DNA from: Acinetobacter phage 133 | Length of the DNA stretch: 64,000 bases | Sequence record: HM114315.1 | Strand: one strand, 5' to 3' | Part shown: positions 1-64,000 of the stretch, piece after piece | Layout: every line of letters starts with the position of its first letter | Position numbering within the stretch: position 1 is the stretch's first letter | Notes under the pieces: generated by a model | What the model saw: the letters and a program-made list of their open reading frames with translations, nothing else | Told to the model about the DNA's origin: nothing | The model's database searches: none | Translations under genes and position numbers: made by a program

Positions 1-324
1 CCTACGTTAATATATTTAATATCATTATGATCCATTTTCAGATCAGGCAACAAATTGACCACCGACCAGGTGGGCATCGTTTGAATAGAGACATAACGCT
101 TTTGTCCATTATTAAGACACGCAATAAAACCAGTGATATTTGGATTTTTTACTTACATCCGGAAGTTTATAGAAATCGGATGGGTAAATTTGGCGTTCTG
201 TATACATAACAAATTCCTCATTAATTTAGGACAATATTAAACCAATAAAAATAAAAACGTAAAACCCTAAAACGAAAAACGGCCCGAAGGACCTTAAGAT
301 TTTGTTTCACTTATAATATGGAAT

Positions 325-555
325 TCAGACTGTTTTAATCTGTTCTGTTAACCAGGCGGCAACACGTTTTTCAAGGCGAGACATAGCCTCATTTTTATTT
401 CTGACTGAGCCGTGTTCAGTCCCACAACAAGCAGTTAAACCAGACGGGATATGCGTTAATCGGCATCCAGTAGGGGCTCTATTTAATTCTGTCCAAGCTC
501 GTCCAGTTCGGTACCATTCCACTCGTATATCGCAAGCATCTAAAACATTCATCAT
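325..555 (-). CDS. hypothetical small Cys-rich protein
   Basis: 76-aa ORF with a CxxxxxC...CC..H pattern. Its start overlaps the stop of the upstream gene (TAATG), typical phage gene packing. Confidence 0.4.
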   Translation of the reverse strand: MMNVLDACDIRVEWYRTGRAWTELNRAPTGCRLTHIPSGLTACCGTEHGSVRNKNEAMSRLEKRVAAWLTEQIKTV

Positions 556-1004
556 TATACCACCACAAAAATAACATTAGGATTACCTAATAATGCCATG
601 AATTCATCAAGCATTTGCATAGTGCGGCGTACTATTTTAGTATTGCGTCCCAACATAGATGACATGGACACATCCATAAAAATACGAGTCATGCTTTTAA
701 CTTCTTGTCGCCCGCGAAGCCCATCCGTATTAACTGTATTAATAGTCGAATATAAAAACTTCTTATGTCCCAATCTACGCTGGAAGTCTTCAACCATACG
801 TAAATTCATTCCAACAAATAAATCAGTATTGGGGTTGAATATCTCAGCAAGTGCCCGAGTTGCACCATATTGTCTAGACGCGGAACATATTGTAGTGCGT
901 AATTCAAATAATGCTTGCTCTCGATCAACCAAATGAGACATTTGTTTTAAATTGGTTTCCATACGGGGCTGGACTGTATCCAGGTGGTCTTGTAAGTAAT
1001 TCAT
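555..1004 (-). CDS. hypothetical protein
   Basis: 149-aa ORF translationally coupled to the downstream 325-555 gene. No recognisable motif. Confidence 0.45.
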   Translation of the reverse strand: MNYLQDHLDTVQPRMETNLKQMSHLVDREQALFELRTTICSASRQYGATRALAEIFNPNTDLFVGMNLRMVEDFQRRLGHKKFLYSTINTVNTDGLRGRQEVKSMTRIFMDVSMSSMLGRNTKIVRRTMQMLDEFMALLGNPNVIFVVV

Positions 1005-1153
1005 AATTATCTCCTTATGAATAGCACTTCTGCAAAAATACGTGTGAGCTGCTGCCTCACTTGATGTATTTAGTCTTATCGTTGGATCATCACCTCACAC
1101 GGACCTGATTTACCGGCCAGACTAATTACCGGAAAAATAATTGAATTATTTTC

Positions 1154-1183
1154 AGTTAGGGGGTTTACAACCCAGTTGAATTT
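1154..1183 (+). promoter_or_regulatory. T4-type early promoter (GTTTAC-N18-CATAAT)
   Basis: gtttac at 1154-1159 and cataat at 1178-1183, about 40 nt upstream of the ATG at 1227. Confidence 0.45.
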
Positions 1184-1226
1184 GGACATAATGAACTCAT
1201 ACCAAACAAACACTGAGTAAAACATT

Positions 1227-1664
1227 ATGAAAACTTTAAACACAAACAACGTATTCTTTGCTTTAAACATGTTCTTCGCTGTTGTTGAATTAACAAATGC
1301 GCCGGCTGTTGAATCTGATATTACAGTACGTGCTGATATGTTACAACATCTTAGCGTTACTCAATTGGTTCAAATTGCGAAAAGCATGAACCCAGAGCTC
1401 AAAGTTAACAACAAGCAAAGTCGTGAAATTATCCTAACTGCCATCGAAGCTGAAATGGTTAACTATAACGTTAGAACGGTTGCATCTAAAACTGCTTCAG
1501 GAACTACTAAATCAATCTGCTGGGATGCGTTTGCTACTATCGATATGAGCAATAAAGAAGAAGGCCGCAAAATGGTTGAAAAACTTATTGCTGATCATGG
1601 GTTTTCAAAAGCAGTTGTTCAATCTTATGCTTCTGATTATCGTAAAGCACACCGCACTGCTTAA
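1227..1664 (+). CDS. hypothetical early protein
   Basis: 145-aa ORF, the only plus-strand gene in this minus-strand region. Has its own early-type promoter and is followed by an intrinsic terminator. Confidence 0.5.
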   Translation: MKTLNTNNVFFALNMFFAVVELTNAPAVESDITVRADMLQHLSVTQLVQIAKSMNPELKVNNKQSREIILTAIEAEMVNYNVRTVASKTASGTTKSICWDAFATIDMSNKEEGRKMVEKLIADHGFSKAVVQSYASDYRKAHRTA

Positions 1665-1676
1665 TTCCAGATAGAA

Positions 1677-1705
1677 CAAAGGCCTCAATTGAGGCCTTTT
1701 ATTTT
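1677..1705 (+). terminator. rho-independent terminator
   Basis: aaaggcctcaattgaggccttttatttt: perfect GC-rich hairpin followed by a T run. Confidence 0.55.
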
Positions 1706-1739
1706 GCCCAGTGGTAAGTTCACTAGGTCTTTTTTTATT

Positions 1740-1853
1740 TGGTGTAGAGCAGTGGAATCAAACCACCTCAGCCAAGAACTTTCTTCCGGATTACTCATTC
1801 CACGACGCCGGGATTACAGTCCCGGGACACATCCCTCTGTGAGCAGACTCTAC
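1740..1853 (-). ncRNA. tRNA-like stable RNA (possibly homologous to T4 species 1/2 RNA C/D), about 113 nt
   Basis: Acceptor stem GTAGAGT/GCTCTAC, T-arm GGTGG-TTTGATT-CCACT, encoded CCA and a GCTC D-stem start are all present. However about 40 extra nt sit between the anticodon region and the T-arm, and the internal hairpin ccggg-actgtaa(t)-cccgg does not fit a canonical anticodon arm. Confidence 0.35.
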
Positions 1854-1863
1854 ATAATTTGGC

Positions 1864-1935
1864 GGCGCCGTGAAGGACTCGAACCCTCGATGGCGGATTT
1901 GGAATCCGCAGTGTTTCCAACTACACTAACGACCC
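1864..1935 (-). tRNA. tRNA-Trp (anticodon CCA)
   Basis: Hand-folded cloverleaf: acceptor GGGTCGT/ACGGCGC, D-stem GTGT/ACAC, anticodon arm GCGGA-TTCCAAA-TCCGC, T-arm GAGGG-TTCGAGT-CCTTC. Confidence 0.6.
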
Positions 1936-1939
1936 TTAA

Positions 1940-2626
1940 TTATTTAAACATTTTTCGACCTTTAATCCAACCTTTCGGAATAGGGTCATTTTTATTTATT
2001 CGAGTAGATTTTCGCTCTTCTAAAGAGTGAATCCACATTTTACCAAACTGTGAATTTTTTTCGCCTTTCTGATGTTCTATTTCTGTAAAGGTTTTCTTGA
2101 CTTTTTCAATCGATTCAGGCTTATGTCTTCGTCCCGACCACGGGTGACCGTTTTTATCGAAAGCATCTTTTATTGAATTTGAAACAAGTTCTCTATACCC
2201 TGGGTTAGTCCACATTTTTATAGCAGATAAGCTCATATTAGAAATAAACTTTTCGTTATAGCCTGGTATTTCCAACCTTTTCCGCTGCCGTGCATTTCCA
2301 GCAAGACGTGCTCTTTTACTCATTTCTTGAGCGTCTTTATTCAGATGATCCCAACCGCCTTGTCCACCCAATTTAATATTGTAAGTATCAGAACGATCAA
2401 TAAAATCCTGGTCAACAATTAAAGATTCAATTTCAAACATCTCTTCTTCAGAATCGTGCATCATCAAAATATCTTTCTTGAAATTTTCGATACCGTGTTT
2501 TGAAATAGATCTTTTTAAAATTTTACCTGAGCCCATGTAGCCGTCTTCAAGATTTGCGGTCTTATGAACTCCGACATAAATTTTACCATTTATCAAGTTG
2601 GTAATCTTGTACGTGTAAAAATGCAT
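1940..2626 (-). CDS. segB: GIY-YIG homing endonuclease, SegB-like, embedded in the tRNA cluster
   Basis: N-terminal YTYKITNLINGKIYVGVHKT...YMGSG is the GIY-(10)-YIG motif. It sits between tRNA genes exactly as T4 segB does. Confidence 0.75.
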   Translation of the reverse strand: MHFYTYKITNLINGKIYVGVHKTANLEDGYMGSGKILKRSISKHGIENFKKDILMMHDSEEEMFEIESLIVDQDFIDRSDTYNIKLGGQGGWDHLNKDAQEMSKRARLAGNARQRKRLEIPGYNEKFISNMSLSAIKMWTNPGYRELVSNSIKDAFDKNGHPWSGRRHKPESIEKVKKTFTEIEHQKGEKNSQFGKMWIHSLEERKSTRINKNDPIPKGWIKGRKMFK

Positions 2627-2678
2627 GAGTATCCTCGAATTGTAACGTTACAAGGATATTTATACTCATGCAATAATT

Positions 2679-2754
2679 TGGTGGTAATTGGTGGACTCGA
2701 ACCACCGACCTACGGATTATGATTCCGCTGCTCTACCTACTGAGCTAAACTACC
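2679..2754 (-). tRNA. tRNA with CAT anticodon (Met or Ile2/lysidine)
   Basis: Acceptor GGTAGTT/AATTACC plus encoded CCA, D-arm GCTC-AGTAGGT-AGAGC, anticodon arm GCGGA-ATCATAA-TCCGT, T-arm GGTGG-TTCGAGT-CCACC. Confidence 0.6.
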
Positions 2755-2760
2755 GGAAGC

Positions 2761-2830
2761 GAGGACACGATTTGAACGTGCGCGTAAGAGGTTATGAGCC
2801 TCTCATTCTACCAGGCTGAAGTTACCTCGC
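2761..2830 (-). tRNA. tRNA with CAT anticodon (Met or Ile2)
   Basis: Acceptor GCGAGGT/(T)CCTCGC, anticodon arm AGAGG-CTCATAA-CCTCT, T-arm GCACG-TTCAAAT-CGTGT. Confidence 0.5.
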
Positions 2831-2937
2831 AATAATTTGGACGGGTTTTTGAATTTAAGTACGGACTGATTGGTCATGCTAAACTTAAATCCGTGGATTT
2901 CCTGCAATCCACATGCCATGTGCGCAATTGGCAATTT

Positions 2938-3011
2938 GGCAGACCCGACGGGTTTCGATCCCGCTACCTCCCGCGTGACAGGCGGGTGCTCTTCCGATTG
3001 AGCTACGAATC
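2938..3011 (-). tRNA. tRNA-Asp (GTC)
   Basis: Acceptor AGATTCG/CGGGTCT (two G-U pairs) plus G and CCA, D-arm GCTC-AATCGGA-AGAGC, anticodon arm CCCGC-CTGTCAC-GCGGG, T-arm GCGGG-ATCGAAA-CCCGT. Confidence 0.55.
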
Positions 3012-3018
3012 TATAATT

Positions 3019-3231
3019 TTACATCAAACATAAACTTGTAGCAACCCATTGATTTTGACGGGTCACATGATCAGTAGCGCTTGTTTCATTTGATACTCTA
3101 TGCCCAATTGGACTGGAAATATCTGGTTTTGATGAACGGTGCCCAGTTAAAATACCGGGTATTTTAACTGTTCGATTTGGATAACGAACTAGGCTAAAAT
3201 CTTTCTTGAGCTCGGATTCATATAAACTCAT
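3019..3231 (-). CDS. hypothetical small ORF (doubtful)
   Basis: 70-aa ORF between tRNAs with a weak ribosome-binding site. Confidence 0.2.
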   Translation of the reverse strand: MSLYESELKKDFSLVRYPNRTVKIPGILTGHRSSKPDISSPIGHRVSNETSATDHVTRQNQWVATSLCLM

Positions 3232-3250
3232 CTTATACTCACTTAAAAAA

Positions 3251-3324
3251 TGGAAGTCGCAAAAGGAATCGAACCTTTACTAACAGAGTCAAATTCTGTG
3301 GTGCTACCGTTACACCATGCGACA
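3251..3324 (-). tRNA. tRNA-Gln (TTG)
   Basis: D-stem GTGT/GCAC, anticodon arm ACAGA-ATTTGAC-TCTGT, T-arm AAAGG-TTCGATT-CCTTT, CCA encoded. Confidence 0.55.
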
Positions 3325-3416
3325 ATTATTAGTTTTTGATCTGTTGAACTATAACAACAGCTCGATGGTAAGTTCATCGAGTCTCAAGAAGTGTATTTCT
3401 ACACTTAGACTAAAAT

Positions 3417-3493
3417 TGGTCTCCCATGTTGGATTTGAACCAACGACATCTTCTTTCCAAAAGAAGTAGGCTACCAGACTGCCCTAATGAGAG
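3417..3493 (-). tRNA. tRNA-Pro (TGG)
   Basis: Acceptor CTCTCAT/ATGGGAG, D-arm GGGC-AGTCTGGTA-GCC, anticodon arm CTTCT-TTTGGAA-AGAAG, T-arm GTTGG-TTCAAAT-CCAAC, CCA encoded. Confidence 0.6.
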
Positions 3494-3499
3494 ATAAAA

Positions 3500-3575
3500 T
3501 GGTCGTCGAGGCTGGATTCGAACCAGCGACCACCGGATTATCGGTCCGATGCTCTACCAACTGAGCTACTCGACG
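3500..3575 (-). tRNA. tRNA-Ile (GAT)
   Basis: Acceptor CGTCGAG/CTCGACG, D-arm GCTC-AGTTGGT-AGAGC, anticodon arm TCGGA-CCGATAA-TCCGG, T-arm GCTGG-TTCGAAT-CCAGC, CCA encoded. Confidence 0.6.
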
Positions 3576-3820
3576 GTAATATGTACTTTATTGTCAATGC
3601 GTACTATTCGGAACTTGCCATGGGGCAAATAAAAAACATCATAAGACTTACCACAGTATAAAACGGGTTCACGTATAACTGGGGCATTTGAATATTGTTC
3701 TTCAATGCAGTTAAATCCATGATTACGAAGTTGTTGAACAACTTCAAGTGATGTTTTATGACAGTGTTTAATAACAAGGCCAGGTTTTGTTCTAAATAGA
3801 CCAAACATAAAAATACTCAC
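3566..3820 (-). CDS. hypothetical small ORF (doubtful)
   Basis: 84-aa ORF between tRNA-Ser and tRNA-Ile. Its 3' end overlaps the tRNA-Ile 5' end by about 10 nt. Confidence 0.3.
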   Translation of the reverse strand: MSIFMFGLFRTKPGLVIKHCHKTSLEVVQQLRNHGFNCIEEQYSNAPVIREPVLYCGKSYDVFYLPHGKFRIVRIDNKVHITVE

Positions 3821-3824
3821 AATA

Positions 3825-3915
3825 TGGAGGTAAGACTGGGATTCGAACCCAGGGACGCCCGAAAGCGTCAGTGGTTTTCAAGACCACCGCAATAAGCCAG
3901 ACTCTGCCACCTTAC
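3825..3915 (-). tRNA. tRNA-Ser (TGA), type II with long variable arm
   Basis: Acceptor GGTAAGG/TCTTACC, anticodon arm GTGGT-CTTGAAA-ACCAC, variable hairpin GACGC-TTTCGG-GCGTC, T-arm CCTGG-GTTCGAATC-CCAG, CCA encoded. Confidence 0.55.
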
Positions 3916-4223
3916 CATTATTAGCTAATTAAACCTCAACGAGGAAATCTTACGCTAGACAAGTTACCCTTCCCGGGATTGCCTAAACACGGCCTGGATT
4001 ATTAGTCCACGCTATAACGGATTTTACAAATTATGTCGGTTAATGATCATAAATCACTAAACGAAATAATCTAAATGTGCCTACCAGGAAAGCAAATTAC
4101 GTGCAAGCACAACCTGGTCATTGGTCACATACTGTTAGGGTTGCTCCAAACCGACTAAGGTTCGTAAGGCCCCAGATTGTGTTCATCATCGGCTGATCAA
4201 TGCCTAGAAACAATCTTAACAAT

Positions 4224-4299
4224 TGGCTCCCCAGGTACGGTTCGAACGTACGACCAACGCAGTAACAGTGCGTCGCTCTACCAACTGAGCTACTGAGGA
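4224..4299 (-). tRNA. tRNA-Asn (GTT)
   Basis: Acceptor TCCTCAG/CTGGGGA, D-arm GCTC-AGTTGGT-AGAGC, anticodon arm ACGCA-CTGTTAC-TGCGT, T-arm GTACG-TTCGAAC-CGTAC, CCA encoded. Confidence 0.6.
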
Positions 4300-4305
4300 A
4301 TAATC

Positions 4306-4381
4306 TGGTGCCGTCACTAGGATTCGAACCCAGGACCTGACGATTACAAATCGCCTGCTCTACCATCTGAGCTATAACGGC
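4306..4381 (-). tRNA. tRNA-Thr (TGT)
   Basis: Acceptor GCCGTTA/TGACGGC, D-arm GCTC-AGATGGT-AGAGC, anticodon arm GGCGA-TTTGTAA-TCGTC, T-arm CTGGG-TTCGAAT-CCTAG, CCA encoded. Confidence 0.6.
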
Positions 4382-4382
4382 A

Positions 4383-4458
4383 TGGTGTTCATACGGGGAT
4401 TTGAACCCCGGTTACCAACGTGAAAGGCTGGCGTCCTAGACCGCTGGACGATATGAAC
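4383..4458 (-). tRNA. tRNA-Glu (TTC)
   Basis: Acceptor GTTCATA/TATGAAC, D-arm GTCC-AGCGGTCTA-GGAC, anticodon arm CCAGC-CTTTCAC-GTTGG, T-loop TTCAAAT, CCA encoded. Confidence 0.55.
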
Positions 4459-4459
4459 A

Positions 4460-4543
4460 TGGCGAGTGTGGACCGAGTCGAACGGTCAGTGCTTGCGGCG
4501 GCGGATTTACAATCCGCTGGGGTTACCAATTTTCCTACACACT
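4460..4543 (-). tRNA. tRNA-Tyr (GTA), type II
   Basis: Acceptor GAGTGTG/CACACTC, anticodon arm GCGGA-TTGTAAA-TCCGC, long variable arm, T-loop TTCGACT, CCA encoded. Confidence 0.55.
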
Positions 4544-4571
4544 CAATATACGTTTATTTATAACGCAAAAA

Positions 4572-4647
4572 TGGACCCCCTCACAGGACTCGAACCTGTA
4601 TAAATCGCAATAGAACTACGATGCCTAATCCATTCGGCCAGAGAGGG
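4572..4647 (-). tRNA. tRNA-Arg (TCT)
   Basis: Acceptor CCCTCTC/GAGGGGG, D-arm GCC-GAATGGATTA-GGC, anticodon arm TCGTA-GTTCTAT-TGCGA, T-arm ACAGG-TTCGAGT-CCTGT, CCA encoded. Confidence 0.55.
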
Positions 4648-4743
4648 ATTATTAAGTTTAACCGCAATTTGGACAAGGGAAATAACGTACAGTTTGACCA
4701 CAACCTGAGCAATAATGCCCAATGGTAGAATAAATTTGATACT

Positions 4744-5091
4744 TCATTTTGATTTCCTTTTATTCCAATGACCTAAGTCTTTTATGTGAATAAGTGACTT
4801 AATTACGATAACGCCCGTGTCTTCGTAGTAGTTTCCGAAGTACGCAATGTGCTTTGACTTAGCGATAAAGGAGTTTTTCCCATATCGAGAGTCCCGCATA
4901 TTAACTTTACCCGGAGACATATGACTAGCCATATTAATTGTAGCAGTGGCGAAGTCATTGCGTAGAAAAACTACAGGATTAGTCAATTCATATTTTGACA
5001 TGAAAAGTTTGAAACGCTGAACGATTCGTTGTTTTGCATGACCTGAAAAGTGAACAGGAGCTCGACCGAAATTTGAAAACACTGGACTCAT
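4744..5091 (-). CDS. hypothetical protein
   Basis: 115-aa ORF inside the tRNA cluster, translationally coupled to the 5088-5363 ORF. Confidence 0.4.
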   Translation of the reverse strand: MSPVFSNFGRAPVHFSGHAKQRIVQRFKLFMSKYELTNPVVFLRNDFATATINMASHMSPGKVNMRDSRYGKNSFIAKSKHIAYFGNYYEDTGVIVIKSLIHIKDLGHWNKRKSK

Positions 5092-5363
5092 TCTAATTCT
5101 ACCAATTGTTTTCTTGTAATTTTCGCCGGTCGAAGCTTTAAAACTTTTTGACCTAATGCACCCGCATATATTACAACTAAAGAATGCGTGATATCTTCTA
5201 CAGTATAACGTACATTATCGGTGCAAATGTCATCAAGAGTATTCGCTTCGCGAAAGTCATCATCGGTTAAAACTAAACACGATGTACGTAAGTATTGTCG
5301 CTGTACTTCATTTAACATAATAAATTCCTCATAATATATCCGAGAGGGGAGCAATTGCAACAA
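5088..5363 (-). CDS. hypothetical protein
   Basis: 91-aa ORF whose stop/start (ATGA) overlaps the downstream gene. Confidence 0.4.
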   Translation of the reverse strand: MLQLLPSRIYYEEFIMLNEVQRQYLRTSCLVLTDDDFREANTLDDICTDNVRYTVEDITHSLVVIYAGALGQKVLKLRPAKITRKQLVELE

Positions 5364-5378
5364 GACTCTCGGCTAATT

Positions 5379-5467
5379 TTGGCGGAAAGAAGAGGACTCG
5401 AACCTCAACCGATTTCTCAGTCCACTCGCTTAGCAGGCGGTGCATGTCCCATGACAGTTTACTTTCC
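5379..5467 (-). tRNA. type II tRNA, probably tRNA-Ser (GCT)
   Basis: Acceptor GGAAAGT/TCTTTCC with one mismatch, T-arm GAGG-TTCGAGT-CCTC, CCA encoded, candidate anticodon loop CTGCTAA. The anticodon stem is weak, so the identity is uncertain. Confidence 0.4.
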
Positions 5468-5474
5468 ATAATTT

Positions 5475-5549
5475 TGGAGGTGTCAACTGGACTCGAACCA
5501 GTATCGACGCGGATTTGCAATCCGCCGTATGACCATTCTACCATGACAC
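5475..5549 (-). tRNA. tRNA-Cys (GCA)
   Basis: Acceptor GGTGTCA/TGACACC, anticodon arm GCGGA-TTGCAAA-TCCGC, T-arm ACTGG-TTCGAGT-CCAGT, CCA encoded. Confidence 0.6.
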
Positions 5550-5653
5550 CACGTAGAGGATTCAAACCTCTTAGCACTGTGCGGATTTACGTGAACCATT
5601 CTTTCAATGGAATCGAACCATATACGACCCAGGCAGCGCCTTCCACCTTGGTA

Positions 5654-5730
5654 TTTGGAGCGGTTGACGAGATTCGAACTCGCGACATCTGACTTGGAAG
5701 GACAGCACTCTACCATCTGAGTTACAACCG
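5654..5730 (-). tRNA. tRNA-Gly (TCC)
   Basis: Acceptor GCGGTTG/CAACCGC, D-arm ACTC-AGATGGT-AGAGT, anticodon arm CTGTC-CTTCCAA-GTCAG (one mismatch), T-arm GCGAG-TTCGAAT-CTCGT, CCA encoded. Confidence 0.6.
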
Positions 5731-5738
5731 CAATTAAT

Positions 5739-5814
5739 CTGGTGGGCCCAGCAGGACTCGAACCTGAAACCAACGGATTATGAGTCCGCTGCTCTGCCAA
5801 TTGAGCTATAGGCC
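5739..5814 (-). tRNA. tRNA with CAT anticodon (Met or Ile2)
   Basis: Acceptor GGGCCTA/TGGGCCC, D-arm GCTC-AATTGGC-AGAGC, anticodon arm GCGGA-CTCATAA-TCCGT, T-arm TCAGG-TTCGAGT-CCTGC, CCA encoded. Confidence 0.6.
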
Positions 5815-5820
5815 CTTGTT

Positions 5821-6042
5821 TTATAACAAGTTATTATTGTAAAGCACAATATATGCACCTAACATTATTGCTTCAACTACTGCGATCATGTACAACAGAA
5901 CTAAAATCGCTTTGCGGACATGTTTTGTCCATTCTTCCATATTGGAAGGATTCATTTTATCTAAGGCCGAACATACCAAGCAACCTAGAACAGTATTTAT
6001 GGTCATGAGACCAATGAATACATAAAGAAGTTCAATTTTCAT
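5821..6042 (-). CDS. hypothetical small membrane protein
   Basis: 73-aa ORF with two hydrophobic helices, overlapping the downstream ORF. Confidence 0.4.
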   Translation of the reverse strand: MKIELLYVFIGLMTINTVLGCLVCSALDKMNPSNMEEWTKHVRKAILVLLYMIAVVEAIMLGAYIVLYNNNLL

Positions 6043-6359
6043 AATTTTCTCACATTAATTGAATAATATTTTTCCGAAGCGTTCTCACATAGTGGAGAAT
6101 ATGCTAAACAACGGAAAAACTGTTCTTTAGATTCAATAAAACAATCGTTAGACAAAAAATGCTCTTCGTAACGACAACGCTTATTAATAATAACAAATCG
6201 ATCGAAATCAACTTGTACTTGAACACCAAGCTCAGCAACAGAATAAGTCATTGCAGCAAAGGCCAAGAACGCTTCTTCTCGCGAAGAATAAATATACGCC
6301 AATTTCTTGTGCGTAGCTTTAAAAATAAGAGTTTCTAAAAGAGTCACATTCACACCCAA
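6039..6359 (-). CDS. hypothetical protein
   Basis: 106-aa ORF translationally coupled to the 5821-6042 ORF. Confidence 0.4.
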   Translation of the reverse strand: MGVNVTLLETLIFKATHKKLAYIYSSREEAFLAFAAMTYSVAELGVQVQVDFDRFVIINKRCRYEEHFLSNDCFIESKEQFFRCLAYSPLCENASEKYYSINVRKL

Positions 6360-6518
6360 AATAAAATCCGTGTGATACTGGACGTATGTCCCACGGAGGT
6401 TGATCAGTTACATTGCTAAGTGGTTTCTGACCAGTAATTATTCCAGGTCACTTTCGTCTTGGGTCGTATTATGAACTTAATCATAACACAATAGTCCAAG
6501 AGGTAGACCTGGAAGCCA

Positions 6519-6597
6519 AGTGGCTTTTCAATAAGAACGAAATGATCGGAGTCGAATCCCTGCCGCGGTAACTTGAGCTACACTCCGAACTTATTGA
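6519..6597. other. nested inverted-repeat structured element (candidate structured RNA or protein-binding site)
   Basis: Perfect 16-bp inverted repeat agtggcttttcaataag/cttattgaaaagccac encloses a 7-bp inner inverted repeat tcggagt/actccga and a 29-nt loop. Confidence 0.3.
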
Positions 6598-6628
6598 AAA
6601 GCCACCTCTTACGAGGTAGCCGAATTTT

Positions 6629-6889
6629 TTATGCTTGTGCACCAAGAGCAATTTCAAGTTTTACTGCATTTTCAGCATCAACTTGTTCGATTGCATCCAT
6701 AATAGTGTCGAAGCTTGTGTCAGTATAGACTAGTTGTAGACGACCACGGCCATCAACAAATTCAACAACAGTTTGACCGTTTACAAATTGTAATACGCCT
6801 TTAATTTTCGCTGCGTCAAGTGCAAAGCGAGCAACGTTAGTGTTTTGTGGGATATCAGCAGAAACAACGATAGAGATACGAGTAGCCAT
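6629..6889 (-). CDS. hypothetical protein
   Basis: 86-aa ORF with an adjacent ribosome-binding site. No recognised motif. Confidence 0.45.
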   Translation of the reverse strand: MATRISIVVSADIPQNTNVARFALDAAKIKGVLQFVNGQTVVEFVDGRGRLQLVYTDTSFDTIMDAIEQVDAENAVKLEIALGAQA

Positions 6890-6890
6890 T

Positions 6891-7118
6891 TTAGAGTCCT
6901 TTGATTTGGATTGAGATTTTCACATTTGTGAAACAGAAGCGAATGGCTTCGAGTAAAACACCGAATAAAAATACATAAATTGCATTCTTACCCAATGATT
7001 GAATTTCCGCATTGGTCATTACTGCGCCAAATACGACCGCGATGAGTACCATCAGTAACGATGCTACAAACACTATATTACGCAATTTTTTCAAAGCATT
7101 TAAACATTTGTTTTTCAT
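6891..7118 (-). CDS. hypothetical small membrane protein
   Basis: 75-aa ORF containing a long hydrophobic segment (IVFVASLLMVLIAVVFGAV). Confidence 0.45.
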   Translation of the reverse strand: MKNKCLNALKKLRNIVFVASLLMVLIAVVFGAVMTNAEIQSLGKNAIYVFLFGVLLEAIRFCFTNVKISIQIKGL

Positions 7119-7187
7119 AACTAGATACTCACTTGGTATGAGGTTATAATATCATAAAAAACTCATTTGTACAACGCTTTGAAAAAA

Positions 7188-7676
7188 TTATTTATCGTCT
7201 GACCAATTATCATCCAATTCTTCAACTCGTTCATGATCAACAAACAAGTCAATATAGATGCCACCTTCAATATTAATCTTTTGTCCACCTAAGTTATAGG
7301 ACAAAGTAATATGAGGAGTATACTCAGGAAAGTCATATGTTGCACCCAAGATCATTGAGTATTCATGGCGTTCTTTAAGTTGATCAGAATTAAGCTTGAG
7401 TACCAGAGTTCGTCCGTATTTAGTATCCCAAATTTCTAGCTCACCAGAAATACCAGCGTAATAATTATTAAGCGGTCTAAACGGAATACCTACTCGTGAA
7501 TAACAAATGGTACAATGTAACTTTTCACGAGGAACCGGATTTAACAATCCGAGTTCCCTTTGAAATTTTTCAAGCTGATTTAGTGTAGAGTCACTAAAAT
7601 GGGCCGAGGCATAAGTACCTTTAGCCACCTTGTTCAAGCTCAACAGGTTGAGGGATAAGATCAGTGACTGCCGCAA
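7188..7676 (-). CDS. 57B: 2H phosphoesterase (LigT-like), positional and motif match to T4 57B/Acb1 (anti-CBASS cyclic-oligonucleotide phosphodiesterase)
   Basis: Two H-x-T-x motifs (LHCTICY and PHITLSY) typical of the 2H family. Located immediately upstream of 57A-1-3-2-4 as in T4. The N-terminus overlaps 57A, so the true start is uncertain. Confidence 0.55.
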   Translation of the reverse strand: MRQSLILSLNLLSLNKVAKGTYASAHFSDSTLNQLEKFQRELGLLNPVPREKLHCTICYSRVGIPFRPLNNYYAGISGELEIWDTKYGRTLVLKLNSDQLKERHEYSMILGATYDFPEYTPHITLSYNLGGQKINIEGGIYIDLFVDHERVEELDDNWSDDK

Positions 7677-7857
7677 TTAATTGATCAAACGTAATCTGCC
7701 CATTTTCATCGGGGGTCAGAGCTAAAGTCTGCGCGATTGTTTGCAGAACCCCTTGAGTTTCTTGAAGCTGGGCATTTAATTGATGGTTGACTTGACCTAC
7801 ATCAAACAATTGTGCTTTTAATTCAGTGACGATTTGTTCTGGAGTTTGATTGCTCAT
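7621..7857 (-). CDS. 57A: gp57A tail-fiber assembly chaperone-like
   Basis: 78-aa Q/L-rich coiled-coil protein. Size and position match T4 57A (79 aa), next to gene 1. Confidence 0.5.
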   Translation of the reverse strand: MSNQTPEQIVTELKAQLFDVGQVNHQLNAQLQETQGVLQTIAQTLALTPDENGQITFDQLIAAVTDLIPQPVELEQGG

Positions 7858-8525
7858 GTTAATTGATCTACCTTGTTGTATAAGTCTTCTAATGTACCGT
7901 TATTTATAATCAGTACATCGCTATCAGTTGGAGTTAAACCTTGTTCAGACAAGTGATTATCTGTATTGCCGGTTTCACGTTGCAAGAATATCATTTTAGC
8001 ATTAATATTTCGAAGCGCTTGAGCTTCGTTATCAAAACGCACATCTGAAACAATTACACCGGGATGGCCATTTTTAATAATGGTTTCGATATCACAAATT
8101 GTGATTTTGACCCAATAGTCAGGATGATATTTGGTTACAATGTCTGTGCCCAAGACCTGCATTAAGATTCGAATGGTCCACACTTTACGAGATTCAAATT
8201 TAATATCATCAGGGATACGTAATTCAATATCCGGATATGTTGTACGCAATACTTTTAAGGCGGATCGTAACCATAAATGGGCAGAGGCATTTGAAATACC
8301 GAGATCAAAGTTGTCTCGATCGTAACGACCCCCTTCATAAAAATCATCAAGGATGATGTTTAACCCAGTCAGCTCGTCAATTCCATATGTATGGAACGAT
8401 GCACTAAGTGCCTCTTTAATAGCATCCGCAAATGCAACTTGCACTAAACCAGGATGATTCTGCATAATGTGTTGTGCAACAGTATCTTTGCCCGATCGTT
8501 TAATTCCGTGGATTCCAATAATCAT
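7854..8525 (-). CDS. 1: deoxynucleoside monophosphate kinase gp1
   Basis: P-loop GIHGIKRSGKDT at the N-terminus. Size and position match T4 gene 1. Confidence 0.75.
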   Translation of the reverse strand: MIIGIHGIKRSGKDTVAQHIMQNHPGLVQVAFADAIKEALSASFHTYGIDELTGLNIILDDFYEGGRYDRDNFDLGISNASAHLWLRSALKVLRTTYPDIELRIPDDIKFESRKVWTIRILMQVLGTDIVTKYHPDYWVKITICDIETIIKNGHPGVIVSDVRFDNEAQALRNINAKMIFLQRETGNTDNHLSEQGLTPTDSDVLIINNGTLEDLYNKVDQLT

Positions 8526-8537
8526 TTTTGTCCTCGT

Positions 8538-9101
8538 CTACCGATTATCAATTCTCTTTTGTGCATGTTCATGAATAGTGCCACGGTGTTTAACTGCGAT
8601 ACCGTTATATACAATTTCAAAATACTTATATTGAAATGTGGCCATACATGTAACTGACACATCAGATTCTTCGGTGTAGTTATATTCAATTTCACCTAGA
8701 TCTGAAATCCAGGCACCATAATAATGAATACTCATAATAATATTGGATTTGGTATTGTCCAAAATATGTAGAGTAATAAATTTTGGTAAAACACCTTCCT
8801 CCCATCCCTCGTTTTCAAGAGTGAGATAGTTATTAATAGATAGCATCCAACGATATAGTTCAACCCAAGTTTTTAAATTTTCATCGATGATGAAACGGCA
8901 TACCAAGGGGTCAAACTCAAAAGTCGATCCTGGTAATTTTGCTCGGCCTAGGCCGCGTGTACCGGTTGGAGTATCTGTAACTGGTATTCTAACACCTGGA
9001 ATCAAAGCAGATTGAACGTTGCCTGTAAAGGCCTCAGTTATTCCTGCATCTGGGACATCTAGTACAAAATTCGTTGTGTTGGTTAAATTCTTTAATGACA
9101 T
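8538..9101 (-). CDS. 3: gp3 tail completion / sheath stabiliser
   Basis: 187 aa. Position between gene 1 and gene 2 as in T4. Confidence 0.6.
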   Translation of the reverse strand: MSLKNLTNTTNFVLDVPDAGITEAFTGNVQSALIPGVRIPVTDTPTGTRGLGRAKLPGSTFEFDPLVCRFIIDENLKTWVELYRWMLSINNYLTLENEGWEEGVLPKFITLHILDNTKSNIIMSIHYYGAWISDLGEIEYNYTEESDVSVTCMATFQYKYFEIVYNGIAVKHRGTIHEHAQKRIDNR

Positions 9102-9124
9102 ACCTTTCGCTTCAATATTGTGCC

Positions 9125-9180
9125 CTTATAATAAAGCAACGCTTTGCCCCTTAGGACCATTACTTTAAGCCGGGATAGAT
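9125..9180 (+). repeat. repeat family copy A (about 56 bp)
   Basis: cttataataaagcaacgctttgcccc... shares 26 identical nt and then similar sequence with copy B. On the minus strand it reads TTGCTTTA, a MotA-box-like motif, 30 nt upstream of the gp3 ATG. Confidence 0.6.
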
Positions 9181-9240
9181 TAATAAATGTACAAATGAAT
9201 AAAAAATATTTTACACTCTCATTTGCATTGAAAAACTGAC

Positions 9241-9345
9241 GTTATAATAAAGCAACGCTTTGCCCCTCACCCTATTACTTTGGCCGCCGGTAGATATACA
9301 AAACCTACCAACGACCTTTATGGCGAAGCCGTGAGCTTGCGAACT
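9241..9345 (+). repeat. repeat family copy B (block 1 at 9241-9298 plus block 2 atggcgaagccgtgagcttgcgaact at 9320-9345)
   Basis: Near-identical to the inverted copy at 46277-46390 (block 1 differs by a single C insertion; block 2 is identical). Lies in the gp2-gp3 intergenic region. Confidence 0.65.
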
Positions 9346-10136
9346 TACTTTTTACCCCATACTTTCTGAGAAGAATAACGCTTACCTTTAGACATAAAGC
9401 TTTGTAACGGCATTAGTACAACATTTGACCAATCACTGGGTTTAATTTCAGTTATTGTTCCGACAATATGAGATGGTAGATAATTCTTAATCATCTTGTC
9501 TGCGCCAGGTAAATTTTTTACTTTAGACCAATCCACCTTCAACATTGTCTTGTTACTAATCACACTCGTATTGGAATACTTCAGAATACTCTCTAAAAAT
9601 TCCTGTCTAGCCTTTGGCGGCACGTAGTGCATGTTCAATCCCTGCATCAGAATAGTACCAGACTTTGGCGACTTAACAAACCCTAAACATACAATAAGCG
9701 GAAATCGGTCCCAATACGGTAATGTATCTTTATACTTTGCATCATATGCAAAAGCATATACTTTTCCAGACGCGGGCTTAGACACTTTATGGCCACGTAC
9801 AGCGTCTTTAATTGTTTTGTCGAACCATTTTTGAGATTTAGTATTTGATGCTGCACCGTCATTCTTGATCTTCTCTCGCACGGATTGTCGAAACGAGTTA
9901 ATCATAATCAGGTTTTTATCAGCCTGGGTCAGCCTATTTGTCGGTTTCTGTAATAGTTCGTCTGCCCGTACCGCCAATTTGATCTTAGTTTGGTATCTAG
10001 ACATTGACTTGGTAAACGTACTGTAGTTTATGCCCTTTGATTCGGCAAATACCTTACTGGACATGCCTTTCTTTTTAGCTTGTGCCAATTCAACTCCGAG
10101 GCGGATCCAGTCTGCCTCCTGTCTACTAATTGTCAT
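9345..10136 (-). CDS. 2: gp2 DNA end-protector protein
   Basis: 263 aa, basic. Position between gp3 and gp4 as in T4. Confidence 0.6.
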   Translation of the reverse strand: MTISRQEADWIRLGVELAQAKKKGMSSKVFAESKGINYSTFTKSMSRYQTKIKLAVRADELLQKPTNRLTQADKNLIMINSFRQSVREKIKNDGAASNTKSQKWFDKTIKDAVRGHKVSKPASGKVYAFAYDAKYKDTLPYWDRFPLIVCLGFVKSPKSGTILMQGLNMHYVPPKARQEFLESILKYSNTSVISNKTMLKVDWSKVKNLPGADKMIKNYLPSHIVGTITEIKPSDWSNVVLMPLQSFMSKGKRYSSQKVWGKK

Positions 10137-10603
10137 TTCACAGCTCCTTTAAATCCAAATTGCTTTAGATTATGTTCGGTCAGTATCTTAAATGTATATT
10201 TATTCTTTTCACAGAATTGCATTGTGGCCAACCACTTGTCCTTATTAACTTTGAATGTATACAACTCATTTAAATATCGGGTTTTAGTGGTCTTAGTCAT
10301 TCTAAGAGGAGGTTTTGGTGGTCTGGTTTCTTTATCAGGCTTAACCTCATATAAGAATTCTCGGATTGTGTTATCTTCAAGTCTATACTTGACATAAAAA
10401 TCCATGAAGTATCGTCGTTTTTTACCGTCTGCCGTTGAGAAGTAGGGGATAATAACGCATTCGCTATTCCATTGAATTACTTTGGGATTAGAATCAAGAT
10501 GTTCCATCATAAATTTTTCCCACGTTGATCGATATGTGATCTTTGTATAATCCCCTCTATATTTGTGTACGTTTTTAACTACGTACTTGCCAGAGTAAGC
10601 CAT
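10133..10603 (-). CDS. 4: gp4 head completion protein
   Basis: N-terminus MAYSGKYVVKNVHKYRGD...ITYRSTWEKF...GKKRRYFMDF closely matches my recollection of T4 gp4. Confidence 0.85.
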   Translation of the reverse strand: MAYSGKYVVKNVHKYRGDYTKITYRSTWEKFMMEHLDSNPKVIQWNSECVIIPYFSTADGKKRRYFMDFYVKYRLEDNTIREFLYEVKPDKETRPPKPPLRMTKTTKTRYLNELYTFKVNKDKWLATMQFCEKNKYTFKILTEHNLKQFGFKGAVK

Positions 10604-10650
10604 AAATTTCTCCTTTATTCTATTTACTAAATATATAAAAAGGAGTAGTC

Positions 10651-11217
10651 ATGCTTTTATCATTTTATAACCCAATTCAGTACGCTGCTAAGACAGTAGA
10701 TCCAAATGCCCCTCCTGTATTGATGACTCAGATTTTTCGTAACTACCAATCGTATTTCAATACTGTTGCAAAACGTTATCGTTTGATGAGTTTCAATATA
10801 CAAGGTGCTCCACGTCCAGAACAGTTGGCCAATACACTGTACGGTAACCCTCAGTTATACTGGGTGCTTTTGATGTGTAATAACGTGTATGACCCTTATC
10901 ATGGGTGGATCAAACCACAACAGGTTGTTTATCAATCAGTGCGCCAAGTACATCCCGAACCAGGCGTAGCATATCATTTGGATATAAAGGGCGAGCGATA
11001 TTACAATCTAGTTGAATCTGCACCTGGCTCAGGCCAATGGTTTGATAAAGGTGACATTAGTCAAGATCACAGACAATATCAAGGACCTCTTGCTGCAGTC
11101 AGTTATAGCGAGGCTGCAATATTAGAAAATGAGCGTTTGAGAAAAATTAAAATTATTAATCCGTCGGATATGGAACAATTTCTATCTGACTTCATCAAGG
11201 AATTGGAGCGTAACTAA
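10651..11217 (+). CDS. 53: gp53 baseplate wedge subunit
   Basis: MLLSFYNPIQYAAKTV...GNPQLYWVLLMCNNVYDPYHGWI matches recalled T4 gp53. Confidence 0.85.
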   Translation: MLLSFYNPIQYAAKTVDPNAPPVLMTQIFRNYQSYFNTVAKRYRLMSFNIQGAPRPEQLANTLYGNPQLYWVLLMCNNVYDPYHGWIKPQQVVYQSVRQVHPEPGVAYHLDIKGERYYNLVESAPGSGQWFDKGDISQDHRQYQGPLAAVSYSEAAILENERLRKIKIINPSDMEQFLSDFIKELERN

Positions 11218-12971
11218 TGTTAATGCAACACTCTAACCCAGAATTTTTTAGTGGTGTAGTTGAAAATCGGATGGACCCAAATATGGCCGGCCGTGTGCAA
11301 GTTCGTGTTATGGGTGTGCATCCATTTTCTCGCATCCAAGGCGATATTGAAGGCATTCCAGTTGAAGATCTCCCCTGGATGAGCATTTGCATGCCGGCCA
11401 CATCAGCATCAAAAAATGGTGTTGGTTCATCTAATACAGGTTTGCTTGAGGGCTCTCATGTATTTGGTCTTTGGCTTGATAAGTATAAAACAAATGGTAT
11501 TGTGCTTGGATCTATAAGTGGAAAAATGTTAGTTTCGCCAAATCCTAATGAAGGGTTCAGTGATCCTACGGGCCAGTATAGTGAAGGTAATGATACCAAC
11601 CCACTTGGCATTGGCACTGAATCTGGACAAGGGGCAGACGCTAATGCAATACAAGACGCAAATCTTGGAACAGGCCTTGCCCCCGATGGTAAACCTTGGG
11701 ATCAGCAAACACCCGATAATAATCCCTCTATGACAATGGACACTATGCTACGTCGTGATGAAGGTGTCAAAAATCAGCTTTATTGGGATAAGTTAGGATT
11801 CCCCACCATTGGAATCGGGCATTTAATTCTAGCTACTAAAACTCGTGATTCAGGCCAGATCAATGCTGCACTAAGTCGGCAATTGGGACGATCTGTATCA
11901 GGGTCAAGACCTACTATTTCACACGATGAAATTATTCGTCTTTTTGAGGATGACTTAGCTCGAATTCAAAAATCGATGCGCAAAAATAAAAAGATTGCTG
12001 CGGCTTTAGCATCATGTAATAAATCTCGTCAGATGGCCTTAGAAAATATGGCTTTCCAGTTAGGCGTAGGTGGATTGGCAAACTTCAGTAATTCGTTGGC
12101 CCTAATTGCAGCACAGAATTGGAAAGCCGCTCGTGCATCTCTTATGAATTCATTGTGGGCTCGTCAGACCCCAGGTCGAGCCCAACGTGTATCATTAATC
12201 ATCCTTAGTGGCAACTTAAGTTCATACGGGGTTAAAGCCTCAACTAAAACCGCTCGAGGTACTCTTGTCGCACCAGTTAATAATGCCGAATCATTTTTGA
12301 ATAATATCCCTGACAACTGGGATGACATCGACTGGTCAGCTGAAATTCCTGATGACGATTCATTAGTGATGTTTACTGAACCTGCCAGTTCATACAAAGG
12401 CGAATATCCATACGTGCACGTGTATCAGTCTGAGTCAGGACATGTCCAAGAGTTTGATGACACTCCTGGCAATGAGCGGTACCGTATCATGCATCCAACT
12501 GGCACTTATACCGAAACCGCGGCGGATGGTCGGAAAACAGATAAAGTCGTAGGTGACCAATACAATATTGTCGATGGAACCCGATATGAATCGGCGTCAA
12601 ACTTAAAACGCAGTATTGCCGGCGATGATACACTTTACACAGTAGGCAATTCAAAACGCACTGTTGGGGCAGATTCTACATTAACAATTCATGGTAGTAG
12701 AACCGAAGTTATACAAGGCGACTGGTCAATTAATGTACAAGGATCTGCAAAGATCAATGTACAAGGAACTGCTGATATTGGAGTTCAAGGAAATGCGACT
12801 ACTGACGTGAACGGTGATTATTCACTGAAGGTTGGAGGCAGTCTCAATTGGGAAGTCGGTGGCGGAGTTAACTGGGAAGTGGGCGGGTCTGTTAATCAGA
12901 AAATGTCTGCACTTACTCAAGAAATGGGCGGAGCTTATTCTATTACGGCATCAAGGGTGGATATCCAATGA
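11217..12971 (+). CDS. 5: gp5 baseplate hub / cell-puncturing spike with lysozyme domain
   Basis: 584 aa. Central T4-lysozyme-like segment LYWDKLGFPTIGIGHL. C-terminal beta-helix repeats of the form VxGxxTxxV. Confidence 0.85.
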   Translation: MLMQHSNPEFFSGVVENRMDPNMAGRVQVRVMGVHPFSRIQGDIEGIPVEDLPWMSICMPATSASKNGVGSSNTGLLEGSHVFGLWLDKYKTNGIVLGSISGKMLVSPNPNEGFSDPTGQYSEGNDTNPLGIGTESGQGADANAIQDANLGTGLAPDGKPWDQQTPDNNPSMTMDTMLRRDEGVKNQLYWDKLGFPTIGIGHLILATKTRDSGQINAALSRQLGRSVSGSRPTISHDEIIRLFEDDLARIQKSMRKNKKIAAALASCNKSRQMALENMAFQLGVGGLANFSNSLALIAAQNWKAARASLMNSLWARQTPGRAQRVSLIILSGNLSSYGVKASTKTARGTLVAPVNNAESFLNNIPDNWDDIDWSAEIPDDDSLVMFTEPASSYKGEYPYVHVYQSESGHVQEFDDTPGNERYRIMHPTGTYTETAADGRKTDKVVGDQYNIVDGTRYESASNLKRSIAGDDTLYTVGNSKRTVGADSTLTIHGSRTEVIQGDWSINVQGSAKINVQGTADIGVQGNATTDVNGDYSLKVGGSLNWEVGGGVNWEVGGSVNQKMSALTQEMGGAYSITASRVDIQ

Positions 12972-13405
12972 CATTAGACCCACAAGGTCCTTTATTAGAA
13001 CCTGTATTGGAAGGTGAACAATTTGACATTGAGTTTATTGGTGATTATACCACAATTGATATTGTTCTCCTTGATTTCCCTGATACGGTGACGGTAACGG
13101 GCAATAAAATACATGGTGTGTTCAATTTAGTTTTTGACCTCCCAAATCAAGGCCTTAAATATAGAGACGGGATGGACTACGGTTCAACCTCTCAATTTAA
13201 GGATGTGCCAGAAGATGCTGATATATACTCATATTCGCCACCGGTTGGCTCTATACGGAACTATAACCTAAGAGTTAATATAACCTATACCGATATCGCA
13301 ACTGGCGGTGGTGAGCAATCAGAGACGATTGAATACATACTACCGGTCGACATCAACTACAGTTTGTATGCTCAGGCATTGAGGGATGCGTTATGGCAGC
13401 AGTAA
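12968..13405 (+). CDS. gp5.1-like hypothetical protein
   Basis: 145-aa ORF coupled to gp5, in the position of T4 5.1. Confidence 0.45.
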   Translation: MTLDPQGPLLEPVLEGEQFDIEFIGDYTTIDIVLLDFPDTVTVTGNKIHGVFNLVFDLPNQGLKYRDGMDYGSTSQFKDVPEDADIYSYSPPVGSIRNYNLRVNITYTDIATGGGEQSETIEYILPVDINYSLYAQALRDALWQQ

Positions 13406-13665
13406 CATATAACGGCGCGATGACAACGGGTCACGGGAAAGCAAAACCTACTCAACTAGTAGCCACTCAATCAAAAATGTTTGTTGATGGGTTGGCTGTT
13501 ATAGTAGCAGGCGATCCCATTATCCCTCATCGAGGTCACGAAGGCACAACAATTCCTTCACAATCAAAATTATTCATTCAGGGTAAACCTGCAATTATGA
13601 TCGGCGACAGTATATCTTGTGGCGACATGGTTGCAATGGGCAGCCCAAAATTATTCGTAGGATAG
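13393..13665 (+). CDS. 5.4: gp5.4 PAAR-repeat spike tip protein
   Basis: 90 aa. PAAR-like motifs (GDPIIPH, GDSISCGD). Position after gp5 as in T4. Confidence 0.7.
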   Translation: MAAVTYNGAMTTGHGKAKPTQLVATQSKMFVDGLAVIVAGDPIIPHRGHEGTTIPSQSKLFIQGKPAIMIGDSISCGDMVAMGSPKLFVG

Positions 13666-13668
13666 AAA

Positions 13669-15621
13669 ATGGCAACACAAAACCCAATTCACGGTCAATT
13701 AATCCGAGCGGTAAATGCAATCCCTGAAGTGTTCACTGGTGGTACATTCCAAGAGATCAAAGCCGATCTTATCAACTGGTTACAGGGTCAAGATGAATTC
13801 AAAGACTTTGATTTTGCGGGATCTAGACTTAACGTACTTTTAGATCTTTTATCATACAGTATTTTATACGGCCAACAATTTGCCAATACTGCAGTTTATG
13901 AAAGCTTCATCCGTACGGCTAACCTGCGCTCATCAGTAGTACAAGCTGCTCAGGATAAATCATATCTTCCCGATTCGATGAGTGCATCACAAACCAACAT
14001 TTTGCTTAAAGTTAGTCATTCATTAAAGCCAAAAAGTGTAACTATTGCGCGAGGCACTAAATTCTTGGCATATGCTCGTGATACATCGGCTGAGCCATAT
14101 CCATTTGTTGTAACTGAGGATGTTGTTGCAGTAAAAGATACCAATAATCAGTATATGCCTACTGTTCGATTATCTCAGGGCCGTATTGTTCGTACAGAAA
14201 TGCTTTTCACTCGTAACCAACCTATCATTGTACGCGATGCCAATATTGATCGCGATACGATTCGTGTATTTGTTGACGGCGCACGCTGGACCGACTGGAC
14301 CCGCAAGTCAATGGTTCACGCTGGATCAATCAGTACGATCTACTATGTCCGCGAAACTATTGATGGATTCACTGAGGTTTACTTTGGTGAAGGTGAACAA
14401 TCAACCACAATTGAAAATGGCGCATTAGAAGGAAACTATGTAGGGGGTCTTAAGCCAGTTGAAAACAGCTCAATTGTAGTTGAATATATCCGTACCGAAG
14501 GTTCTAAATCAAATGGTGCGAAAGAATTCACGTATGCTGATACGCTCCAGTACATCACTGTGGATCAAGTAATAGAAAATCCTAATAATGACCCAGACTA
14601 TGTTGGTGCGACTGGTGGTGGAGATCCTGAGGACATTGAACGTATCCGCGAACTTGCAGTAGTTAAGCAAGAGACTCAAATGCGTTGTGTAACTGCAACA
14701 GATTATGATAGTTTTGTCTCGTCTCGTTTTGGATCTATTGTACAAGCGGTCCAAACTTTTACCGATAAAGACAAACCTGGATACGCATTTATTGCAATTA
14801 AACCTAAATCAGGTCTTTACTTAACCGCTGTACAACGTGAAGATATCGAAAATTATTTGAAAGATTACAATGTTTCCACAATTACCCCGACCGCGATTTC
14901 TCCTGATTATCTTTTCATTAAACATAATGTTAAGGTGACCTATGCGATTAATAAATTGCAGGAGTCTGAGCAATGGTTACAAAGTAAAGTAATTGATCAA
15001 ATTGATAAATATTATACAGACCAAGTAGAACTGTTTAATAAATCATTTGCCAAGTCAAAAATGCTAAATTACGTGGACAATACAGATCACTCGATCATTG
15101 GCTCCACCGCAAGTATTGAGATGGTTCGAGAAATACAGAACTTTTATATGACTCCTGAGTCCGGTATTAAGTTCAACAATATTGTCAAGCCTCGCTCGCT
15201 TTATACAAATGAATTTCCATTTACACCAGGCAACAATAACGATCCGTATCAAGTACGTATTCTAGCTACCGATGCAGATGCATCAGGACAAGGCAAAATT
15301 GTAATTGGGCCGTTTATCCCAGGTGACGTTCAAGAAACTCAATACGTTAAACCTTACTTGGGCGATGACTTTAATCGAGTCGTTATCGGGGCACAAACAC
15401 TTTATTTTGAAATCGGTCAAGTCAACTATCCATCAGATTTCATCTATTGGAATATTGGCGCAATTAATGTGTCATCTGACATGTTTGAAGTCCAAACTAT
15501 TGAATTGTATTCTGACCCTGTTGATGACAATATCTTTACAAAAGATGGGTCGTTAATTGTGTTTGAAAATGATATCAGACCACAATATACCAACATTATT
15601 ATGGAGGCGGTAACACAATGA
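13669..15621 (+). CDS. 6: gp6 baseplate wedge
   Basis: 650 aa versus 660 in T4. Correct position in the operon. Confidence 0.8.
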   Translation: MATQNPIHGQLIRAVNAIPEVFTGGTFQEIKADLINWLQGQDEFKDFDFAGSRLNVLLDLLSYSILYGQQFANTAVYESFIRTANLRSSVVQAAQDKSYLPDSMSASQTNILLKVSHSLKPKSVTIARGTKFLAYARDTSAEPYPFVVTEDVVAVKDTNNQYMPTVRLSQGRIVRTEMLFTRNQPIIVRDANIDRDTIRVFVDGARWTDWTRKSMVHAGSISTIYYVRETIDGFTEVYFGEGEQSTTIENGALEGNYVGGLKPVENSSIVVEYIRTEGSKSNGAKEFTYADTLQYITVDQVIENPNNDPDYVGATGGGDPEDIERIRELAVVKQETQMRCVTATDYDSFVSSRFGSIVQAVQTFTDKDKPGYAFIAIKPKSGLYLTAVQREDIENYLKDYNVSTITPTAISPDYLFIKHNVKVTYAINKLQESEQWLQSKVIDQIDKYYTDQVELFNKSFAKSKMLNYVDNTDHSIIGSTASIEMVREIQNFYMTPESGIKFNNIVKPRSLYTNEFPFTPGNNNDPYQVRILATDADASGQGKIVIGPFIPGDVQETQYVKPYLGDDFNRVVIGAQTLYFEIGQVNYPSDFIYWNIGAINVSSDMFEVQTIELYSDPVDDNIFTKDGSLIVFENDIRPQYTNIIMEAVTQ

Positions 15622-18600
15622 CCGTTCAAGCACCTACAATAACCAGTTTAACTATTACTAAGTTATCTGCTAATGATGTACAGATTCGCTGGGACAATGT
15701 GGGTTCTAACTTTTTCTACTTAGTTGAGGTCACTGAAACACGTGACCCTCTAACAGGGATTAGCTGGAATCAACTCCCGTACACAACAGAGGCAGAATAT
15801 TTTTATTCTCAGCTCAAACCAAATACATATTATAAAATGCGTGTCGGAGTTACTGCTGAAGGGTTTACTCCTTCTGAATGGGTTGAAACTGAGGAGTTTC
15901 AGTCATTCACTCAAAATGCTTATACTTTTGAAACCATGGGTGAACTCAATTTAATTACTAAGTTCATTCAAGAAAAATTTGTAAAAAATAACCAGTCATA
16001 CGTTGATTTTAACAGTGATGTGGTATACGCGGCTTTAATGGGGGAATCATTCCAGTACAGCCCTCACTACGAAGACATTAGCAGTATTCAAAACCATATT
16101 CTTTTTGAAAACGAATATCATGAAATCCAAGAAGACATTCAAAAGGTTTGTACTGATATTGATCGAGTTTACTTAATGGAGTCCAATGGCATTCTATATC
16201 TGTTTGAACGATATCAACCAATTGTTAAAGTGTCAAATGACAAAGGTCAAAACTGGAAAGCTGTTAAATTACTGAATGATCGTGTTGGATATCCATTGTC
16301 TCGTACTGTTTTCTATCAAACATCCACAACCACATATTTGTTGGGGCTAGACCGCATTTTCTATGGTCGACAATCAACTGATGTTCGCTGGTCCGCGGAT
16401 GATGTTAAGTTTAGTTCACAAGATGTAACTTTCGCAAAAGTCGGTGATCAACTTAATCTTGGGTATGACGTTGAGTTATTCAGCTCATATGCTCGATTGC
16501 CAGCGGCTTTATCAAAGATAACAGAATCCATTGCATCAACTGAAGAATACGTATATGTGGTGGCTCGCGATAAAGTACAACGAATTAAAACGCAAAACGC
16601 ACCAACTGATACAGATCCTTTGTCTCCTACGTTCGGTGAAAAGTTGTTTGATTCTTGGACATCAAATATTACCGGTAGCCCCAAAGCAGTTTGTTATAAG
16701 TTGGATGCGGTTGATGGTGAAGTATTTGCTTTAATCACTGGTGAGGTCGCGCAGGTGGGGTTTGATCCTCGTACTAGCGAAATACTCGACTCTGATCTAA
16801 AAGGAGTGTACAGGCTCACTGGTGACACATGGACGCGTATATTCGGCAATACAGAAGAAGAACGTTATCGTATTGAAGTTGGTTATACTTCAATGTCTAC
16901 AGATGGTAATGAATTATTCATTAGTTCAAGTAATCATCGATTAACCGATGAATTTATTGTACCTGATCCGGAATTGTCTCAAAAATATCCAGATGTACAG
17001 GCTGCAGTTAAATCTGAATTTGATCAACAATATGTACATGACAAACACTATCTAATGATGTCATTCCGCACCGGTGAAGCTCTTGGATGGGCTGAAATGA
17101 AACCTGGTCGCATGAAATATTATGCCGAGCCATTCTTTTCATATTGTAAAAAATCAAGCACTCGATGCTGGATTACTAACTCAAATCGTGTACTGGTAGT
17201 TTACAATGATATTACTCATGCCTATCCTATTGATACATTTGGAGAGCGTAGCCCGAATCGAGTAATGAAAGAAACGTGGAAAAAAGGTACCTTTACTGCG
17301 ATTAGCCCGAATATTGAGTTTAATAACTTCAATCGGTACGCAGCTGGGGTTATATTCTATAAGTCAAGTGGTGAATTAATAGCATATTATGAGTTTAATT
17401 ATCGGGTACGGGATGATGTGCGTATTGTATGGAAGCCGACCAATGTGTTTTTTTCGGCCTACTTGCAGAACCAAACACGTGAAGACCCATGGGTGCCTGA
17501 TGTTAATCCAAACCGAGTTGATCCAGATTTAAGACCACTCTTGAACAAAATTATTCCTGATTCGTATCTTCTGGAAGATTCTAATTTTGAAAAATTCTGC
17601 GAGTATTACTTGCAGTATATCAGTACGGGTTATGGTACACAATATAACAACCTTTTGAACTTGATTCGTAACAAATATCCTAAAGAAGAACATTCTTGGG
17701 AATACATGTGGGGTGAAGTATACAAACGTAATTTGTATTTGGACCGCGAAAAACGTGATTATGTGGCTCGATTCTTTGAGACCCGTAAGTCTGATTTTTA
17801 TTCTACTAAAGGTATTGAAGCGAGCTATAAATTTTTGTTCCGGTTATTGTACAATGAAGATGTTGAAATCGATATCGAGTCTAACTCAGGTACAGAATAC
17901 GACATCATTGTTGAATCGGATAACATCAATGAAGGTATTGTGGGCCAAACCATTTATACTGAATCTGGTCGATGTAATGTAACATACATGCAGCGCAACT
18001 ATGTAAAGGGTAAGCTTCAATGGCGTATCACTATTCATAATATGTTGGGTCGTTTTTTGGTTGGTCAAGAAGTTAAAGCAGAGCGTTCGACGTTCGAAGG
18101 AACTATTGTTCAAGGTGTTCGCGGCAAGGATCTTATGACCAATAATATTGATTATATCAATCGTAGCCGGTCATATTACGTTATGAAAATTAAGTCAACT
18201 TTGCCGACTTCACGTTACCGTGAGGATATCCTTCGCTTTGTACATCCAGTTGGTTTTGGATTTGTTGGTATCACATTATTGACAATGTTCATTAATGCTG
18301 GACTTTCTCTAAAACATGTCGAAACTGTGATAAATAAGTACAAGACGTATCGTTGGGACGCGGGTTTACCATCGGTTTGGCCTGATCGAGTGGCAGTATT
18401 GAATGCACAAGATAAAATTGAAACTGACAGCATTACCGGGGAGCCTGTGTACGCACAGCATTCAAATGCGGGTCAGCCTTTCCCATTACCGCCAAACTAT
18501 GATGCTGAAAACAATAATTCAATTATCGGTGGTCAAACTCCGGGAGAACGTCGTAAACCGATGAGCCCGACATTTGACCAAACTGCTGTTACTTTCTCTA

Positions 18601-18692
18601 AGTTCCGTGCTTTGGTTGACGAACGATTGAAAGAAAATGTCGGCAACCCCCGCGATCCAGTTGATCCGACTCTTATTAATATTGGAGATTAA
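15618..18692 (+). CDS. 7: gp7 baseplate wedge initiator
   Basis: 1024 aa versus 1032 in T4. Coupled to gp6. Confidence 0.8.
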   Translation: MTVQAPTITSLTITKLSANDVQIRWDNVGSNFFYLVEVTETRDPLTGISWNQLPYTTEAEYFYSQLKPNTYYKMRVGVTAEGFTPSEWVETEEFQSFTQNAYTFETMGELNLITKFIQEKFVKNNQSYVDFNSDVVYAALMGESFQYSPHYEDISSIQNHILFENEYHEIQEDIQKVCTDIDRVYLMESNGILYLFERYQPIVKVSNDKGQNWKAVKLLNDRVGYPLSRTVFYQTSTTTYLLGLDRIFYGRQSTDVRWSADDVKFSSQDVTFAKVGDQLNLGYDVELFSSYARLPAALSKITESIASTEEYVYVVARDKVQRIKTQNAPTDTDPLSPTFGEKLFDSWTSNITGSPKAVCYKLDAVDGEVFALITGEVAQVGFDPRTSEILDSDLKGVYRLTGDTWTRIFGNTEEERYRIEVGYTSMSTDGNELFISSSNHRLTDEFIVPDPELSQKYPDVQAAVKSEFDQQYVHDKHYLMMSFRTGEALGWAEMKPGRMKYYAEPFFSYCKKSSTRCWITNSNRVLVVYNDITHAYPIDTFGERSPNRVMKETWKKGTFTAISPNIEFNNFNRYAAGVIFYKSSGELIAYYEFNYRVRDDVRIVWKPTNVFFSAYLQNQTREDPWVPDVNPNRVDPDLRPLLNKIIPDSYLLEDSNFEKFCEYYLQYISTGYGTQYNNLLNLIRNKYPKEEHSWEYMWGEVYKRNLYLDREKRDYVARFFETRKSDFYSTKGIEASYKFLFRLLYNEDVEIDIESNSGTEYDIIVESDNINEGIVGQTIYTESGRCNVTYMQRNYVKGKLQWRITIHNMLGRFLVGQEVKAERSTFEGTIVQGVRGKDLMTNNIDYINRSRSYYVMKIKSTLPTSRYREDILRFVHPVGFGFVGITLLTMFINAGLSLKHVETVINKYKTYRWDAGLPSVWPDRVAVLNAQDKIETDSITGEPVYAQHSNAGQPFPLPPNYDAENNNSIIGGQTPGERRKPMSPTFDQTAVTFSKFRALVDERLKENVGNPRDPVDPTLINIGD

Positions 18693-18693
18693 A

Positions 18694-19698
18694 ATGGCTG
18701 TAACAAGCTCAATTTACCGTGCGATTATTACTTCAAAGTTTCGCACGGAAAAGATGCATAATTTTTACCTAACTGTGGGCGACACAGAGGGTCTAAATTC
18801 ATTGTTTCTCACATTCGGCCGTGACACTCCATGGGCAGTGAATGAAAAAGATCCTGGGTTTGCTCCGCCGTATCCGGTGGACAACCCTCAAGGGGTGATG
18901 AATGTATGGTCCGATATGCTTGGTTGTGTAAAAATCAAGCAATCTTATTTGGACGCCGTTGTGCCTCGTAAGGATTGGGGCGATGTTCGTTATCCCAATT
19001 CTCGTACGTTCTTGGTGGGTGAAATTGTAGTAACCAATACCGCACCGTTTAACCGGGCACCTGGTGCGGCAGGATGGATGGTCTACAAAGTAGTTGACGT
19101 GCCTTCGCAGGGTGAGTGTTCAATCTCAACTATTTCTGGTAAAGAGGAATGTGTAAAACTTGGTGGGAAATGGACTCCAAGTGTAGAATCATTTATTATT
19201 CCTACTGGTACCGGTGACTCAGAGGGTTTAATAGACACAGGGGATGGATACGTATGGGAATATTTGTATGAAATTCCGGCCGATGTGTCGATTAACCGAT
19301 GCACAAATGAGTATATTGCTGTGCCTTGGCCTGACGAGTTAAAGGCAGATCCTGTGCGTTGGGGATATCAAAATAATTTGACTTGGCAACAAGATGATTA
19401 TGGATTGATCTTCCGAATTAAAGCAACTCAGATTCGGTTTAAAGCATATTTTGATTCTGTATATTTCCCAGAGGCCTCTGTTTTGGGTAACACTGGATTC
19501 CGTCAGATTAGCATTATTGTTAATCCGCTAGAGAAGAAAACTAAGCCAACCAACACAAACATAGTGGCTCGTAAAGATAACTATTTGGCGTCTGGGTTGG
19601 AACGACACTCAGGAGAGATGATCTATATTGAAAATCATCCACCAATTATCCGTGCTGTTGACCAGACGGAGGAAATAAATATCGTATTTAATTTCTAA
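18694..19698 (+). CDS. 8: gp8 baseplate wedge
   Basis: The true start is MAVTSSIYRAIITSKFRTEKM, which matches recalled T4 gp8 (MNDSSVIYRAIVTSKFRTEKM). This gives 334 aa. The ORF-track start at 18637 is an in-frame upstream extension. Confidence 0.85.
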   Translation: MAVTSSIYRAIITSKFRTEKMHNFYLTVGDTEGLNSLFLTFGRDTPWAVNEKDPGFAPPYPVDNPQGVMNVWSDMLGCVKIKQSYLDAVVPRKDWGDVRYPNSRTFLVGEIVVTNTAPFNRAPGAAGWMVYKVVDVPSQGECSISTISGKEECVKLGGKWTPSVESFIIPTGTGDSEGLIDTGDGYVWEYLYEIPADVSINRCTNEYIAVPWPDELKADPVRWGYQNNLTWQQDDYGLIFRIKATQIRFKAYFDSVYFPEASVLGNTGFRQISIIVNPLEKKTKPTNTNIVARKDNYLASGLERHSGEMIYIENHPPIIRAVDQTEEINIVFNF

Positions 19699-19699
19699 T

Positions 19700-19733
19700 A
19701 AAAAGGGCCTCTAAAAATGAGGCCCTTTTTATT
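19700..19733. terminator. bidirectional intrinsic terminator
   Basis: aaaaagggcctctaaaaatgaggcccttttta: a GC hairpin with A/T runs on both sides, serving gp8 on the plus strand and the embedded small gene on the minus strand. Confidence 0.6.
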
Positions 19734-19983
19734 AGAAAATTGCTTTGTATTTCATTTCATCATTTGCCACATTCATGATCATCATAAACACTTTGGCTTG
19801 ATCGTCAACACAGAAATTGTTTTTAATTGTTTCTCGTAATGAACCTGGTGTACATACCAGCTTGCTATTGAGTTTACGATCAATATCAAAATTGATATCT
19901 TGGAACTGATTGTTGACTTCAATCTGAACCGCATCCCCCAAAGAGTTTTTAAATGTAATAACTGAACTAATCATTTTTGCCAT
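19732..19983 (-). CDS. hypothetical small early protein embedded antisense in the late baseplate operon
   Basis: ORF with likely start at MAKMISSV. Has its own early-type promoter upstream and a terminator downstream. T4 has nothing between genes 8 and 9. Confidence 0.45.
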   Translation of the reverse strand: MAKMISSVITFKNSLGDAVQIEVNNQFQDINFDIDRKLNSKLVCTPGSLRETIKNNFCVDDQAKVFMMIMNVANDEMKYKAIF

Positions 19984-20003
19984 CCAAGTAGTTGATGAAT
20001 ACA

Positions 20004-20033
20004 ATAATAGTCCAGTTCAACAAGAATGTAAAC
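20004..20033 (-). promoter_or_regulatory. T4-type early promoter (GTTTAC-N18-TATTAT) for the 19732-19983 gene
   Basis: Read on the minus strand: gtttacattcttgttgaactggactattat. Confidence 0.4.
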
Positions 20034-20039
20034 ATAAAC

Positions 20040-20047
20040 TATAAATA
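20040..20047 (+). promoter_or_regulatory. late promoter TATAAATA for gp9
   Basis: Exact TATAAATA 24 nt upstream of the gp9 ATG. Confidence 0.55.
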
Positions 20048-20070
20048 ATTATAAATTAGCGAGGTTTCTC

Positions 20071-20934
20071 ATGTACGCACAAGTCGGAAAACAGAAAGTA
20101 GATATTGGCCAGATTGGTAACCCGTCAACTGGTGATATTTTATATGACGGCGGTGACAAAATTAATATAAACGGAGACGCGATCTTTAATACATTTGGTG
20201 ATCAACGTCTATATAGCCAAGGTATTGCAGAGGGCAATCAAGTTCTACATGCAACTGGGTATTATCAAAAGGCTACTCAATTGGATTTTCGTACTCCCGT
20301 TGCACTGGGCTCTATGTTTGATGTCGATACTACATCAGGATCAGTCAATCCTATTTTGGACGAAGGTAAACGAGGTGAAGGGGTAGTTTTTGTCAACTTT
20401 AATGGATCGCTTAGTGTTAATCGTCCAATGATTATCCAAGCGTCGGGCGGAGGGTCATTCGTAGGTGTTCAAGGCGCATTGTCTGTTACTGCCCCCTTTT
20501 CGCGAGTAGAGTGTTGGTGTATTGATGATACAGGTGGGGTGCCTATCTGGAATTATAAAATTACATCATTGTTTGGCACCGATCAGTCCCCAGTTGATAA
20601 AACATATGCTTTGACGGCAATACCTACAAATATTCAGCTATCACATTTATCTGAATTCCAATCGATGAAGGTCCTATTAACTGCTACTAATCAAAATAGT
20701 TCAAAAATGCGCAGCTCGGAGGCCAACCTATTAATTGACTCTGTAAATAAAAAAGTACATACAACAGAGTTTGCCGTATTACAAACTGGCTTCACTGAAG
20801 GCCAAGCAGAACTATTTAATTTTGAATTCACCATTGACGTACAAGGATACGTTAGCCTAACCGCAAAAACCACTTATTCTAATGTGAGGCTTGCAGTTAA
20901 GGTCATAACAACACAAAAAATCGGAGCTGCATAA
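20071..20934 (+). CDS. 9: gp9 baseplate wedge tail-fiber connector
   Basis: 287 aa versus 288 in T4. Correct position. Confidence 0.75.
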   Translation: MYAQVGKQKVDIGQIGNPSTGDILYDGGDKININGDAIFNTFGDQRLYSQGIAEGNQVLHATGYYQKATQLDFRTPVALGSMFDVDTTSGSVNPILDEGKRGEGVVFVNFNGSLSVNRPMIIQASGGGSFVGVQGALSVTAPFSRVECWCIDDTGGVPIWNYKITSLFGTDQSPVDKTYALTAIPTNIQLSHLSEFQSMKVLLTATNQNSSKMRSSEANLLIDSVNKKVHTTEFAVLQTGFTEGQAELFNFEFTIDVQGYVSLTAKTTYSNVRLAVKVITTQKIGAA

Positions 20935-22736
20935 TGTTACAGGTTTTAGAAATTGGACAAACCGTTGACGACGGCACCGGAGATTATTTAAATCTAGGTG
21001 GCCGCAAAATCAAAGCTAACTTTGCCGAAGTATATGGCGACCTAGGTGATGGCAAAAATTTGTTCCCGGCTGGTGCTTGGCGAACATTGTCGGCTCCAAT
21101 GGTCAATACTGTTTTTGGTGGAGCCTTCATTTTAAATACAACCACCAATCGAATCGTAGTTAATTTACCAAAGGGTACTGCTGCAGATTATGGTAAACCT
21201 ATCAAATTGCGTGACACATACGCAACATGGCGGACTAATAATGTCACAGTGGTGCCTGCGGTAGGCGACACCATTAAAGGTAATTCAACACCTGTAGTTT
21301 TTTCAAATAATTACGCAGATCTAGAGCTTGTATATTGTGCTCCAGGTCGATGGGAATATAAGGCGAATACTCAAGTTGACCGTATTACATCATCAGATCT
21401 TTCTGCTGTAGCCCGTAAAGAATTCCTTGCTACCGCAGGCCAGACTGATTTCCTGGATATTTTTAACGGTCAAGAATATAATAAAGCAAACGTTGAAGTA
21501 TACCACCGAGGTAACTTGCTTTATTATGGAGATTCATTTAATGATAATTCGGACTTTGGTTCTGCTGGTACTGCTCCTACTGATTTGGTTGAATTGGATG
21601 GTAAAGGTATTCGTCTCCGCCGACCTTGTGTCGAAGGTGATTCTGTCATTATTATTTCTTATATTGATGGGCTTACTCAATGGCGTTCAACGTATAACCG
21701 CCTTGAACTTCGTGTACTTGATGAGAAGCTTACTAATGAAAAGACCTTAAAGGGGTCTGTATTTGTGGGGGATCTAAGCGTCATTCAGTCATTATCTATC
21801 AATGATTTTGGATACGATGTTTCGGCCGGTCTTATCAACCCAAACACATTTGAGGTACATCTTAATGGTGTATTCCAAACTGAAGCCGGTACTGGTGGTC
21901 TTCCTGCTGCGATCTGTGATGGGGCTGAAGCTGAAAACATGGCGGATTGCATTGCATCAGGTGGCAGTTGGGTCAAGTCAAGTGTTGATTATTCATATAC
22001 TCAAGACACATCAGGCAATATTGACCAAATCACATTTGGTAAACCTCTTGAACATGGGGACGTTATTACACTGAAATGGTTTAATAATAATATTGGCACC
22101 ACTTTAAGTATGGATGAAATTACGGATGAAACGGATGATCGTTACATTACCGCAGCCCGTGAAGTTCAAATTACTGGCGCTGTGCGAGTAACTGATTTTG
22201 ATAATCCTACTTGGCCTAATGTTGAGATGGTGCCTGAGTACACGTTGGATGTTAATAATGTCGTGTCATTGTTTGATATCCAATACCCGGTAGGATCAAA
22301 ATATGAAAACTTTATTAACCCTAACAACCCAGCTACATATAATGGTGGCTTTGGTATGTGGAAACTTTGGGGCGTAAGCCGAGTTTTGGTAGGTTGGAAT
22401 CCAGATGATTCCGATGCAATGTTTAACCAGAATAATAATGACCTCGATGCGCTTGGCAATCCAAGTAAACGAGCGGGTGGTACCGGTGGTACTCGTACCA
22501 ATACATTGACAAATGAAAATCTTCCGGTGACCCAAACCGATGAAAAAGTTTTGGTTTCTGATGTTAATGGCGGTGTAATAATTGGTGGATGTCAATTTGA
22601 TCCTGACGAACAAGGTCCAGCATACCAAAAGTATCGTGAAGACTACGCCATTACAAATAAAACCCATACGCCTCCTGTGGCTATTTCAAATGTCCAGGAA
22701 TACATGACCGTATATCGTTGGATAAGGATCGCATAA
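20934..22736 (+). CDS. 10: gp10 baseplate wedge subunit / tail pin
   Basis: 600 aa versus 602 in T4. ATG overlaps the gp9 stop. Confidence 0.75.
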   Translation: MLQVLEIGQTVDDGTGDYLNLGGRKIKANFAEVYGDLGDGKNLFPAGAWRTLSAPMVNTVFGGAFILNTTTNRIVVNLPKGTAADYGKPIKLRDTYATWRTNNVTVVPAVGDTIKGNSTPVVFSNNYADLELVYCAPGRWEYKANTQVDRITSSDLSAVARKEFLATAGQTDFLDIFNGQEYNKANVEVYHRGNLLYYGDSFNDNSDFGSAGTAPTDLVELDGKGIRLRRPCVEGDSVIIISYIDGLTQWRSTYNRLELRVLDEKLTNEKTLKGSVFVGDLSVIQSLSINDFGYDVSAGLINPNTFEVHLNGVFQTEAGTGGLPAAICDGAEAENMADCIASGGSWVKSSVDYSYTQDTSGNIDQITFGKPLEHGDVITLKWFNNNIGTTLSMDEITDETDDRYITAAREVQITGAVRVTDFDNPTWPNVEMVPEYTLDVNNVVSLFDIQYPVGSKYENFINPNNPATYNGGFGMWKLWGVSRVLVGWNPDDSDAMFNQNNNDLDALGNPSKRAGGTGGTRTNTLTNENLPVTQTDEKVLVSDVNGGVIIGGCQFDPDEQGPAYQKYREDYAITNKTHTPPVAISNVQEYMTVYRWIRIA

Positions 22737-23386
22737 TGAATAGTAAAACTTTAAATCTAGCTCACAATTTTAGTCGCAACAGTGGGTTCCATGAATTTGA
22801 TATTGGTACGGACATTATGATTGGCAATAACTTGCCAATCGGATCCCTTAGTATTGATCAAACAATAAAGGGTGTCACGTATCCTAACGTCCAAGATGCG
22901 ATTAAAGACTTACAATCTCTTTATGAGCTACCAATAAATTCTGTTGTGATAAACACTGATGGTATTGAGCCGGGTTCAGTGTCGCAAGTTGATGTATATA
23001 AGTTCAGTGGAGTGGTTTCATCAGATATCCATAACCTTGGCGATCCAGTAGTTCTAAATGTATTTGGATTTCCTGTGGATGTATTAGTCGGAGACACTTC
23101 TGATGAAGTAAGTACCAAGGCCAAGGTTGTTTTGGATAGTGCAGCATTTAATAACATTGTATTTCGCAATATTGCTGCTCCAATTACATCAGAGCTTCAA
23201 GTAACATATATTGATCAAAAAACTCACATTTTGCCATCTTATACCAATATGGGCATCAAAATTGAACAAGTGATCACTTCCCCTTCGCGCCCAGGCTATG
23301 GATCATGGACTAAAATTGGTACTGCCGATCTTGTTTTGTCTGGCCAACCAAATACCACAGTATTTTATTTTAAGCGAGTTAGTTAA
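22736..23386 (+). CDS. 11: gp11 baseplate wedge / short-tail-fibre attachment
   Basis: Start adjusted to MNSKTL, overlapping the gp10 stop (TAATG). About 216 aa versus 219 in T4. Confidence 0.7.
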   Translation: MNSKTLNLAHNFSRNSGFHEFDIGTDIMIGNNLPIGSLSIDQTIKGVTYPNVQDAIKDLQSLYELPINSVVINTDGIEPGSVSQVDVYKFSGVVSSDIHNLGDPVVLNVFGFPVDVLVGDTSDEVSTKAKVVLDSAAFNNIVFRNIAAPITSELQVTYIDQKTHILPSYTNMGIKIEQVITSPSRPGYGSWTKIGTADLVLSGQPNTTVFYFKRVS

Positions 23387-24867
23387 TGTCAAATAATACA
23401 TATAAGCACACTTCTGACAGTGCACGGTATAAGGATTTTGATCCAGCAGGCACCGCGTTTCCTTCGACTGTGACTGATGTACAATCTGCCCTTGCAATGG
23501 CGGGGCCTTCTGTCCCTGCCTCTGAATCTGTATCAGGTCGTATTCAAATTGCGACTCTTGCCGAAGTTGACGCGGGTACAGATAACACAAAAGCCATAAC
23601 GCCGAAAACACTTGAATACCGAATGCAACGACCTGAGGCGACGACTACCGTTCGTGGTGTTATTCGTATTGGTACTACAAGTGAAGTACAGGCCGGCACT
23701 ATTAATAATGTGGTAGTGACTCCCGCAAGTTTATCGGGGTATTTTGCATTCCGTACTGCAACAGAAACTAGAAACGGTACTATTCGTATATCTAATACAG
23801 CTATGGCAATAGCGGGCACCGATGATACTACGGCCATGAGTCCGCTAAAGGTCAAGCAAGCTATTGCATCGGCGACAGCTCAGATCCCATCTTATGCTCC
23901 GGCTACTGAAACCACGCAAGGCACAGTCAAACTATCCACCTTAGGCCAACTTGAACAAGGACTACTTCGCGAAGGCGTAGCAGTGTCCCCATATTCATTG
24001 TCACAGTTGACCGGTAATTTAACCCGTCGAGGCATAGTTCGCGCAGCAACATCGGCTCAAGCTAACACTGGCACAGATGACAGTTTATACATCAGCGCTA
24101 AAGGGTTTAAAGAGTATGTGGCTAGTGCAACCCAAGTTGGTACTGTAAAATTAACCGATTCTGTTAAAACCGGTGCAGGCTTAGCTTTAAGTGGGAATGC
24201 TAAAGTTCTTGCATTAGATGGCACTTCTCAATCAGTCGCAGGTACTGTCAATTTTACAGGCACGCCACAACACAACGGATCCGATTTAGCGTCAGAAAAG
24301 TATGTAGATGACACTGTTATGGTCGGTTCAATGATGATGTTTTTTGGCTCGGCTATTGAGGGTGATCTATGGCAATTTGCTGATGGCGGTGCAATGTCAA
24401 AAGCCGCATATCCGAAACTATTTGCTCTATTAGGGTACAAATTTGGCGGAGCGGGTGATGTTTTTTATAAGCCCGATATGCGAGGACTATTTGCCCGCGG
24501 CGCCGGTGTAGGTAAAGACATCTTGGCGGCTCGTGGAGTAGACTTAAAAAATAAACCTCTCCTGGGTAATGACGTTTCTGGTGGCGATGTTGGCGAGGTG
24601 CAAAAACAACAATCTAGAACACATAAACACGTTGTTCCATGGGGTGAGTCATATGGGAATTCGTCATTTGGGCAAACTGCAACCCGACACTATGTAGGTT
24701 CGGGTAAATCAGACAGCAATAATCCTCGATTCTTTACAAACGAAGGTTTAGAAGTTGATGCCGAAGCACAGCGAGGCGATTACAATACATTGAATACCAT
24801 TGAATCTATGGGTCCTGAGACTCGTCCTTGGAATATGTCCGTTAACTATATTATAAAGGTGAAATAA
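23386..24867 (+). CDS. 12: gp12 short tail fibre
   Basis: 493 aa with repetitive Thr/Ala/Gly-rich beta-helix-like repeats. Position matches T4 gene 12. Confidence 0.75.
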   Translation: MSNNTYKHTSDSARYKDFDPAGTAFPSTVTDVQSALAMAGPSVPASESVSGRIQIATLAEVDAGTDNTKAITPKTLEYRMQRPEATTTVRGVIRIGTTSEVQAGTINNVVVTPASLSGYFAFRTATETRNGTIRISNTAMAIAGTDDTTAMSPLKVKQAIASATAQIPSYAPATETTQGTVKLSTLGQLEQGLLREGVAVSPYSLSQLTGNLTRRGIVRAATSAQANTGTDDSLYISAKGFKEYVASATQVGTVKLTDSVKTGAGLALSGNAKVLALDGTSQSVAGTVNFTGTPQHNGSDLASEKYVDDTVMVGSMMMFFGSAIEGDLWQFADGGAMSKAAYPKLFALLGYKFGGAGDVFYKPDMRGLFARGAGVGKDILAARGVDLKNKPLLGNDVSGGDVGEVQKQQSRTHKHVVPWGESYGNSSFGQTATRHYVGSGKSDSNNPRFFTNEGLEVDAEAQRGDYNTLNTIESMGPETRPWNMSVNYIIKVK

Positions 24868-26058
24868 ATGTTACCACACGTAGACGGGCTGCCAGTCGGC
24901 CCAGAACAAACTCGCATTAACTGGATTAAAAATGGTGACTTTTTAGAAGGAGCCAAAACTAGTTTAACCAATGAAGGCAATTTGAATGCAGCCGGTGTTC
25001 AATTGCAGCAGAATATTGTGTACCTACACACTCGCATGGAATTGGAGGGTACCTCATTTGGTTCTCGATTAACTCATCTTGAAAACATTGTGGATGAATC
25101 GTTATCGTTAAACGTAGTTGAGACGCTTAATCGCCATACTGTTGAAATTGAGACCTTGAATAACACCCAAACCGTTCAAGACAATCAAATCAGCTTAAAT
25201 CGTATTGATATCGATAAACATACCGAAATGCTGGGTCTACCTACCAATAATCCTTCAGGTCGTAATATAACTGAAGATGTCCAATGGGTTAAAGTTGAAC
25301 TTGGCAATTATCCAGAACAAGATATTAATGGCATGCCAGAACCTGGGGCACTCTCAACAGGCCTTAAACGTCGTGTATTGGACAATACCGCACAGTCAGT
25401 ACAAAACCGCAATGACATTGCAACTATTCGACAGGAGATCAATGACGCTGATTTAGGCACGCTCAGAAATGATGTTGAAGACCTTCGTGATGATGTTGGT
25501 ACAAATACACAGAACAAGACCGTATTCAGTCAATTGGATGAGCATAGTATTAAACTGGCAGAAGACGCTCAATCAATCCTTAAAATTAAACAGGATATTG
25601 GAGCAGGCGACGGTTTAACCATTAATGAACGTATGGGGAACCAAGAGACTGCATTTGCTGACTTGAAACAGATTGTACAAGCCCCTGATACTGGGCTGGT
25701 CGATAAGGTTGTTGATGTGCAAGAGCAATCTGATTTAACTGACGTCAAAGTGCAAGAAAACAGCACTGAGATTGGCACCTTGAAAACCACAGTAGGTGAT
25801 TCTACTACAGGTCTAGTTAAAGACATGACAGATGTCAAAACCAAAATAGGATTTGGATCTAATCCATCTGTGGACAGTCTAGAATATCGTTTTAACGCGC
25901 TCCAAGCTCTCCAAAATGATACGTCTATACAATTACAGGACTTGCAGACGGAAGTCGGTACGGCGTCAACTGGGCTCACTGGGGATGTACGTCAACTACA
26001 AGCTCAACTACTTGCATTGACTGCTCGTGTTGAACAACTAGAACAGGCGGGGCCGTAA
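24868..26058 (+). CDS. wac: fibritin (whisker antigen control, wac)
   Basis: N-terminus LPHVDGLPVGPEQTRINWIKNGDF resembles the T4 Wac N-terminus. Long heptad coiled coil. The C-terminus shows no obvious foldon. Confidence 0.75.
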   Translation: MLPHVDGLPVGPEQTRINWIKNGDFLEGAKTSLTNEGNLNAAGVQLQQNIVYLHTRMELEGTSFGSRLTHLENIVDESLSLNVVETLNRHTVEIETLNNTQTVQDNQISLNRIDIDKHTEMLGLPTNNPSGRNITEDVQWVKVELGNYPEQDINGMPEPGALSTGLKRRVLDNTAQSVQNRNDIATIRQEINDADLGTLRNDVEDLRDDVGTNTQNKTVFSQLDEHSIKLAEDAQSILKIKQDIGAGDGLTINERMGNQETAFADLKQIVQAPDTGLVDKVVDVQEQSDLTDVKVQENSTEIGTLKTTVGDSTTGLVKDMTDVKTKIGFGSNPSVDSLEYRFNALQALQNDTSIQLQDLQTEVGTASTGLTGDVRQLQAQLLALTARVEQLEQAGP

Positions 26059-26074
26059 GGTCCCTGGAGATACC

Positions 26075-26995
26075 ATGCGCAATTCAAATATTAAAACCGC
26101 ACACCAATTAAAAGACGACATTTTAGAACGCCTCGGTGCCCCAATTATTAACATCGAAGTAACAGAAAGTCAAATATTTCAATGTATACAACGAGCTCTT
26201 GAACTATATGGGGAGTATCACTATAACGGGGTTAACAAGTCATATATGGCTTTCCATGTAGACAGTGATGAAACATTTAAACATGGTGTGTTTGACCTAA
26301 GCAATGATAATGTGTTCGCTGTTACAAGTATTGTTCAAAAAACAGCCGGTACTTTGCTGACCATGGATGGTCATGGCGTTTATACGTGGTTTAGTGATTT
26401 TATACTAGGGTTGACCAAATTAAATGGCGGGTGCGGCAAGGGATTCGGTCCAAACGCATTTGGGGCAGATTTAGGATATTTCACTATGCTAGATCAACAA
26501 TGGTCAATGCTTCGTAAGATGTTCAACCCAATTCCTGACTATGCATACAACGATTCAACTGGTCAACTTAAGATTATGGGCAACTTTAAAAAAGGTGACA
26601 CTATCATTGTTGAAGTTTATGTGAAATCTTTTGTTGATACACATGCCTCCATTGGTGCATATGCCGGGTATGGATTTGCCGGATCCCAAGATGCAAACTC
26701 ATGGGGAGTTGGTGACATTTATCAAAACCCAGATCGTCAATTAGCTGGATATCGCGCAGGTATGGATAGTTCATTAGGTCAAGGAGCATTCAATAACCGT
26801 TGGGTTAAAGATTATGCTACAGTTCTAGTAAAGGAAGTTAATGGTCAAGTCCTAGCTAAGCACCAAGGAATGCAGTTGCCTGGCGGTGTTACGGTAGATG
26901 GTCTACGGCTACTCGAGGAAGTTAGAATTGAAAAAGAAGCCCTTCGGGAAGAACTGCTATTACTCGATCCTCCTTGCCCAATTTTAATAGGATAA
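26075..26995 (+). CDS. 13: gp13 neck protein
   Basis: 306 aa versus 309 in T4. Correct position. Confidence 0.75.
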   Translation: MRNSNIKTAHQLKDDILERLGAPIINIEVTESQIFQCIQRALELYGEYHYNGVNKSYMAFHVDSDETFKHGVFDLSNDNVFAVTSIVQKTAGTLLTMDGHGVYTWFSDFILGLTKLNGGCGKGFGPNAFGADLGYFTMLDQQWSMLRKMFNPIPDYAYNDSTGQLKIMGNFKKGDTIIVEVYVKSFVDTHASIGAYAGYGFAGSQDANSWGVGDIYQNPDRQLAGYRAGMDSSLGQGAFNNRWVKDYATVLVKEVNGQVLAKHQGMQLPGGVTVDGLRLLEEVRIEKEALREELLLLDPPCPILIG

Positions 26996-26998
26996 CTC

Positions 26999-27754
26999 AT
27001 GTTAGATTCAACGCTATTCGCAAAGCTTGGGAACGGTACGGGATATGATAACACGAATGTGGCCAATATTCTTAATCCGTACGTGAATTTTCATAATCAC
27101 GCAAATACCCAAAGCCTGGCCGATACATTAGTTGCTGAATCCATTCAAATGCGCGGGGTTGAGTGCTATTACTTGCCCCGCGAGTTTGTTGATTTAGATC
27201 TAGTATTCGGAGAGGACCCATCTTCTAAGTTCACTAAAGCATGGAAATTTGCTGCCTATTTGGAATCATTTGAAGGATACGAAGGGGCTAACACATTCTT
27301 CTCTAAGTATGGTATGTCCGTTCAAGATGAAATCAATATCAGCATTAATCCTGGATTGTTTAAACATCAAACCAATGGGACAGAGCCTAAAGAAGGCGAT
27401 TTAATTTATTTTAAAATGGATAACTCTTTATTTGAAATAAAGTGGGTTGAACCATATAACCCGTTTTATCAAGTTGGACGTAATGCAATACGCAAAATCA
27501 ATGCCGCTAAGTTTGTTTATTCAGGTGAAGAAATTCAGCCAGATTTACAGCGTAATGAAGGCATTTATATTGATGATCATGCGGACTTGGATCTTGAACC
27601 ACTTAAGAATCTCGATGGTATGTTTGACATTTTAGATAAACCGTTCGAAGAAGTTAAAACTATAAATACAGAGGCGAAGGCCTATGTTGAACCATACGTA
27701 GTGCAAAACAATAGAGGCGAAGGGCAAACTAGTCCATTCGATGATGATTTTTAA
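26999..27754 (+). CDS. 14: gp14 neck protein
   Basis: 251 aa versus 256 in T4. Confidence 0.75.
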
Positions 27755-27763
27755 GGAATAATT

Positions 27764-28590
27764 ATGCACGGCAATTTTTATAATTCGTCTTTCAGGCGAT
27801 ACATTGTCCTCATGGGTGATCTGTTCTCACGAATAGAAGTAGAACGCCGTCGAGGCGATAAAACCCATTGGCAGCGTGTCCCAGTGACATATGCATCAAA
27901 AGAGCACTTTGTGGCTAAACTGGAAAGCAAATTTAGCATCAATACTGAGAATGGCGACGTTCCTAAAATTGATACGATCTTGCCGCGCATGAATTTGCAC
28001 ATGGTCGATGTTACGTACAATGCTCAAAAGAAAACAGGGATGCTTAATCGTAAAATTGTACAGAACCAGCATAAGCCGGGTGAGTTGGTATCCCAGTATA
28101 ATCCAGTGCCGGTTAAGATGATTTTTGAACTGGGAATTTATACTCGCCATCAGAATGATATGTTCCAAATTGTAGAGCAGATCATTCCGTATTTTCAGCC
28201 TCACTTTACAACAACAATTAAAGAATTCAATGGTCATGACCTTGTTATTGACCGAGATATCAATATTACCTGGCAGTCTATCGCAGTGGATGAAGATCTA
28301 CAAGGCGACAAGCAATCGGTGCGCCGCCTGGAATGGTCAATGATGTTTGAAGTGGATGGATGGATTTACCCACCCGTTGCCGAAATTCGGGGTGAGATTC
28401 GCACAATTTATTTGGACTTTTTCTCAGGAGAACGCGAGTTCACCGATAAAGCTGAATTTGAATCTGTTGATTTCCAAGTTGACCCAGCTGATATAAGTAT
28501 TGATGAATGGGATAAATTAGGCCGACCCCATGTTGAATCTGAAACCTCTAATACACCAATACCCGTGGAGCCAATACCACCAGGAGTGCG

Positions 28591-28594
<4 letters not shown>
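27764..28594 (+). CDS. 15: gp15 tail sheath terminator / tail completion
   Basis: 276 aa versus 272 in T4. Confidence 0.75.
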
Positions 28595-30898
<2,304 letters not shown>

Positions 30899-30923
30899 TT
30901 AAAATAACACCGTCGAGGTAAAT

Positions 30924-32906
30924 ATGACACTACTTTCTCCGGGTATTGAATTAAAAGAGAATTCAACCCAAAGTACCATTGTACAGAACGCAACTGGGCG
31001 TGCGGCAATGGTAGGTAAATTCCAATGGGGCCCAGCGTTTAAACAGATTCAAATCACGAATGAAGTGGAATTGACTGAGGCGCTTGGTTATCCAGATGTA
31101 CAAACTGCCGACTACTTCATGAGCGCAGCCAACTTCCTGAATTACGGTAATGATTTACGCGTAGTTCGTGCTGTTAATGTTGAAACTGCTCGCAACAGTT
31201 CTCCTTTGGTAACGAACATCAACTGGACTATCACAGCAGGCGGTTCTAACTATGCAGTGGGTGACACCATTAAAGTTAAGTACATGCAAACTACTGTTGA
31301 AGATCAAGGTAAAGTTACTGAAGTGGACACTGATGGCCGTATTGTATCGATCTTCATTCCATCTGGCAAAATTGTTGATTACGCTCGTTCTATTGGCCAA
31401 TATCCACAACTCAGCGATTCATGGGTAGTTGAAATTGAATCTGTTTCATCAGGTATTTCAGGTGCAGTTTCTGTAACTGATATTATCACTGATTCTGGTA
31501 TCGTGCTGACATCTACTGACAAAGCAGCAATGGAAATTCAAAAACAAACTTTCCAGGATAAGCTTAAAAAATACCACATGCCTGCTATTGCGGCCGCTTA
31601 TCCAGGTGAACTTGGGGATCAAATTGAAATTGAAATTGTGTCAAAGAAACATTATGACACATCGATGACAGTTCCATTGAACATCTATCCAGCCGGTGGT
31701 ACTCGCTTAGCAACTACAAAAGCAGTGTTTGGATATGGCCCACAGACTGAAAACCAGTATGCATTCATTGTACGCCGTAATGGTGCAATCGTAGAACAGT
31801 ATATCTTGTCTACGTCACGTGAAGAACGTGATATGTACGGAAGTAACATTTTCATTAATGATTATTTCCAACGTGGTGCAAGCCGTTACATCTTCGCTTC
31901 TGCGCTTAATTGGCCAGCGGGTTTCTCTGGTATTATCCGTTTAGGCGGTGGTACTTCTGCTAATGCTTCGGTGACAACTGGAGACCTTATGCAGGCATGG
32001 GATAAGTTTGCTGATCGTGAATCATTGTATGTAAACTTGATGATTGCTGGTGCCGTGGCCGGTGAATCTGTTGAGACAGCTACTACTGTACAGAAGTATG
32101 CTTCATCAATCGGTGAAATCCGCAAGGATTGTTTGGTCCTCATCTCTCCACCACGCGAAACTGTAGTGGGTCTTGATACAACAGTAGCAGTTGATAATAT
32201 AATTGACTGGCGGACCGCACAGGGCTCGTACGAGCTCAATAACATGAACATCAGTAGCACATACTCATTCATCGACGGTAACTATAAGTACCAATATGAT
32301 AAGTATAACGATGTTAATCGTTGGGTACCACTTGCAGCAGACATTGCTGGTCTTTGTGCGCGCACTGACACTGTGGCAAATCCATGGATGTCTCCAGCCG
32401 GTTATAACCGAGGCCAGATTCTTAACTGTATTGGTCTTGCGCTTGAAACTCGAGAAGCTCAACGTGACCGCATGTATCAAGAATCCATCAACCCGGTGGT
32501 TGGCTCAGACGGTGAAGGATATGTTTTGTTAGGCGATAAGACCGCTACAAAAGTACCAACTCCATTTGACCGAGTAAACGTACGTCGTTTATTCAATATG
32601 TTGAAAAAGAATATTGGATCAAATGCGAAGTACAAATTGTTTGAAATAAACAGTGCATTCACTCGTAATTCATTCACTATGGAGACAACTCAATATCTTG
32701 ATGGTATTGAGGCACTCGGGGGTATGTATGATTCATTCGTGATCTGTGACGAAACTAACAACACTCCGTCAGTCATTGACCGCAACGAGTTTGTTGGAAC
32801 AATGATGATCAAACCTGCTCGTAGTATTAACTTTATTACGTTAAATTTCGTAGCAACTTCAACTGGCGCGGATTTCCAAGAGTTAGTTGGCGGCGCATTA
32901 GTATAA
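30924..32906 (+). CDS. 18: gp18 tail sheath
   Basis: 660 aa versus 659 in T4. Confidence 0.85.
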   Translation: MTLLSPGIELKENSTQSTIVQNATGRAAMVGKFQWGPAFKQIQITNEVELTEALGYPDVQTADYFMSAANFLNYGNDLRVVRAVNVETARNSSPLVTNINWTITAGGSNYAVGDTIKVKYMQTTVEDQGKVTEVDTDGRIVSIFIPSGKIVDYARSIGQYPQLSDSWVVEIESVSSGISGAVSVTDIITDSGIVLTSTDKAAMEIQKQTFQDKLKKYHMPAIAAAYPGELGDQIEIEIVSKKHYDTSMTVPLNIYPAGGTRLATTKAVFGYGPQTENQYAFIVRRNGAIVEQYILSTSREERDMYGSNIFINDYFQRGASRYIFASALNWPAGFSGIIRLGGGTSANASVTTGDLMQAWDKFADRESLYVNLMIAGAVAGESVETATTVQKYASSIGEIRKDCLVLISPPRETVVGLDTTVAVDNIIDWRTAQGSYELNNMNISSTYSFIDGNYKYQYDKYNDVNRWVPLAADIAGLCARTDTVANPWMSPAGYNRGQILNCIGLALETREAQRDRMYQESINPVVGSDGEGYVLLGDKTATKVPTPFDRVNVRRLFNMLKKNIGSNAKYKLFEINSAFTRNSFTMETTQYLDGIEALGGMYDSFVICDETNNTPSVIDRNEFVGTMMIKPARSINFITLNFVATSTGADFQELVGGALV

Positions 32907-32937
32907 TTAAATGGGGCTTCGGCCCCGAAGAGGATTT

Positions 32938-33432
32938 ATGGCTGATTTAACCGATATCACACGGGGCTTTGAGTCTGGCGATTTCGCACGTTCTAACTTG
33001 TTCATGGTTGAAATCCCGTACTTAGGCGAAAACTTTACATTTAAGTGTAAAGCCGCGCCATTACCACCTGCCCAGGTGGACAAAATTCCAGTAAGTTTCT
33101 TAAACCGAAAATATAATGTTGCGGGTGACCGTACATTTGATGACTGGACAGTTACCATTTATGGTGATGACAAACACGTAACGCGTCAAGCAATTTTAGA
33201 TTGGCAATCGCTTGCTCATGGTCAAGGAAACGAGATCACTGGTGCGGCACCAGCTGATTATAAAAAGACCGCAGTTATTCGTCAATATGCTCGTAATGGT
33301 AAAACAATTACAAAAGAGCATACGATCTATGGTCTATGGCCAACTCTGGTTGGCGAAGTTGCAATGGACTGGGATACAAACAACGAAGTTCAGACCTTCG
33401 AGACCACATTCTGTTACGACTGGTGGTTATAA
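32938..33432 (+). CDS. 19: gp19 tail tube
   Basis: Start adjusted to MADLTDITRGFESGDFARSNLF, matching the T4 gp19 N-terminus. 164 aa. Confidence 0.85.
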   Translation: MADLTDITRGFESGDFARSNLFMVEIPYLGENFTFKCKAAPLPPAQVDKIPVSFLNRKYNVAGDRTFDDWTVTIYGDDKHVTRQAILDWQSLAHGQGNEITGAAPADYKKTAVIRQYARNGKTITKEHTIYGLWPTLVGEVAMDWDTNNEVQTFETTFCYDWWL

Positions 33433-33439
33433 AAGGACC

Positions 33440-33473
33440 GCACTCATCTACATAAATAAAAGTAGATGAGTGC
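33440..33473 (+). terminator. 12-bp perfect hairpin between gp19 and gp20, with a late-promoter-like CATAAATA in its loop
   Basis: Stem gcactcatctac / gtagatgagtgc, loop ataaataaaa, followed by attttgg and the gp20 ribosome-binding site. Confidence 0.45.
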
Positions 33474-33487
33474 ATTTTGGAGGAAAT

Positions 33488-35041
33488 ATGAATTTTCCAG
33501 ATTTAAATTCTTTAAAATTTTGGAAACGTGAAGACGAGCGTATATTCAAACAAGAAATGTCCGATAAAATTGAATCGGTCGCTCCACCTGATCGGGATGA
33601 TGGCGCAACAGAAATTGAAGTGTCTGCCCACGGTGGTATGCAACAATCGTTATTATCCTCACAAGAAATTCAGGCACGAAACACAAAAGATTTAATCAAT
33701 CAATACCGTGGATTATTGTCTAACTATGAAGTGGACAATGCTGTACAAGAAATTGTTAACGACGCGATTGTTTATGAAGACCATCATGACGTGGTTCGGC
33801 TAATTTTAGATGACACTGATTTTTCAGAGTCAACTAGAACTCGAATTACAGAAGAATTTGATGTCGTATTAAACACCTTGTCATTTCAACGTAAAGGTGC
33901 CGAACATTTTAAACGATGGTACGTTGATTCTCGAATTTATTTTCATAAAATTATTAACCCTGATAAGCCCAAAGAAGGCATTATCGAAATGCGACGTTTG
34001 GACCCACGCCGAACTCAGTTCATACGTGAACTAATGGTAGATGATTCCCAAGGGGTTCGTGTTGTCAAAGGGTATCGAGATTATTTTTTATATCAAACTG
34101 GCAGCGAAACATATAACGCAGGTGGCTTTTATTATGGGCCAGGTTCATTGGTAAAAATCCCAGCTTCTGCTGTTACATATGCACACTCTGGCTTGCAAGA
34201 CGGATGTGGTGATAATATTGTGGGTTATCTACATCGTGCTGTAAAGCCGGCTAACCAACTGAAACTGATGGAAGACGCTTTAGTCATTTATCGTATCACC
34301 CGTGCTCCAGACCGTCGAGTTTTTTATATTGACACTGGTCAAATGGCATCGCGTAAAGCAACTCAGTTCATGACATCAATTATGAACTCGATGAAAAATC
34401 GAGTTACTTATGATGTTGCCACAGGCCAAGTTAAAAACAAACAAAATAATATTACTTTAACTGAAGATATTTGGTTACAACGTCGCGATGGTAAAAATGT
34501 TACTGAAGTTGATACTCTTCCTTCATTATCAGGAATGTCTGATATGGATGATGTGCGTTATTTCAGAAAGGCTTTTTACATGGCACTCCGTGTACCGTTA
34601 TCACGCATCCCAGATGAACAAAATGGTGGGGTGTTAGTTGACAACGGCAGTCAAGTTACTCGTGATGAGCTCGGATTTAGTAAATTTATTCGTACATTGC
34701 AACATAACTTTGGTCCAGTCTTACTTGATCCATTGCGAGCGAATCTTTTGCTTAAGGGTCTTGTTAGTGAAGAAGAGTGGGACCGTAACATAAATAATAT
34801 TAAGTTAAACTTCCACCGTGACTCGTATTTTACCGAGATGAAAGAGCTTGAAATTGCAGAACGTCGTGCCGCAATTGTTGACCAATTAGTGCCGATTACA
34901 GGCAAATATTATTCTAATGAACGAATTATGAAAGAGTATCTTCATATGAGTGAAGAGGATATTAAACAAGAGCGCGAGCTGATCAAGGCGGAAATGAAAG
35001 ACCCAATCTATAAAGAAGAGGATGACGACCAAAATGAATAG
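33488..35041 (+). CDS. 20: gp20 portal vertex protein
   Basis: Start corrected to MNFPDLNSLKF, which has a GGAGG ribosome-binding site. Extensive identity with recalled T4 gp20, for example HRAVKPANQLKL and VIYRITRAPDRRV. Confidence 0.9.
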   Translation: MNFPDLNSLKFWKREDERIFKQEMSDKIESVAPPDRDDGATEIEVSAHGGMQQSLLSSQEIQARNTKDLINQYRGLLSNYEVDNAVQEIVNDAIVYEDHHDVVRLILDDTDFSESTRTRITEEFDVVLNTLSFQRKGAEHFKRWYVDSRIYFHKIINPDKPKEGIIEMRRLDPRRTQFIRELMVDDSQGVRVVKGYRDYFLYQTGSETYNAGGFYYGPGSLVKIPASAVTYAHSGLQDGCGDNIVGYLHRAVKPANQLKLMEDALVIYRITRAPDRRVFYIDTGQMASRKATQFMTSIMNSMKNRVTYDVATGQVKNKQNNITLTEDIWLQRRDGKNVTEVDTLPSLSGMSDMDDVRYFRKAFYMALRVPLSRIPDEQNGGVLVDNGSQVTRDELGFSKFIRTLQHNFGPVLLDPLRANLLLKGLVSEEEWDRNINNIKLNFHRDSYFTEMKELEIAERRAAIVDQLVPITGKYYSNERIMKEYLHMSEEDIKQERELIKAEMKDPIYKEEDDDQNE

Positions 35042-35264
35042 CTTATTGGAAGCAATTAAAAATAACGATCTTATCAAAGCACAACGAGCTTTCGCAGAAG
35101 GTATGAAAAGCCATGTTGCTGAGATTCTAGAGCGTGAAAAGACTCGTATTGGCGCAAATATTTTCATTGAAGGAGAAGAAAAAACGGATCCTGATGACGA
35201 TGAAGATGACGAAGACGATGATGAAGACGATGACAAACCTGGTAAAGGTAAGGACGAAGACTAA
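35034..35264 (+). CDS. 67: gp67 prohead core protein
   Basis: LLEAIKNNDL matches the T4 gp67 N-terminus. Poly-Asp/Glu C-terminus. Confidence 0.7.
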   Translation: MNSLLEAIKNNDLIKAQRAFAEGMKSHVAEILEREKTRIGANIFIEGEEKTDPDDDEDDEDDDEDDDKPGKGKDED

Positions 35265-35687
35265 ATGCAAACATTCATCTTAGACGAACTATTAGAATCG
35301 CATGAATATCATTCTAAATTAGCATTGGCTAAGACGCATTACAATTCACTTTCTGAATCGCTAACTGGTCCTGAAATAATGGCCGTTGCAATCAAAATGA
35401 TCCCAGACGATCCAGCTTTGGCTGTTGCATTGGGATCACTTGCTGAAAACACGCAACTTGATGAATTTATTGTTCGTCAAGTTTCTAGCAAGGGTGAAGT
35501 GAAACGGTTGAAAGACCGTGATACTCGCAAGCGTCTTGCCACACAAACTACAGGCTTATCAAAAGCTCGTCGCCGTGAAATTTCACGTAAAGCGGTACGC
35601 ACCAAAAAATCTCAACCATCAAAAGTGGCTCGAGCGGTGCGCACACGTAAAAAGGCGATGAAACGTCGTATTGCACTAGGATATTGA
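35265..35687 (+). CDS. 68: gp68 prohead core protein
   Basis: 140 aa versus 141 in T4. Basic C-terminus. Confidence 0.65.
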   Translation: MQTFILDELLESHEYHSKLALAKTHYNSLSESLTGPEIMAVAIKMIPDDPALAVALGSLAENTQLDEFIVRQVSSKGEVKRLKDRDTRKRLATQTTGLSKARRREISRKAVRTKKSQPSKVARAVRTRKKAMKRRIALGY

Positions 35688-35688
35688 T

Positions 35689-36327
35689 ATGGAACTACTC
35701 ATTGAACAATGGGGACAGCCAGGCGGTACTGACATCAAAACATCTCATATTCTTGAGGAATCTACTGAAGGAAAACCTGGATTATATATTGAGGGCATTT
35801 TCCTTCAGGCTGATGTTGTCAACCGTAATAAACGTCTGTATCCAAAATCAGTTTTAGAACCTGCTGTAGCCAAGTACATAAAAGAACAAGTTAATTCACA
35901 TCAGGCCCTTGGAGAACTAAACCATCCTCCTCGAGCAAATGTGGATCCAAATTTAGCTGCTATCATTATTGAAGATATGTGGTGGGAAGGTTCTAATGTA
36001 ATGGGCCGCGCTAGGGTAATTGAAGGCGATAATGGGCCAGGTGATAAACTCGCGGCAAACATTAAAGCTGGATGGGTACCAGGCGTGTCAAGTCGTGGAC
36101 TAGGATCTGTAACAAAATCTACCCGTGGTCACAATGTCGTTAACGAAGGTTTTAAGCTAACAGTTGGCGTAGATGTGGTATGGGGTCCTTCTGCACCTGA
36201 TGCCTGGGTTAAACCTCGTATTGTAGAAGCTACAGAAGAAAAACAGGAGCCGGCTATTATACCAAAGAATGATAATGCATTCAAAAAATTGGTAGAAAAC
36301 TTGCGCATAAATAATATTGAAGATTAA
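35689..36327 (+). CDS. 21: gp21 prohead core protease
   Basis: 212 aa, the same length as in T4. Correct position. Confidence 0.8.
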   Translation: MELLIEQWGQPGGTDIKTSHILEESTEGKPGLYIEGIFLQADVVNRNKRLYPKSVLEPAVAKYIKEQVNSHQALGELNHPPRANVDPNLAAIIIEDMWWEGSNVMGRARVIEGDNGPGDKLAANIKAGWVPGVSSRGLGSVTKSTRGHNVVNEGFKLTVGVDVVWGPSAPDAWVKPRIVEATEEKQEPAIIPKNDNAFKKLVENLRINNIED

Positions 36328-36342
36328 AAAACAAGGTGTCAA

Positions 36343-37176
36343 ATGTTAAAAGATCAACTCATGCAAGAGGCTCAAAAAATTGAAGCTTCGGTAGAATTGG
36401 ACAACATTTTTGAGGGTGTTGAATTATCACCTGAAGTTCGTAGTCAGTTTGCAACTGTATTCGAAAGTGTTGTTAAAAAACACGCAGTAGCCCTAGCTGA
36501 AACACATATTGAAGCAATGGCTAACCTAGCAGAATCAAAAGTAGAAGAACTCGTTGAGTCTCGTATTGAAGGTGTTGAAGCAAGTCTTGTACAGACAGCG
36601 GAACGTTTCTGTGCGCATCTGGCAGAAAGCTGGCTTAAGGACAATCAAGTTGCAATTGACCGCGGCATCAAAGCTGATTTATATGAATCAATGGTAATGA
36701 GCCTTAAAGATGTATTTGTTGAGCATAATGTTGTTGTTCCAGAAGAATCAGTGGATGTTGTTGCTGAAATGGAAGAAGAACTTGCTGAGCATGCAATTAC
36801 AGCAGACAAACTTTTAAAAGAAAAAGAACAAGCTGTTACTGAACTCAACACATTGAAGCGTGATACTGCGTTGAATGAAGCTACGTCTGGTCTTACTTTG
36901 ACCCAAAAAGAAAAAGTATCCGAGCTTGTTGAAGGCGTTGAATTCTCTGACCAGTTCCTAGATAAAGTAAGTGCGATTGTTGGAATGGTAAAAAATTCTA
37001 AACTTAATGAAGCTGCTCCCGCAACTGAAAATACTCTTACGGAAGGCACGCTAAATAATAGTGACGCTGCAGCATTGAACTTCCAAGTCGAAGACGTTAC
37101 TACTGCACAAACTCCAATTTCTGAAAATGATGCTCGTATGAATCAATACGTACGTGCTACTAAAAATATTAAATAA
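36343..37176 (+). CDS. 22: gp22 prohead core scaffold
   Basis: 277 aa, acidic and alpha-helical. Correct position. Confidence 0.7.
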   Translation: MLKDQLMQEAQKIEASVELDNIFEGVELSPEVRSQFATVFESVVKKHAVALAETHIEAMANLAESKVEELVESRIEGVEASLVQTAERFCAHLAESWLKDNQVAIDRGIKADLYESMVMSLKDVFVEHNVVVPEESVDVVAEMEEELAEHAITADKLLKEKEQAVTELNTLKRDTALNEATSGLTLTQKEKVSELVEGVEFSDQFLDKVSAIVGMVKNSKLNEAAPATENTLTEGTLNNSDAAALNFQVEDVTTAQTPISENDARMNQYVRATKNIK

Positions 37177-37188
37177 GGACACCTTAAC

Positions 37189-38754
37189 ATGACTATTAAA
37201 ACCAAAGCACAACTTGTGAAAGACTGGTCTAAACTTCTTGAAGCTGAAGGCGCACCGGAAATCATCGAAGGCAAAGAAGCCATTATGGCGAAGATCTTCG
37301 AAAACCAAGAAAAAGACACAAAATCAGATCCAATCTATCGTGACAAAGATATGATTGAATCGTTTGGCAGTTTCTTGGCAGAAGCGGAAATCGCTGGTGA
37401 TCATGGTTATAACCCAACGAATATTGCATCGGGTCAAGCATCTGGCGCGATCACGAACATCGGTCCATCAGTAATGGGTATGGTACGTCGTACAGTTCCT
37501 AACATGATGGCATTGGACGTATGTGGTACTCAGCCTTTGTCACAATCAAGCGGTCAATACTTTGCTCTTCGCGCAGTGTATAACAAAAACCCTCTTGCGG
37601 CTGGTGCTAAAGAAGCATTCCACCCAATGTATGCCCCTGACGCTATGTATTCAGGCCAAGGCGCTGCTCAAGCATTCACAGTAGTTGCTGCTGGTGCTAC
37701 TCTTGCAATCGGTGATATCCATCGTCATGAGTTTGTTGAAACTGGTACTGCGTTTATCCAAGCGACTGCTGCGATCACTATTGATGCTGCTGCGACAACT
37801 CCAGAATTGTTGGATGCTGAAATTCTTAAGCGTATGGAAGCGGGTGAAGTTGTTGAAATCGCTGAAGGTATGGCAACGTCGGTAGCCGAATTGCAAGAAA
37901 ACTATAATGGTTCAAGCAATAACCCATGGAATGAAATGTCGTTCCGTATTGACAAACAAACTGTTGAAGCCAAAGCTCGTCAATTGAAAGCATCATACTC
38001 AATTGAAGTTGCACAAGACCTTCGCGCAGTGCACGGTATGGACGCTGACTCAGAACTTGCTGGTATCCTTGCAACTGAAATCACTCTTGAAGTAAACCGT
38101 GAAATCGTTGACTGGATCAACTATTCTGCACAAGTTGGTAAAACTGGATTCACTCGTACTGAAGGTACAAAAGCAGGTATCTTTGACTTTGCAGACCCAA
38201 TCGATGTGAAAGGTGCTCGTTGGCAAGGTGAAGCTTTCAAAGCTTTCTTATTCCAAATCGATAAAGAAGCCGTTGAAGTTGGTCGTCAGACTGGCCGTGG
38301 TGCTGCAAACTTCATCATCGCATCGCGTAACGTTGTCAATGCTCTTGCTTCTGTAGACACTGGTGTAACTCCTGCTGCAGCTGGTATGGGTCGTAACTTC
38401 AACGTAGACACTGCGAAATCAGTATTTGCTGGTGTGTTGGGCGGCCGCTATAAAGTGTATATCGATCTGTATTCTCGTCAAGACTACTTCACTGTAGGTT
38501 ACAAGGGTACAACTGAACTGGACGCTGGTATCTACTACTTGCCGTATGTTGCATTGACTCCAATGCGTGCTCAAGATCCTGAGTCTTTCCACCCGATCTT
38601 AGGCTTCAAGACTCGCTATGCAGTTGGTATCAACCCAATGGCGTACAGTCAAGAGCAAGCTCCTGGTGGCCGTATCACTAACGGTATGCCAACGATCGCG
38701 AACTCTGCTGGTAAAAACTCGTACTTCCGCCGTGTTTGGGTAAAAGGTCTATAA
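37189..38754 (+). CDS. 23: gp23 major capsid protein
   Basis: 521 aa, identical in length to T4 gp23. Correct position. Confidence 0.9.
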   Translation: MTIKTKAQLVKDWSKLLEAEGAPEIIEGKEAIMAKIFENQEKDTKSDPIYRDKDMIESFGSFLAEAEIAGDHGYNPTNIASGQASGAITNIGPSVMGMVRRTVPNMMALDVCGTQPLSQSSGQYFALRAVYNKNPLAAGAKEAFHPMYAPDAMYSGQGAAQAFTVVAAGATLAIGDIHRHEFVETGTAFIQATAAITIDAAATTPELLDAEILKRMEAGEVVEIAEGMATSVAELQENYNGSSNNPWNEMSFRIDKQTVEAKARQLKASYSIEVAQDLRAVHGMDADSELAGILATEITLEVNREIVDWINYSAQVGKTGFTRTEGTKAGIFDFADPIDVKGARWQGEAFKAFLFQIDKEAVEVGRQTGRGAANFIIASRNVVNALASVDTGVTPAAAGMGRNFNVDTAKSVFAGVLGGRYKVYIDLYSRQDYFTVGYKGTTELDAGIYYLPYVALTPMRAQDPESFHPILGFKTRYAVGINPMAYSQEQAPGGRITNGMPTIANSAGKNSYFRRVWVKGL

Positions 38755-38759
38755 GATCT

Positions 38760-38798
38760 AAAAAAATAAAGGGACTCAATTGAGTCCCTTTTTTATTT
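38760..38798. terminator. bidirectional intrinsic terminator
   Basis: aaaaaaataaagggactcaattgagtcccttttttattt. Confidence 0.6.
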
Positions 38799-40310
38799 GA
38801 CGTATGTTAGGTTGCCACAGTCCCATATGCGCCGAAGCCCGTTATCGTAACAGTTTTGGACTTCCGTTTTGTTGGGATCATACCTTGATAATAAATGGGG
38901 TAACTTATGTTTCATATACGATGACCGGTGTTTTAAAGTTAAATTATCCACATAAAAATAACAAGGTGGTGTAGTACCAACTTGAGTCAGGTTACATTTA
39001 GAATAAACCCCGCCCATTGACCATCGTCTATTTGCATATGAAACAAATGAATGACCTTTGAATAATTTTGATGCTCCCCCAACTACAGTGTGATTTAATA
39101 AAGAACAAAGCCGAAGCAATTCTTTATTTGTAGAACGTGAATACCGGCTTTTGCCATATATTGCAACTTGGACTAATAAATTGTTATGAAATAGTCCATA
39201 GTATTCGCTGCCGTATATTCCGCCCTGTAAATGATTAATATTACAAAACTCATATGCTTCGCTTGCTGATATACGAGATAGAGTACACTTCCGTGCGTAT
39301 ATTTTAGCTGAACGTTGTACTTTATTTCGGATAACCGACTTCCAGATATTTTGTTTGTCAATATTGACCCATTCATTCTCAAATATATGTAACAATTGGA
39401 TTCCTTTGGATTCACACTCAATAGTTTTATTCAGATGATAGTTTTTAATGTTATCATCGCTTACACAGCCGGATGAATGCCAATATAGACCATTGTACTC
39501 AATCGCCAAATTATACATTGGAATATAAATATCCAATTCCAATGGAGGTATTACATTTCTAGTATTACATTCATATTCCACACCTAGAGAATCTAAGAAT
39601 TTACATAAATCTTTCTCTGGTTGTGATTTGAATTTATCACGCAAATTATATTCAATTGACTTGGCCATAATGTATGACTTTGTTGCATTGGATTGTTTTA
39701 CAATATCCTCCAGCGAAAGAGTTTCCCATTTAACTTGAAATTCATCTTTATTGAATACCCAAGATTTAATGTGGCGCCTTGATGTTTGCATTTCCTTTTG
39801 GAGTAATCCTAATTTTTCCTTCATAGGAGCATATTTAGAAATATTACTAACTCCATACCGGTCAATACATGTTGCCTTTGTTTGAGTTACATTTCTATCA
39901 AATGCTTTGATTTTCTCTAATCCGGACTCAGAATACCCCGATGGACCATGGTTTATTTTGCGGGTATTCCAACATTTTGCATGATAATCATTGCGACCAG
40001 ACAAAGCATTTTTAATATTACGATTTTTTGATTCAATGTCAGTATTATTGACTTTAGTCTTTTGCAGATCTGGGTCATTTGCCATACATTTTGTATTGCA
40101 ATAAATTTTAGGTATATCGACTTCAGTGCCACAAGTTGGACACTCATTAAGCCGAGCCCAACCTTTTATCATTAGTAGCAACACGGTTTTATCGCTATAC
40201 TCTGGGTTGTATCCAGATCGATCAAACTTTTCAGGATGTCTGGAAAGCTTTTGTGCCCAATTCGGACTCAGCTTTCCAGATTTACTTTTAAAATAATCAA
40301 TATCAGTCAT
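38793..40310 (-). CDS. free-standing homing-endonuclease-like protein with a PD-(D/E)XK (DUF559 / Vsr-like) nuclease domain and an N-terminal zinc-finger region
   Basis: 505 aa, inserted antisense between gp23 and gp24 in the slot that T4 segD occupies. DUF559-like motifs ELDIYIP...LAIEYNGLYWH...D...ESKGIQLLHIFENEW. N-terminal CPTCG...C..KC zinc finger. Confidence 0.6.
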   Translation of the reverse strand: MTDIDYFKSKSGKLSPNWAQKLSRHPEKFDRSGYNPEYSDKTVLLLMIKGWARLNECPTCGTEVDIPKIYCNTKCMANDPDLQKTKVNNTDIESKNRNIKNALSGRNDYHAKCWNTRKINHGPSGYSESGLEKIKAFDRNVTQTKATCIDRYGVSNISKYAPMKEKLGLLQKEMQTSRRHIKSWVFNKDEFQVKWETLSLEDIVKQSNATKSYIMAKSIEYNLRDKFKSQPEKDLCKFLDSLGVEYECNTRNVIPPLELDIYIPMYNLAIEYNGLYWHSSGCVSDDNIKNYHLNKTIECESKGIQLLHIFENEWVNIDKQNIWKSVIRNKVQRSAKIYARKCTLSRISASEAYEFCNINHLQGGIYGSEYYGLFHNNLLVQVAIYGKSRYSRSTNKELLRLCSLLNHTVVGGASKLFKGHSFVSYANRRWSMGGVYSKCNLTQVGTTPPCYFYVDNLTLKHRSSYMKHKLPHLLSRYDPNKTEVQNCYDNGLRRIWDCGNLTYVK

Positions 40311-40342
40311 GGTGTTCTCCTTAAATGAATTATATCATGATT

Positions 40343-40350
40343 TATAAATA
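40343..40350 (+). promoter_or_regulatory. late promoter TATAAATA for gp24
   Basis: Exact TATAAATA 22 nt upstream of the gp24 ATG. Confidence 0.55.
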
Positions 40351-40372
40351 AGTTAAACGATAGGAGTTTTCC

Positions 40373-41641
40373 ATGAGCATTCATAATTTAATTCGTGAAT
40401 CAATGGGCAGTGTGGACGTAGAAAAAGGTCGTCCTTCATTGCTGGCATTGACTCGCGCAACAACAAAATTAATCTATACTGACCTAGTTGCGATTCAACC
40501 AACCGACAGCAACGTAGCCGCTTTATTCGGGGTTAAATATTTAAACCCGAACGATGAATTGTCATTCATTACAGGTGCAACATATTCTGGTGCTATTGGT
40601 ACAGAAGCACGTAAAACCCTGCCTGATATGACCGTCGGTATGACCCTGGCGAAAGGCGATTATTTCAAATACCAAGACGTTGTATTAAAGGCCCTTGTTG
40701 ATAATCCATTTGCAGGGACAACTGAAACTGACTTATTTGATATCTTGTCAGAAGCTATTGCTGGATCCGCTGTGCGCATGGTCCCTGATGCTGCTGAAAC
40801 CTCACACTTTGAAGTTGACAAACCTGATATTGCTGAAGCAGGGTTCACAATTGACAAGTGGACCGCCCCCGCCAAAACTCGTAAGTTACAAACTCAAATT
40901 ACTGTTGAATTGGCACAGGATTTAAATTCGAATGGGTTTGAACCTTCTGATATGTTAGAAGATATTCTGGCTACTCAAATGGCCGAAGAAATTAATAAAG
41001 ATGTAATGCAATCTATGATCACAGTGTCAAAACGTTTCAAGGTTAAAGGTATATCAGATAAGGGCGTATTAGATTTATCTGTAGTAGGTAGTTCAGTTGA
41101 ACAAGCTCGTGATTTATTCCGATATATCTGCGAAATGAATGCAGATATCCAACGCAATACTTCCTACTCGGCTACATTTGTGCAAGCGTCTTCTCGTGTC
41201 GCTGCCTTGCTTACATCGTCAGGTTGGATGCAGAAAAAAGATGATCAGCCAGAATCTGCGTATGGTGTATTGAATAATGGCCTTGTATTATACTGTGACA
41301 ACAACAGCCCAGTTGAATATGTGATTGTTGGCGTTAAAGATGAGTTTGGCGATGCAGAAACAATCGGCTCACTATTCTATGCTCCTTATGTGGATGGTCT
41401 TAGTGAAGAAGCTGATATTGTTGACCACATTGGCGCATACAAGGTTCTTCGGGACCCAGCATCATTACAACCAAAAATCATGCTTCAAGTCCGATATGCA
41501 CTATGTGTAAACCCTTACACTATGGGTCTTGATGACCCAACAGCTCGTAATATTGATGCATCAAACATGGACAACTTTGCAGGTCAATCGCAAATGTCAG
41601 TGTTGCTCGGGGTTAAGTTGCCAAAACTAGTGACAGTTTAA
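40373..41641 (+). CDS. 24: gp24 head vertex protein
   Basis: 422 aa versus 427 in T4. A gp23 paralog by position. Confidence 0.8.
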   Translation: MSIHNLIRESMGSVDVEKGRPSLLALTRATTKLIYTDLVAIQPTDSNVAALFGVKYLNPNDELSFITGATYSGAIGTEARKTLPDMTVGMTLAKGDYFKYQDVVLKALVDNPFAGTTETDLFDILSEAIAGSAVRMVPDAAETSHFEVDKPDIAEAGFTIDKWTAPAKTRKLQTQITVELAQDLNSNGFEPSDMLEDILATQMAEEINKDVMQSMITVSKRFKVKGISDKGVLDLSVVGSSVEQARDLFRYICEMNADIQRNTSYSATFVQASSRVAALLTSSGWMQKKDDQPESAYGVLNNGLVLYCDNNSPVEYVIVGVKDEFGDAETIGSLFYAPYVDGLSEEADIVDHIGAYKVLRDPASLQPKIMLQVRYALCVNPYTMGLDDPTARNIDASNMDNFAGQSQMSVLLGVKLPKLVTV

Positions 41642-41645
41642 AAAT

Positions 41646-41670
41646 AAAAAGGAGCCTAGGCTCCTTTTTT
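41646..41670. terminator. bidirectional intrinsic terminator
   Basis: aaaaaggagcctaggctcctttttt. Confidence 0.6.
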
Positions 41671-41751
41671 AATAAATAATACCAAATTCAATCAAGCCGT
41701 GGCCAATAATATAACCATTGCAGGATTCTTGAATTTCAACTCAGTATTACC

Positions 41752-42387
41752 TTAGTTTAATATGTGGAAACGTGAATTACGTGATTCACGGATTTGTACG
41801 GTTTTTTGTCGTTTGATGTAATATAACAAACTGTATAATACTCGACGATCGACTTCGCGAGCGATATGAATTTTGGATTTCCAGTCTTTATTCTGCTCAA
41901 TAAAATCCCAAATCCAATATGGGATATTTGTGTAACCTGGTGCAGGGCCCATTAGACTTAGCGTTGGATAGAAACCTGGAGGTAGTTCTTCTGATTCGAT
42001 CACAGGTTGATCCTGAATCGCTTCTGTTGGAGTTTCTTCAACAGGGACTGGTGTTTCTATAGGCTGTGTAACTTCGTCTGATACAGGATCAATGGTGGCT
42101 TCCGGAGTTTCTTCAACAACAGGTTCGACTTTAGGTTCTGCTGCCTGAACTACGATACGCCCATCTTCCTGTGCTAACAATTCGGACATTGTTAGGCCTT
42201 CTGTTTCTTCAGGCATTGGCTCATTATGTAGGGCTTTAATTTCAGCAGTGAATTTTTCAATCATCGCCTCAATAGTCAGGTTCTTTTTAAGCTCAATTCC
42301 GAACCCTTGTGCATATTCTACAAAGGCCTCTTTGGCTTCACGTTTTGGTAACTCAAGTAAAGAGTCGATATATTCTTTATCAATCAT
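41752..42387 (-). CDS. hypothetical protein with an acidic Pro/Glu/Thr-rich linker (in the position of T4 inh/hoc)
   Basis: 211-aa ORF. A divergent late promoter lies 19 nt upstream. Confidence 0.4.
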   Translation of the reverse strand: MIDKEYIDSLLELPKREAKEAFVEYAQGFGIELKKNLTIEAMIEKFTAEIKALHNEPMPEETEGLTMSELLAQEDGRIVVQAAEPKVEPVVEETPEATIDPVSDEVTQPIETPVPVEETPTEAIQDQPVIESEELPPGFYPTLSLMGPAPGYTNIPYWIWDFIEQNKDWKSKIHIAREVDRRVLYSLLYYIKRQKTVQIRESRNSRFHILN

Positions 42388-42405
42388 GTTAGTCTCCTTT
42401 TAACA

Positions 42406-42417
42406 TATTTATAAATA
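42406..42417. promoter_or_regulatory. overlapping divergent late promoters (TATTTATAAATA)
   Basis: Contains TATAAATA on both strands, facing the 41752-42387 gene on the minus strand and uvsW on the plus strand. Confidence 0.45.
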
Positions 42418-42456
42418 AGATATAAGCTAAGCCGTAACCCAATATTAGGAGTTCAT

Positions 42457-43953
42457 ATGGACATTAAATTACACTTTTTAGATTATAGCCACGCCCAAAT
42501 TGAATGTGATGATGATGTTTACATGATGCTTCGTGATCACCTTTCTTTCTTTGCAGAAGGTTATCAATTCAACCCAAAATTTAAATATGGTCAATGGGAT
42601 GGAAAAATCCGTTTACTTGAATATGATCGCAAAGTCCCAATTGGACTAGTTCCACACGTTGCTAAATTTGCGTCCAATATGGATTACTCAATTTGGATCG
42701 ACTCAAATCTAAAATCAAAATCAAATTTATCTCGCGAACTATTTGATAAATGGTTGGGCAAACTTGAAATATATAGCGGCAATACTCGCATCCAACCACA
42801 CTGGTATCAAGCTGATGCAGTATACAAAGCAATCATTGAAAAACGTGCAATCCTGAATTTACCGACATCCGCAGGTAAATCATTAATCCAAGCATTGTTA
42901 ACTCGTTACTACTTACAAACAAAAGAAGGTAAAGTATTAATTCTGGTTCCTAACACTAGTTTGGTGACTCAAATGAAATCGGACCTTGTGGATTATCGTT
43001 TATTCCATAATGATGACATTGCAGAACTTCGGGGTGGTAAAAAACCTGGTGATGAAGCGGTAGTTATTGCAACTTGGCAATCGGCTATTAAACAACCGAT
43101 CGAGTGGTTTGAACAATTCGGAATGTTATTATGTGATGAGATGCACTTGGCCATTGGTAAATCTATTTCCACCATTATTAAAGCGTTAGTTCATTGCGAA
43201 TATAAAGCTGGTCTTACTGGATCACTGCGTGATGGCAAAGCAAACCTTATGCAATACCAAAGTTTATTTGGCGAAGTATTCAAACCTGTGACCACTACTC
43301 AATTAATGGAAGAAGGCCAAGTGACCAATCTGGATATTAATTGTATTATCTTAGAGTACTCAGACGCAGTTAAGCAGATTGCCAAAGGGGTGGATTATCA
43401 AAATGAAATTAAGCTGATTACTAGCTATAAGCCGCGCAATACTTTTATTTGTAATGTTGCATTGACTTTAGCCAAAAAAGGGGAAAATGCGTTCTTGATG
43501 TTTAAACACGTTGAACATGGGAAAGCCCTTTACGCGGAATTAAAAGCGAAATATGATAAGGTTTACTATGTATCAGGTGAGGTTGATGCTGACACGCGCG
43601 ATGCTTTAAAACGAATGGCTGAGACTGAGACTGGTGTTATTATTGTGGCCTCTTATGGAGTGTTCTCTACTGGTATTTCGGTCAAGAATTTACATCATGT
43701 TTTATTAGCCCATCCAGTTAAGTCTGCAGTTATTATCAAGCAAACTATTGGACGTGTGTTACGTAAACATGATTCAAAATCGGTAGCTAAGGTATGGGAT
43801 TTCATTGATGATTTTTCAACTGTCAAAGTGTCCAAGTCAACCGGCAAATCAAGTCGTTCTAATGCCAACTATGCATTGAAGCATGGATTAGAACGAATCA
43901 AGATTTACATCACTGAAAAGTTCAACTACACAACTAAGAAATTCAAGCTATAG
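42457..43953 (+). CDS. uvsW: UvsW DNA/RNA helicase (SF2, DEMH box)
   Basis: 498 aa versus 502 in T4. Motif I PTSAGKS and motif II LLCDEMH. Confidence 0.85.
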   Translation: MDIKLHFLDYSHAQIECDDDVYMMLRDHLSFFAEGYQFNPKFKYGQWDGKIRLLEYDRKVPIGLVPHVAKFASNMDYSIWIDSNLKSKSNLSRELFDKWLGKLEIYSGNTRIQPHWYQADAVYKAIIEKRAILNLPTSAGKSLIQALLTRYYLQTKEGKVLILVPNTSLVTQMKSDLVDYRLFHNDDIAELRGGKKPGDEAVVIATWQSAIKQPIEWFEQFGMLLCDEMHLAIGKSISTIIKALVHCEYKAGLTGSLRDGKANLMQYQSLFGEVFKPVTTTQLMEEGQVTNLDINCIILEYSDAVKQIAKGVDYQNEIKLITSYKPRNTFICNVALTLAKKGENAFLMFKHVEHGKALYAELKAKYDKVYYVSGEVDADTRDALKRMAETETGVIIVASYGVFSTGISVKNLHHVLLAHPVKSAVIIKQTIGRVLRKHDSKSVAKVWDFIDDFSTVKVSKSTGKSSRSNANYALKHGLERIKIYITEKFNYTTKKFKL

Positions 43954-43954
43954 A

Positions 43955-43981
43955 AAAAGGGACCTAGGTCCCTTTTGTTTT
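43955..43981. terminator. bidirectional intrinsic terminator
   Basis: aaaaagggacctaggtcccttttgtttt. Confidence 0.55.
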
Positions 43982-44363
43982 ATCCGAGCGGATGATATCC
44001 ATCGACATCATCATTTTCAGCGAATCGTATTTCTATACGAACATGTAAGTTTTTACGCAGTTTGAATAATCTGGTTACGTTATGACGATTTACAATTGCA
44101 GGTTTTGGACTATTTGAGAAGTCCACAAAATACAGCCCATAATAAGAGATTAAAAAATATTCAATGCTTTTTGACGGCTCAGTCCGCTTAAATGGGATGT
44201 TATGCATGTATACTCCATCAATCGATACATCAAGAGATCCATCTTCTCGAACGTAGATTGTCACACGTTCAAGTCTGGACTCCTTTGCATTTGGTCGTGT
44301 ATAAAAATACAGAAACATTGATGCAACAACCACTATTACAATTAATGCAAGCCATCCCATCAT
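43980..44363 (-). CDS. hypothetical membrane protein
   Basis: 127 aa with an N-terminal transmembrane helix (LALIVIVVVASMFLYFY). Confidence 0.45.
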   Translation of the reverse strand: MMGWLALIVIVVVASMFLYFYTRPNAKESRLERVTIYVREDGSLDVSIDGVYMHNIPFKRTEPSKSIEYFLISYYGLYFVDFSNSPKPAIVNRHNVTRLFKLRKNLHVRIEIRFAENDDVDGYHPLG

Positions 44364-44632
44364 TCGTCCCTCATTTGGTCATCACATTCTTCGCACATTT
44401 TCATATCAACGAGCTCGTTATAAACACGGATTCCAATTTCACGCCAATGATCACACTGTTCACAACAGAAAACGCGAGTTTCCAAGTGGTCCAGGAATAC
44501 CGGAGAATATTGCAGTTCAGGATCTAACACCTGGGCCTTTAATTCAGTGGCCAATGCCTTCGAATAAGTTTCTTCAGAACCCTCTAGTGCTTCGGCAATT
44601 AAATCATATTGATTTTCATTTGGGTATTGCAT
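44360..44632 (-). CDS. hypothetical Cys-rich (zinc-ribbon-like) protein
   Basis: 90 aa with CCEQCDHW...CEECDD motifs. Confidence 0.45.
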   Translation of the reverse strand: MQYPNENQYDLIAEALEGSEETYSKALATELKAQVLDPELQYSPVFLDHLETRVFCCEQCDHWREIGIRVYNELVDMKMCEECDDQMRDE

Positions 44633-44913
44633 TATACTTTACTCACTATAGAAACATTGCTCCATCCGATGCATATACTTTGTACACCGTTACTATCACC
44701 ACAAATTGAAATGGAGTATCCCTTTTCTTTAAGATCTTTGATAACCAGAGAATACACTGAGCGGTTAGTTAATTGAGGCAACAATTCAACCGAAGCCCAG
44801 AATTCACCTTTTAATGCGGCGTCATTTATTGCTTGACTACATTGCGCAATTAGACGGTCCTTGCTAGTTTTGGATGCAATGGTGTGCATTTCAACACTAT
44901 TTGGAATTGACAT
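44632..44913 (-). CDS. hypothetical protein
   Basis: 93-aa ORF, translationally coupled to its neighbours. Confidence 0.45.
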   Translation of the reverse strand: MSIPNSVEMHTIASKTSKDRLIAQCSQAINDAALKGEFWASVELLPQLTNRSVYSLVIKDLKEKGYSISICGDSNGVQSICIGWSNVSIVSKV

Positions 44914-45173
44914 TAAATATCTCCACCCTGTAACACACTACTTAATGATGGATGGCAATGATCGAGAATCATTTTGCGCACAGTCTCTCGATCTTTATAT
45001 GGGAAGAAACGTACCAAGTGATCTTCAAGGCTTAACTTGCTTAATCGAATAAAAACTGGTAATAATCCATCGCCGTAGATAAATGACACTGAGCCAACTT
45101 CATTATCGATTATGATGCTAATTCGCATACCTTCTGAGCTTTTTACGTTTAAACGTGATTTTAAAAGACGCAT
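44913..45173 (-). CDS. hypothetical protein
   Basis: 86-aa ORF, translationally coupled to its neighbours. Confidence 0.45.
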   Translation of the reverse strand: MRLLKSRLNVKSSEGMRISIIIDNEVGSVSFIYGDGLLPVFIRLSKLSLEDHLVRFFPYKDRETVRKMILDHCHPSLSSVLQGGDI

Positions 45174-45604
45174 TATTTGATCCCCATATTTGAATTGTAC
45201 ACTTTGTATGCGGCGTCAAGCCACTGTTCTGGTGTAACTCGTTGCCCTACTTTTGTGGTAAAAAGCGTAATAACTTCACGCTGGGTAGGATTCATTTTAA
45301 CATCAGTTTCAATACAGAATGGATTATCCAGGGAGCGTTTAAATGTGTGATTTTGATGCAATTCTGCGCCAAACACTTCATTTAATATTTTTTGAATATG
45401 ATTACCCCAATTATTACCCTGATTAATAACTTTGCCAATTACGCAACTTGACCAAAGGTGCATGTTAAACACCACATCACTATCACGAAGTAGCTCAACT
45501 TTATCAATGATCATTTTCAGACCCTTTAAAAGGTCTGTCCGAGAACCGTACATTGTTGCGTAAGTAGTATTAAAGGAATAATTACCTTGAAATTGACTGA
45601 CCAT
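45173..45604 (-). CDS. hypothetical protein
   Basis: The ORF-track start at 45616 is a GTG codon. The first ATG (MVSQFQ) is at 45604, about 23 nt downstream of the early promoter. Confidence 0.45.
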   Translation of the reverse strand: MVSQFQGNYSFNTTYATMYGSRTDLLKGLKMIIDKVELLRDSDVVFNMHLWSSCVIGKVINQGNNWGNHIQKILNEVFGAELHQNHTFKRSLDNPFCIETDVKMNPTQREVITLFTTKVGQRVTPEQWLDAAYKVYNSNMGIK

Positions 45605-45634
45605 TTTATTTCTCACGTTGGTTGGAATAAGAGA

Positions 45635-45664
45635 ATATTAAACCGATAGAAATAAAAAGTAAAC
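45635..45664 (-). promoter_or_regulatory. T4-type early promoter (GTTTAC-N17-TTAATAT)
   Basis: Minus-strand reading gtttactttttatttctatcggtttaatat. Same architecture as the promoter at 234-265. Confidence 0.45.
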
Positions 45665-45678
45665 CCTAAAACGAAAAA

Positions 45679-45695
45679 AGGTCCGAGGACCTTAC
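45679..45695 (-). terminator. intrinsic terminator
   Basis: Minus-strand aaggtcctcggaccttttttcg. Confidence 0.45.
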
Positions 45696-45701
45696 ATCAA
45701 T

Positions 45702-45862
45702 AATTCAGTTTCTTGAAGTACCGATGCTGTATTTTCTGTGACTGGGATGTCTTGGACATGGTTTAGACATACTCCAGGGTGAACTGGGCCGTGCTCGGTT
45801 TCAACAACCAGGGCTTCATCAATTGGTGTTTTGCACACCGTACAAATAGTCTGTTGCATTAT
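45702..45862 (-). CDS. small Cys-containing protein (53 aa), candidate uvsY.-1-like
   Basis: MQQTICTVCKTPIDEALVVETEHGPVHPGVCLNHVQDIP... with a CxxC...C pattern and an AGGAAA ribosome-binding site. Absent from the ORF track (below 60 aa). Its start overlaps the uvsY stop. Confidence 0.35.
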
Positions 45863-46266
45863 TTTCCTGCCTCAAATTGTCTTAAGTCGATAATATTCTT
45901 AATGGCAAACCCTCTAGACTTAATGGCGTCCATCGCATTACCACAGAACTCAAGCATGATTGTGAAGTATTGAATCTTGGTTTCAACTGTTAGAATATCA
46001 GCGTCACCAGATAAAACTGTTTTCATCTCTGAACGTTCATATCGATCCATCGAAACTTCATCACCACGCCCTGAATAATAATCAAGTTTGGTTTTGGTAT
46101 GTTTTTTACGTTGTGCATCCAATGATAAAATGCTTTTACGTATATTAGAATATTTAGTAGACCACTTACAATACAAGTTAATATTTTCAGCGGCTTCTGT
46201 TTGTAACTGAGTCATATCAAGGACAAGGTCCTTCTTTAATTCAGCCTGTAAATCTTCAAGTGTCAT
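45859..46266 (-). CDS. uvsY: UvsY recombination mediator
   Basis: MTLEDLQAELKKD...KLDYYSGRGDE...SMDRYERSEMKTVLSGD...DAIKSRGFAIKNIIDLRQFEAGK is near-identical to recalled T4 UvsY. Confidence 0.9.
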   Translation of the reverse strand: MTLEDLQAELKKDLVLDMTQLQTEAAENINLYCKWSTKYSNIRKSILSLDAQRKKHTKTKLDYYSGRGDEVSMDRYERSEMKTVLSGDADILTVETKIQYFTIMLEFCGNAMDAIKSRGFAIKNIIDLRQFEAGK

Positions 46267-46276
46267 ATTAATACCT

Positions 46277-46390
46277 AGTTCGCAAGCTCACGGCTTCGCC
46301 ATTATGATTCTATTATTTAAAGCAAGTAGAGTATATCTACCGGCGGCCAAAGTAATAGGGGTGAGGGGCAAAGCGTTGCTTTATTATAAC
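46277..46390 (-). repeat. repeat family copy C (inverted relative to copies A and B)
   Basis: Reverse complement of 46332-46390 matches 9241-9298 with one C insertion. 46277-46302 is identical to block 2 at 9320-9345. Confidence 0.65.
46296..46330 (-). promoter_or_regulatory. MotA-dependent middle promoter upstream of uvsY (TTGCTTTA-N11-CATAAT)
   Basis: Minus-strand cTTGCTTTAaataatagaatCATAATggcgaag. In T4 the uvsY middle promoter is part of oriF. Confidence 0.5.
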
Positions 46391-46423
46391 GTTGAATTTC
46401 CAATGCGAATGAGCATAAATAGA

Positions 46424-46813
46424 TTACCCTTGATTTAATCTAAATTTAATTTGTTCCAATGTATCTGGGTTGTCCAGAATAGAGAAACGAACTTCGACTA
46501 TCACGGTATTTCTATCATACTCCGGAGTTACTGATACGCGAAGCTGAACCACACGTGGTTCATATGTTCGAATTGATGACATTATAACACGTTCCATTGT
46601 ATCTGCTACAAGAGGAGTCATGTTTTCAAATAATTGATCGGACAAATTACAACCAAATTCTGGATCAAATGGTCTAGAACCTTTGCGGGTTGTAACAATA
46701 CCTAAAATTGAATTTTTTACTGCACGCGCCCCGACAGATTTTGCCAAATCACGATCCCAATTCATTTCCATTCCAGGATTTAAATCCGTATACATTTGGT
46801 CTATATTACTCAT
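46424..46813 (-). CDS. 25: gp25 baseplate wedge (gpW/lysozyme-like)
   Basis: Start adjusted to MSNIDQMYTD. ITTRKGSRPFDPEFGCNLSDQLFENMTPL is near-identical to T4 gp25. Confidence 0.9.
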   Translation of the reverse strand: MSNIDQMYTDLNPGMEMNWDRDLAKSVGARAVKNSILGIVTTRKGSRPFDPEFGCNLSDQLFENMTPLVADTMERVIMSSIRTYEPRVVQLRVSVTPEYDRNTVIVEVRFSILDNPDTLEQIKFRLNQG

Positions 46814-47442
46814 AATAGAACCTCGATGCATTCCTCAAGTCCCTTTATATGTTTTACCCCTGACTTTCCACAATCACAACTCACTGGTATAGCTAATTGA
46901 ATATATGGGGCCAAAAGGTATTCCTTGATGTTTAATACGTCCTGTACTGAAAATGCTGCTACAAAGTTATCCATTTCCAATTCGGATAAGTCATCTAGTT
47001 GCAAAACATCATTCGATGTGTAAATTCCATCAATGCATGACAAAATAAGATCATACATGTTGTCATCACAGAACATATTGGTTGGATATTTTAATTTTAC
47101 TTTGAACCCCTTTAACTGATACATCTCAGAATGCACCGTATCGCTCTGTGGGATCACTTGGTGCAAATGTGTATAGTTTAGTTCAATAGTGCGTTTTGCT
47201 CCACATTCGCACACGTATTGCGTTTTAGGGCGCATCGTTGTGCTTTTCGCTAATAGTGTTACAAAGAGCTGTTCTTTTGAGACTTTGGTTAAGTTTAAAC
47301 CTGCAGTAGAGCCTAAAATATCCAGGACGCCCTCTTTAAAAGTCGCGTTCTCTACTGAGGCCAGAAAGTTCATGTATTGACCAAGAGTAATTGCTTTTAA
47401 ATTAAATGTTTCTTGACCAATTTTTATTTCAATTGTATGCAT
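46810..47442 (-). CDS. 26: gp26 baseplate hub subunit
   Basis: 210 aa versus 208 in T4. Divergent from gp51 as in T4. Confidence 0.7.
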   Translation of the reverse strand: MHTIEIKIGQETFNLKAITLGQYMNFLASVENATFKEGVLDILGSTAGLNLTKVSKEQLFVTLLAKSTTMRPKTQYVCECGAKRTIELNYTHLHQVIPQSDTVHSEMYQLKGFKVKLKYPTNMFCDDNMYDLILSCIDGIYTSNDVLQLDDLSELEMDNFVAAFSVQDVLNIKEYLLAPYIQLAIPVSCDCGKSGVKHIKGLEECIEVLL

Positions 47443-47462
47443 ACATACCTCCGCTATTAAGT

Positions 47463-47474
47463 TATTTATAAATA
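47463..47474. promoter_or_regulatory. overlapping divergent late promoters (TATTTATAAATA) for gp26 and gp51
   Basis: TATAAATA on both strands. 21 nt from the gp26 start and 16 nt from the gp51 start. Confidence 0.5.
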
Positions 47475-47489
47475 AAAAAGAGGTGTACT

Positions 47490-48239
47490 ATGGCAAAAAC
47501 TATTAGATGTATATTACCAGATGGGGTTCATAGATTTGAGCCCTTTACTGTGGCAGATTATAGAGATTTTATCTATATTCGTTTAGAACTTGAAGAACAT
47601 GACCTTGAAGAACAGGCTAAGATTTTGGACGAAGTTACTCAGGATTATTTTGATCTACCTGAATCGTATCGTCATTATGCCTTTCTTAGAAAATTCTTGG
47701 CTAGCATCGGTAAAACTAAATTTCCGATTCTTGTTACGTGTCCAATTTGCGGGGAAGAACATCAAACCGTATTTACAATTGAACAAGATGATTTAGAAGA
47801 ACCTATTATTCAAGTAAGTAATGTCAAGCTTAAATTTAAGTTTCCGGATAAGGATTACGATGATCTGACTAGCTTGGTCTTGGATAACATTAAAGAAGTT
47901 GAAAACGACGGGCAGACATATAATTGGGATACTCTTCCAAAGGAACAGCAAGACGTAATTATTTCGCTTATTGACATGAAAATATTTGAACAGATTGTCC
48001 GTCGACTAAAGCCCATTTATTTTACTTTACGAAGCAAACACTGTGGAAAGATTCATGAAGTGGTGTTCAACAATTTATTATCAATTTTTAAACTGTTAAT
48101 CAGCCCAGACGAAATTTTTACATATTATCAAATTAATCATTTATTAGCTAAACATGGATACGATTTAACTGCTGTTATGAACATGATTCCAGCAGAACGT
48201 GGCTATGCGCTATCACTTGTGGATAAGGACCTATCATGA
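47490..48239 (+). CDS. 51: gp51 baseplate hub assembly catalyst
   Basis: 249 aa, the same length as in T4. Confidence 0.7.
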   Translation: MAKTIRCILPDGVHRFEPFTVADYRDFIYIRLELEEHDLEEQAKILDEVTQDYFDLPESYRHYAFLRKFLASIGKTKFPILVTCPICGEEHQTVFTIEQDDLEEPIIQVSNVKLKFKFPDKDYDDLTSLVLDNIKEVENDGQTYNWDTLPKEQQDVIISLIDMKIFEQIVRRLKPIYFTLRSKHCGKIHEVVFNNLLSIFKLLISPDEIFTYYQINHLLAKHGYDLTAVMNMIPAERGYALSLVDKDLS

Positions 48240-49807
48240 AAGATGTACAACGTCCCGGATACCCTAACGTCAGTATTAAACTCTATGAAGATTATACGGC
48301 ATGGGGCGAGAACCGTTTTATTGAACTGGCTGCGACCTTTACAACATTAACTCTTCGGGATGGTTTGTATGGTCGCAATGAAGGAATTCTGCAATTCTTT
48401 GATGCCTATAATTTACATACTCGTATGAATGGTGAACAAATCATTCAAATTTCACTGGCAAATTCAAACAGTGATAACGTACTGACTCGGATTTATGGTA
48501 GCAAAAATACCTCTGTCTCTGTAGACTCTAAAGGTGATAACATTTTGGCCATTAATTTGGAACCTATACACCATGTAGTTAATCAGAAATTTGCTCGTAC
48601 TTTCTTCCAGAATGCAACAGAATCAATTCAAGAAATGATTCGAGTAATTTATCTGAACAAAGACCAAATTGCACCAAATGTTGACGGATTAAATGCATTT
48701 GTCCCGCGTGTCCCGTGGGTTTCAAATCTAAAAGATTATATGCAATACGTGCGCGATGTTGGCATGTCGGTTGAACAAGAACAATTTGTATTCACCTGGG
48801 AAGACTTTGCTGGAATTCATGTTGAAGATTATCAGTTTATTATTGATCAGCCTGCAATTGGGTGTGTGGTTGGTGATGAAAACATGATTGGCGAATATGT
48901 GGATCAACTTGACTCCCCGTTAGTGTTCAAATTTCAGTGGTTATCAAAAACCAATCAATTTGTTCGAAACCCATTAGAAAATACCACCTTCTTTTCTCAC
49001 TCATTTAACGATAAAGCGCTAGACCGTATTACAACCGGTACGGGAGAAAACAGTGTGTACATCAGTAGATCAGGCGGTTACTCTGAAATGACTTATCGTA
49101 ATGGGTATGAAGAAGCACTACGACTTTGCACTATGGCCCAATACGATGGATATGCAACTTGTCAGTCATATGGCAACTTTGAATTTATGCCTGGTATGAA
49201 AATGAATTTCAGTGATCCTAAACGGCAATTCAAAACAGATTTCTACATTGACGAAGTTGTGCATGAAATTTCAAATAACTCATCTCGTACACATATCTAC
49301 ATGTTCACTAATGGCAAAGAACTAAAACCGGTCGAATTAGTTAAAGTTAAATCACAAAGTCTGGCTGAACAACCAATAATTAATGAGGAACCTCTTGTGG
49401 AAGATGGAAAAGAACTAATCGCTGGATCGTGGGACCTAAATCGATTATGCACAACTGCTTTAGCGAATGCAGCGGGTCGTAAGTCAACAGGTGATTGTGC
49501 AAAATACGTACGACTTGCGTTAGAATCGGCGCAAAAGAAAAAGATGTTTAGTGGTGGGCTTGGCCACGCCAATCAAATGTCTTCTCGACTAGTGAAGATG
49601 GGATGGGTTTCAGTAGGGTCCAATATTACATCATGGCAAAAGGGTGATATTTGCGTATTCAGTCGTACTAATACAGAAGCGGGTCAGAAATACGGGCATG
49701 TTGCAATATGGACTGGTGTTAAGTGGGTTTCCGACTTCATCCAAAATCAAATCCAACCAACACGCGGTTCTAATCTCCCTTATACAATTTACCGAGTAAA
49801 ACAATGA
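48236..49807 (+). CDS. 27: gp27 baseplate hub subunit with a C-terminal CHAP-like cysteine peptidase domain
   Basis: 523 aa versus 391 in T4. The extra C-terminal roughly 130 aa contain Cys (STGDCAKYVRLA) and His (GHVAIWTG) signatures of CHAP/NlpC-P60 peptidoglycan hydrolases. Confidence 0.7.
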   Translation: MKDVQRPGYPNVSIKLYEDYTAWGENRFIELAATFTTLTLRDGLYGRNEGILQFFDAYNLHTRMNGEQIIQISLANSNSDNVLTRIYGSKNTSVSVDSKGDNILAINLEPIHHVVNQKFARTFFQNATESIQEMIRVIYLNKDQIAPNVDGLNAFVPRVPWVSNLKDYMQYVRDVGMSVEQEQFVFTWEDFAGIHVEDYQFIIDQPAIGCVVGDENMIGEYVDQLDSPLVFKFQWLSKTNQFVRNPLENTTFFSHSFNDKALDRITTGTGENSVYISRSGGYSEMTYRNGYEEALRLCTMAQYDGYATCQSYGNFEFMPGMKMNFSDPKRQFKTDFYIDEVVHEISNNSSRTHIYMFTNGKELKPVELVKVKSQSLAEQPIINEEPLVEDGKELIAGSWDLNRLCTTALANAAGRKSTGDCAKYVRLALESAQKKKMFSGGLGHANQMSSRLVKMGWVSVGSNITSWQKGDICVFSRTNTEAGQKYGHVAIWTGVKWVSDFIQNQIQPTRGSNLPYTIYRVKQ

Positions 49808-50355
49808 ATATTATAATCCCAACTAAGGTTGTTAAGTATGAATACCATGGTCCAAAAACAGTGGAAATCCCAAAGTTTGGTCTCCTACAATATCGTATGG
49901 TTGGAGACATGACTGATGGTGAAAAGGCCTTAACATTATTGATTGAATCAATTAAAAAGAATGCGTCAAAGGCCGAGCGCGATTTGATCAGTCTTCATAT
50001 TTTAGAGTTCAACGATAAAATGTCAGGCGCCGTAGTCAAAGATGGATTTGAATACAATTTAGATAACGTCTATATTAGCCAGAAACTTAAATTTGAAATG
50101 GGTGAATACCTTTTTAAATTCCGTAGTCCAAATGCAGATGAATGTGTAATGCCAATTGACTTATTGTTAAAGTCCTGCTGCACATTGGTGAAGTTCAAAG
50201 GTGAAAAAATTGACACTCCTGATTTTATGGAAATGCCGGCCTTTGTTTTAGAATGGGCGGATAAAATACTAAACACTATTTCTATTGATGGACCAGAGGG
50301 TCCAATTGAAGGATTAGGTAATATAATGGAGTTATTCGATGTCAAGCTTGCGTGA
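49804..50355 (+). CDS. 28: gp28 baseplate distal hub subunit
   Basis: 183 aa versus 177 in T4. Confidence 0.7.
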   Translation: MNIIIPTKVVKYEYHGPKTVEIPKFGLLQYRMVGDMTDGEKALTLLIESIKKNASKAERDLISLHILEFNDKMSGAVVKDGFEYNLDNVYISQKLKFEMGEYLFKFRSPNADECVMPIDLLLKSCCTLVKFKGEKIDTPDFMEMPAFVLEWADKILNTISIDGPEGPIEGLGNIMELFDVKLA

Positions 50356-52087
50356 TGATATTCGGGACAAAAATTTGTCCAACCTTGCGTCGTTCCGCGA
50401 CCGCAATGCAGATAGTAAGAAATCAGACCCTGAAACTAAACCAAAACCACCTTTAAATCTCAATGATCCTGATATTAAGGGTCTACCTGGTATAGAAGAT
50501 GTTCGCAAACCAAAACGTAAGCGTCGTACTAAGGAGGAAATTAAAGCCTGGCGTGCATCGTTGAAACCTGAGCCTATACAGGACGGAGAACTGCAGCAGG
50601 AAGCGGTTGAAGCCAATACGCACCTGGAACAGATCGAAAAAAGTACAACTGATTCCAATGCTACTTTGTCAAAGTTATCAAGTCAATTGGAATCTAAATT
50701 TAGTGGACAAGTACAGTCTCCGCAAGTGGTTGAACATAAAACAACCGAAGAAATTATTAAAGATTTCGCGGAGAAATCAAAATCTAAAACCGAATCGACT
50801 GAGCCTGCGATATTACCGGCTGTTCTTCCTGAGGCAACAAAGAAACCCAACCTAGGTGGCGCAACTACACCGAAAGAACAAAAGGCTAAATCTGACTCGA
50901 CCAAAGCCAGTCACCCGGCAATGAAAGTCTTTAACGTAGTTAAGTCTGGATTTAAATCAGTTAAAAGTGTGGGGGATAAGATTGCTGGATTTTTATTCAA
51001 GGGCGCATTAACTGCTGCGATCGAAGCTGCTAAGATGGCCGGGATTATTTTCCTTATTATTGCTGCCATTGACTTAGTACGGATTCATTTTAAGTATTGG
51101 ACTGAAAAATTTAGTGCTAAGTTTGATGCTGTAAAAGAAATTATAATGGGTTACTTTGACAGGTTTGGCAATTGGATGGAATCAATTATGCCTATGTTCT
51201 CTGGGCTATTTGATGCTATTGATTATATCAGAAATGTTTTTGCTAAAGGTGATTGGTCTGCATTAGCTGGTGCGATCGGCAACGTTATGAAAGAAGCGTT
51301 TAACTCTTTAGGAGCAATGATTCAGAACGGTATTGCCAAACTCGCATCTATATTATTACGTAAATTTGGTTTTAATGACACTGCAGACTCAATCGAAGCG
51401 ATTGGATTAGAGAATAAGCAGAACATGACTAATACTCCATTGACACCAGAAGAACAGAAGAAAGTGGCCAAGCAACAACAAAAGATGTTGGATAAAGATT
51501 ATACTCCAACACAAACAGGGATTACTGCATTTTTACCAGACAAATTCCGCAAGGCCATTGGTGCATTAAGTGATGGTGAATATGATCAGATACAAGCTGA
51601 GAAAAAGAATATGAGCCAACTTAAAGGATTAAATAAAGAGGATCAAACAAATACCATTGGCGCTATGAATGAAGCTCGTGCTGCCTTGAACCGTTATGAA
51701 AATAAAGTAGAACGTTTGGATCCAAACGATCCAAATCAAGCAGCTAAGATCGACAATGCTTACAAAGAGGCTAAGACCGCAATTTCAGACCCTGATCTTA
51801 AGAATGTGCCTGATGTTAAGATAGAGCTTGAAAATCAACTTGGTAAGCTTCAAGCAAAAACAGGTCGAGCTGCCCCAAAACCAGCACCGGCTGCGAATAG
51901 TCCAGAAGCGGCGCAAGCCAATTCGATTGCTCGTAAAACTAATGAAGTCAAGGCCCCTGTTGCACAAGCAGCGAATAACACCAATGTTAATACTACAATG
52001 GTTAAGAACAACAAAAGTGTTCACGTACAGGCCCCTGTTACGAGCACTAATGCACCGGGTGTATTCCATGGTACAGGAGTTAATTAA
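50339..52087 (+). CDS. 29: gp29 baseplate hub / tail length tape measure
   Basis: 582 aa versus 590 in T4. Confidence 0.7.
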   Translation: MSSLRDDIRDKNLSNLASFRDRNADSKKSDPETKPKPPLNLNDPDIKGLPGIEDVRKPKRKRRTKEEIKAWRASLKPEPIQDGELQQEAVEANTHLEQIEKSTTDSNATLSKLSSQLESKFSGQVQSPQVVEHKTTEEIIKDFAEKSKSKTESTEPAILPAVLPEATKKPNLGGATTPKEQKAKSDSTKASHPAMKVFNVVKSGFKSVKSVGDKIAGFLFKGALTAAIEAAKMAGIIFLIIAAIDLVRIHFKYWTEKFSAKFDAVKEIIMGYFDRFGNWMESIMPMFSGLFDAIDYIRNVFAKGDWSALAGAIGNVMKEAFNSLGAMIQNGIAKLASILLRKFGFNDTADSIEAIGLENKQNMTNTPLTPEEQKKVAKQQQKMLDKDYTPTQTGITAFLPDKFRKAIGALSDGEYDQIQAEKKNMSQLKGLNKEDQTNTIGAMNEARAALNRYENKVERLDPNDPNQAAKIDNAYKEAKTAISDPDLKNVPDVKIELENQLGKLQAKTGRAAPKPAPAANSPEAAQANSIARKTNEVKAPVAQAANNTNVNTTMVKNNKSVHVQAPVTSTNAPGVFHGTGVN

Positions 52088-53157
52088 TGAAATACGAAGA
52101 AATTGTAGATAGTATTAAAAAAGCCGGCACGGAAATTTCTGCCGGTTATACTAAGCAGGATACTACTCAACAAACTTTTAGTGCTCAATATCCAGCAGAA
52201 CGTTCTGCTGGTAACGACGCTACAAAAACGTCCAATGGCGATCTTTATCGCAATGGATTGCTTTTTACTGCTTATGATTACAAAGCACGGGCGACCCCAG
52301 ACATGACTCGTCAACGTCAAGGTGAATTAGATAAAGCCAGATCGTTATACACTCGCATTTCATCCGGTTTGGCTGATGCAGGTAAACGTTCTTCTACACA
52401 AGGCCAAGACAAGAAAATTGTCAAAGACCCGGTCGCAAATATTCTTTTGCCACGTTCCAAGTCGGATTCTGATGTGGTTTCTCATAAGTTCAATGATGTA
52501 CAGGATTCATTGATAACACGTGGCGGTGGTACGGCAACTGGCATTTTGTCCAATATTGCGTCAACTGCAGTCTTCGGCACCATTGAATCGGTAACCCAAG
52601 GATGGATGGCCGATAAGGGAGAGCAGATCTTCAATGCGTCCCGCTCAATGTATAATGGCGCTGAAAATCGTTCTAAAGTGTATACATGGGAACTTACTCC
52701 TCGTACATTGGAAGACCTAGTTGAAATTATGAAGATCTACGAGATTTTCAATTACTATTCTTATGGTATGACGGGTACAAGTGCTTATGCAAAAGAATTA
52801 AAGGCTTATATTGATGATTGGTATAAAAAGACGTTCCTCAATAATTTAACTCCGGAAGGCTCGGATAAATCTGGCACCGCAATGGAATCTGTAACATCAT
52901 TTTTAAGTAATGTAATTACGGTTTCCAATCCAACAATCTGGTTTGTGCGTAACTTTGGCAAATCTACAAAGTTTGATGGTCGACCTGATGTATTTGGACC
53001 CGCTCAGATTCAAAGTATCCGTTTTGATAAGGCGCCAGAAGGACATTTTAAAGGATTGGCTATTGCTCCCAACATGCCTTCGACATTTGTATTGGAAATC
53101 ACAATGCGTGAAGTTATTGCGTTGAGCCGAGGCTCAATTTATGGAGAGGAGCTATGA
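52087..53157 (+). CDS. 48: gp48 baseplate tail tube cap
   Basis: 356 aa versus 364 in T4. Confidence 0.7.
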   Translation: MKYEEIVDSIKKAGTEISAGYTKQDTTQQTFSAQYPAERSAGNDATKTSNGDLYRNGLLFTAYDYKARATPDMTRQRQGELDKARSLYTRISSGLADAGKRSSTQGQDKKIVKDPVANILLPRSKSDSDVVSHKFNDVQDSLITRGGGTATGILSNIASTAVFGTIESVTQGWMADKGEQIFNASRSMYNGAENRSKVYTWELTPRTLEDLVEIMKIYEIFNYYSYGMTGTSAYAKELKAYIDDWYKKTFLNNLTPEGSDKSGTAMESVTSFLSNVITVSNPTIWFVRNFGKSTKFDGRPDVFGPAQIQSIRFDKAPEGHFKGLAIAPNMPSTFVLEITMREVIALSRGSIYGEEL

Positions 53158-53984
53158 ACAAAGGAATTGAATCTTTTGCAAGCCAGGTACGTACAGATTT
53201 TCAGCGTACTAACCTTTTCAGTGTTATGTTTGCAACCACTCCATTGAGTCGAGCCGATGAACTAATGCGTAAGTATAATGCTACTGAACCTGATGCAGTA
53301 TTGACTGGGGATTTTGGATGGACACGTGATAACTCACACCCATCCTTGCCGCGCATGCAAACAGACTCTAGTGTCCAAACTTCACTTAAATATATCATCG
53401 GCGCAATGACTGAACGTGTTATGCAAACTCTGGTCGGCCGATATACTGTCGGCAAGCACCTACTAGAGTTCTTTGGTATGAATAAGACCCAAGAATCTGG
53501 GTTAAGTGTATTCGCGGTTAAATTGCCTGAAAACCGCTTAGCTCATGAGATGGATTTGACACATAACGCCCCAAACATTAAGGTGACGGGCCGTGAGTTT
53601 GATACACTAGTCGTATCATTCCGTATGGCCCATGACGGGCTTAATTTCATTGCGATGCATGATTGGGTTAATGCGGTGGAAGATCCCGTTACGGGCCTTA
53701 AAGCGCTCCCTATTGATGTGGAGTCCGATATCCAAGTTAACTTACATGGACGTGATGGATTACCTCATACAGTCGCAATGATTGGAGGATGCATTCCGGT
53801 ATCAGTATCTGCCCCAGAATTGTCTTATGAGTCTGACAATACTTTCTCTACATTTGATGTTACGTTCGCTTATCGGACCATGCAAATGTCAAAAGTAAGT
53901 CGAGCTGAAGCCATGAATTGGATTAGTGGTGGAATCAACCCAAATGAGCAGCCTATTAATTTAGGTAGTGCCCCAAGAATATAG
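53154..53984 (+). CDS. 54: gp54 baseplate tail tube initiator
   Basis: 276 aa. Position after gp48. Confidence 0.7.
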   Translation: MNKGIESFASQVRTDFQRTNLFSVMFATTPLSRADELMRKYNATEPDAVLTGDFGWTRDNSHPSLPRMQTDSSVQTSLKYIIGAMTERVMQTLVGRYTVGKHLLEFFGMNKTQESGLSVFAVKLPENRLAHEMDLTHNAPNIKVTGREFDTLVVSFRMAHDGLNFIAMHDWVNAVEDPVTGLKALPIDVESDIQVNLHGRDGLPHTVAMIGGCIPVSVSAPELSYESDNTFSTFDVTFAYRTMQMSKVSRAEAMNWISGGINPNEQPINLGSAPRI

Positions 53985-54011
53985 GACTCTTCGGAGTCTT
54001 TTCTATAAATA
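53984..54011 (+). promoter_or_regulatory. UUCG-tetraloop terminator after gp54, followed by the late promoter TATAAATA for alt
   Basis: ggactcttcggagtcttttc hairpin. TATAAATA at 54004-54011, 18 nt upstream of the alt ATG. Confidence 0.5.
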
Positions 54012-54028
54012 TAGGAAAGGAGAATTTT

Positions 54029-55981
54029 ATGTTAGATCAATTAAACGAAGTGTTTGACTCAGATCAAATTTACCCAGTTACAAACTTAACACCTAAAGCA
54101 AAGGTTCCGCAAATCCTGCATGTACAGGCCCCAGGGACTAATGATATTGTGGTCCGTCTAACGAGTTCGGATACAATTGGAACTCGTGTAAAGGCGGTTA
54201 AACCAGGTGATAAAGCAGTTCAAGTATTTTTAACTAGTATGTCTGCGAAAGGTAATATCACTGATTTCAAGGGCGGACTTGGATCGGATCCAATTGGCGC
54301 TATCAATACAATCTTTGATACAGTAGTTACTGTATGTAAAGAGTATCGAATTGAGTCAATTCTTTTCCGTTTCCCAAAGTCAAAGCTTAAGGGCAAGGAT
54401 CAAGTTGCGCAGCGGATTATCCAACGTTTGACAAAGACCCGTTCGGGCGGTCGGTACACCACTTTAAACGAACTTGAAGGTTTGTCTAAGAAGTTTTCAT
54501 TTGCTTTATTATACCGCAAAGGCAAGGTTCTATCTGATATCCCAGGCATTCCAAATATTGATCCTGAAAAGTTTGAAAAAGTAGATACCAAAGTAGGTGA
54601 GACATTTATTAATAAAGAGAACGGGCAATCAGTAACTAAATCTGAAGTGATCGCTCAAACTATTGTAGACGCCGCAGAGAAAAACACTACTCAACAGGCC
54701 GTTGCGATTACAAAGGTATCTCGTCGTGCGATCACCGCTGCACTATATGCAAATATGTCAGACACTGTAATATCAGCGGAAAACCGCGACCACTTTATGG
54801 AAAATAACAACTCTGTCCATATTGCGGATGCTTCTGTACCTGTGACTAAAATGTCGCAAGTTCTTACTGCAGAAGGCAATCAACCTGCAGCAGTCTGGGC
54901 TAAACACGGTGCTACGGCTGCAAGTAGTTTAGAAAAAACATTATCTGGATATTTGGCACCTAATGAAGCGCAATCAGTTCTTGGTGATATTGAATCGGCA
55001 TGGAATCGCGCTAAAACCGATAATTTACAAGATTTTTACATTGATCTGGCAAATATCTTAGCCTCTGGTGCGTTACGAAATAAATCCAAGTTTGATCGCC
55101 GAATGATTGGAGATAGTATCTTAATGGGTATGGCTCCACTAATTCGTGATATTGAACAGACTGTTGCGGCTACGCCTCCTGAATGGTCTGCTATGACAGA
55201 GCCGGAAAGGGATGCTATTAGAGAATATACAGGTAGTGAGTATGACAGAATCAATCCAATGTTAATGGGTACTCGTAAACGGGCAGAATCTATTGTTGAA
55301 TTAGTTGAAAACCTGGACTCGGCGTTTAGTAAAGGAGTTCGATTAAAGAAAGGAACTTTACTGTTTCGTGGAATGGGTGTGTCAAAGGGACAATTTACGG
55401 ATATTGTTCGCGAGGGGTATTATTACTTCCACAATTTTGTCTCCACCTCATTATTGCCTAACATCTATAACGGTTATCAAGATAATCTTGACGTTCTTAA
55501 TCCAAATGCGGAAGACATAACAGGCCGTGATGAACCGGATAGCTCCAATTTGTATACCGGCACGAGTTCTCCTTCTACCAATACAAAGGTCGGTATCATT
55601 ATATCCGGCACTGATAAGGTAAAGGTAATTATTCCCGGTAGTGAGTCGGAATTTCCACATGAGGCTGAAGTTATTTTACCTCGTGGCTTATTGTTCAAAG
55701 TCACTAAAGCCATGGCTGAAACTGAGGCCGATGATACACATGGGGTACAACAAAGAGCTCTATTATATTTGGACCTAGTTAACCCTAACCAATTGGATGA
55801 GTCCAGTGAAGTGTTTAACGGTGATCTGATGCTACAAGAAGGTAAAATTGAGAAAATCAATCCACGATTCTCATTTAGTGCACTGCATCAACTGTCAGAA
55901 TCCCAATTGGTGGATACCACCGCCGAGGATACACTCGTTTCATTAGTCGGGTTTGGGAATCTATCCAAAAAATTCCAATAA
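54029..55981 (+). CDS. alt: Alt-like ADP-ribosyltransferase (packaged head protein)
   Basis: N-terminus DQIYPVTNLTPKAKVPQI resembles T4 Alt. R-S-E ADP-ribosyltransferase motifs (FRGMG, FVSTSL, EAEVILP). Located after gene 54 as in T4. Confidence 0.8.
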   Translation: MLDQLNEVFDSDQIYPVTNLTPKAKVPQILHVQAPGTNDIVVRLTSSDTIGTRVKAVKPGDKAVQVFLTSMSAKGNITDFKGGLGSDPIGAINTIFDTVVTVCKEYRIESILFRFPKSKLKGKDQVAQRIIQRLTKTRSGGRYTTLNELEGLSKKFSFALLYRKGKVLSDIPGIPNIDPEKFEKVDTKVGETFINKENGQSVTKSEVIAQTIVDAAEKNTTQQAVAITKVSRRAITAALYANMSDTVISAENRDHFMENNNSVHIADASVPVTKMSQVLTAEGNQPAAVWAKHGATAASSLEKTLSGYLAPNEAQSVLGDIESAWNRAKTDNLQDFYIDLANILASGALRNKSKFDRRMIGDSILMGMAPLIRDIEQTVAATPPEWSAMTEPERDAIREYTGSEYDRINPMLMGTRKRAESIVELVENLDSAFSKGVRLKKGTLLFRGMGVSKGQFTDIVREGYYYFHNFVSTSLLPNIYNGYQDNLDVLNPNAEDITGRDEPDSSNLYTGTSSPSTNTKVGIIISGTDKVKVIIPGSESEFPHEAEVILPRGLLFKVTKAMAETEADDTHGVQQRALLYLDLVNPNQLDESSEVFNGDLMLQEGKIEKINPRFSFSALHQLSESQLVDTTAEDTLVSLVGFGNLSKKFQ

Positions 55982-56016
55982 AAAAAAGGGAGCATAAGCT
56001 CCCTTTTCTTTATTTT
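55981..56016. terminator. bidirectional intrinsic terminator
   Basis: aaaaaaagggagcataagctcccttttctttatttt, lying between the convergent alt and gene 30. Confidence 0.6.
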
Positions 56017-57476
56017 ACACCAGTTTTATCAAAAGAATACCCAAAGATTTCCTCGAATGTTTGTGGTTCAGATTTGTCAATACGAATCTTTTTAATGATC
56101 GGTAAAAATAAACCGACTGTACCGTCTTTACGCTGTTTTGACTTGAGCCAGCCATTACATTGGCATTCGACAATCATACCAATGAGCGCATCGCCTTTTG
56201 TCATTAACAATTCGCGGTCTAACTCATCACGCTCACTCAATGGAATAGGTTGCCATTCATCATTGTCATCTTTGCGTTGAGTTGTATCGGTTAGACCTGA
56301 ACCACCATTGACAGTAATTTTGCCGCATTTTGAGCGGAACTCAAAGCCCCCAATTTTATTTGGATCTTTCGAGTGTGGGTAATATCCAACTATTTCCAGA
56401 TCGGCATCAATAATCTCCTTAAACTTAATTTGATTTTTTGAACGTTTATTTTCCCAAAGCATTTTAATGTTTTTGAGGATAATACCTTCAAGACCTTGAT
56501 CAACATAGTTTTGATACACCAGACGTGCTTCTTCTAAGCTATTAACGATAGTGTTTTCAATGACAATAATTTTAGAATGATTCGTGTCAAACATCCAAGT
56601 CAATTGATGAAAACGTTCATTGTACGGGTCTGATTTCAAGGTTCCTTCACTATACACAACATCAAGTGGAATCATATCCCATACTTGATATGACATGCGT
56701 TCAGCTTCTTCTGGAATGATTGTGCCTTTGAGGGATTTATTTGCAATGCCATTTGATTCCGATCGAACGGAAACTGATTCAGGTTCTTCACCTAAAAGGA
56801 ATCCGATTCCATCAGTAGGCGCCGCCATACAAACCAACTCCCCATCAATATAGATTCCGCCTGGGTGTTTCAATAATTCTTCAGCGGCTGCATCAATTAA
56901 TTGGCGTTTAAGTGAGTCTAACCCTTGATATTCATTACCAGCGCGAGATACCAATTTGACATCAGATACATCAGTACCACGAATTTCAGCAAAGCAGCGT
57001 GCACCATCAGCCTTTAATTGTGCATAGGCGGGGAAAGTAATTGATTTAATTGTCTTTTCTGAATATGGGCTTGCCAACATTTGTGGCTGTTCTGGAACTA
57101 AACCTTTCCATACTTTATTGGCCATTGTACGAGATGCGCCGCATTCTAAGTCACGTAGTAATACACGACGGAGCACTTCACGAGAGTCTTCAGACATACA
57201 GGCCATAATTTCTTGCAGTCGTTCGATTGCAGCATTGCCAGTTACTTGTCGTTCAGCCAAATCATATTCAAGAAAATTTAGCCCTTCTTCAAGAGTCACA
57301 GATTCAATGCGAGGCTCCACAATAGGAATCTTTTTAATTCCATACTGTAAACGGCGAGAATACGTAAGGTGATAAATGCGCTTGAGCAATTCATTACCAG
57401 CGTTGGCTTTCAATAAAGCTAACTTTGCATTTGTGGAATCTGTGATTTCAATTTGATTTAGAATCTGTAGATACAT
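56010..57476 (-). CDS. 30: ATP-dependent DNA ligase gp30
   Basis: 488 aa versus 487 in T4. Adenylation motif KADGARC. Confidence 0.85.
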   Translation of the reverse strand: MYLQILNQIEITDSTNAKLALLKANAGNELLKRIYHLTYSRRLQYGIKKIPIVEPRIESVTLEEGLNFLEYDLAERQVTGNAAIERLQEIMACMSEDSREVLRRVLLRDLECGASRTMANKVWKGLVPEQPQMLASPYSEKTIKSITFPAYAQLKADGARCFAEIRGTDVSDVKLVSRAGNEYQGLDSLKRQLIDAAAEELLKHPGGIYIDGELVCMAAPTDGIGFLLGEEPESVSVRSESNGIANKSLKGTIIPEEAERMSYQVWDMIPLDVVYSEGTLKSDPYNERFHQLTWMFDTNHSKIIVIENTIVNSLEEARLVYQNYVDQGLEGIILKNIKMLWENKRSKNQIKFKEIIDADLEIVGYYPHSKDPNKIGGFEFRSKCGKITVNGGSGLTDTTQRKDDNDEWQPIPLSERDELDRELLMTKGDALIGMIVECQCNGWLKSKQRKDGTVGLFLPIIKKIRIDKSEPQTFEEIFGYSFDKTGVK

Positions 57477-57508
57477 TAAATAACGCCATCCATTTTAAGT
57501 TGTGATTC

Positions 57509-57538
57509 ATTATAACCTGGGGTTGAAAATAAGTACAA
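57509..57538 (-). promoter_or_regulatory. T4-type early promoter (TTGTAC-N17-TTATAAT) for gene 30
   Basis: Minus-strand attgtacttattttcaaccccaggttataat. Confidence 0.4.
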
Positions 57539-58144
57539 TTATTTTTCATATTTAATCAAAGTTTTTAAATCCTGCAATTTAATGTGATGACATTTGGGAG
57601 TAGCTCGTTCACCTCGGACCATATGATATCGCGGGACTTCTGGAATAACCCGGGCTGCGGATTCCAGGTTTTCGGCCAAGTCATCGATAAACATGATAAT
57701 ATCAGGGTACTTATCTTTAGCCCGACTTAAGATTTCATCTTTACTTTCACCTGCACCGCATACAAAAATATCTTTAAACGCACCAGGAAACAATGAGTTC
57801 AAATTGAATACTCGATTCATCACGGTTTCTTTATCCGTGCCTAGAGCGGTCACAGCTACGAAATTCCATTTGCGTTTCATAGTGTTAACAAATTCCAAAG
57901 CATCCGAATACGGCGCCAAGTATTTGATAAACTTGGATTTATTGTATTCTTTGAGATACAACATTGACAATTCGTTGTCCATTCCAAAAAGCTCTTCAGC
58001 AGAGACAAATTTTTCATTTAGCAATGACGCCAAGGCAGGTCCAGTAGGTAAACTATGTTTAGCCATGAAATACGGGAGGCCTGATTGCCATTGCACGCAT
58101 ACACCATCAATATCAATTAAAACAGTAGGATTCATATCTCTCAA
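57539..58144 (-). CDS. HAD-superfamily hydrolase-like protein
   Basis: N-terminal motif I LIDIDGV (DxDG). 201 aa. Confidence 0.5.
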   Translation of the reverse strand: MRDMNPTVLIDIDGVCVQWQSGLPYFMAKHSLPTGPALASLLNEKFVSAEELFGMDNELSMLYLKEYNKSKFIKYLAPYSDALEFVNTMKRKWNFVAVTALGTDKETVMNRVFNLNSLFPGAFKDIFVCGAGESKDEILSRAKDKYPDIIMFIDDLAENLESAARVIPEVPRYHMVRGERATPKCHHIKLQDLKTLIKYEK

Positions 58145-58247
58145 CCAATAGGACCAGTATATTTAATTTTGCATACAGTAATGTGGCTATAATTCAGTTC
58201 ATTGCGAAGCTTGGCTAGCAACTCGACTAGCTGTTGATGTTGGCTTT

Positions 58248-58724
58248 TCATAGAAGTGGACTCTTTTTGAAAATAAATTCACTTGTTGGGCGCAGACGTT
58301 CAAGTAGTCCAATAAACTCACTATTTGTTAGGATAGTTTCAGACGGATCATCTTTTCCAATTGAATGAATTAACTTCATTTCACGTGTATTGTAAATTGC
58401 TCGTTGAAAACTTTCATTTTGTGCAAAGCATGACGTAAATGCGCGTTCGAGCAATTTTTTATACCACACACTGTGCCGATTAAATGGCTCACCCATATAG
58501 TATAATGTGTCATTTTTAATTTGGCGCGCTTTACCTGCCATCTTGGCTTCAACTCCACACATCATGGCAATCTTTACAGATTCGCATTCATATTGATAGC
58601 GTAAGCTCTGCAAGAAGCCCTCTAAGGAACCGTAGAACACACCTTCCATAAGGAACGGCTTCATATAAAGGTTTGACAAAATACCTGCATCACCAGGCAT
58701 TGAACTATGAATATCTAATTCCAT
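58248..58724 (-). CDS. NADAR / YbiA-like (DUF1768) domain protein
   Basis: GILSNLY...F...G..Y.S.EGFLQSLRY parallels the E. coli YbiA signature GDFSNFA...WPTSEHYFQAQKF. Start set to MELDIHS because the upstream early promoter -10 overlaps the ORF-track start. Confidence 0.45.
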   Translation of the reverse strand: MELDIHSSMPGDAGILSNLYMKPFLMEGVFYGSLEGFLQSLRYQYECESVKIAMMCGVEAKMAGKARQIKNDTLYYMGEPFNRHSVWYKKLLERAFTSCFAQNESFQRAIYNTREMKLIHSIGKDDPSETILTNSEFIGLLERLRPTSEFIFKKSPLL

Positions 58725-58748
58725 AGCGTTCTCCGATTGAATTCCTTT

Positions 58749-58778
58749 ATTATACACATTTTATGATGAACGTACACT
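58749..58778 (-). promoter_or_regulatory. T4-type early promoter (GTGTAC-N17-TATAAT)
   Basis: Minus-strand gtgtacgttcatcataaaatgtgtataat, immediately after a terminator. Confidence 0.4.
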
Positions 58779-58785
58779 AATAATG

Positions 58786-58814
58786 AAAAAACCTCCCGAA
58801 GGAGGTTTAATTTT
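58786..58814 (-). terminator. intrinsic terminator with UUCG tetraloop
   Basis: Minus-strand aaacctccttcgggaggtttttt. Confidence 0.55.
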
Positions 58815-59217
58815 AGTTCACCATATTATATTCATGGAAAGAGTTCTTTGCATTAACGCTGTGGATTTTAGTTAGAGCATCAAACATCAATGAATCAGAC
58901 GGCGCTTTAATTAAATGCCCAACCTCTTTTTTCCATTTTGGAGGGAATTTTTTATACTGTCGCAAATCGCTGATGCTTAAGCGACCGACAACATTACCTT
59001 CTTTGTCTTTGATAGTTGCATCCACTATAAATTTTGAAAATGAAATTTTAATTCGAATTTCAGCGTCTACTTTTTCATTTGTGCCAATAAGAGTAGCATA
59101 ATCAGTTTCTTTGAATGACTGAATTTTCCACTCACCGGTTTTGGATTTTACTCGAGTTGAGGCAGTTTCAGTTAATGAGTAACCCACTTCTTGGCTTATT
59201 TGTGTAAATGTTTTCAT
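58813..59217 (-). CDS. internal-protein-like paralog 1 with a capsid-targeting-sequence-like N-terminus
   Basis: Starts MKTFTQISQEV (ATG at 59217 with an AAGGA ribosome-binding site). Compare the T4 IP capsid targeting sequence MKTYQEFIAE. Confidence 0.5.
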   Translation of the reverse strand: MKTFTQISQEVGYSLTETASTRVKSKTGEWKIQSFKETDYATLIGTNEKVDAEIRIKISFSKFIVDATIKDKEGNVVGRLSISDLRQYKKFPPKWKKEVGHLIKAPSDSLMFDALTKIHSVNAKNSFHEYNMVN

Positions 59218-59227
59218 TTTGTTTTCC

Positions 59228-59545
59228 TTAGTATGGCACAAACCAGTTTTCATTTGATGCAATTTCTACACCATGCGCATGGCTGAAATATCCCTTAGAT
59301 TTAGCGTTTAGAGCATCCGTGCGCCATGACTTAAATGTTTTGTAACCCTTAACTTCAATTGAAGCGTATTGTGACTTTTCATACGGGTCAGATTCAATTT
59401 GTTTTTTAAGCCGAGCAAACTGTGCTGATGTAAATGATTCATCGCGCATTTGGACTTCAGTCTTGCCGTCTTTGCCTTTACGTTGAATTAACACATACAC
59501 TTTACCTGAATTTACTTCTTCATGGATTTGGGTAAAAGTTTTCAT
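59228..59545 (-). CDS. internal-protein-like paralog 2
   Basis: Starts MKTFTQIHEEV. Its upstream ribosome-binding-site region is duplicated in paralog 1. Confidence 0.5.
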   Translation of the reverse strand: MKTFTQIHEEVNSGKVYVLIQRKGKDGKTEVQMRDESFTSAQFARLKKQIESDPYEKSQYASIEVKGYKTFKSWRTDALNAKSKGYFSHAHGVEIASNENWFVPY

Positions 59546-59862
59546 TTTGTTTCCTTGATAAGTGGCCCGGCATTAGCTGGGAGATGTAATGAGTTCCAAC
59601 GACCTTCTTTCATCTCTACAGATTCAATATGCAGTTCGTTTTCTTCAATATGTGAGTATTGTAATATGTTTTTATTTACTTGTAAAATTTTAGAGCCCTT
59701 AAGTGGTTGTCCATTGAACAATTGGATTTCGTCACCCACTGATTTATCTTTATTAAGATCAAAAAATTTCTGGTCTTTCGGACCTAATTTACGAGGCGTA
59801 CTTTTATACTCTTTATACCCAGCATGCTGAGCGTCTTCGTGTAGTTCACGGAATGTCTTCAT
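59542..59862 (-). CDS. internal-protein-like paralog 3
   Basis: Starts MKTFRELHEDA, containing the L-x-E gp21-type cleavage motif. Confidence 0.5.
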   Translation of the reverse strand: MKTFRELHEDAQHAGYKEYKSTPRKLGPKDQKFFDLNKDKSVGDEIQLFNGQPLKGSKILQVNKNILQYSHIEENELHIESVEMKEGRWNSLHLPANAGPLIKETK

Positions 59863-60101
59863 TTAAGAGTCACCACTAAATGTCGAGCGGCTTTATTAGC
59901 ACGAGAACATAAACGTTTTGCATATTTAATGTTATCTACTTTTTCAAGGGACTCCAATGCTTTTTTTTGAGCCGGGTTTAAATGGTTGAATCGTTTCAGG
60001 AAATGATATATTGCAGCTAGGACATCCAAGTCTGTACCGTAATTATCATGTCCTTTTCGCCACGCTTCTCGTTGTATGTTTAATATATCTTTGATTTCCA
60101 T
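59859..60101 (-). CDS. hypothetical protein
   Basis: Likely start MEIKDIL, preceded by AGGAGG and a CATAAATA late-like promoter at 60126-60133. Confidence 0.45.
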   Translation of the reverse strand: MEIKDILNIQREAWRKGHDNYGTDLDVLAAIYHFLKRFNHLNPAQKKALESLEKVDNIKYAKRLCSRANKAARHLVVTLK

Positions 60102-60138
60102 TATTGGCCTCCTGATGCACAAGAGTATTTATGGAAAT

Positions 60139-60165
60139 GAAAAAGGTCCCGAAGGACCTTTATTT
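60139..60165 (-). terminator. intrinsic terminator with UUCG tetraloop
   Basis: Minus-strand aaaggtccttcgggacctttttc. Confidence 0.55.
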
Positions 60166-60468
60166 ACACTCGCTTGCGACTTCTGTGGCTTTGTTATAAT
60201 CCCAACCTTTGCCTGGAATTTTATCAAATGGAATTTCACCTGTAATTGCGCCATTCTTAACAATAAGAATACGCGTACGATAGTTTTTGTTCATGATTTG
60301 TTCCATTAGTTCGCTTGTCGTAACTAATGTTCCATTAGTTTTTTCGAAAACCTGGAGAACTTCATTTTTAGCATAATCATTTTTAGAAGCATACTTATCT
60401 ACAATGGGCTGTAGGTCTTTGCGAGCTTGTATGCTTTCATTTAGTTGGTCAAGGAGATATGCTGACAT
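60160..60468 (-). CDS. hypothetical protein
   Basis: Start adjusted to MSAYLLDQ, overlapping the gp31 stop. Confidence 0.4.
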   Translation of the reverse strand: MSAYLLDQLNESIQARKDLQPIVDKYASKNDYAKNEVLQVFEKTNGTLVTTSELMEQIMNKNYRTRILIVKNGAITGEIPFDKIPGKGWDYNKATEVASECK

Positions 60469-60803
60469 TATTGGTCTCGATATACGGTTGAAAATGCTTT
60501 CCAATGGATACTCGTGTATTTTTCACGAATTTCTTTTGGTTCTTTACGGCCTTCAATTACATCAGGGTGTGGGACATTACGCATATTACCGGTACCTGGT
60601 GGAATTGCAGTAAGATCACCAATTTGTAATACACCAGGAGGCACGTCTGGTCCGATCGAATAAACTGTCAAATATTCGGGCAGTTCACTTTGCTCTACTT
60701 GGCCTAAAAAAAGACCCGTTTCCGATAGAATTTCATCGCCTTGCTGGCGTGGAGTAGAAACTACGATTACATATTCGCCGACTGCATTAATTGACTTTGA
60801 CAT
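60468..60803 (-). CDS. 31: gp31 GroES-like co-chaperonin
   Basis: 111 aa, the same length as T4 gp31. GroES-like pattern EYVIVV...GLFLG...GD. Located between genes 30 and cd. Confidence 0.65.
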   Translation of the reverse strand: MSKSINAVGEYVIVVSTPRQQGDEILSETGLFLGQVEQSELPEYLTVYSIGPDVPPGVLQIGDLTAIPPGTGNMRNVPHPDVIEGRKEPKEIREKYTSIHWKAFSTVYRDQ

Positions 60804-60806
60804 GAC

Positions 60807-61157
60807 TCACCCTTGATTGGTTGGTAAAATATTATTTATATCGATTCCATTTAAGCTAATGATTTTATCTAGCTTGCATGCACGCCATCCTTTGGCTTCA
60901 ACGTCATATAGCGCAATTGAAGTATTGGACACGACACGGGTAGTACCATCCTTTTTAGGGGGTGGATTCATTTGTTTTTCGAATTCATCTAACCCAATCA
61001 CATTTGGATCACGAGTACCCTTTAACGTACGCTCATCACCATTCGTTTTAGTGAATACGATCGTGTGAACACCTGCAGCAAAAATAGTTTTTAAATGCTG
61101 TAATGCTTGAGGAAAATCCTCGATCTTAATTGCCATGTTGGCCTCCGAAATTAACAA
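60807..61157 (-). CDS. hypothetical protein
   Basis: 116-aa ORF. Confidence 0.45.
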   Translation of the reverse strand: MLISEANMAIKIEDFPQALQHLKTIFAAGVHTIVFTKTNGDERTLKGTRDPNVIGLDEFEKQMNPPPKKDGTTRVVSNTSIALYDVEAKGWRACKLDKIISLNGIDINNILPTNQG

Positions 61158-61683
61158 TGGTTCCCCAATTTAGTTGATGAAGCTTCTGCTTGCCAATCTG
61201 GTGTACTTCAATCCCTGCTTCTGTGAGGATTTTTTCCCAACCCGGCGTAATACGGTCATAGGTCTCAGAGTATACCAGTTGTTTGATACCTGACTGGGCA
61301 ATAGCTTTTGCGCAATCTGCACATGGGCTAAGAGTAACGTACAGGGTCGCACCTTCAATGGCGGTTCCGTTACGAGCTGCATATAAGATCGCATTAAGTT
61401 CCGCATGAATTTCATTATGCGCGGACCATTTACTGTGTAAGTCCCGACATTCGGTTTTGAGTGTGACCCGATTAATGTGTGGAGGAGCTGGGTCGTACTG
61501 TCCAGTTGTCCAGTTTTGTTCTGACGCATGATCACAGCAATTTACTCCTCCGGCTGGCGAGCCGTTATAACCAGTCGAAATAATACGACCATTTTTTGCA
61601 ATTACTGCACCGACTTTCCACGATACGCATTTTGATTCTTGTGAAACTAAATACGCAATTTGCATGAATGTACTAGACTTCAT
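61126..61683 (-). CDS. cd: dCMP deaminase
   Basis: Start adjusted to MKSSTFMQIAYLVSQESKC. Zinc motifs HAELNAI and PCADCAKAI. Near-identical to recalled T4 Cd. Confidence 0.9.
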   Translation of the reverse strand: MKSSTFMQIAYLVSQESKCVSWKVGAVIAKNGRIISTGYNGSPAGGVNCCDHASEQNWTTGQYDPAPPHINRVTLKTECRDLHSKWSAHNEIHAELNAILYAARNGTAIEGATLYVTLSPCADCAKAIAQSGIKQLVYSETYDRITPGWEKILTEAGIEVHQIGKQKLHQLNWGTIVNFGGQHGN

Positions 61684-62194
61684 TTTTGTGCTCACGATAA
61701 TTGAAATAATAAGATTCATTTGTACCCGCCCAACCACAACCGGGCTCATACTGCATATCATAATGACCGGGTTTGTTAATATCGCTAGATGAATACATTG
61801 GATCACCAATCATATCCCAATATTTTTGAGCAAGTAAAGGGTTATTCGTAACTAGTTCTTCTAAGTCAATGATGTCAAAATATGAATCCTGTACTGCACA
61901 CAGTGCAAAGTCAAGGCCTGCTGCAAATAAATAACGAACTAGATTACCATACCGTTTTGAATTTATACCGGATGTGATCTGTACATAACCGTCATCCAAA
62001 GCAACAAACCGAGGTTCTTCCGGGGTGGCAACTTTATCAATACCAGCCTGGGTATAATTATCCGGGCTCAAATCCCATAATGCAGCATCCATTTTTGATA
62101 AATCTGATCGATCCAATTTACCTAGCGCAATTGCTCGATCCAATAATTCTGAGGGCAACTTAATTACAATGCGAAATCCTGTATACATTCCCAT
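61673..62194 (-). CDS. hypothetical protein
   Basis: 173-aa ORF upstream of cd. Confidence 0.45.
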   Translation of the reverse strand: MGMYTGFRIVIKLPSELLDRAIALGKLDRSDLSKMDAALWDLSPDNYTQAGIDKVATPEEPRFVALDDGYVQITSGINSKRYGNLVRYLFAAGLDFALCAVQDSYFDIIDLEELVTNNPLLAQKYWDMIGDPMYSSSDINKPGHYDMQYEPGCGWAGTNESYYFNYREHKNEV

Positions 62195-62203
62195 GGGTAA
62201 CTC

Positions 62204-62659
62204 CTATCGACAAGATGGATGTGGCTCACCATAAGTCATAAAGTTGACCAGGTTTGCTTCAGCGTCACAATTCTTCATTGCTTGTTCATATGTGTCACTA
62301 TTGCGCACACGGCGTCCCGCAGCATCGGTTTCATACTCAGGACGCACATTTGTGCGCTTTACCTTTTCCTCTTCATTACGGACCTTTGCGGCGTCTTGGT
62401 TCAATTGGATTGCATTAATGTTCAACTCATTAACTTGTGATTGAAGGCTATCTACTTGAGCAGTAAGACTTTCAATTGTCGCTTTATCAATCACAGGTTG
62501 TTTATGTGAAACTTCCTTGGCCAACTGCATAATAGCAGCCTGGTGATTAGATCGAACAAAGTAATCGTTTGCACTATTTACAATAAGGCCGAGTCCAAGA
62601 ATTATACTACATACTGCCAATAAAGGCGTTGTTCGTACTGGTTTGTCTAAAAATTTCAT
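62204..62659 (-). CDS. i-spanin (Rz-like; in the position of T4 pseT.3)
   Basis: N-terminal transmembrane helix, a long coiled coil and a C-terminal Cys. 151 aa. Confidence 0.45.
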   Translation of the reverse strand: MKFLDKPVRTTPLLAVCSIILGLGLIVNSANDYFVRSNHQAAIMQLAKEVSHKQPVIDKATIESLTAQVDSLQSQVNELNINAIQLNQDAAKVRNEEEKVKRTNVRPEYETDAAGRRVRNSDTYEQAMKNCDAEANLVNFMTYGEPHPSCR

Positions 62660-62976
62660 GTTAATTCCTTCAATTTTCGAATTGCTACATTGCGGACATT
62701 TTTATCCGCGTCATGTTGCAAAATGTCTAGGCCATATTTTTTCCCAGCGACCTGTGCACGAACTAATGGCGTAGGATCTGTAATAAAATGATCCAAACGA
62801 TATCCATGATTAACACATGCCGCACGGACAAGTTCATTTGAATCATACATCATCACATCCAAGGCATGGCCTTGTCTAGCAACTTCTACTCGCACTAAGT
62901 AATGCGGATCTTCCATAAGAACATCCAAGTTTACTTTATTTTGAGCTTGTTCTAAACGAGTAGCTAATGAAATCAT
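62656..62976 (-). CDS. LRV/HEAT-like repeat protein
   Basis: Four tandem roughly 24-aa repeats (HYLVRVEVARQG / NELVRAACVNHG / TPLVRAQVAGKKYG / DKNVRNVAIRKL). Confidence 0.45.
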   Translation of the reverse strand: MISLATRLEQAQNKVNLDVLMEDPHYLVRVEVARQGHALDVMMYDSNELVRAACVNHGYRLDHFITDPTPLVRAQVAGKKYGLDILQHDADKNVRNVAIRKLKELT

Positions 62977-63005
62977 AATGGTCTCAAATGTTTTGGTATG
63001 AGTTT

Positions 63006-63035
63006 ATTATGCACGTATTAAACTGAAATGTAAAC
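63006..63035 (-). promoter_or_regulatory. T4-type early promoter (GTTTAC-N18-CATAAT)
   Basis: Minus-strand gtttacatttcagtttaatacgtgcataat, upstream of the repeat-protein gene. Confidence 0.4.
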
Positions 63036-63355
63036 TACCCTAACGCCAAATAACGAGTATTTCTTGTTTGTAACACAATAAATTTAGAATCTGCTGCAAC
63101 TTTAAGGCTTTGTACAGGAGAAATTGTGACACCTGACCCGGATGGGAACCGATTTCGGGAGTCAAATAAGATATATCCACCTAACCCATATTCACTCGGC
63201 CGAATAATCAGGAACGCATCACACTCATGGAATTGCATAATCTTTTTAATATTTGCAATTTCAACAGCGTGTGCAATTTCAAGTTGCACTTCTAAATCGT
63301 CTTGGCCTAGGGACTTAACGTTGTCCATTAAAGTTAGTAATTTAGTTCTTAACAT
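63035..63355 (-). CDS. hypothetical protein
   Basis: 106-aa ORF. Confidence 0.4.
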
Positions 63356-63891
63356 TGTACTTCCTCACATTTAACAATATTTGCGATGCCTTTAGTATTA
63401 CGGATGAATTGCTTGCTAGCTTCAACTGCATTTTTCGCATACACAACATCAGGTAAGCTTTTACTGTACCCAGTGTAATAAATCAGGAACTTTTTCAAAT
63501 ACCCAAAATGACAGAACATATCGGCATTATATGCACCGAAACTACCTCGGATCAAGTCTTCCATTGAGCGCCACCCGACTTTGCCCGCTTCGTCTTCTTT
63601 TGGATACGCGTTATCGACCCCAATCAAGTCAGTTGCATGATAGGTAGTAACTTCCCAACCCCCTTCAACTTGGACAAACGGGTTGCCCATATCAATACTT
63701 AACTTCATGCCTGTTTCTTCAAGACATTCACGATATGCACATTCTGCGATTGTTTCACCCAGGTCCAGTTTCCCGCCAGGTAATCCCCAGTCATTGTGAT
63801 CGTGTTTGCGAGACACACTAAGAAAGCGATAAGTATCTTTATACGGCTGGGCCATTAATACACATGCCGATTGTTTCATTCTTGCCACCAT
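63349..63891 (-). CDS. Nudix hydrolase with a C-terminal extension
   Basis: Nudix box [26 protein letters not shown]. Confidence 0.7.
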
Positions 63892-64000
63892 TCAATTGTC
63901 ATATTAAAACTGTTTTTAACTGTTACTTTGAAGCCATCTAACCACTTGCCTTGGGCAAGGTTTCTCATTTCACGGGCAAAACTCATCCTTTTTCCCAGCT

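Follow-up and report, generated by a model that had tools for sequence, protein, structure and literature searches.

Acinetobacter phage 133 carries a short intergenic repeat in the spacer between gp3 and gp2 and, inverted and about 37 kb away, in the spacer between gp25 and uvsY. With moderate confidence, and from comparison of sequences, we read the repeat as a lineage-specific promoter cassette, most likely a middle promoter of the MotA/AsiA type joined to a conserved leader, the copies of which are kept alike by recombination. The arrangement extends well beyond phage 133: in 6 of 7 complete or near-complete T4-like genomes, the 2 spacers are paired by a likeness that goes beyond the promoter consensus, weakly so in T4. 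This positional conservation is the interesting part of the result.

Repeat copies and their genomic setting

Phage 133 is a T4-like phage of Acinetobacter johnsonii with a genome of 159.8 kb (HM114315; PMC5795418). The window, by which we mean the whole stretch of DNA analyzed, comprises 64,000 nt of this genome. Its genes are ordered as in T4. After a tRNA cluster and gp1-like genes come gp3, gp2, and gp4 on the − strand, with gp53 and gp5 on the + strand from position 10651; farther along, uvsY, gp25, and gp26 lie on the − strand, followed by gp51 and gp27 on the + strand. The repeat copies and their flanking genes are as follows.

8538..9101, − strand: gp3 (tail completion/sheath stabilizer), 187 aa, 100% identical to gp3 of Acinetobacter phage 133; start codon at 9099-9101
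9108..9180, + strand: copy A (P1 type); adjoins the gp3 start codon and faces away from gp3
9218..9345, + strand: copy B; faces into gp2 antisense; its block 2 (9320-9345) abuts the gp2 stop codon
9345..10136, − strand: gp2 (DNA end protector); flanks copy B
45859..46266, − strand: uvsY; downstream of copy C, with its ATG at 46266
46277..46413, − strand: copy C; same sense as uvsY
46424..46813, − strand: gp25 (baseplate wedge); upstream of copy C

Self-comparison of the window confirms the repeat family, with copies A and B in the gp3–gp2 spacer and the inverted copy C in the gp25–uvsY spacer. The first-pass annotation had located the copies correctly, with start coordinates that were 1 base off. 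The 26-mer TTATAATAAAGCAACGCTTTGCCCCT is common to 9126-9151 and 9242-9267, and its reverse complement lies at 46364-46389. Between copies B and C, 9270-9299 is 100% complementary to 46331-46360, and block 2 is as exact as had been reported, 9320-9345 being 100% complementary to 46277-46302. The single C said to distinguish B from C is likewise real. It falls in a C-run (CTCACCC-T versus CTCACCCCT) and represents a strain polymorphism in a homopolymer; the extra C is also found in copy B of 5 metagenomic contigs from near-identical strains. The likeness of B and C reaches about 25 nt farther upstream than first noted (9218-9272 versus 46359-46413, 89%), and this extension covers the −30 promoter box. 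The interval between block 1 and block 2 is 20 nt in B and 28 nt in C, and the 2 intervals are unrelated in sequence.

Searches with 19-23-mers at up to 3 mismatches matched only copies A, B, and C within the 64-kb window, where 100 dinucleotide shuffles set the chance expectation at 0. Partial look-alikes at 54501-54516 and 7140-7180 were set aside as chance or too fragmentary. The repeats lie in the 243-bp gp3–gp2 spacer and the 157-bp gp25–uvsY spacer, and all 3 copies in these 64 kb lie between conserved core genes. Phage 133 has at least 3 copies of the cassette, and the rest of the genome probably holds more.

Anatomy and orientation of the cassette

The shared sequence TTATAATAAAGCAACGC is read on the + strand by copies A and B, antisense to gp3/gp2, and on the − strand by copy C, in the sense of gp25/uvsY. 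Because the −30/−10 architecture lies on that strand, the tandem copies A and B are predicted to fire clockwise, against the direction of late genes gp2 and gp4, and C to fire toward uvsY. Copy C has 2 predicted promoters, P1 and P2. The elements of each copy are as follows.

Copy A, + strand: −30 box CGCTTCA 9108-9114; 12-bp spacer; TATAAT 9127-9132; dyad AAAGCAACGCTTT 9133-9145
Copy B, + strand: −30 box TGCATTG 9224-9230; 12-bp spacer; TATAAT 9243-9248; dyad 9249-9261; leader to 9299
Copy B, 9282-9316: hairpin of 14 pairs, G-U included, on the − strand; then a 20-nt unique stretch
Copy C, P1, − strand: −30 box CGCATTG 46407-46401; 12-bp spacer; TATAAT 46388-46383; dyad 46382-46370
Copy C, 46341-46325: hairpin GGTAGA/TCTACT at the end of the leader
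Copy C, P2, − strand: MotA box TGCTTTA 46324-46318; 11-bp spacer; CATAAT 46306-46301

The −30 boxes (TCGCTTCA in A, also given as TTCGCTTCA; TTTGCATTG in B; TTCGCATTG in C) each stand 12 bp before a perfect TATAAT. The distance from box to −10, 12 bp for P1 in all 3 copies and 11 bp for P2, falls within the 11–13 bp of MotA promoters. In the 133 copies, the dyad AAAGCaacGCTTT (AAAGC-aac-GCTTT) directly follows the −10 at the expected start site. A conserved leader of about 45 nt comes after the dyad and ends in a hairpin; in copy A the leader has diverged and ends in ...GCCGGGATAGAT. The hairpins that follow P1 comprise 14 pairs in B (− strand, z −4.2) and 6 pairs in C, have no U-run, and were not called by a terminator scan. 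That on the − strand of copy B is the strongest hairpin observed, and it lies within the late gp2–gp3 mRNA.

P2 lies in the unique 28 nt of copy C, about 35 nt before the uvsY ATG, in the same place as PuvsY of T4 (PMC2988021). Its box, CTTGCTTTA, is a canonical MotA box, and its −10, CATAAT, is off consensus at the first base. Block 2 (46302-46277) would, in copy C, be the uvsY 5′ leader of P2. Copy B keeps block 2 without the P2 promoter core.

The opposite strand had been proposed as the promoter strand. In that reading, a MotA box, gcgTTGCTTTAttataa (TTGCTTTA), on the gp3/gp2 strand would drive middle transcription counter-clockwise, so that A and B would read toward gp3 and C would run antisense to uvsY. 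The motif TTGCTTTA is kept in every copy except the A copy of a metagenomic relative with 85% identity in UvsY (TTGCTTA), and in copy A of 133 the sequence AATATT lies 12 bp downstream of it, 20 nt before the gp3 ATG. Against this, the 3 bases in front of TGCTTTA on the gp3/gp2 strand are C, G, and T and not A/T. No TAnnnT stands 11–13 bp downstream in B or C of 133 or of its relatives, and copy A of 133 offers only AATATT or CAATAT; read this way, the motif therefore yields no promoter. The lone gp3-side copy of a second relative (80% identity in UvsY) has no −10 at the right spacing for this direction, and the orthologous cassettes in AC4, Acj9, T4, and RB43 carry their −10 on the other strand. 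The motif is itself the reverse complement of the first half of the dyad, at the predicted start site. Counter-clockwise promoters are, in our judgment, very unlikely. What appears to stand of the original proposal is a duplicated middle-promoter cassette, turned to face the other way.

Evidence on the proposed middle-type promoter

As a clockwise middle promoter at A and B and a uvsY-directed one at C, the cassette would have RNA polymerase start 6–8 nt after each TATAAT at middle times, to judge from its sequence and from homology to T4 PuvsY. The product of A and B would be an anti-late transcript. Recombination or gene conversion may maintain the likeness of the copies, a mechanism that has been proposed for PeSL/PmSL cassettes.

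Conservation in relatives is consistent with this reading. All copies of 133, and all those of the 2 metagenomic relatives with UvsY 80% and 85% identical, have an exact TATAAT. A GCTT/GCAT box lies 12–13 bp upstream of it in the B-type and C-type copies of the relatives (for example, TTTGCTTTG-12-TATAAT) and in copy A of 133; the A copy of the 85% relative has a weak box, GCCTCGA at 11 bp. The promoter core of 133 also aligns with that of phage AC4 (TGCATTGaaaaactgacgtTATAAT versus TGCTTTAtaaaaatttgatgtTATAAT), where the box is the canonical TGCTTTA. T4-like Acinetobacter phages, 133 among them, are reported to encode homologues of MotA and AsiA (PMC5795418). Both genes are annotated in Acj9, and in 133 both are located outside the 64-kb window.

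Other features count against a middle promoter. The P1 boxes of 133 (TGCATTG, CGCATTG, and CGCTTCA) stray from the T4 consensus TGCTTtA by 1–2 mismatches, with the GC(T/A)T core kept. No gene that copies A and B might express is apparent, and their transcripts would run antisense to gp2 and gp4. Sites of the T4 type (MotA box plus TAnnnT) are not enriched in the window, which is mostly late genes: there are 0 under strict settings, and 5 under relaxed settings versus about 10 expected. A simple sigma-70 scan did not call P1, because its −35 region is not TTGACA-like at 16–18 bp.

Two further candidates were rejected. A late promoter was discarded on the grounds that TATAAATA is absent from both spacers. 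A mini-ORF in block 2, ATGGCGAAGCCGTGA, is without a Shine-Dalgarno sequence, and its ATG is missing in 1 relative.

Metagenomic relatives of phage 133

Exact-protein look-ups recovered same-species contigs and relatives with UvsY 85%, 80%, and 72% identical to that of 133. The 80% and 85% relatives keep the 133 arrangement. In the 80% relative, for which both loci come from 1 sample, TATAATAAAGCAACGCTTTCC is preceded by TTTGCTTTG-12 in the gp2–gp3 spacer and by TTTGCATCA-13 upstream of uvsY. At both sites, which are mutually inverted, a GGGCAAGCCC hairpin is followed by a second promoter, TTTGCTTTA-12-TATAAT; the TTTTGCTTT that comes after the hairpin overlaps the box of this second promoter. 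The 85% relative has tandem A and B copies. The gp3–gp2 spacer varies in copy number, with 2 copies in 133, 2 in the 85% relative, 1 in the 80% relative, and 2 in Acj9. A more distant relative (gp3 69% identical) has in this spacer two 240-bp tandem repeats of different sequence, which face clockwise with GCTTTTGA-11-TACAAT.

Copies within a genome are 89% identical in 133 and 84% identical in the relative, and between 133 and the 80% relative identity is 78–83%. Since identity within a genome is just modestly above that between genomes, homogenization is clear only at the between-genus scale. Many Logan contigs stop inside the repeat, and this breakage of the relatives' assemblies is expected of a repeated segment.

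A phage collection of 50,697 records, which holds neither phage 133 nor its close relatives, gave no match to either locus by megablast or blastn, and a 56-nt consensus query against the same collection at E up to 10 found only chance matches in tape-measure genes. Exact-pattern scans of IMG/VR gave 2 unrelated G+C-rich matches and then none, and a scan of JGI metagenomes gave 6 matches, all unrelated. A search of IMG/VR for loci related by UvsY and gp3 found nothing nearer than 62% identity.

Pairing of the 2 spacers across T4-like genera

The gp3–gp2 spacer of each genome was compared by BLAST with about 49 kb of its own genome, the spacer itself being masked. The results by genome are as follows.

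AC4: best match is the uvsY-side spacer; 97 nt, 91%, E 1e-29; inverted
Acj9: best match 56 nt, 95%, E 9e-16; top 4 matches all in the spacer downstream of gp25; 2 tandem cassettes per site
RB43: best match is the uvsY-side spacer; 131 nt, 82%, E 4e-30; direct, with the cassette still facing uvsY
T4: best match is the PuvsY region, GTGGTATAATGnnTCTAAGTCC; 24/29 (83%), E 0.002; inverted
Aeromonas 31.2: second-best match is the uvsY-side spacer; 70 nt, 91%; inverted; a further copy between wac and gp13
STP4-a: promoter-consensus likeness only, TGCTTTT-13-TATAATG and GCTTTTA-13-TATAATG

The match in RB43 is direct because the rnlB...uvsY block is inverted in that phage. In the gene 3–2 spacer of T4, ATAATGCTT(T/C)A stands upstream in register and gives TGCTTTA-13-TATAAT, clockwise, at about 75,968-75,993. 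This site is missing from the T4 middle-promoter table, in which P1 at 75,393 is followed by PrnlB at 109,763 (PMC2988021). A literature search for a global T4 transcription-start map found none. The gene 3–2 spacer is also prone to insertion, of a homing endonuclease in AC4 and of ORF200w in RB43.

Cassette sequences are unrelated between genera, with the exception of the promoter cores of 133 and AC4. The AC4-type cassette occurs at 5–6 places per Lazarusvirus genome, and the Aeromonas cassette occurs at 6 places in 31/44RR, where GenBank lists it as the intergenic “repeatA.” The 6 copies of phage 31 lie near rIIA, upstream of gp55, and in the gp3–gp2, wac–gp13, gp25–uvsY, and gp35–gp36 spacers. 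In Acj9, the rnh|34 spacer holds one more copy. With 5–6 copies per genome where they have been counted, these are small promoter-cassette families and not unique pairs.

This distribution bears on the question of whether copies A and B do anything at all. Only copy C might be functional, as the uvsY promoter region, with A and B a non-functional ectopic duplicate produced by illegitimate or short-homology recombination and touched by occasional gene conversion. In favor of this, copy B has lost the second promoter core yet retains the leader of that promoter (block 2), which no gene follows; copy A is truncated and more diverged, and in the 80% relative the likeness of block 2 between copies is not maintained. 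However, a clockwise gp3–gp2 cassette that matches the uvsY side is present in 133, the 80% and 85% relatives, AC4, Acj9, 31.2, RB43, and, weakly, T4. The cassette sequences are otherwise unrelated from one genus to another, and a neutral remnant would not last at the same place and in the same orientation over such depth. The exact −10 in every copy argues the same way, as does the dyad, which is intact apart from the A copy of the 85% relative. We consider a decayed duplicate unlikely and favor promoters at both sites.

Inversion and RNA structure

The first-pass annotation had suggested that the inverted copies could mediate inversion of the segment between them. As a recombination substrate, they would invert the 37-kb late module or delimit a module of exchange. 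The copies do offer 55 + 30 + 26 nt of near-identity, inverted, in a phage with very active homologous recombination. PeSL cassettes are known sites of recombination (PMC2839356), and in RB43 an inversion that ends in the uvsY-promoter spacer has happened once. Its other end, however, adjoins gene 24 and not the gp3–gp2 spacer. Every contig that runs across a copy has the reference arrangement (5 from near-identical strains across copy B, and 2 of a relative), and gp3/gp2 and gp25 are in the reference orientation in 6 of 6 complete genomes (T4, AC4, Acj9, STP4-a, 31.2, and RB43), even though these carry the inverted pair. No recombinant junction was seen at the copies among the relatives compared. 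Programmed or frequent inversion, or module exchange, through these copies is extremely improbable.

The cassette might instead encode a structured small RNA or a cis-acting RNA element, in which block 1 pairs with block 2 around an inner hairpin. Block 1 of 133 (AAGCAACGCTTTGCC) can form 14 pairs with block 2, and B and C both form the inner hairpin, even with its 3′ arm in a stretch that is not homologous between them. Yet z-scores on that strand reach only −1.9. Rfam searches returned only tRNAs at the gathering score and, with E allowed up to 10, no credible match. RNAalifold, applied to the copies of 133 and of the relative, finds no covariation and retains a single shared element, the invariant dyad of 5 bp; the relative does not conserve block 2, and no terminator is predicted. 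A structured RNA gene was rejected, the long-range helix of block 1 and block 2 being specific to 133 and unsupported in relatives, and we think an RNA element of either kind highly improbable.

Possible replication origins

The first-pass annotation had also raised the possibility of duplicated origins. In T4, oriF consists of the PuvsY promoter and a downstream unwinding element, and oriE, oriF, and oriG sit in strand-switch regions (PMC3016281). By analogy, the cassettes could be R-loop origin promoters of the oriF type, the uvsY-side copy being the counterpart of oriF and the gp3–gp2 copies forming a second, clockwise origin, so that forks from the 2 sites would converge on the late block. 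Location lends this idea some weight. The copies lie about 1 kb from strand-switch points in the window, gp4|gp53 and gp26|gp51; the PuvsY-like sequence of the T4 gp3–gp2 spacer (~75,968-75,993) is 3.3 kb from the annotated oriE; and further copies are placed in the rnh|34 spacer of Acj9 and between gp35 and gp36 of phage 31.

Composition and distribution speak against it. The A+T content of positions +1 to +50 is 48–50% for P1 in B and C, 60% for P1 in A, and 58% for P2, and that of the window is 60%; for T4 PuvsY the figures are 70% versus 64%. The 133 promoters are thus without an A+T-rich unwinding element, and the transcript would be C-rich. The origin idea is weakened by this higher G+C content, relative to the window average, in the 50 nt that follow the 133 promoters, in contrast to the A+T-rich unwinding element of T4 oriF. 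The phage 31 copies upstream of gp55, near rIIA, and between wac and gp13 fit ordinary promoters better. Plasmid screens in T4 are not known to have yielded origins other than ori(uvsY) and ori(34). According to a review, oriE lacks a nearby middle promoter and uses an early one (PMC3016281). We rate origin promoters of the oriF type as decidedly unlikely, a little more so than a decayed duplicate, and keep ordinary middle promoters as the better reading.

A broader form of the idea is about as unlikely as the decayed duplicate. T4-like phages may keep a small set of homogenized “anti-late” promoter cassettes about 1 kb from strand switches (gene 3–2, upstream of uvsY, and rnh|34 or 35–36, the neighborhoods of oriE, oriF, and oriG), where they could serve as R-loop origin promoters or as entry points for replication-coupled late transcription. 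If this were true, the PuvsY-like promoter in T4 gene 3–2 would be a previously unrecognized part of initiation in the oriE region.

Likeness to known cassettes

The nearest described class is that of the PeSL and PmSL cassettes (promoter-early and promoter-middle stem-loops) of T4-like phages, short repeats in which a promoter is joined to a stem-loop; copies in one genome are almost identical, and they bring about the shuffling of modules (Arbiol et al. 2010, PMC2839356; Comeau et al. 2014, PMC4122927). They share with the 133 family an intergenic location, the joining of a promoter (predicted in 133) to a stem-loop, likeness within a genome, and difference between lineages. In nt-1, the PmSL combines a TGCTT Mot box with a correctly spaced −10 (PMC4122927). 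In contrast to the 133 family, PeSLs number about 50 per genome, reside mostly in hyperplastic regions upstream of ORFans, and have a stem-loop within or touching the promoter (PMC2839356); the 133 family has 3 copies in 64 kb, among core genes, with a hairpin about 45 nt downstream of the −10. The family would thus work like a PmSL-type cassette and is not a strict member of the class, given its low copy number, its location in the conserved core, its hairpin far downstream of the −10, and its 2 positionally conserved sites. Phage 133 also has a classical pair of terminator plus early-promoter cassettes, at 205-300 and 45604-45699; regulatory repeats of the cassette type therefore exist in this genome.

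Another close parallel is repeatA of Aeromonas phages (AY962392, phage 31; AY375531, 44RR2.8t), a multi-copy intergenic element of about 70–100 nt that contains TATATAAT. Like the 133 repeat, it has 1 copy in the gp3–gp2 spacer and 1, inverted, in the gp25–uvsY spacer. Unlike it, repeatA is palindromic around the −10 and has 6 mapped copies, and the 2 sequences are unrelated. We found no description of a function for repeatA in the literature.

T4 PuvsY (AATGCTTCA-13-TATAAT), a MotA-dependent middle promoter, resembles copy C in lying in the gp25–uvsY spacer in uvsY sense, and P2 resembles it in its MotA box, TGCTTTA, and in a −10 that precedes the ATG by about 35 nt. T4 has 1 promoter in a 76-bp spacer, whereas 133 has a predicted 2 in 157 bp, of which P1, the one farther upstream, is the repeated one. 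T4 also holds a clockwise PuvsY-like sequence in its gene 3–2 spacer. The leaders of 133, unlike that of T4 PuvsY, are not A+T-rich.

Implications

For phage 133 itself the consequences are modest. Two or three unannotated promoters, all predicted, can be placed on the map, and the repeat explains why assemblies of 133 and its relatives break at 2 fixed points. For the T4-like phages the consequences are wider: the pairing pattern implies that 2 sites about 37 kb apart are under a common constraint or still undergo gene conversion. It also leads one to expect, at middle times, a transcript antisense to genes 2 and 4.

A second repeat family and G+C-rich palindromes in the window

Besides the putative middle-promoter cassette of phage 133, the window carries a second repeat family, which is a classical terminator plus early-promoter cassette (205-300, 45604-45699) like the promoter-early stem-loop (PeSL) cassettes of T4-like phages. 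In this cassette, TTTTTCGTTTTAGGGTTTAC-N18-TAATAT lies downstream of a terminator hairpin rich in G+C (AAGGTCC...GGACCTT), and the two stronger copies are alike over ~65 nt.

Copies of the second repeat family
205-300, minus strand: stronger copy
45604-45699, minus strand: stronger copy
58724-58812: weaker copy
60101-60165: weaker copy

A 43-nt inverted repeat at 19669-19761, built around GAGGCCC/GGGCCTC, is by its sequence a bidirectional terminator-like palindrome. It adjoins an ORF on the minus strand (19732-19983); a crude, ATG-only ORF call returned zero genes in 18692-19732, which holds part of the palindrome.

G+C hairpins resembling the 19669-19761 palindrome
38754-38793
41641-41680
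43953-43980
55981-56010

Fifteen tRNA genes reach the Rfam gathering score, clustered at 1864-5815 on the minus strand; the literature gives 16 for phage 133.

Fragments and a hairpin near the 133 cassette

Fragments like parts of the 133 element, TTATAAT...CATTTGTACAACGCTTTG, occur in another spacer (7140-7180, plus strand). This spacer and the one between cassette copies A and B have the 11-mer TGTACAAATGA in common, in opposite orientation, at 9187-9197 (plus strand) in the A-B spacer; judged from sequence, these fragments may be a scrambled relic or may reflect chance. The late gp2-gp3 transcript contains a strong minus-strand hairpin at 9282-9316, with 14 pairs, and the 110-nt segment that includes it has a folding z of -4.2. 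Because 4 of the 14 pairs are G-U, the hairpin is much weaker on the plus strand.

Corresponding spacers in other T4-like phages

The gene 3-gene 2 spacer of T4 (NC_000866) holds a promoter-like site, TGCTTTA-13-TATAAT, at about 75,968-75,993 on the plus strand, oriented clockwise and antisense to gene 2. It has GTGGTATAATGnnTCTAAGTCC in common with PuvsY, the oriF promoter, and has no entry among the identified T4 middle promoters listed in PMC2988021.

In a metagenomic relative whose gp3 is 69% identical, the gp2-gp3 spacer (1979-2500 of its own sequence, 522 bp) consists of two ~240-bp tandem copies. The unit is unrelated in sequence to the 133 cassette and carries a clockwise GCTTTTGA-N11-TACAAT and two small hairpins.

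Downstream of gp25, a uvsY annotation is absent in the Twarogvirinae AC4 (40207-40411) and Acj9 (46876-47121), where the cassette faces small uvsY.-2-like ORFs. RB43 (NC_007023) has the rnlB...hoc-inh-uvsW-uvsY block inverted relative to T4 (103.3-153 kb), with uvsY on the plus strand directly after gene 24. Its gp3-gp2 spacer holds ORF200w, a clockwise 202-aa ORF behind the cassette, and the terminators 3' of ORF200w and 3' of the uvsY operon are similar (53 nt, 85%). Aeromonas phage 31.2 carries gp5 and gp53 on the minus strand (2968-5315), inverted relative to T4 and 133.

AC4 has a homing endonuclease gene (761-1429) inserted between the cassette and gp2, and STP4-a has one (2032-2784) between gp2 and gp4. 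Both insertions thus fall inside or beside the gp3-gp2-gp4 cluster. The gp3-gp2 spacer is an insertion hotspot.
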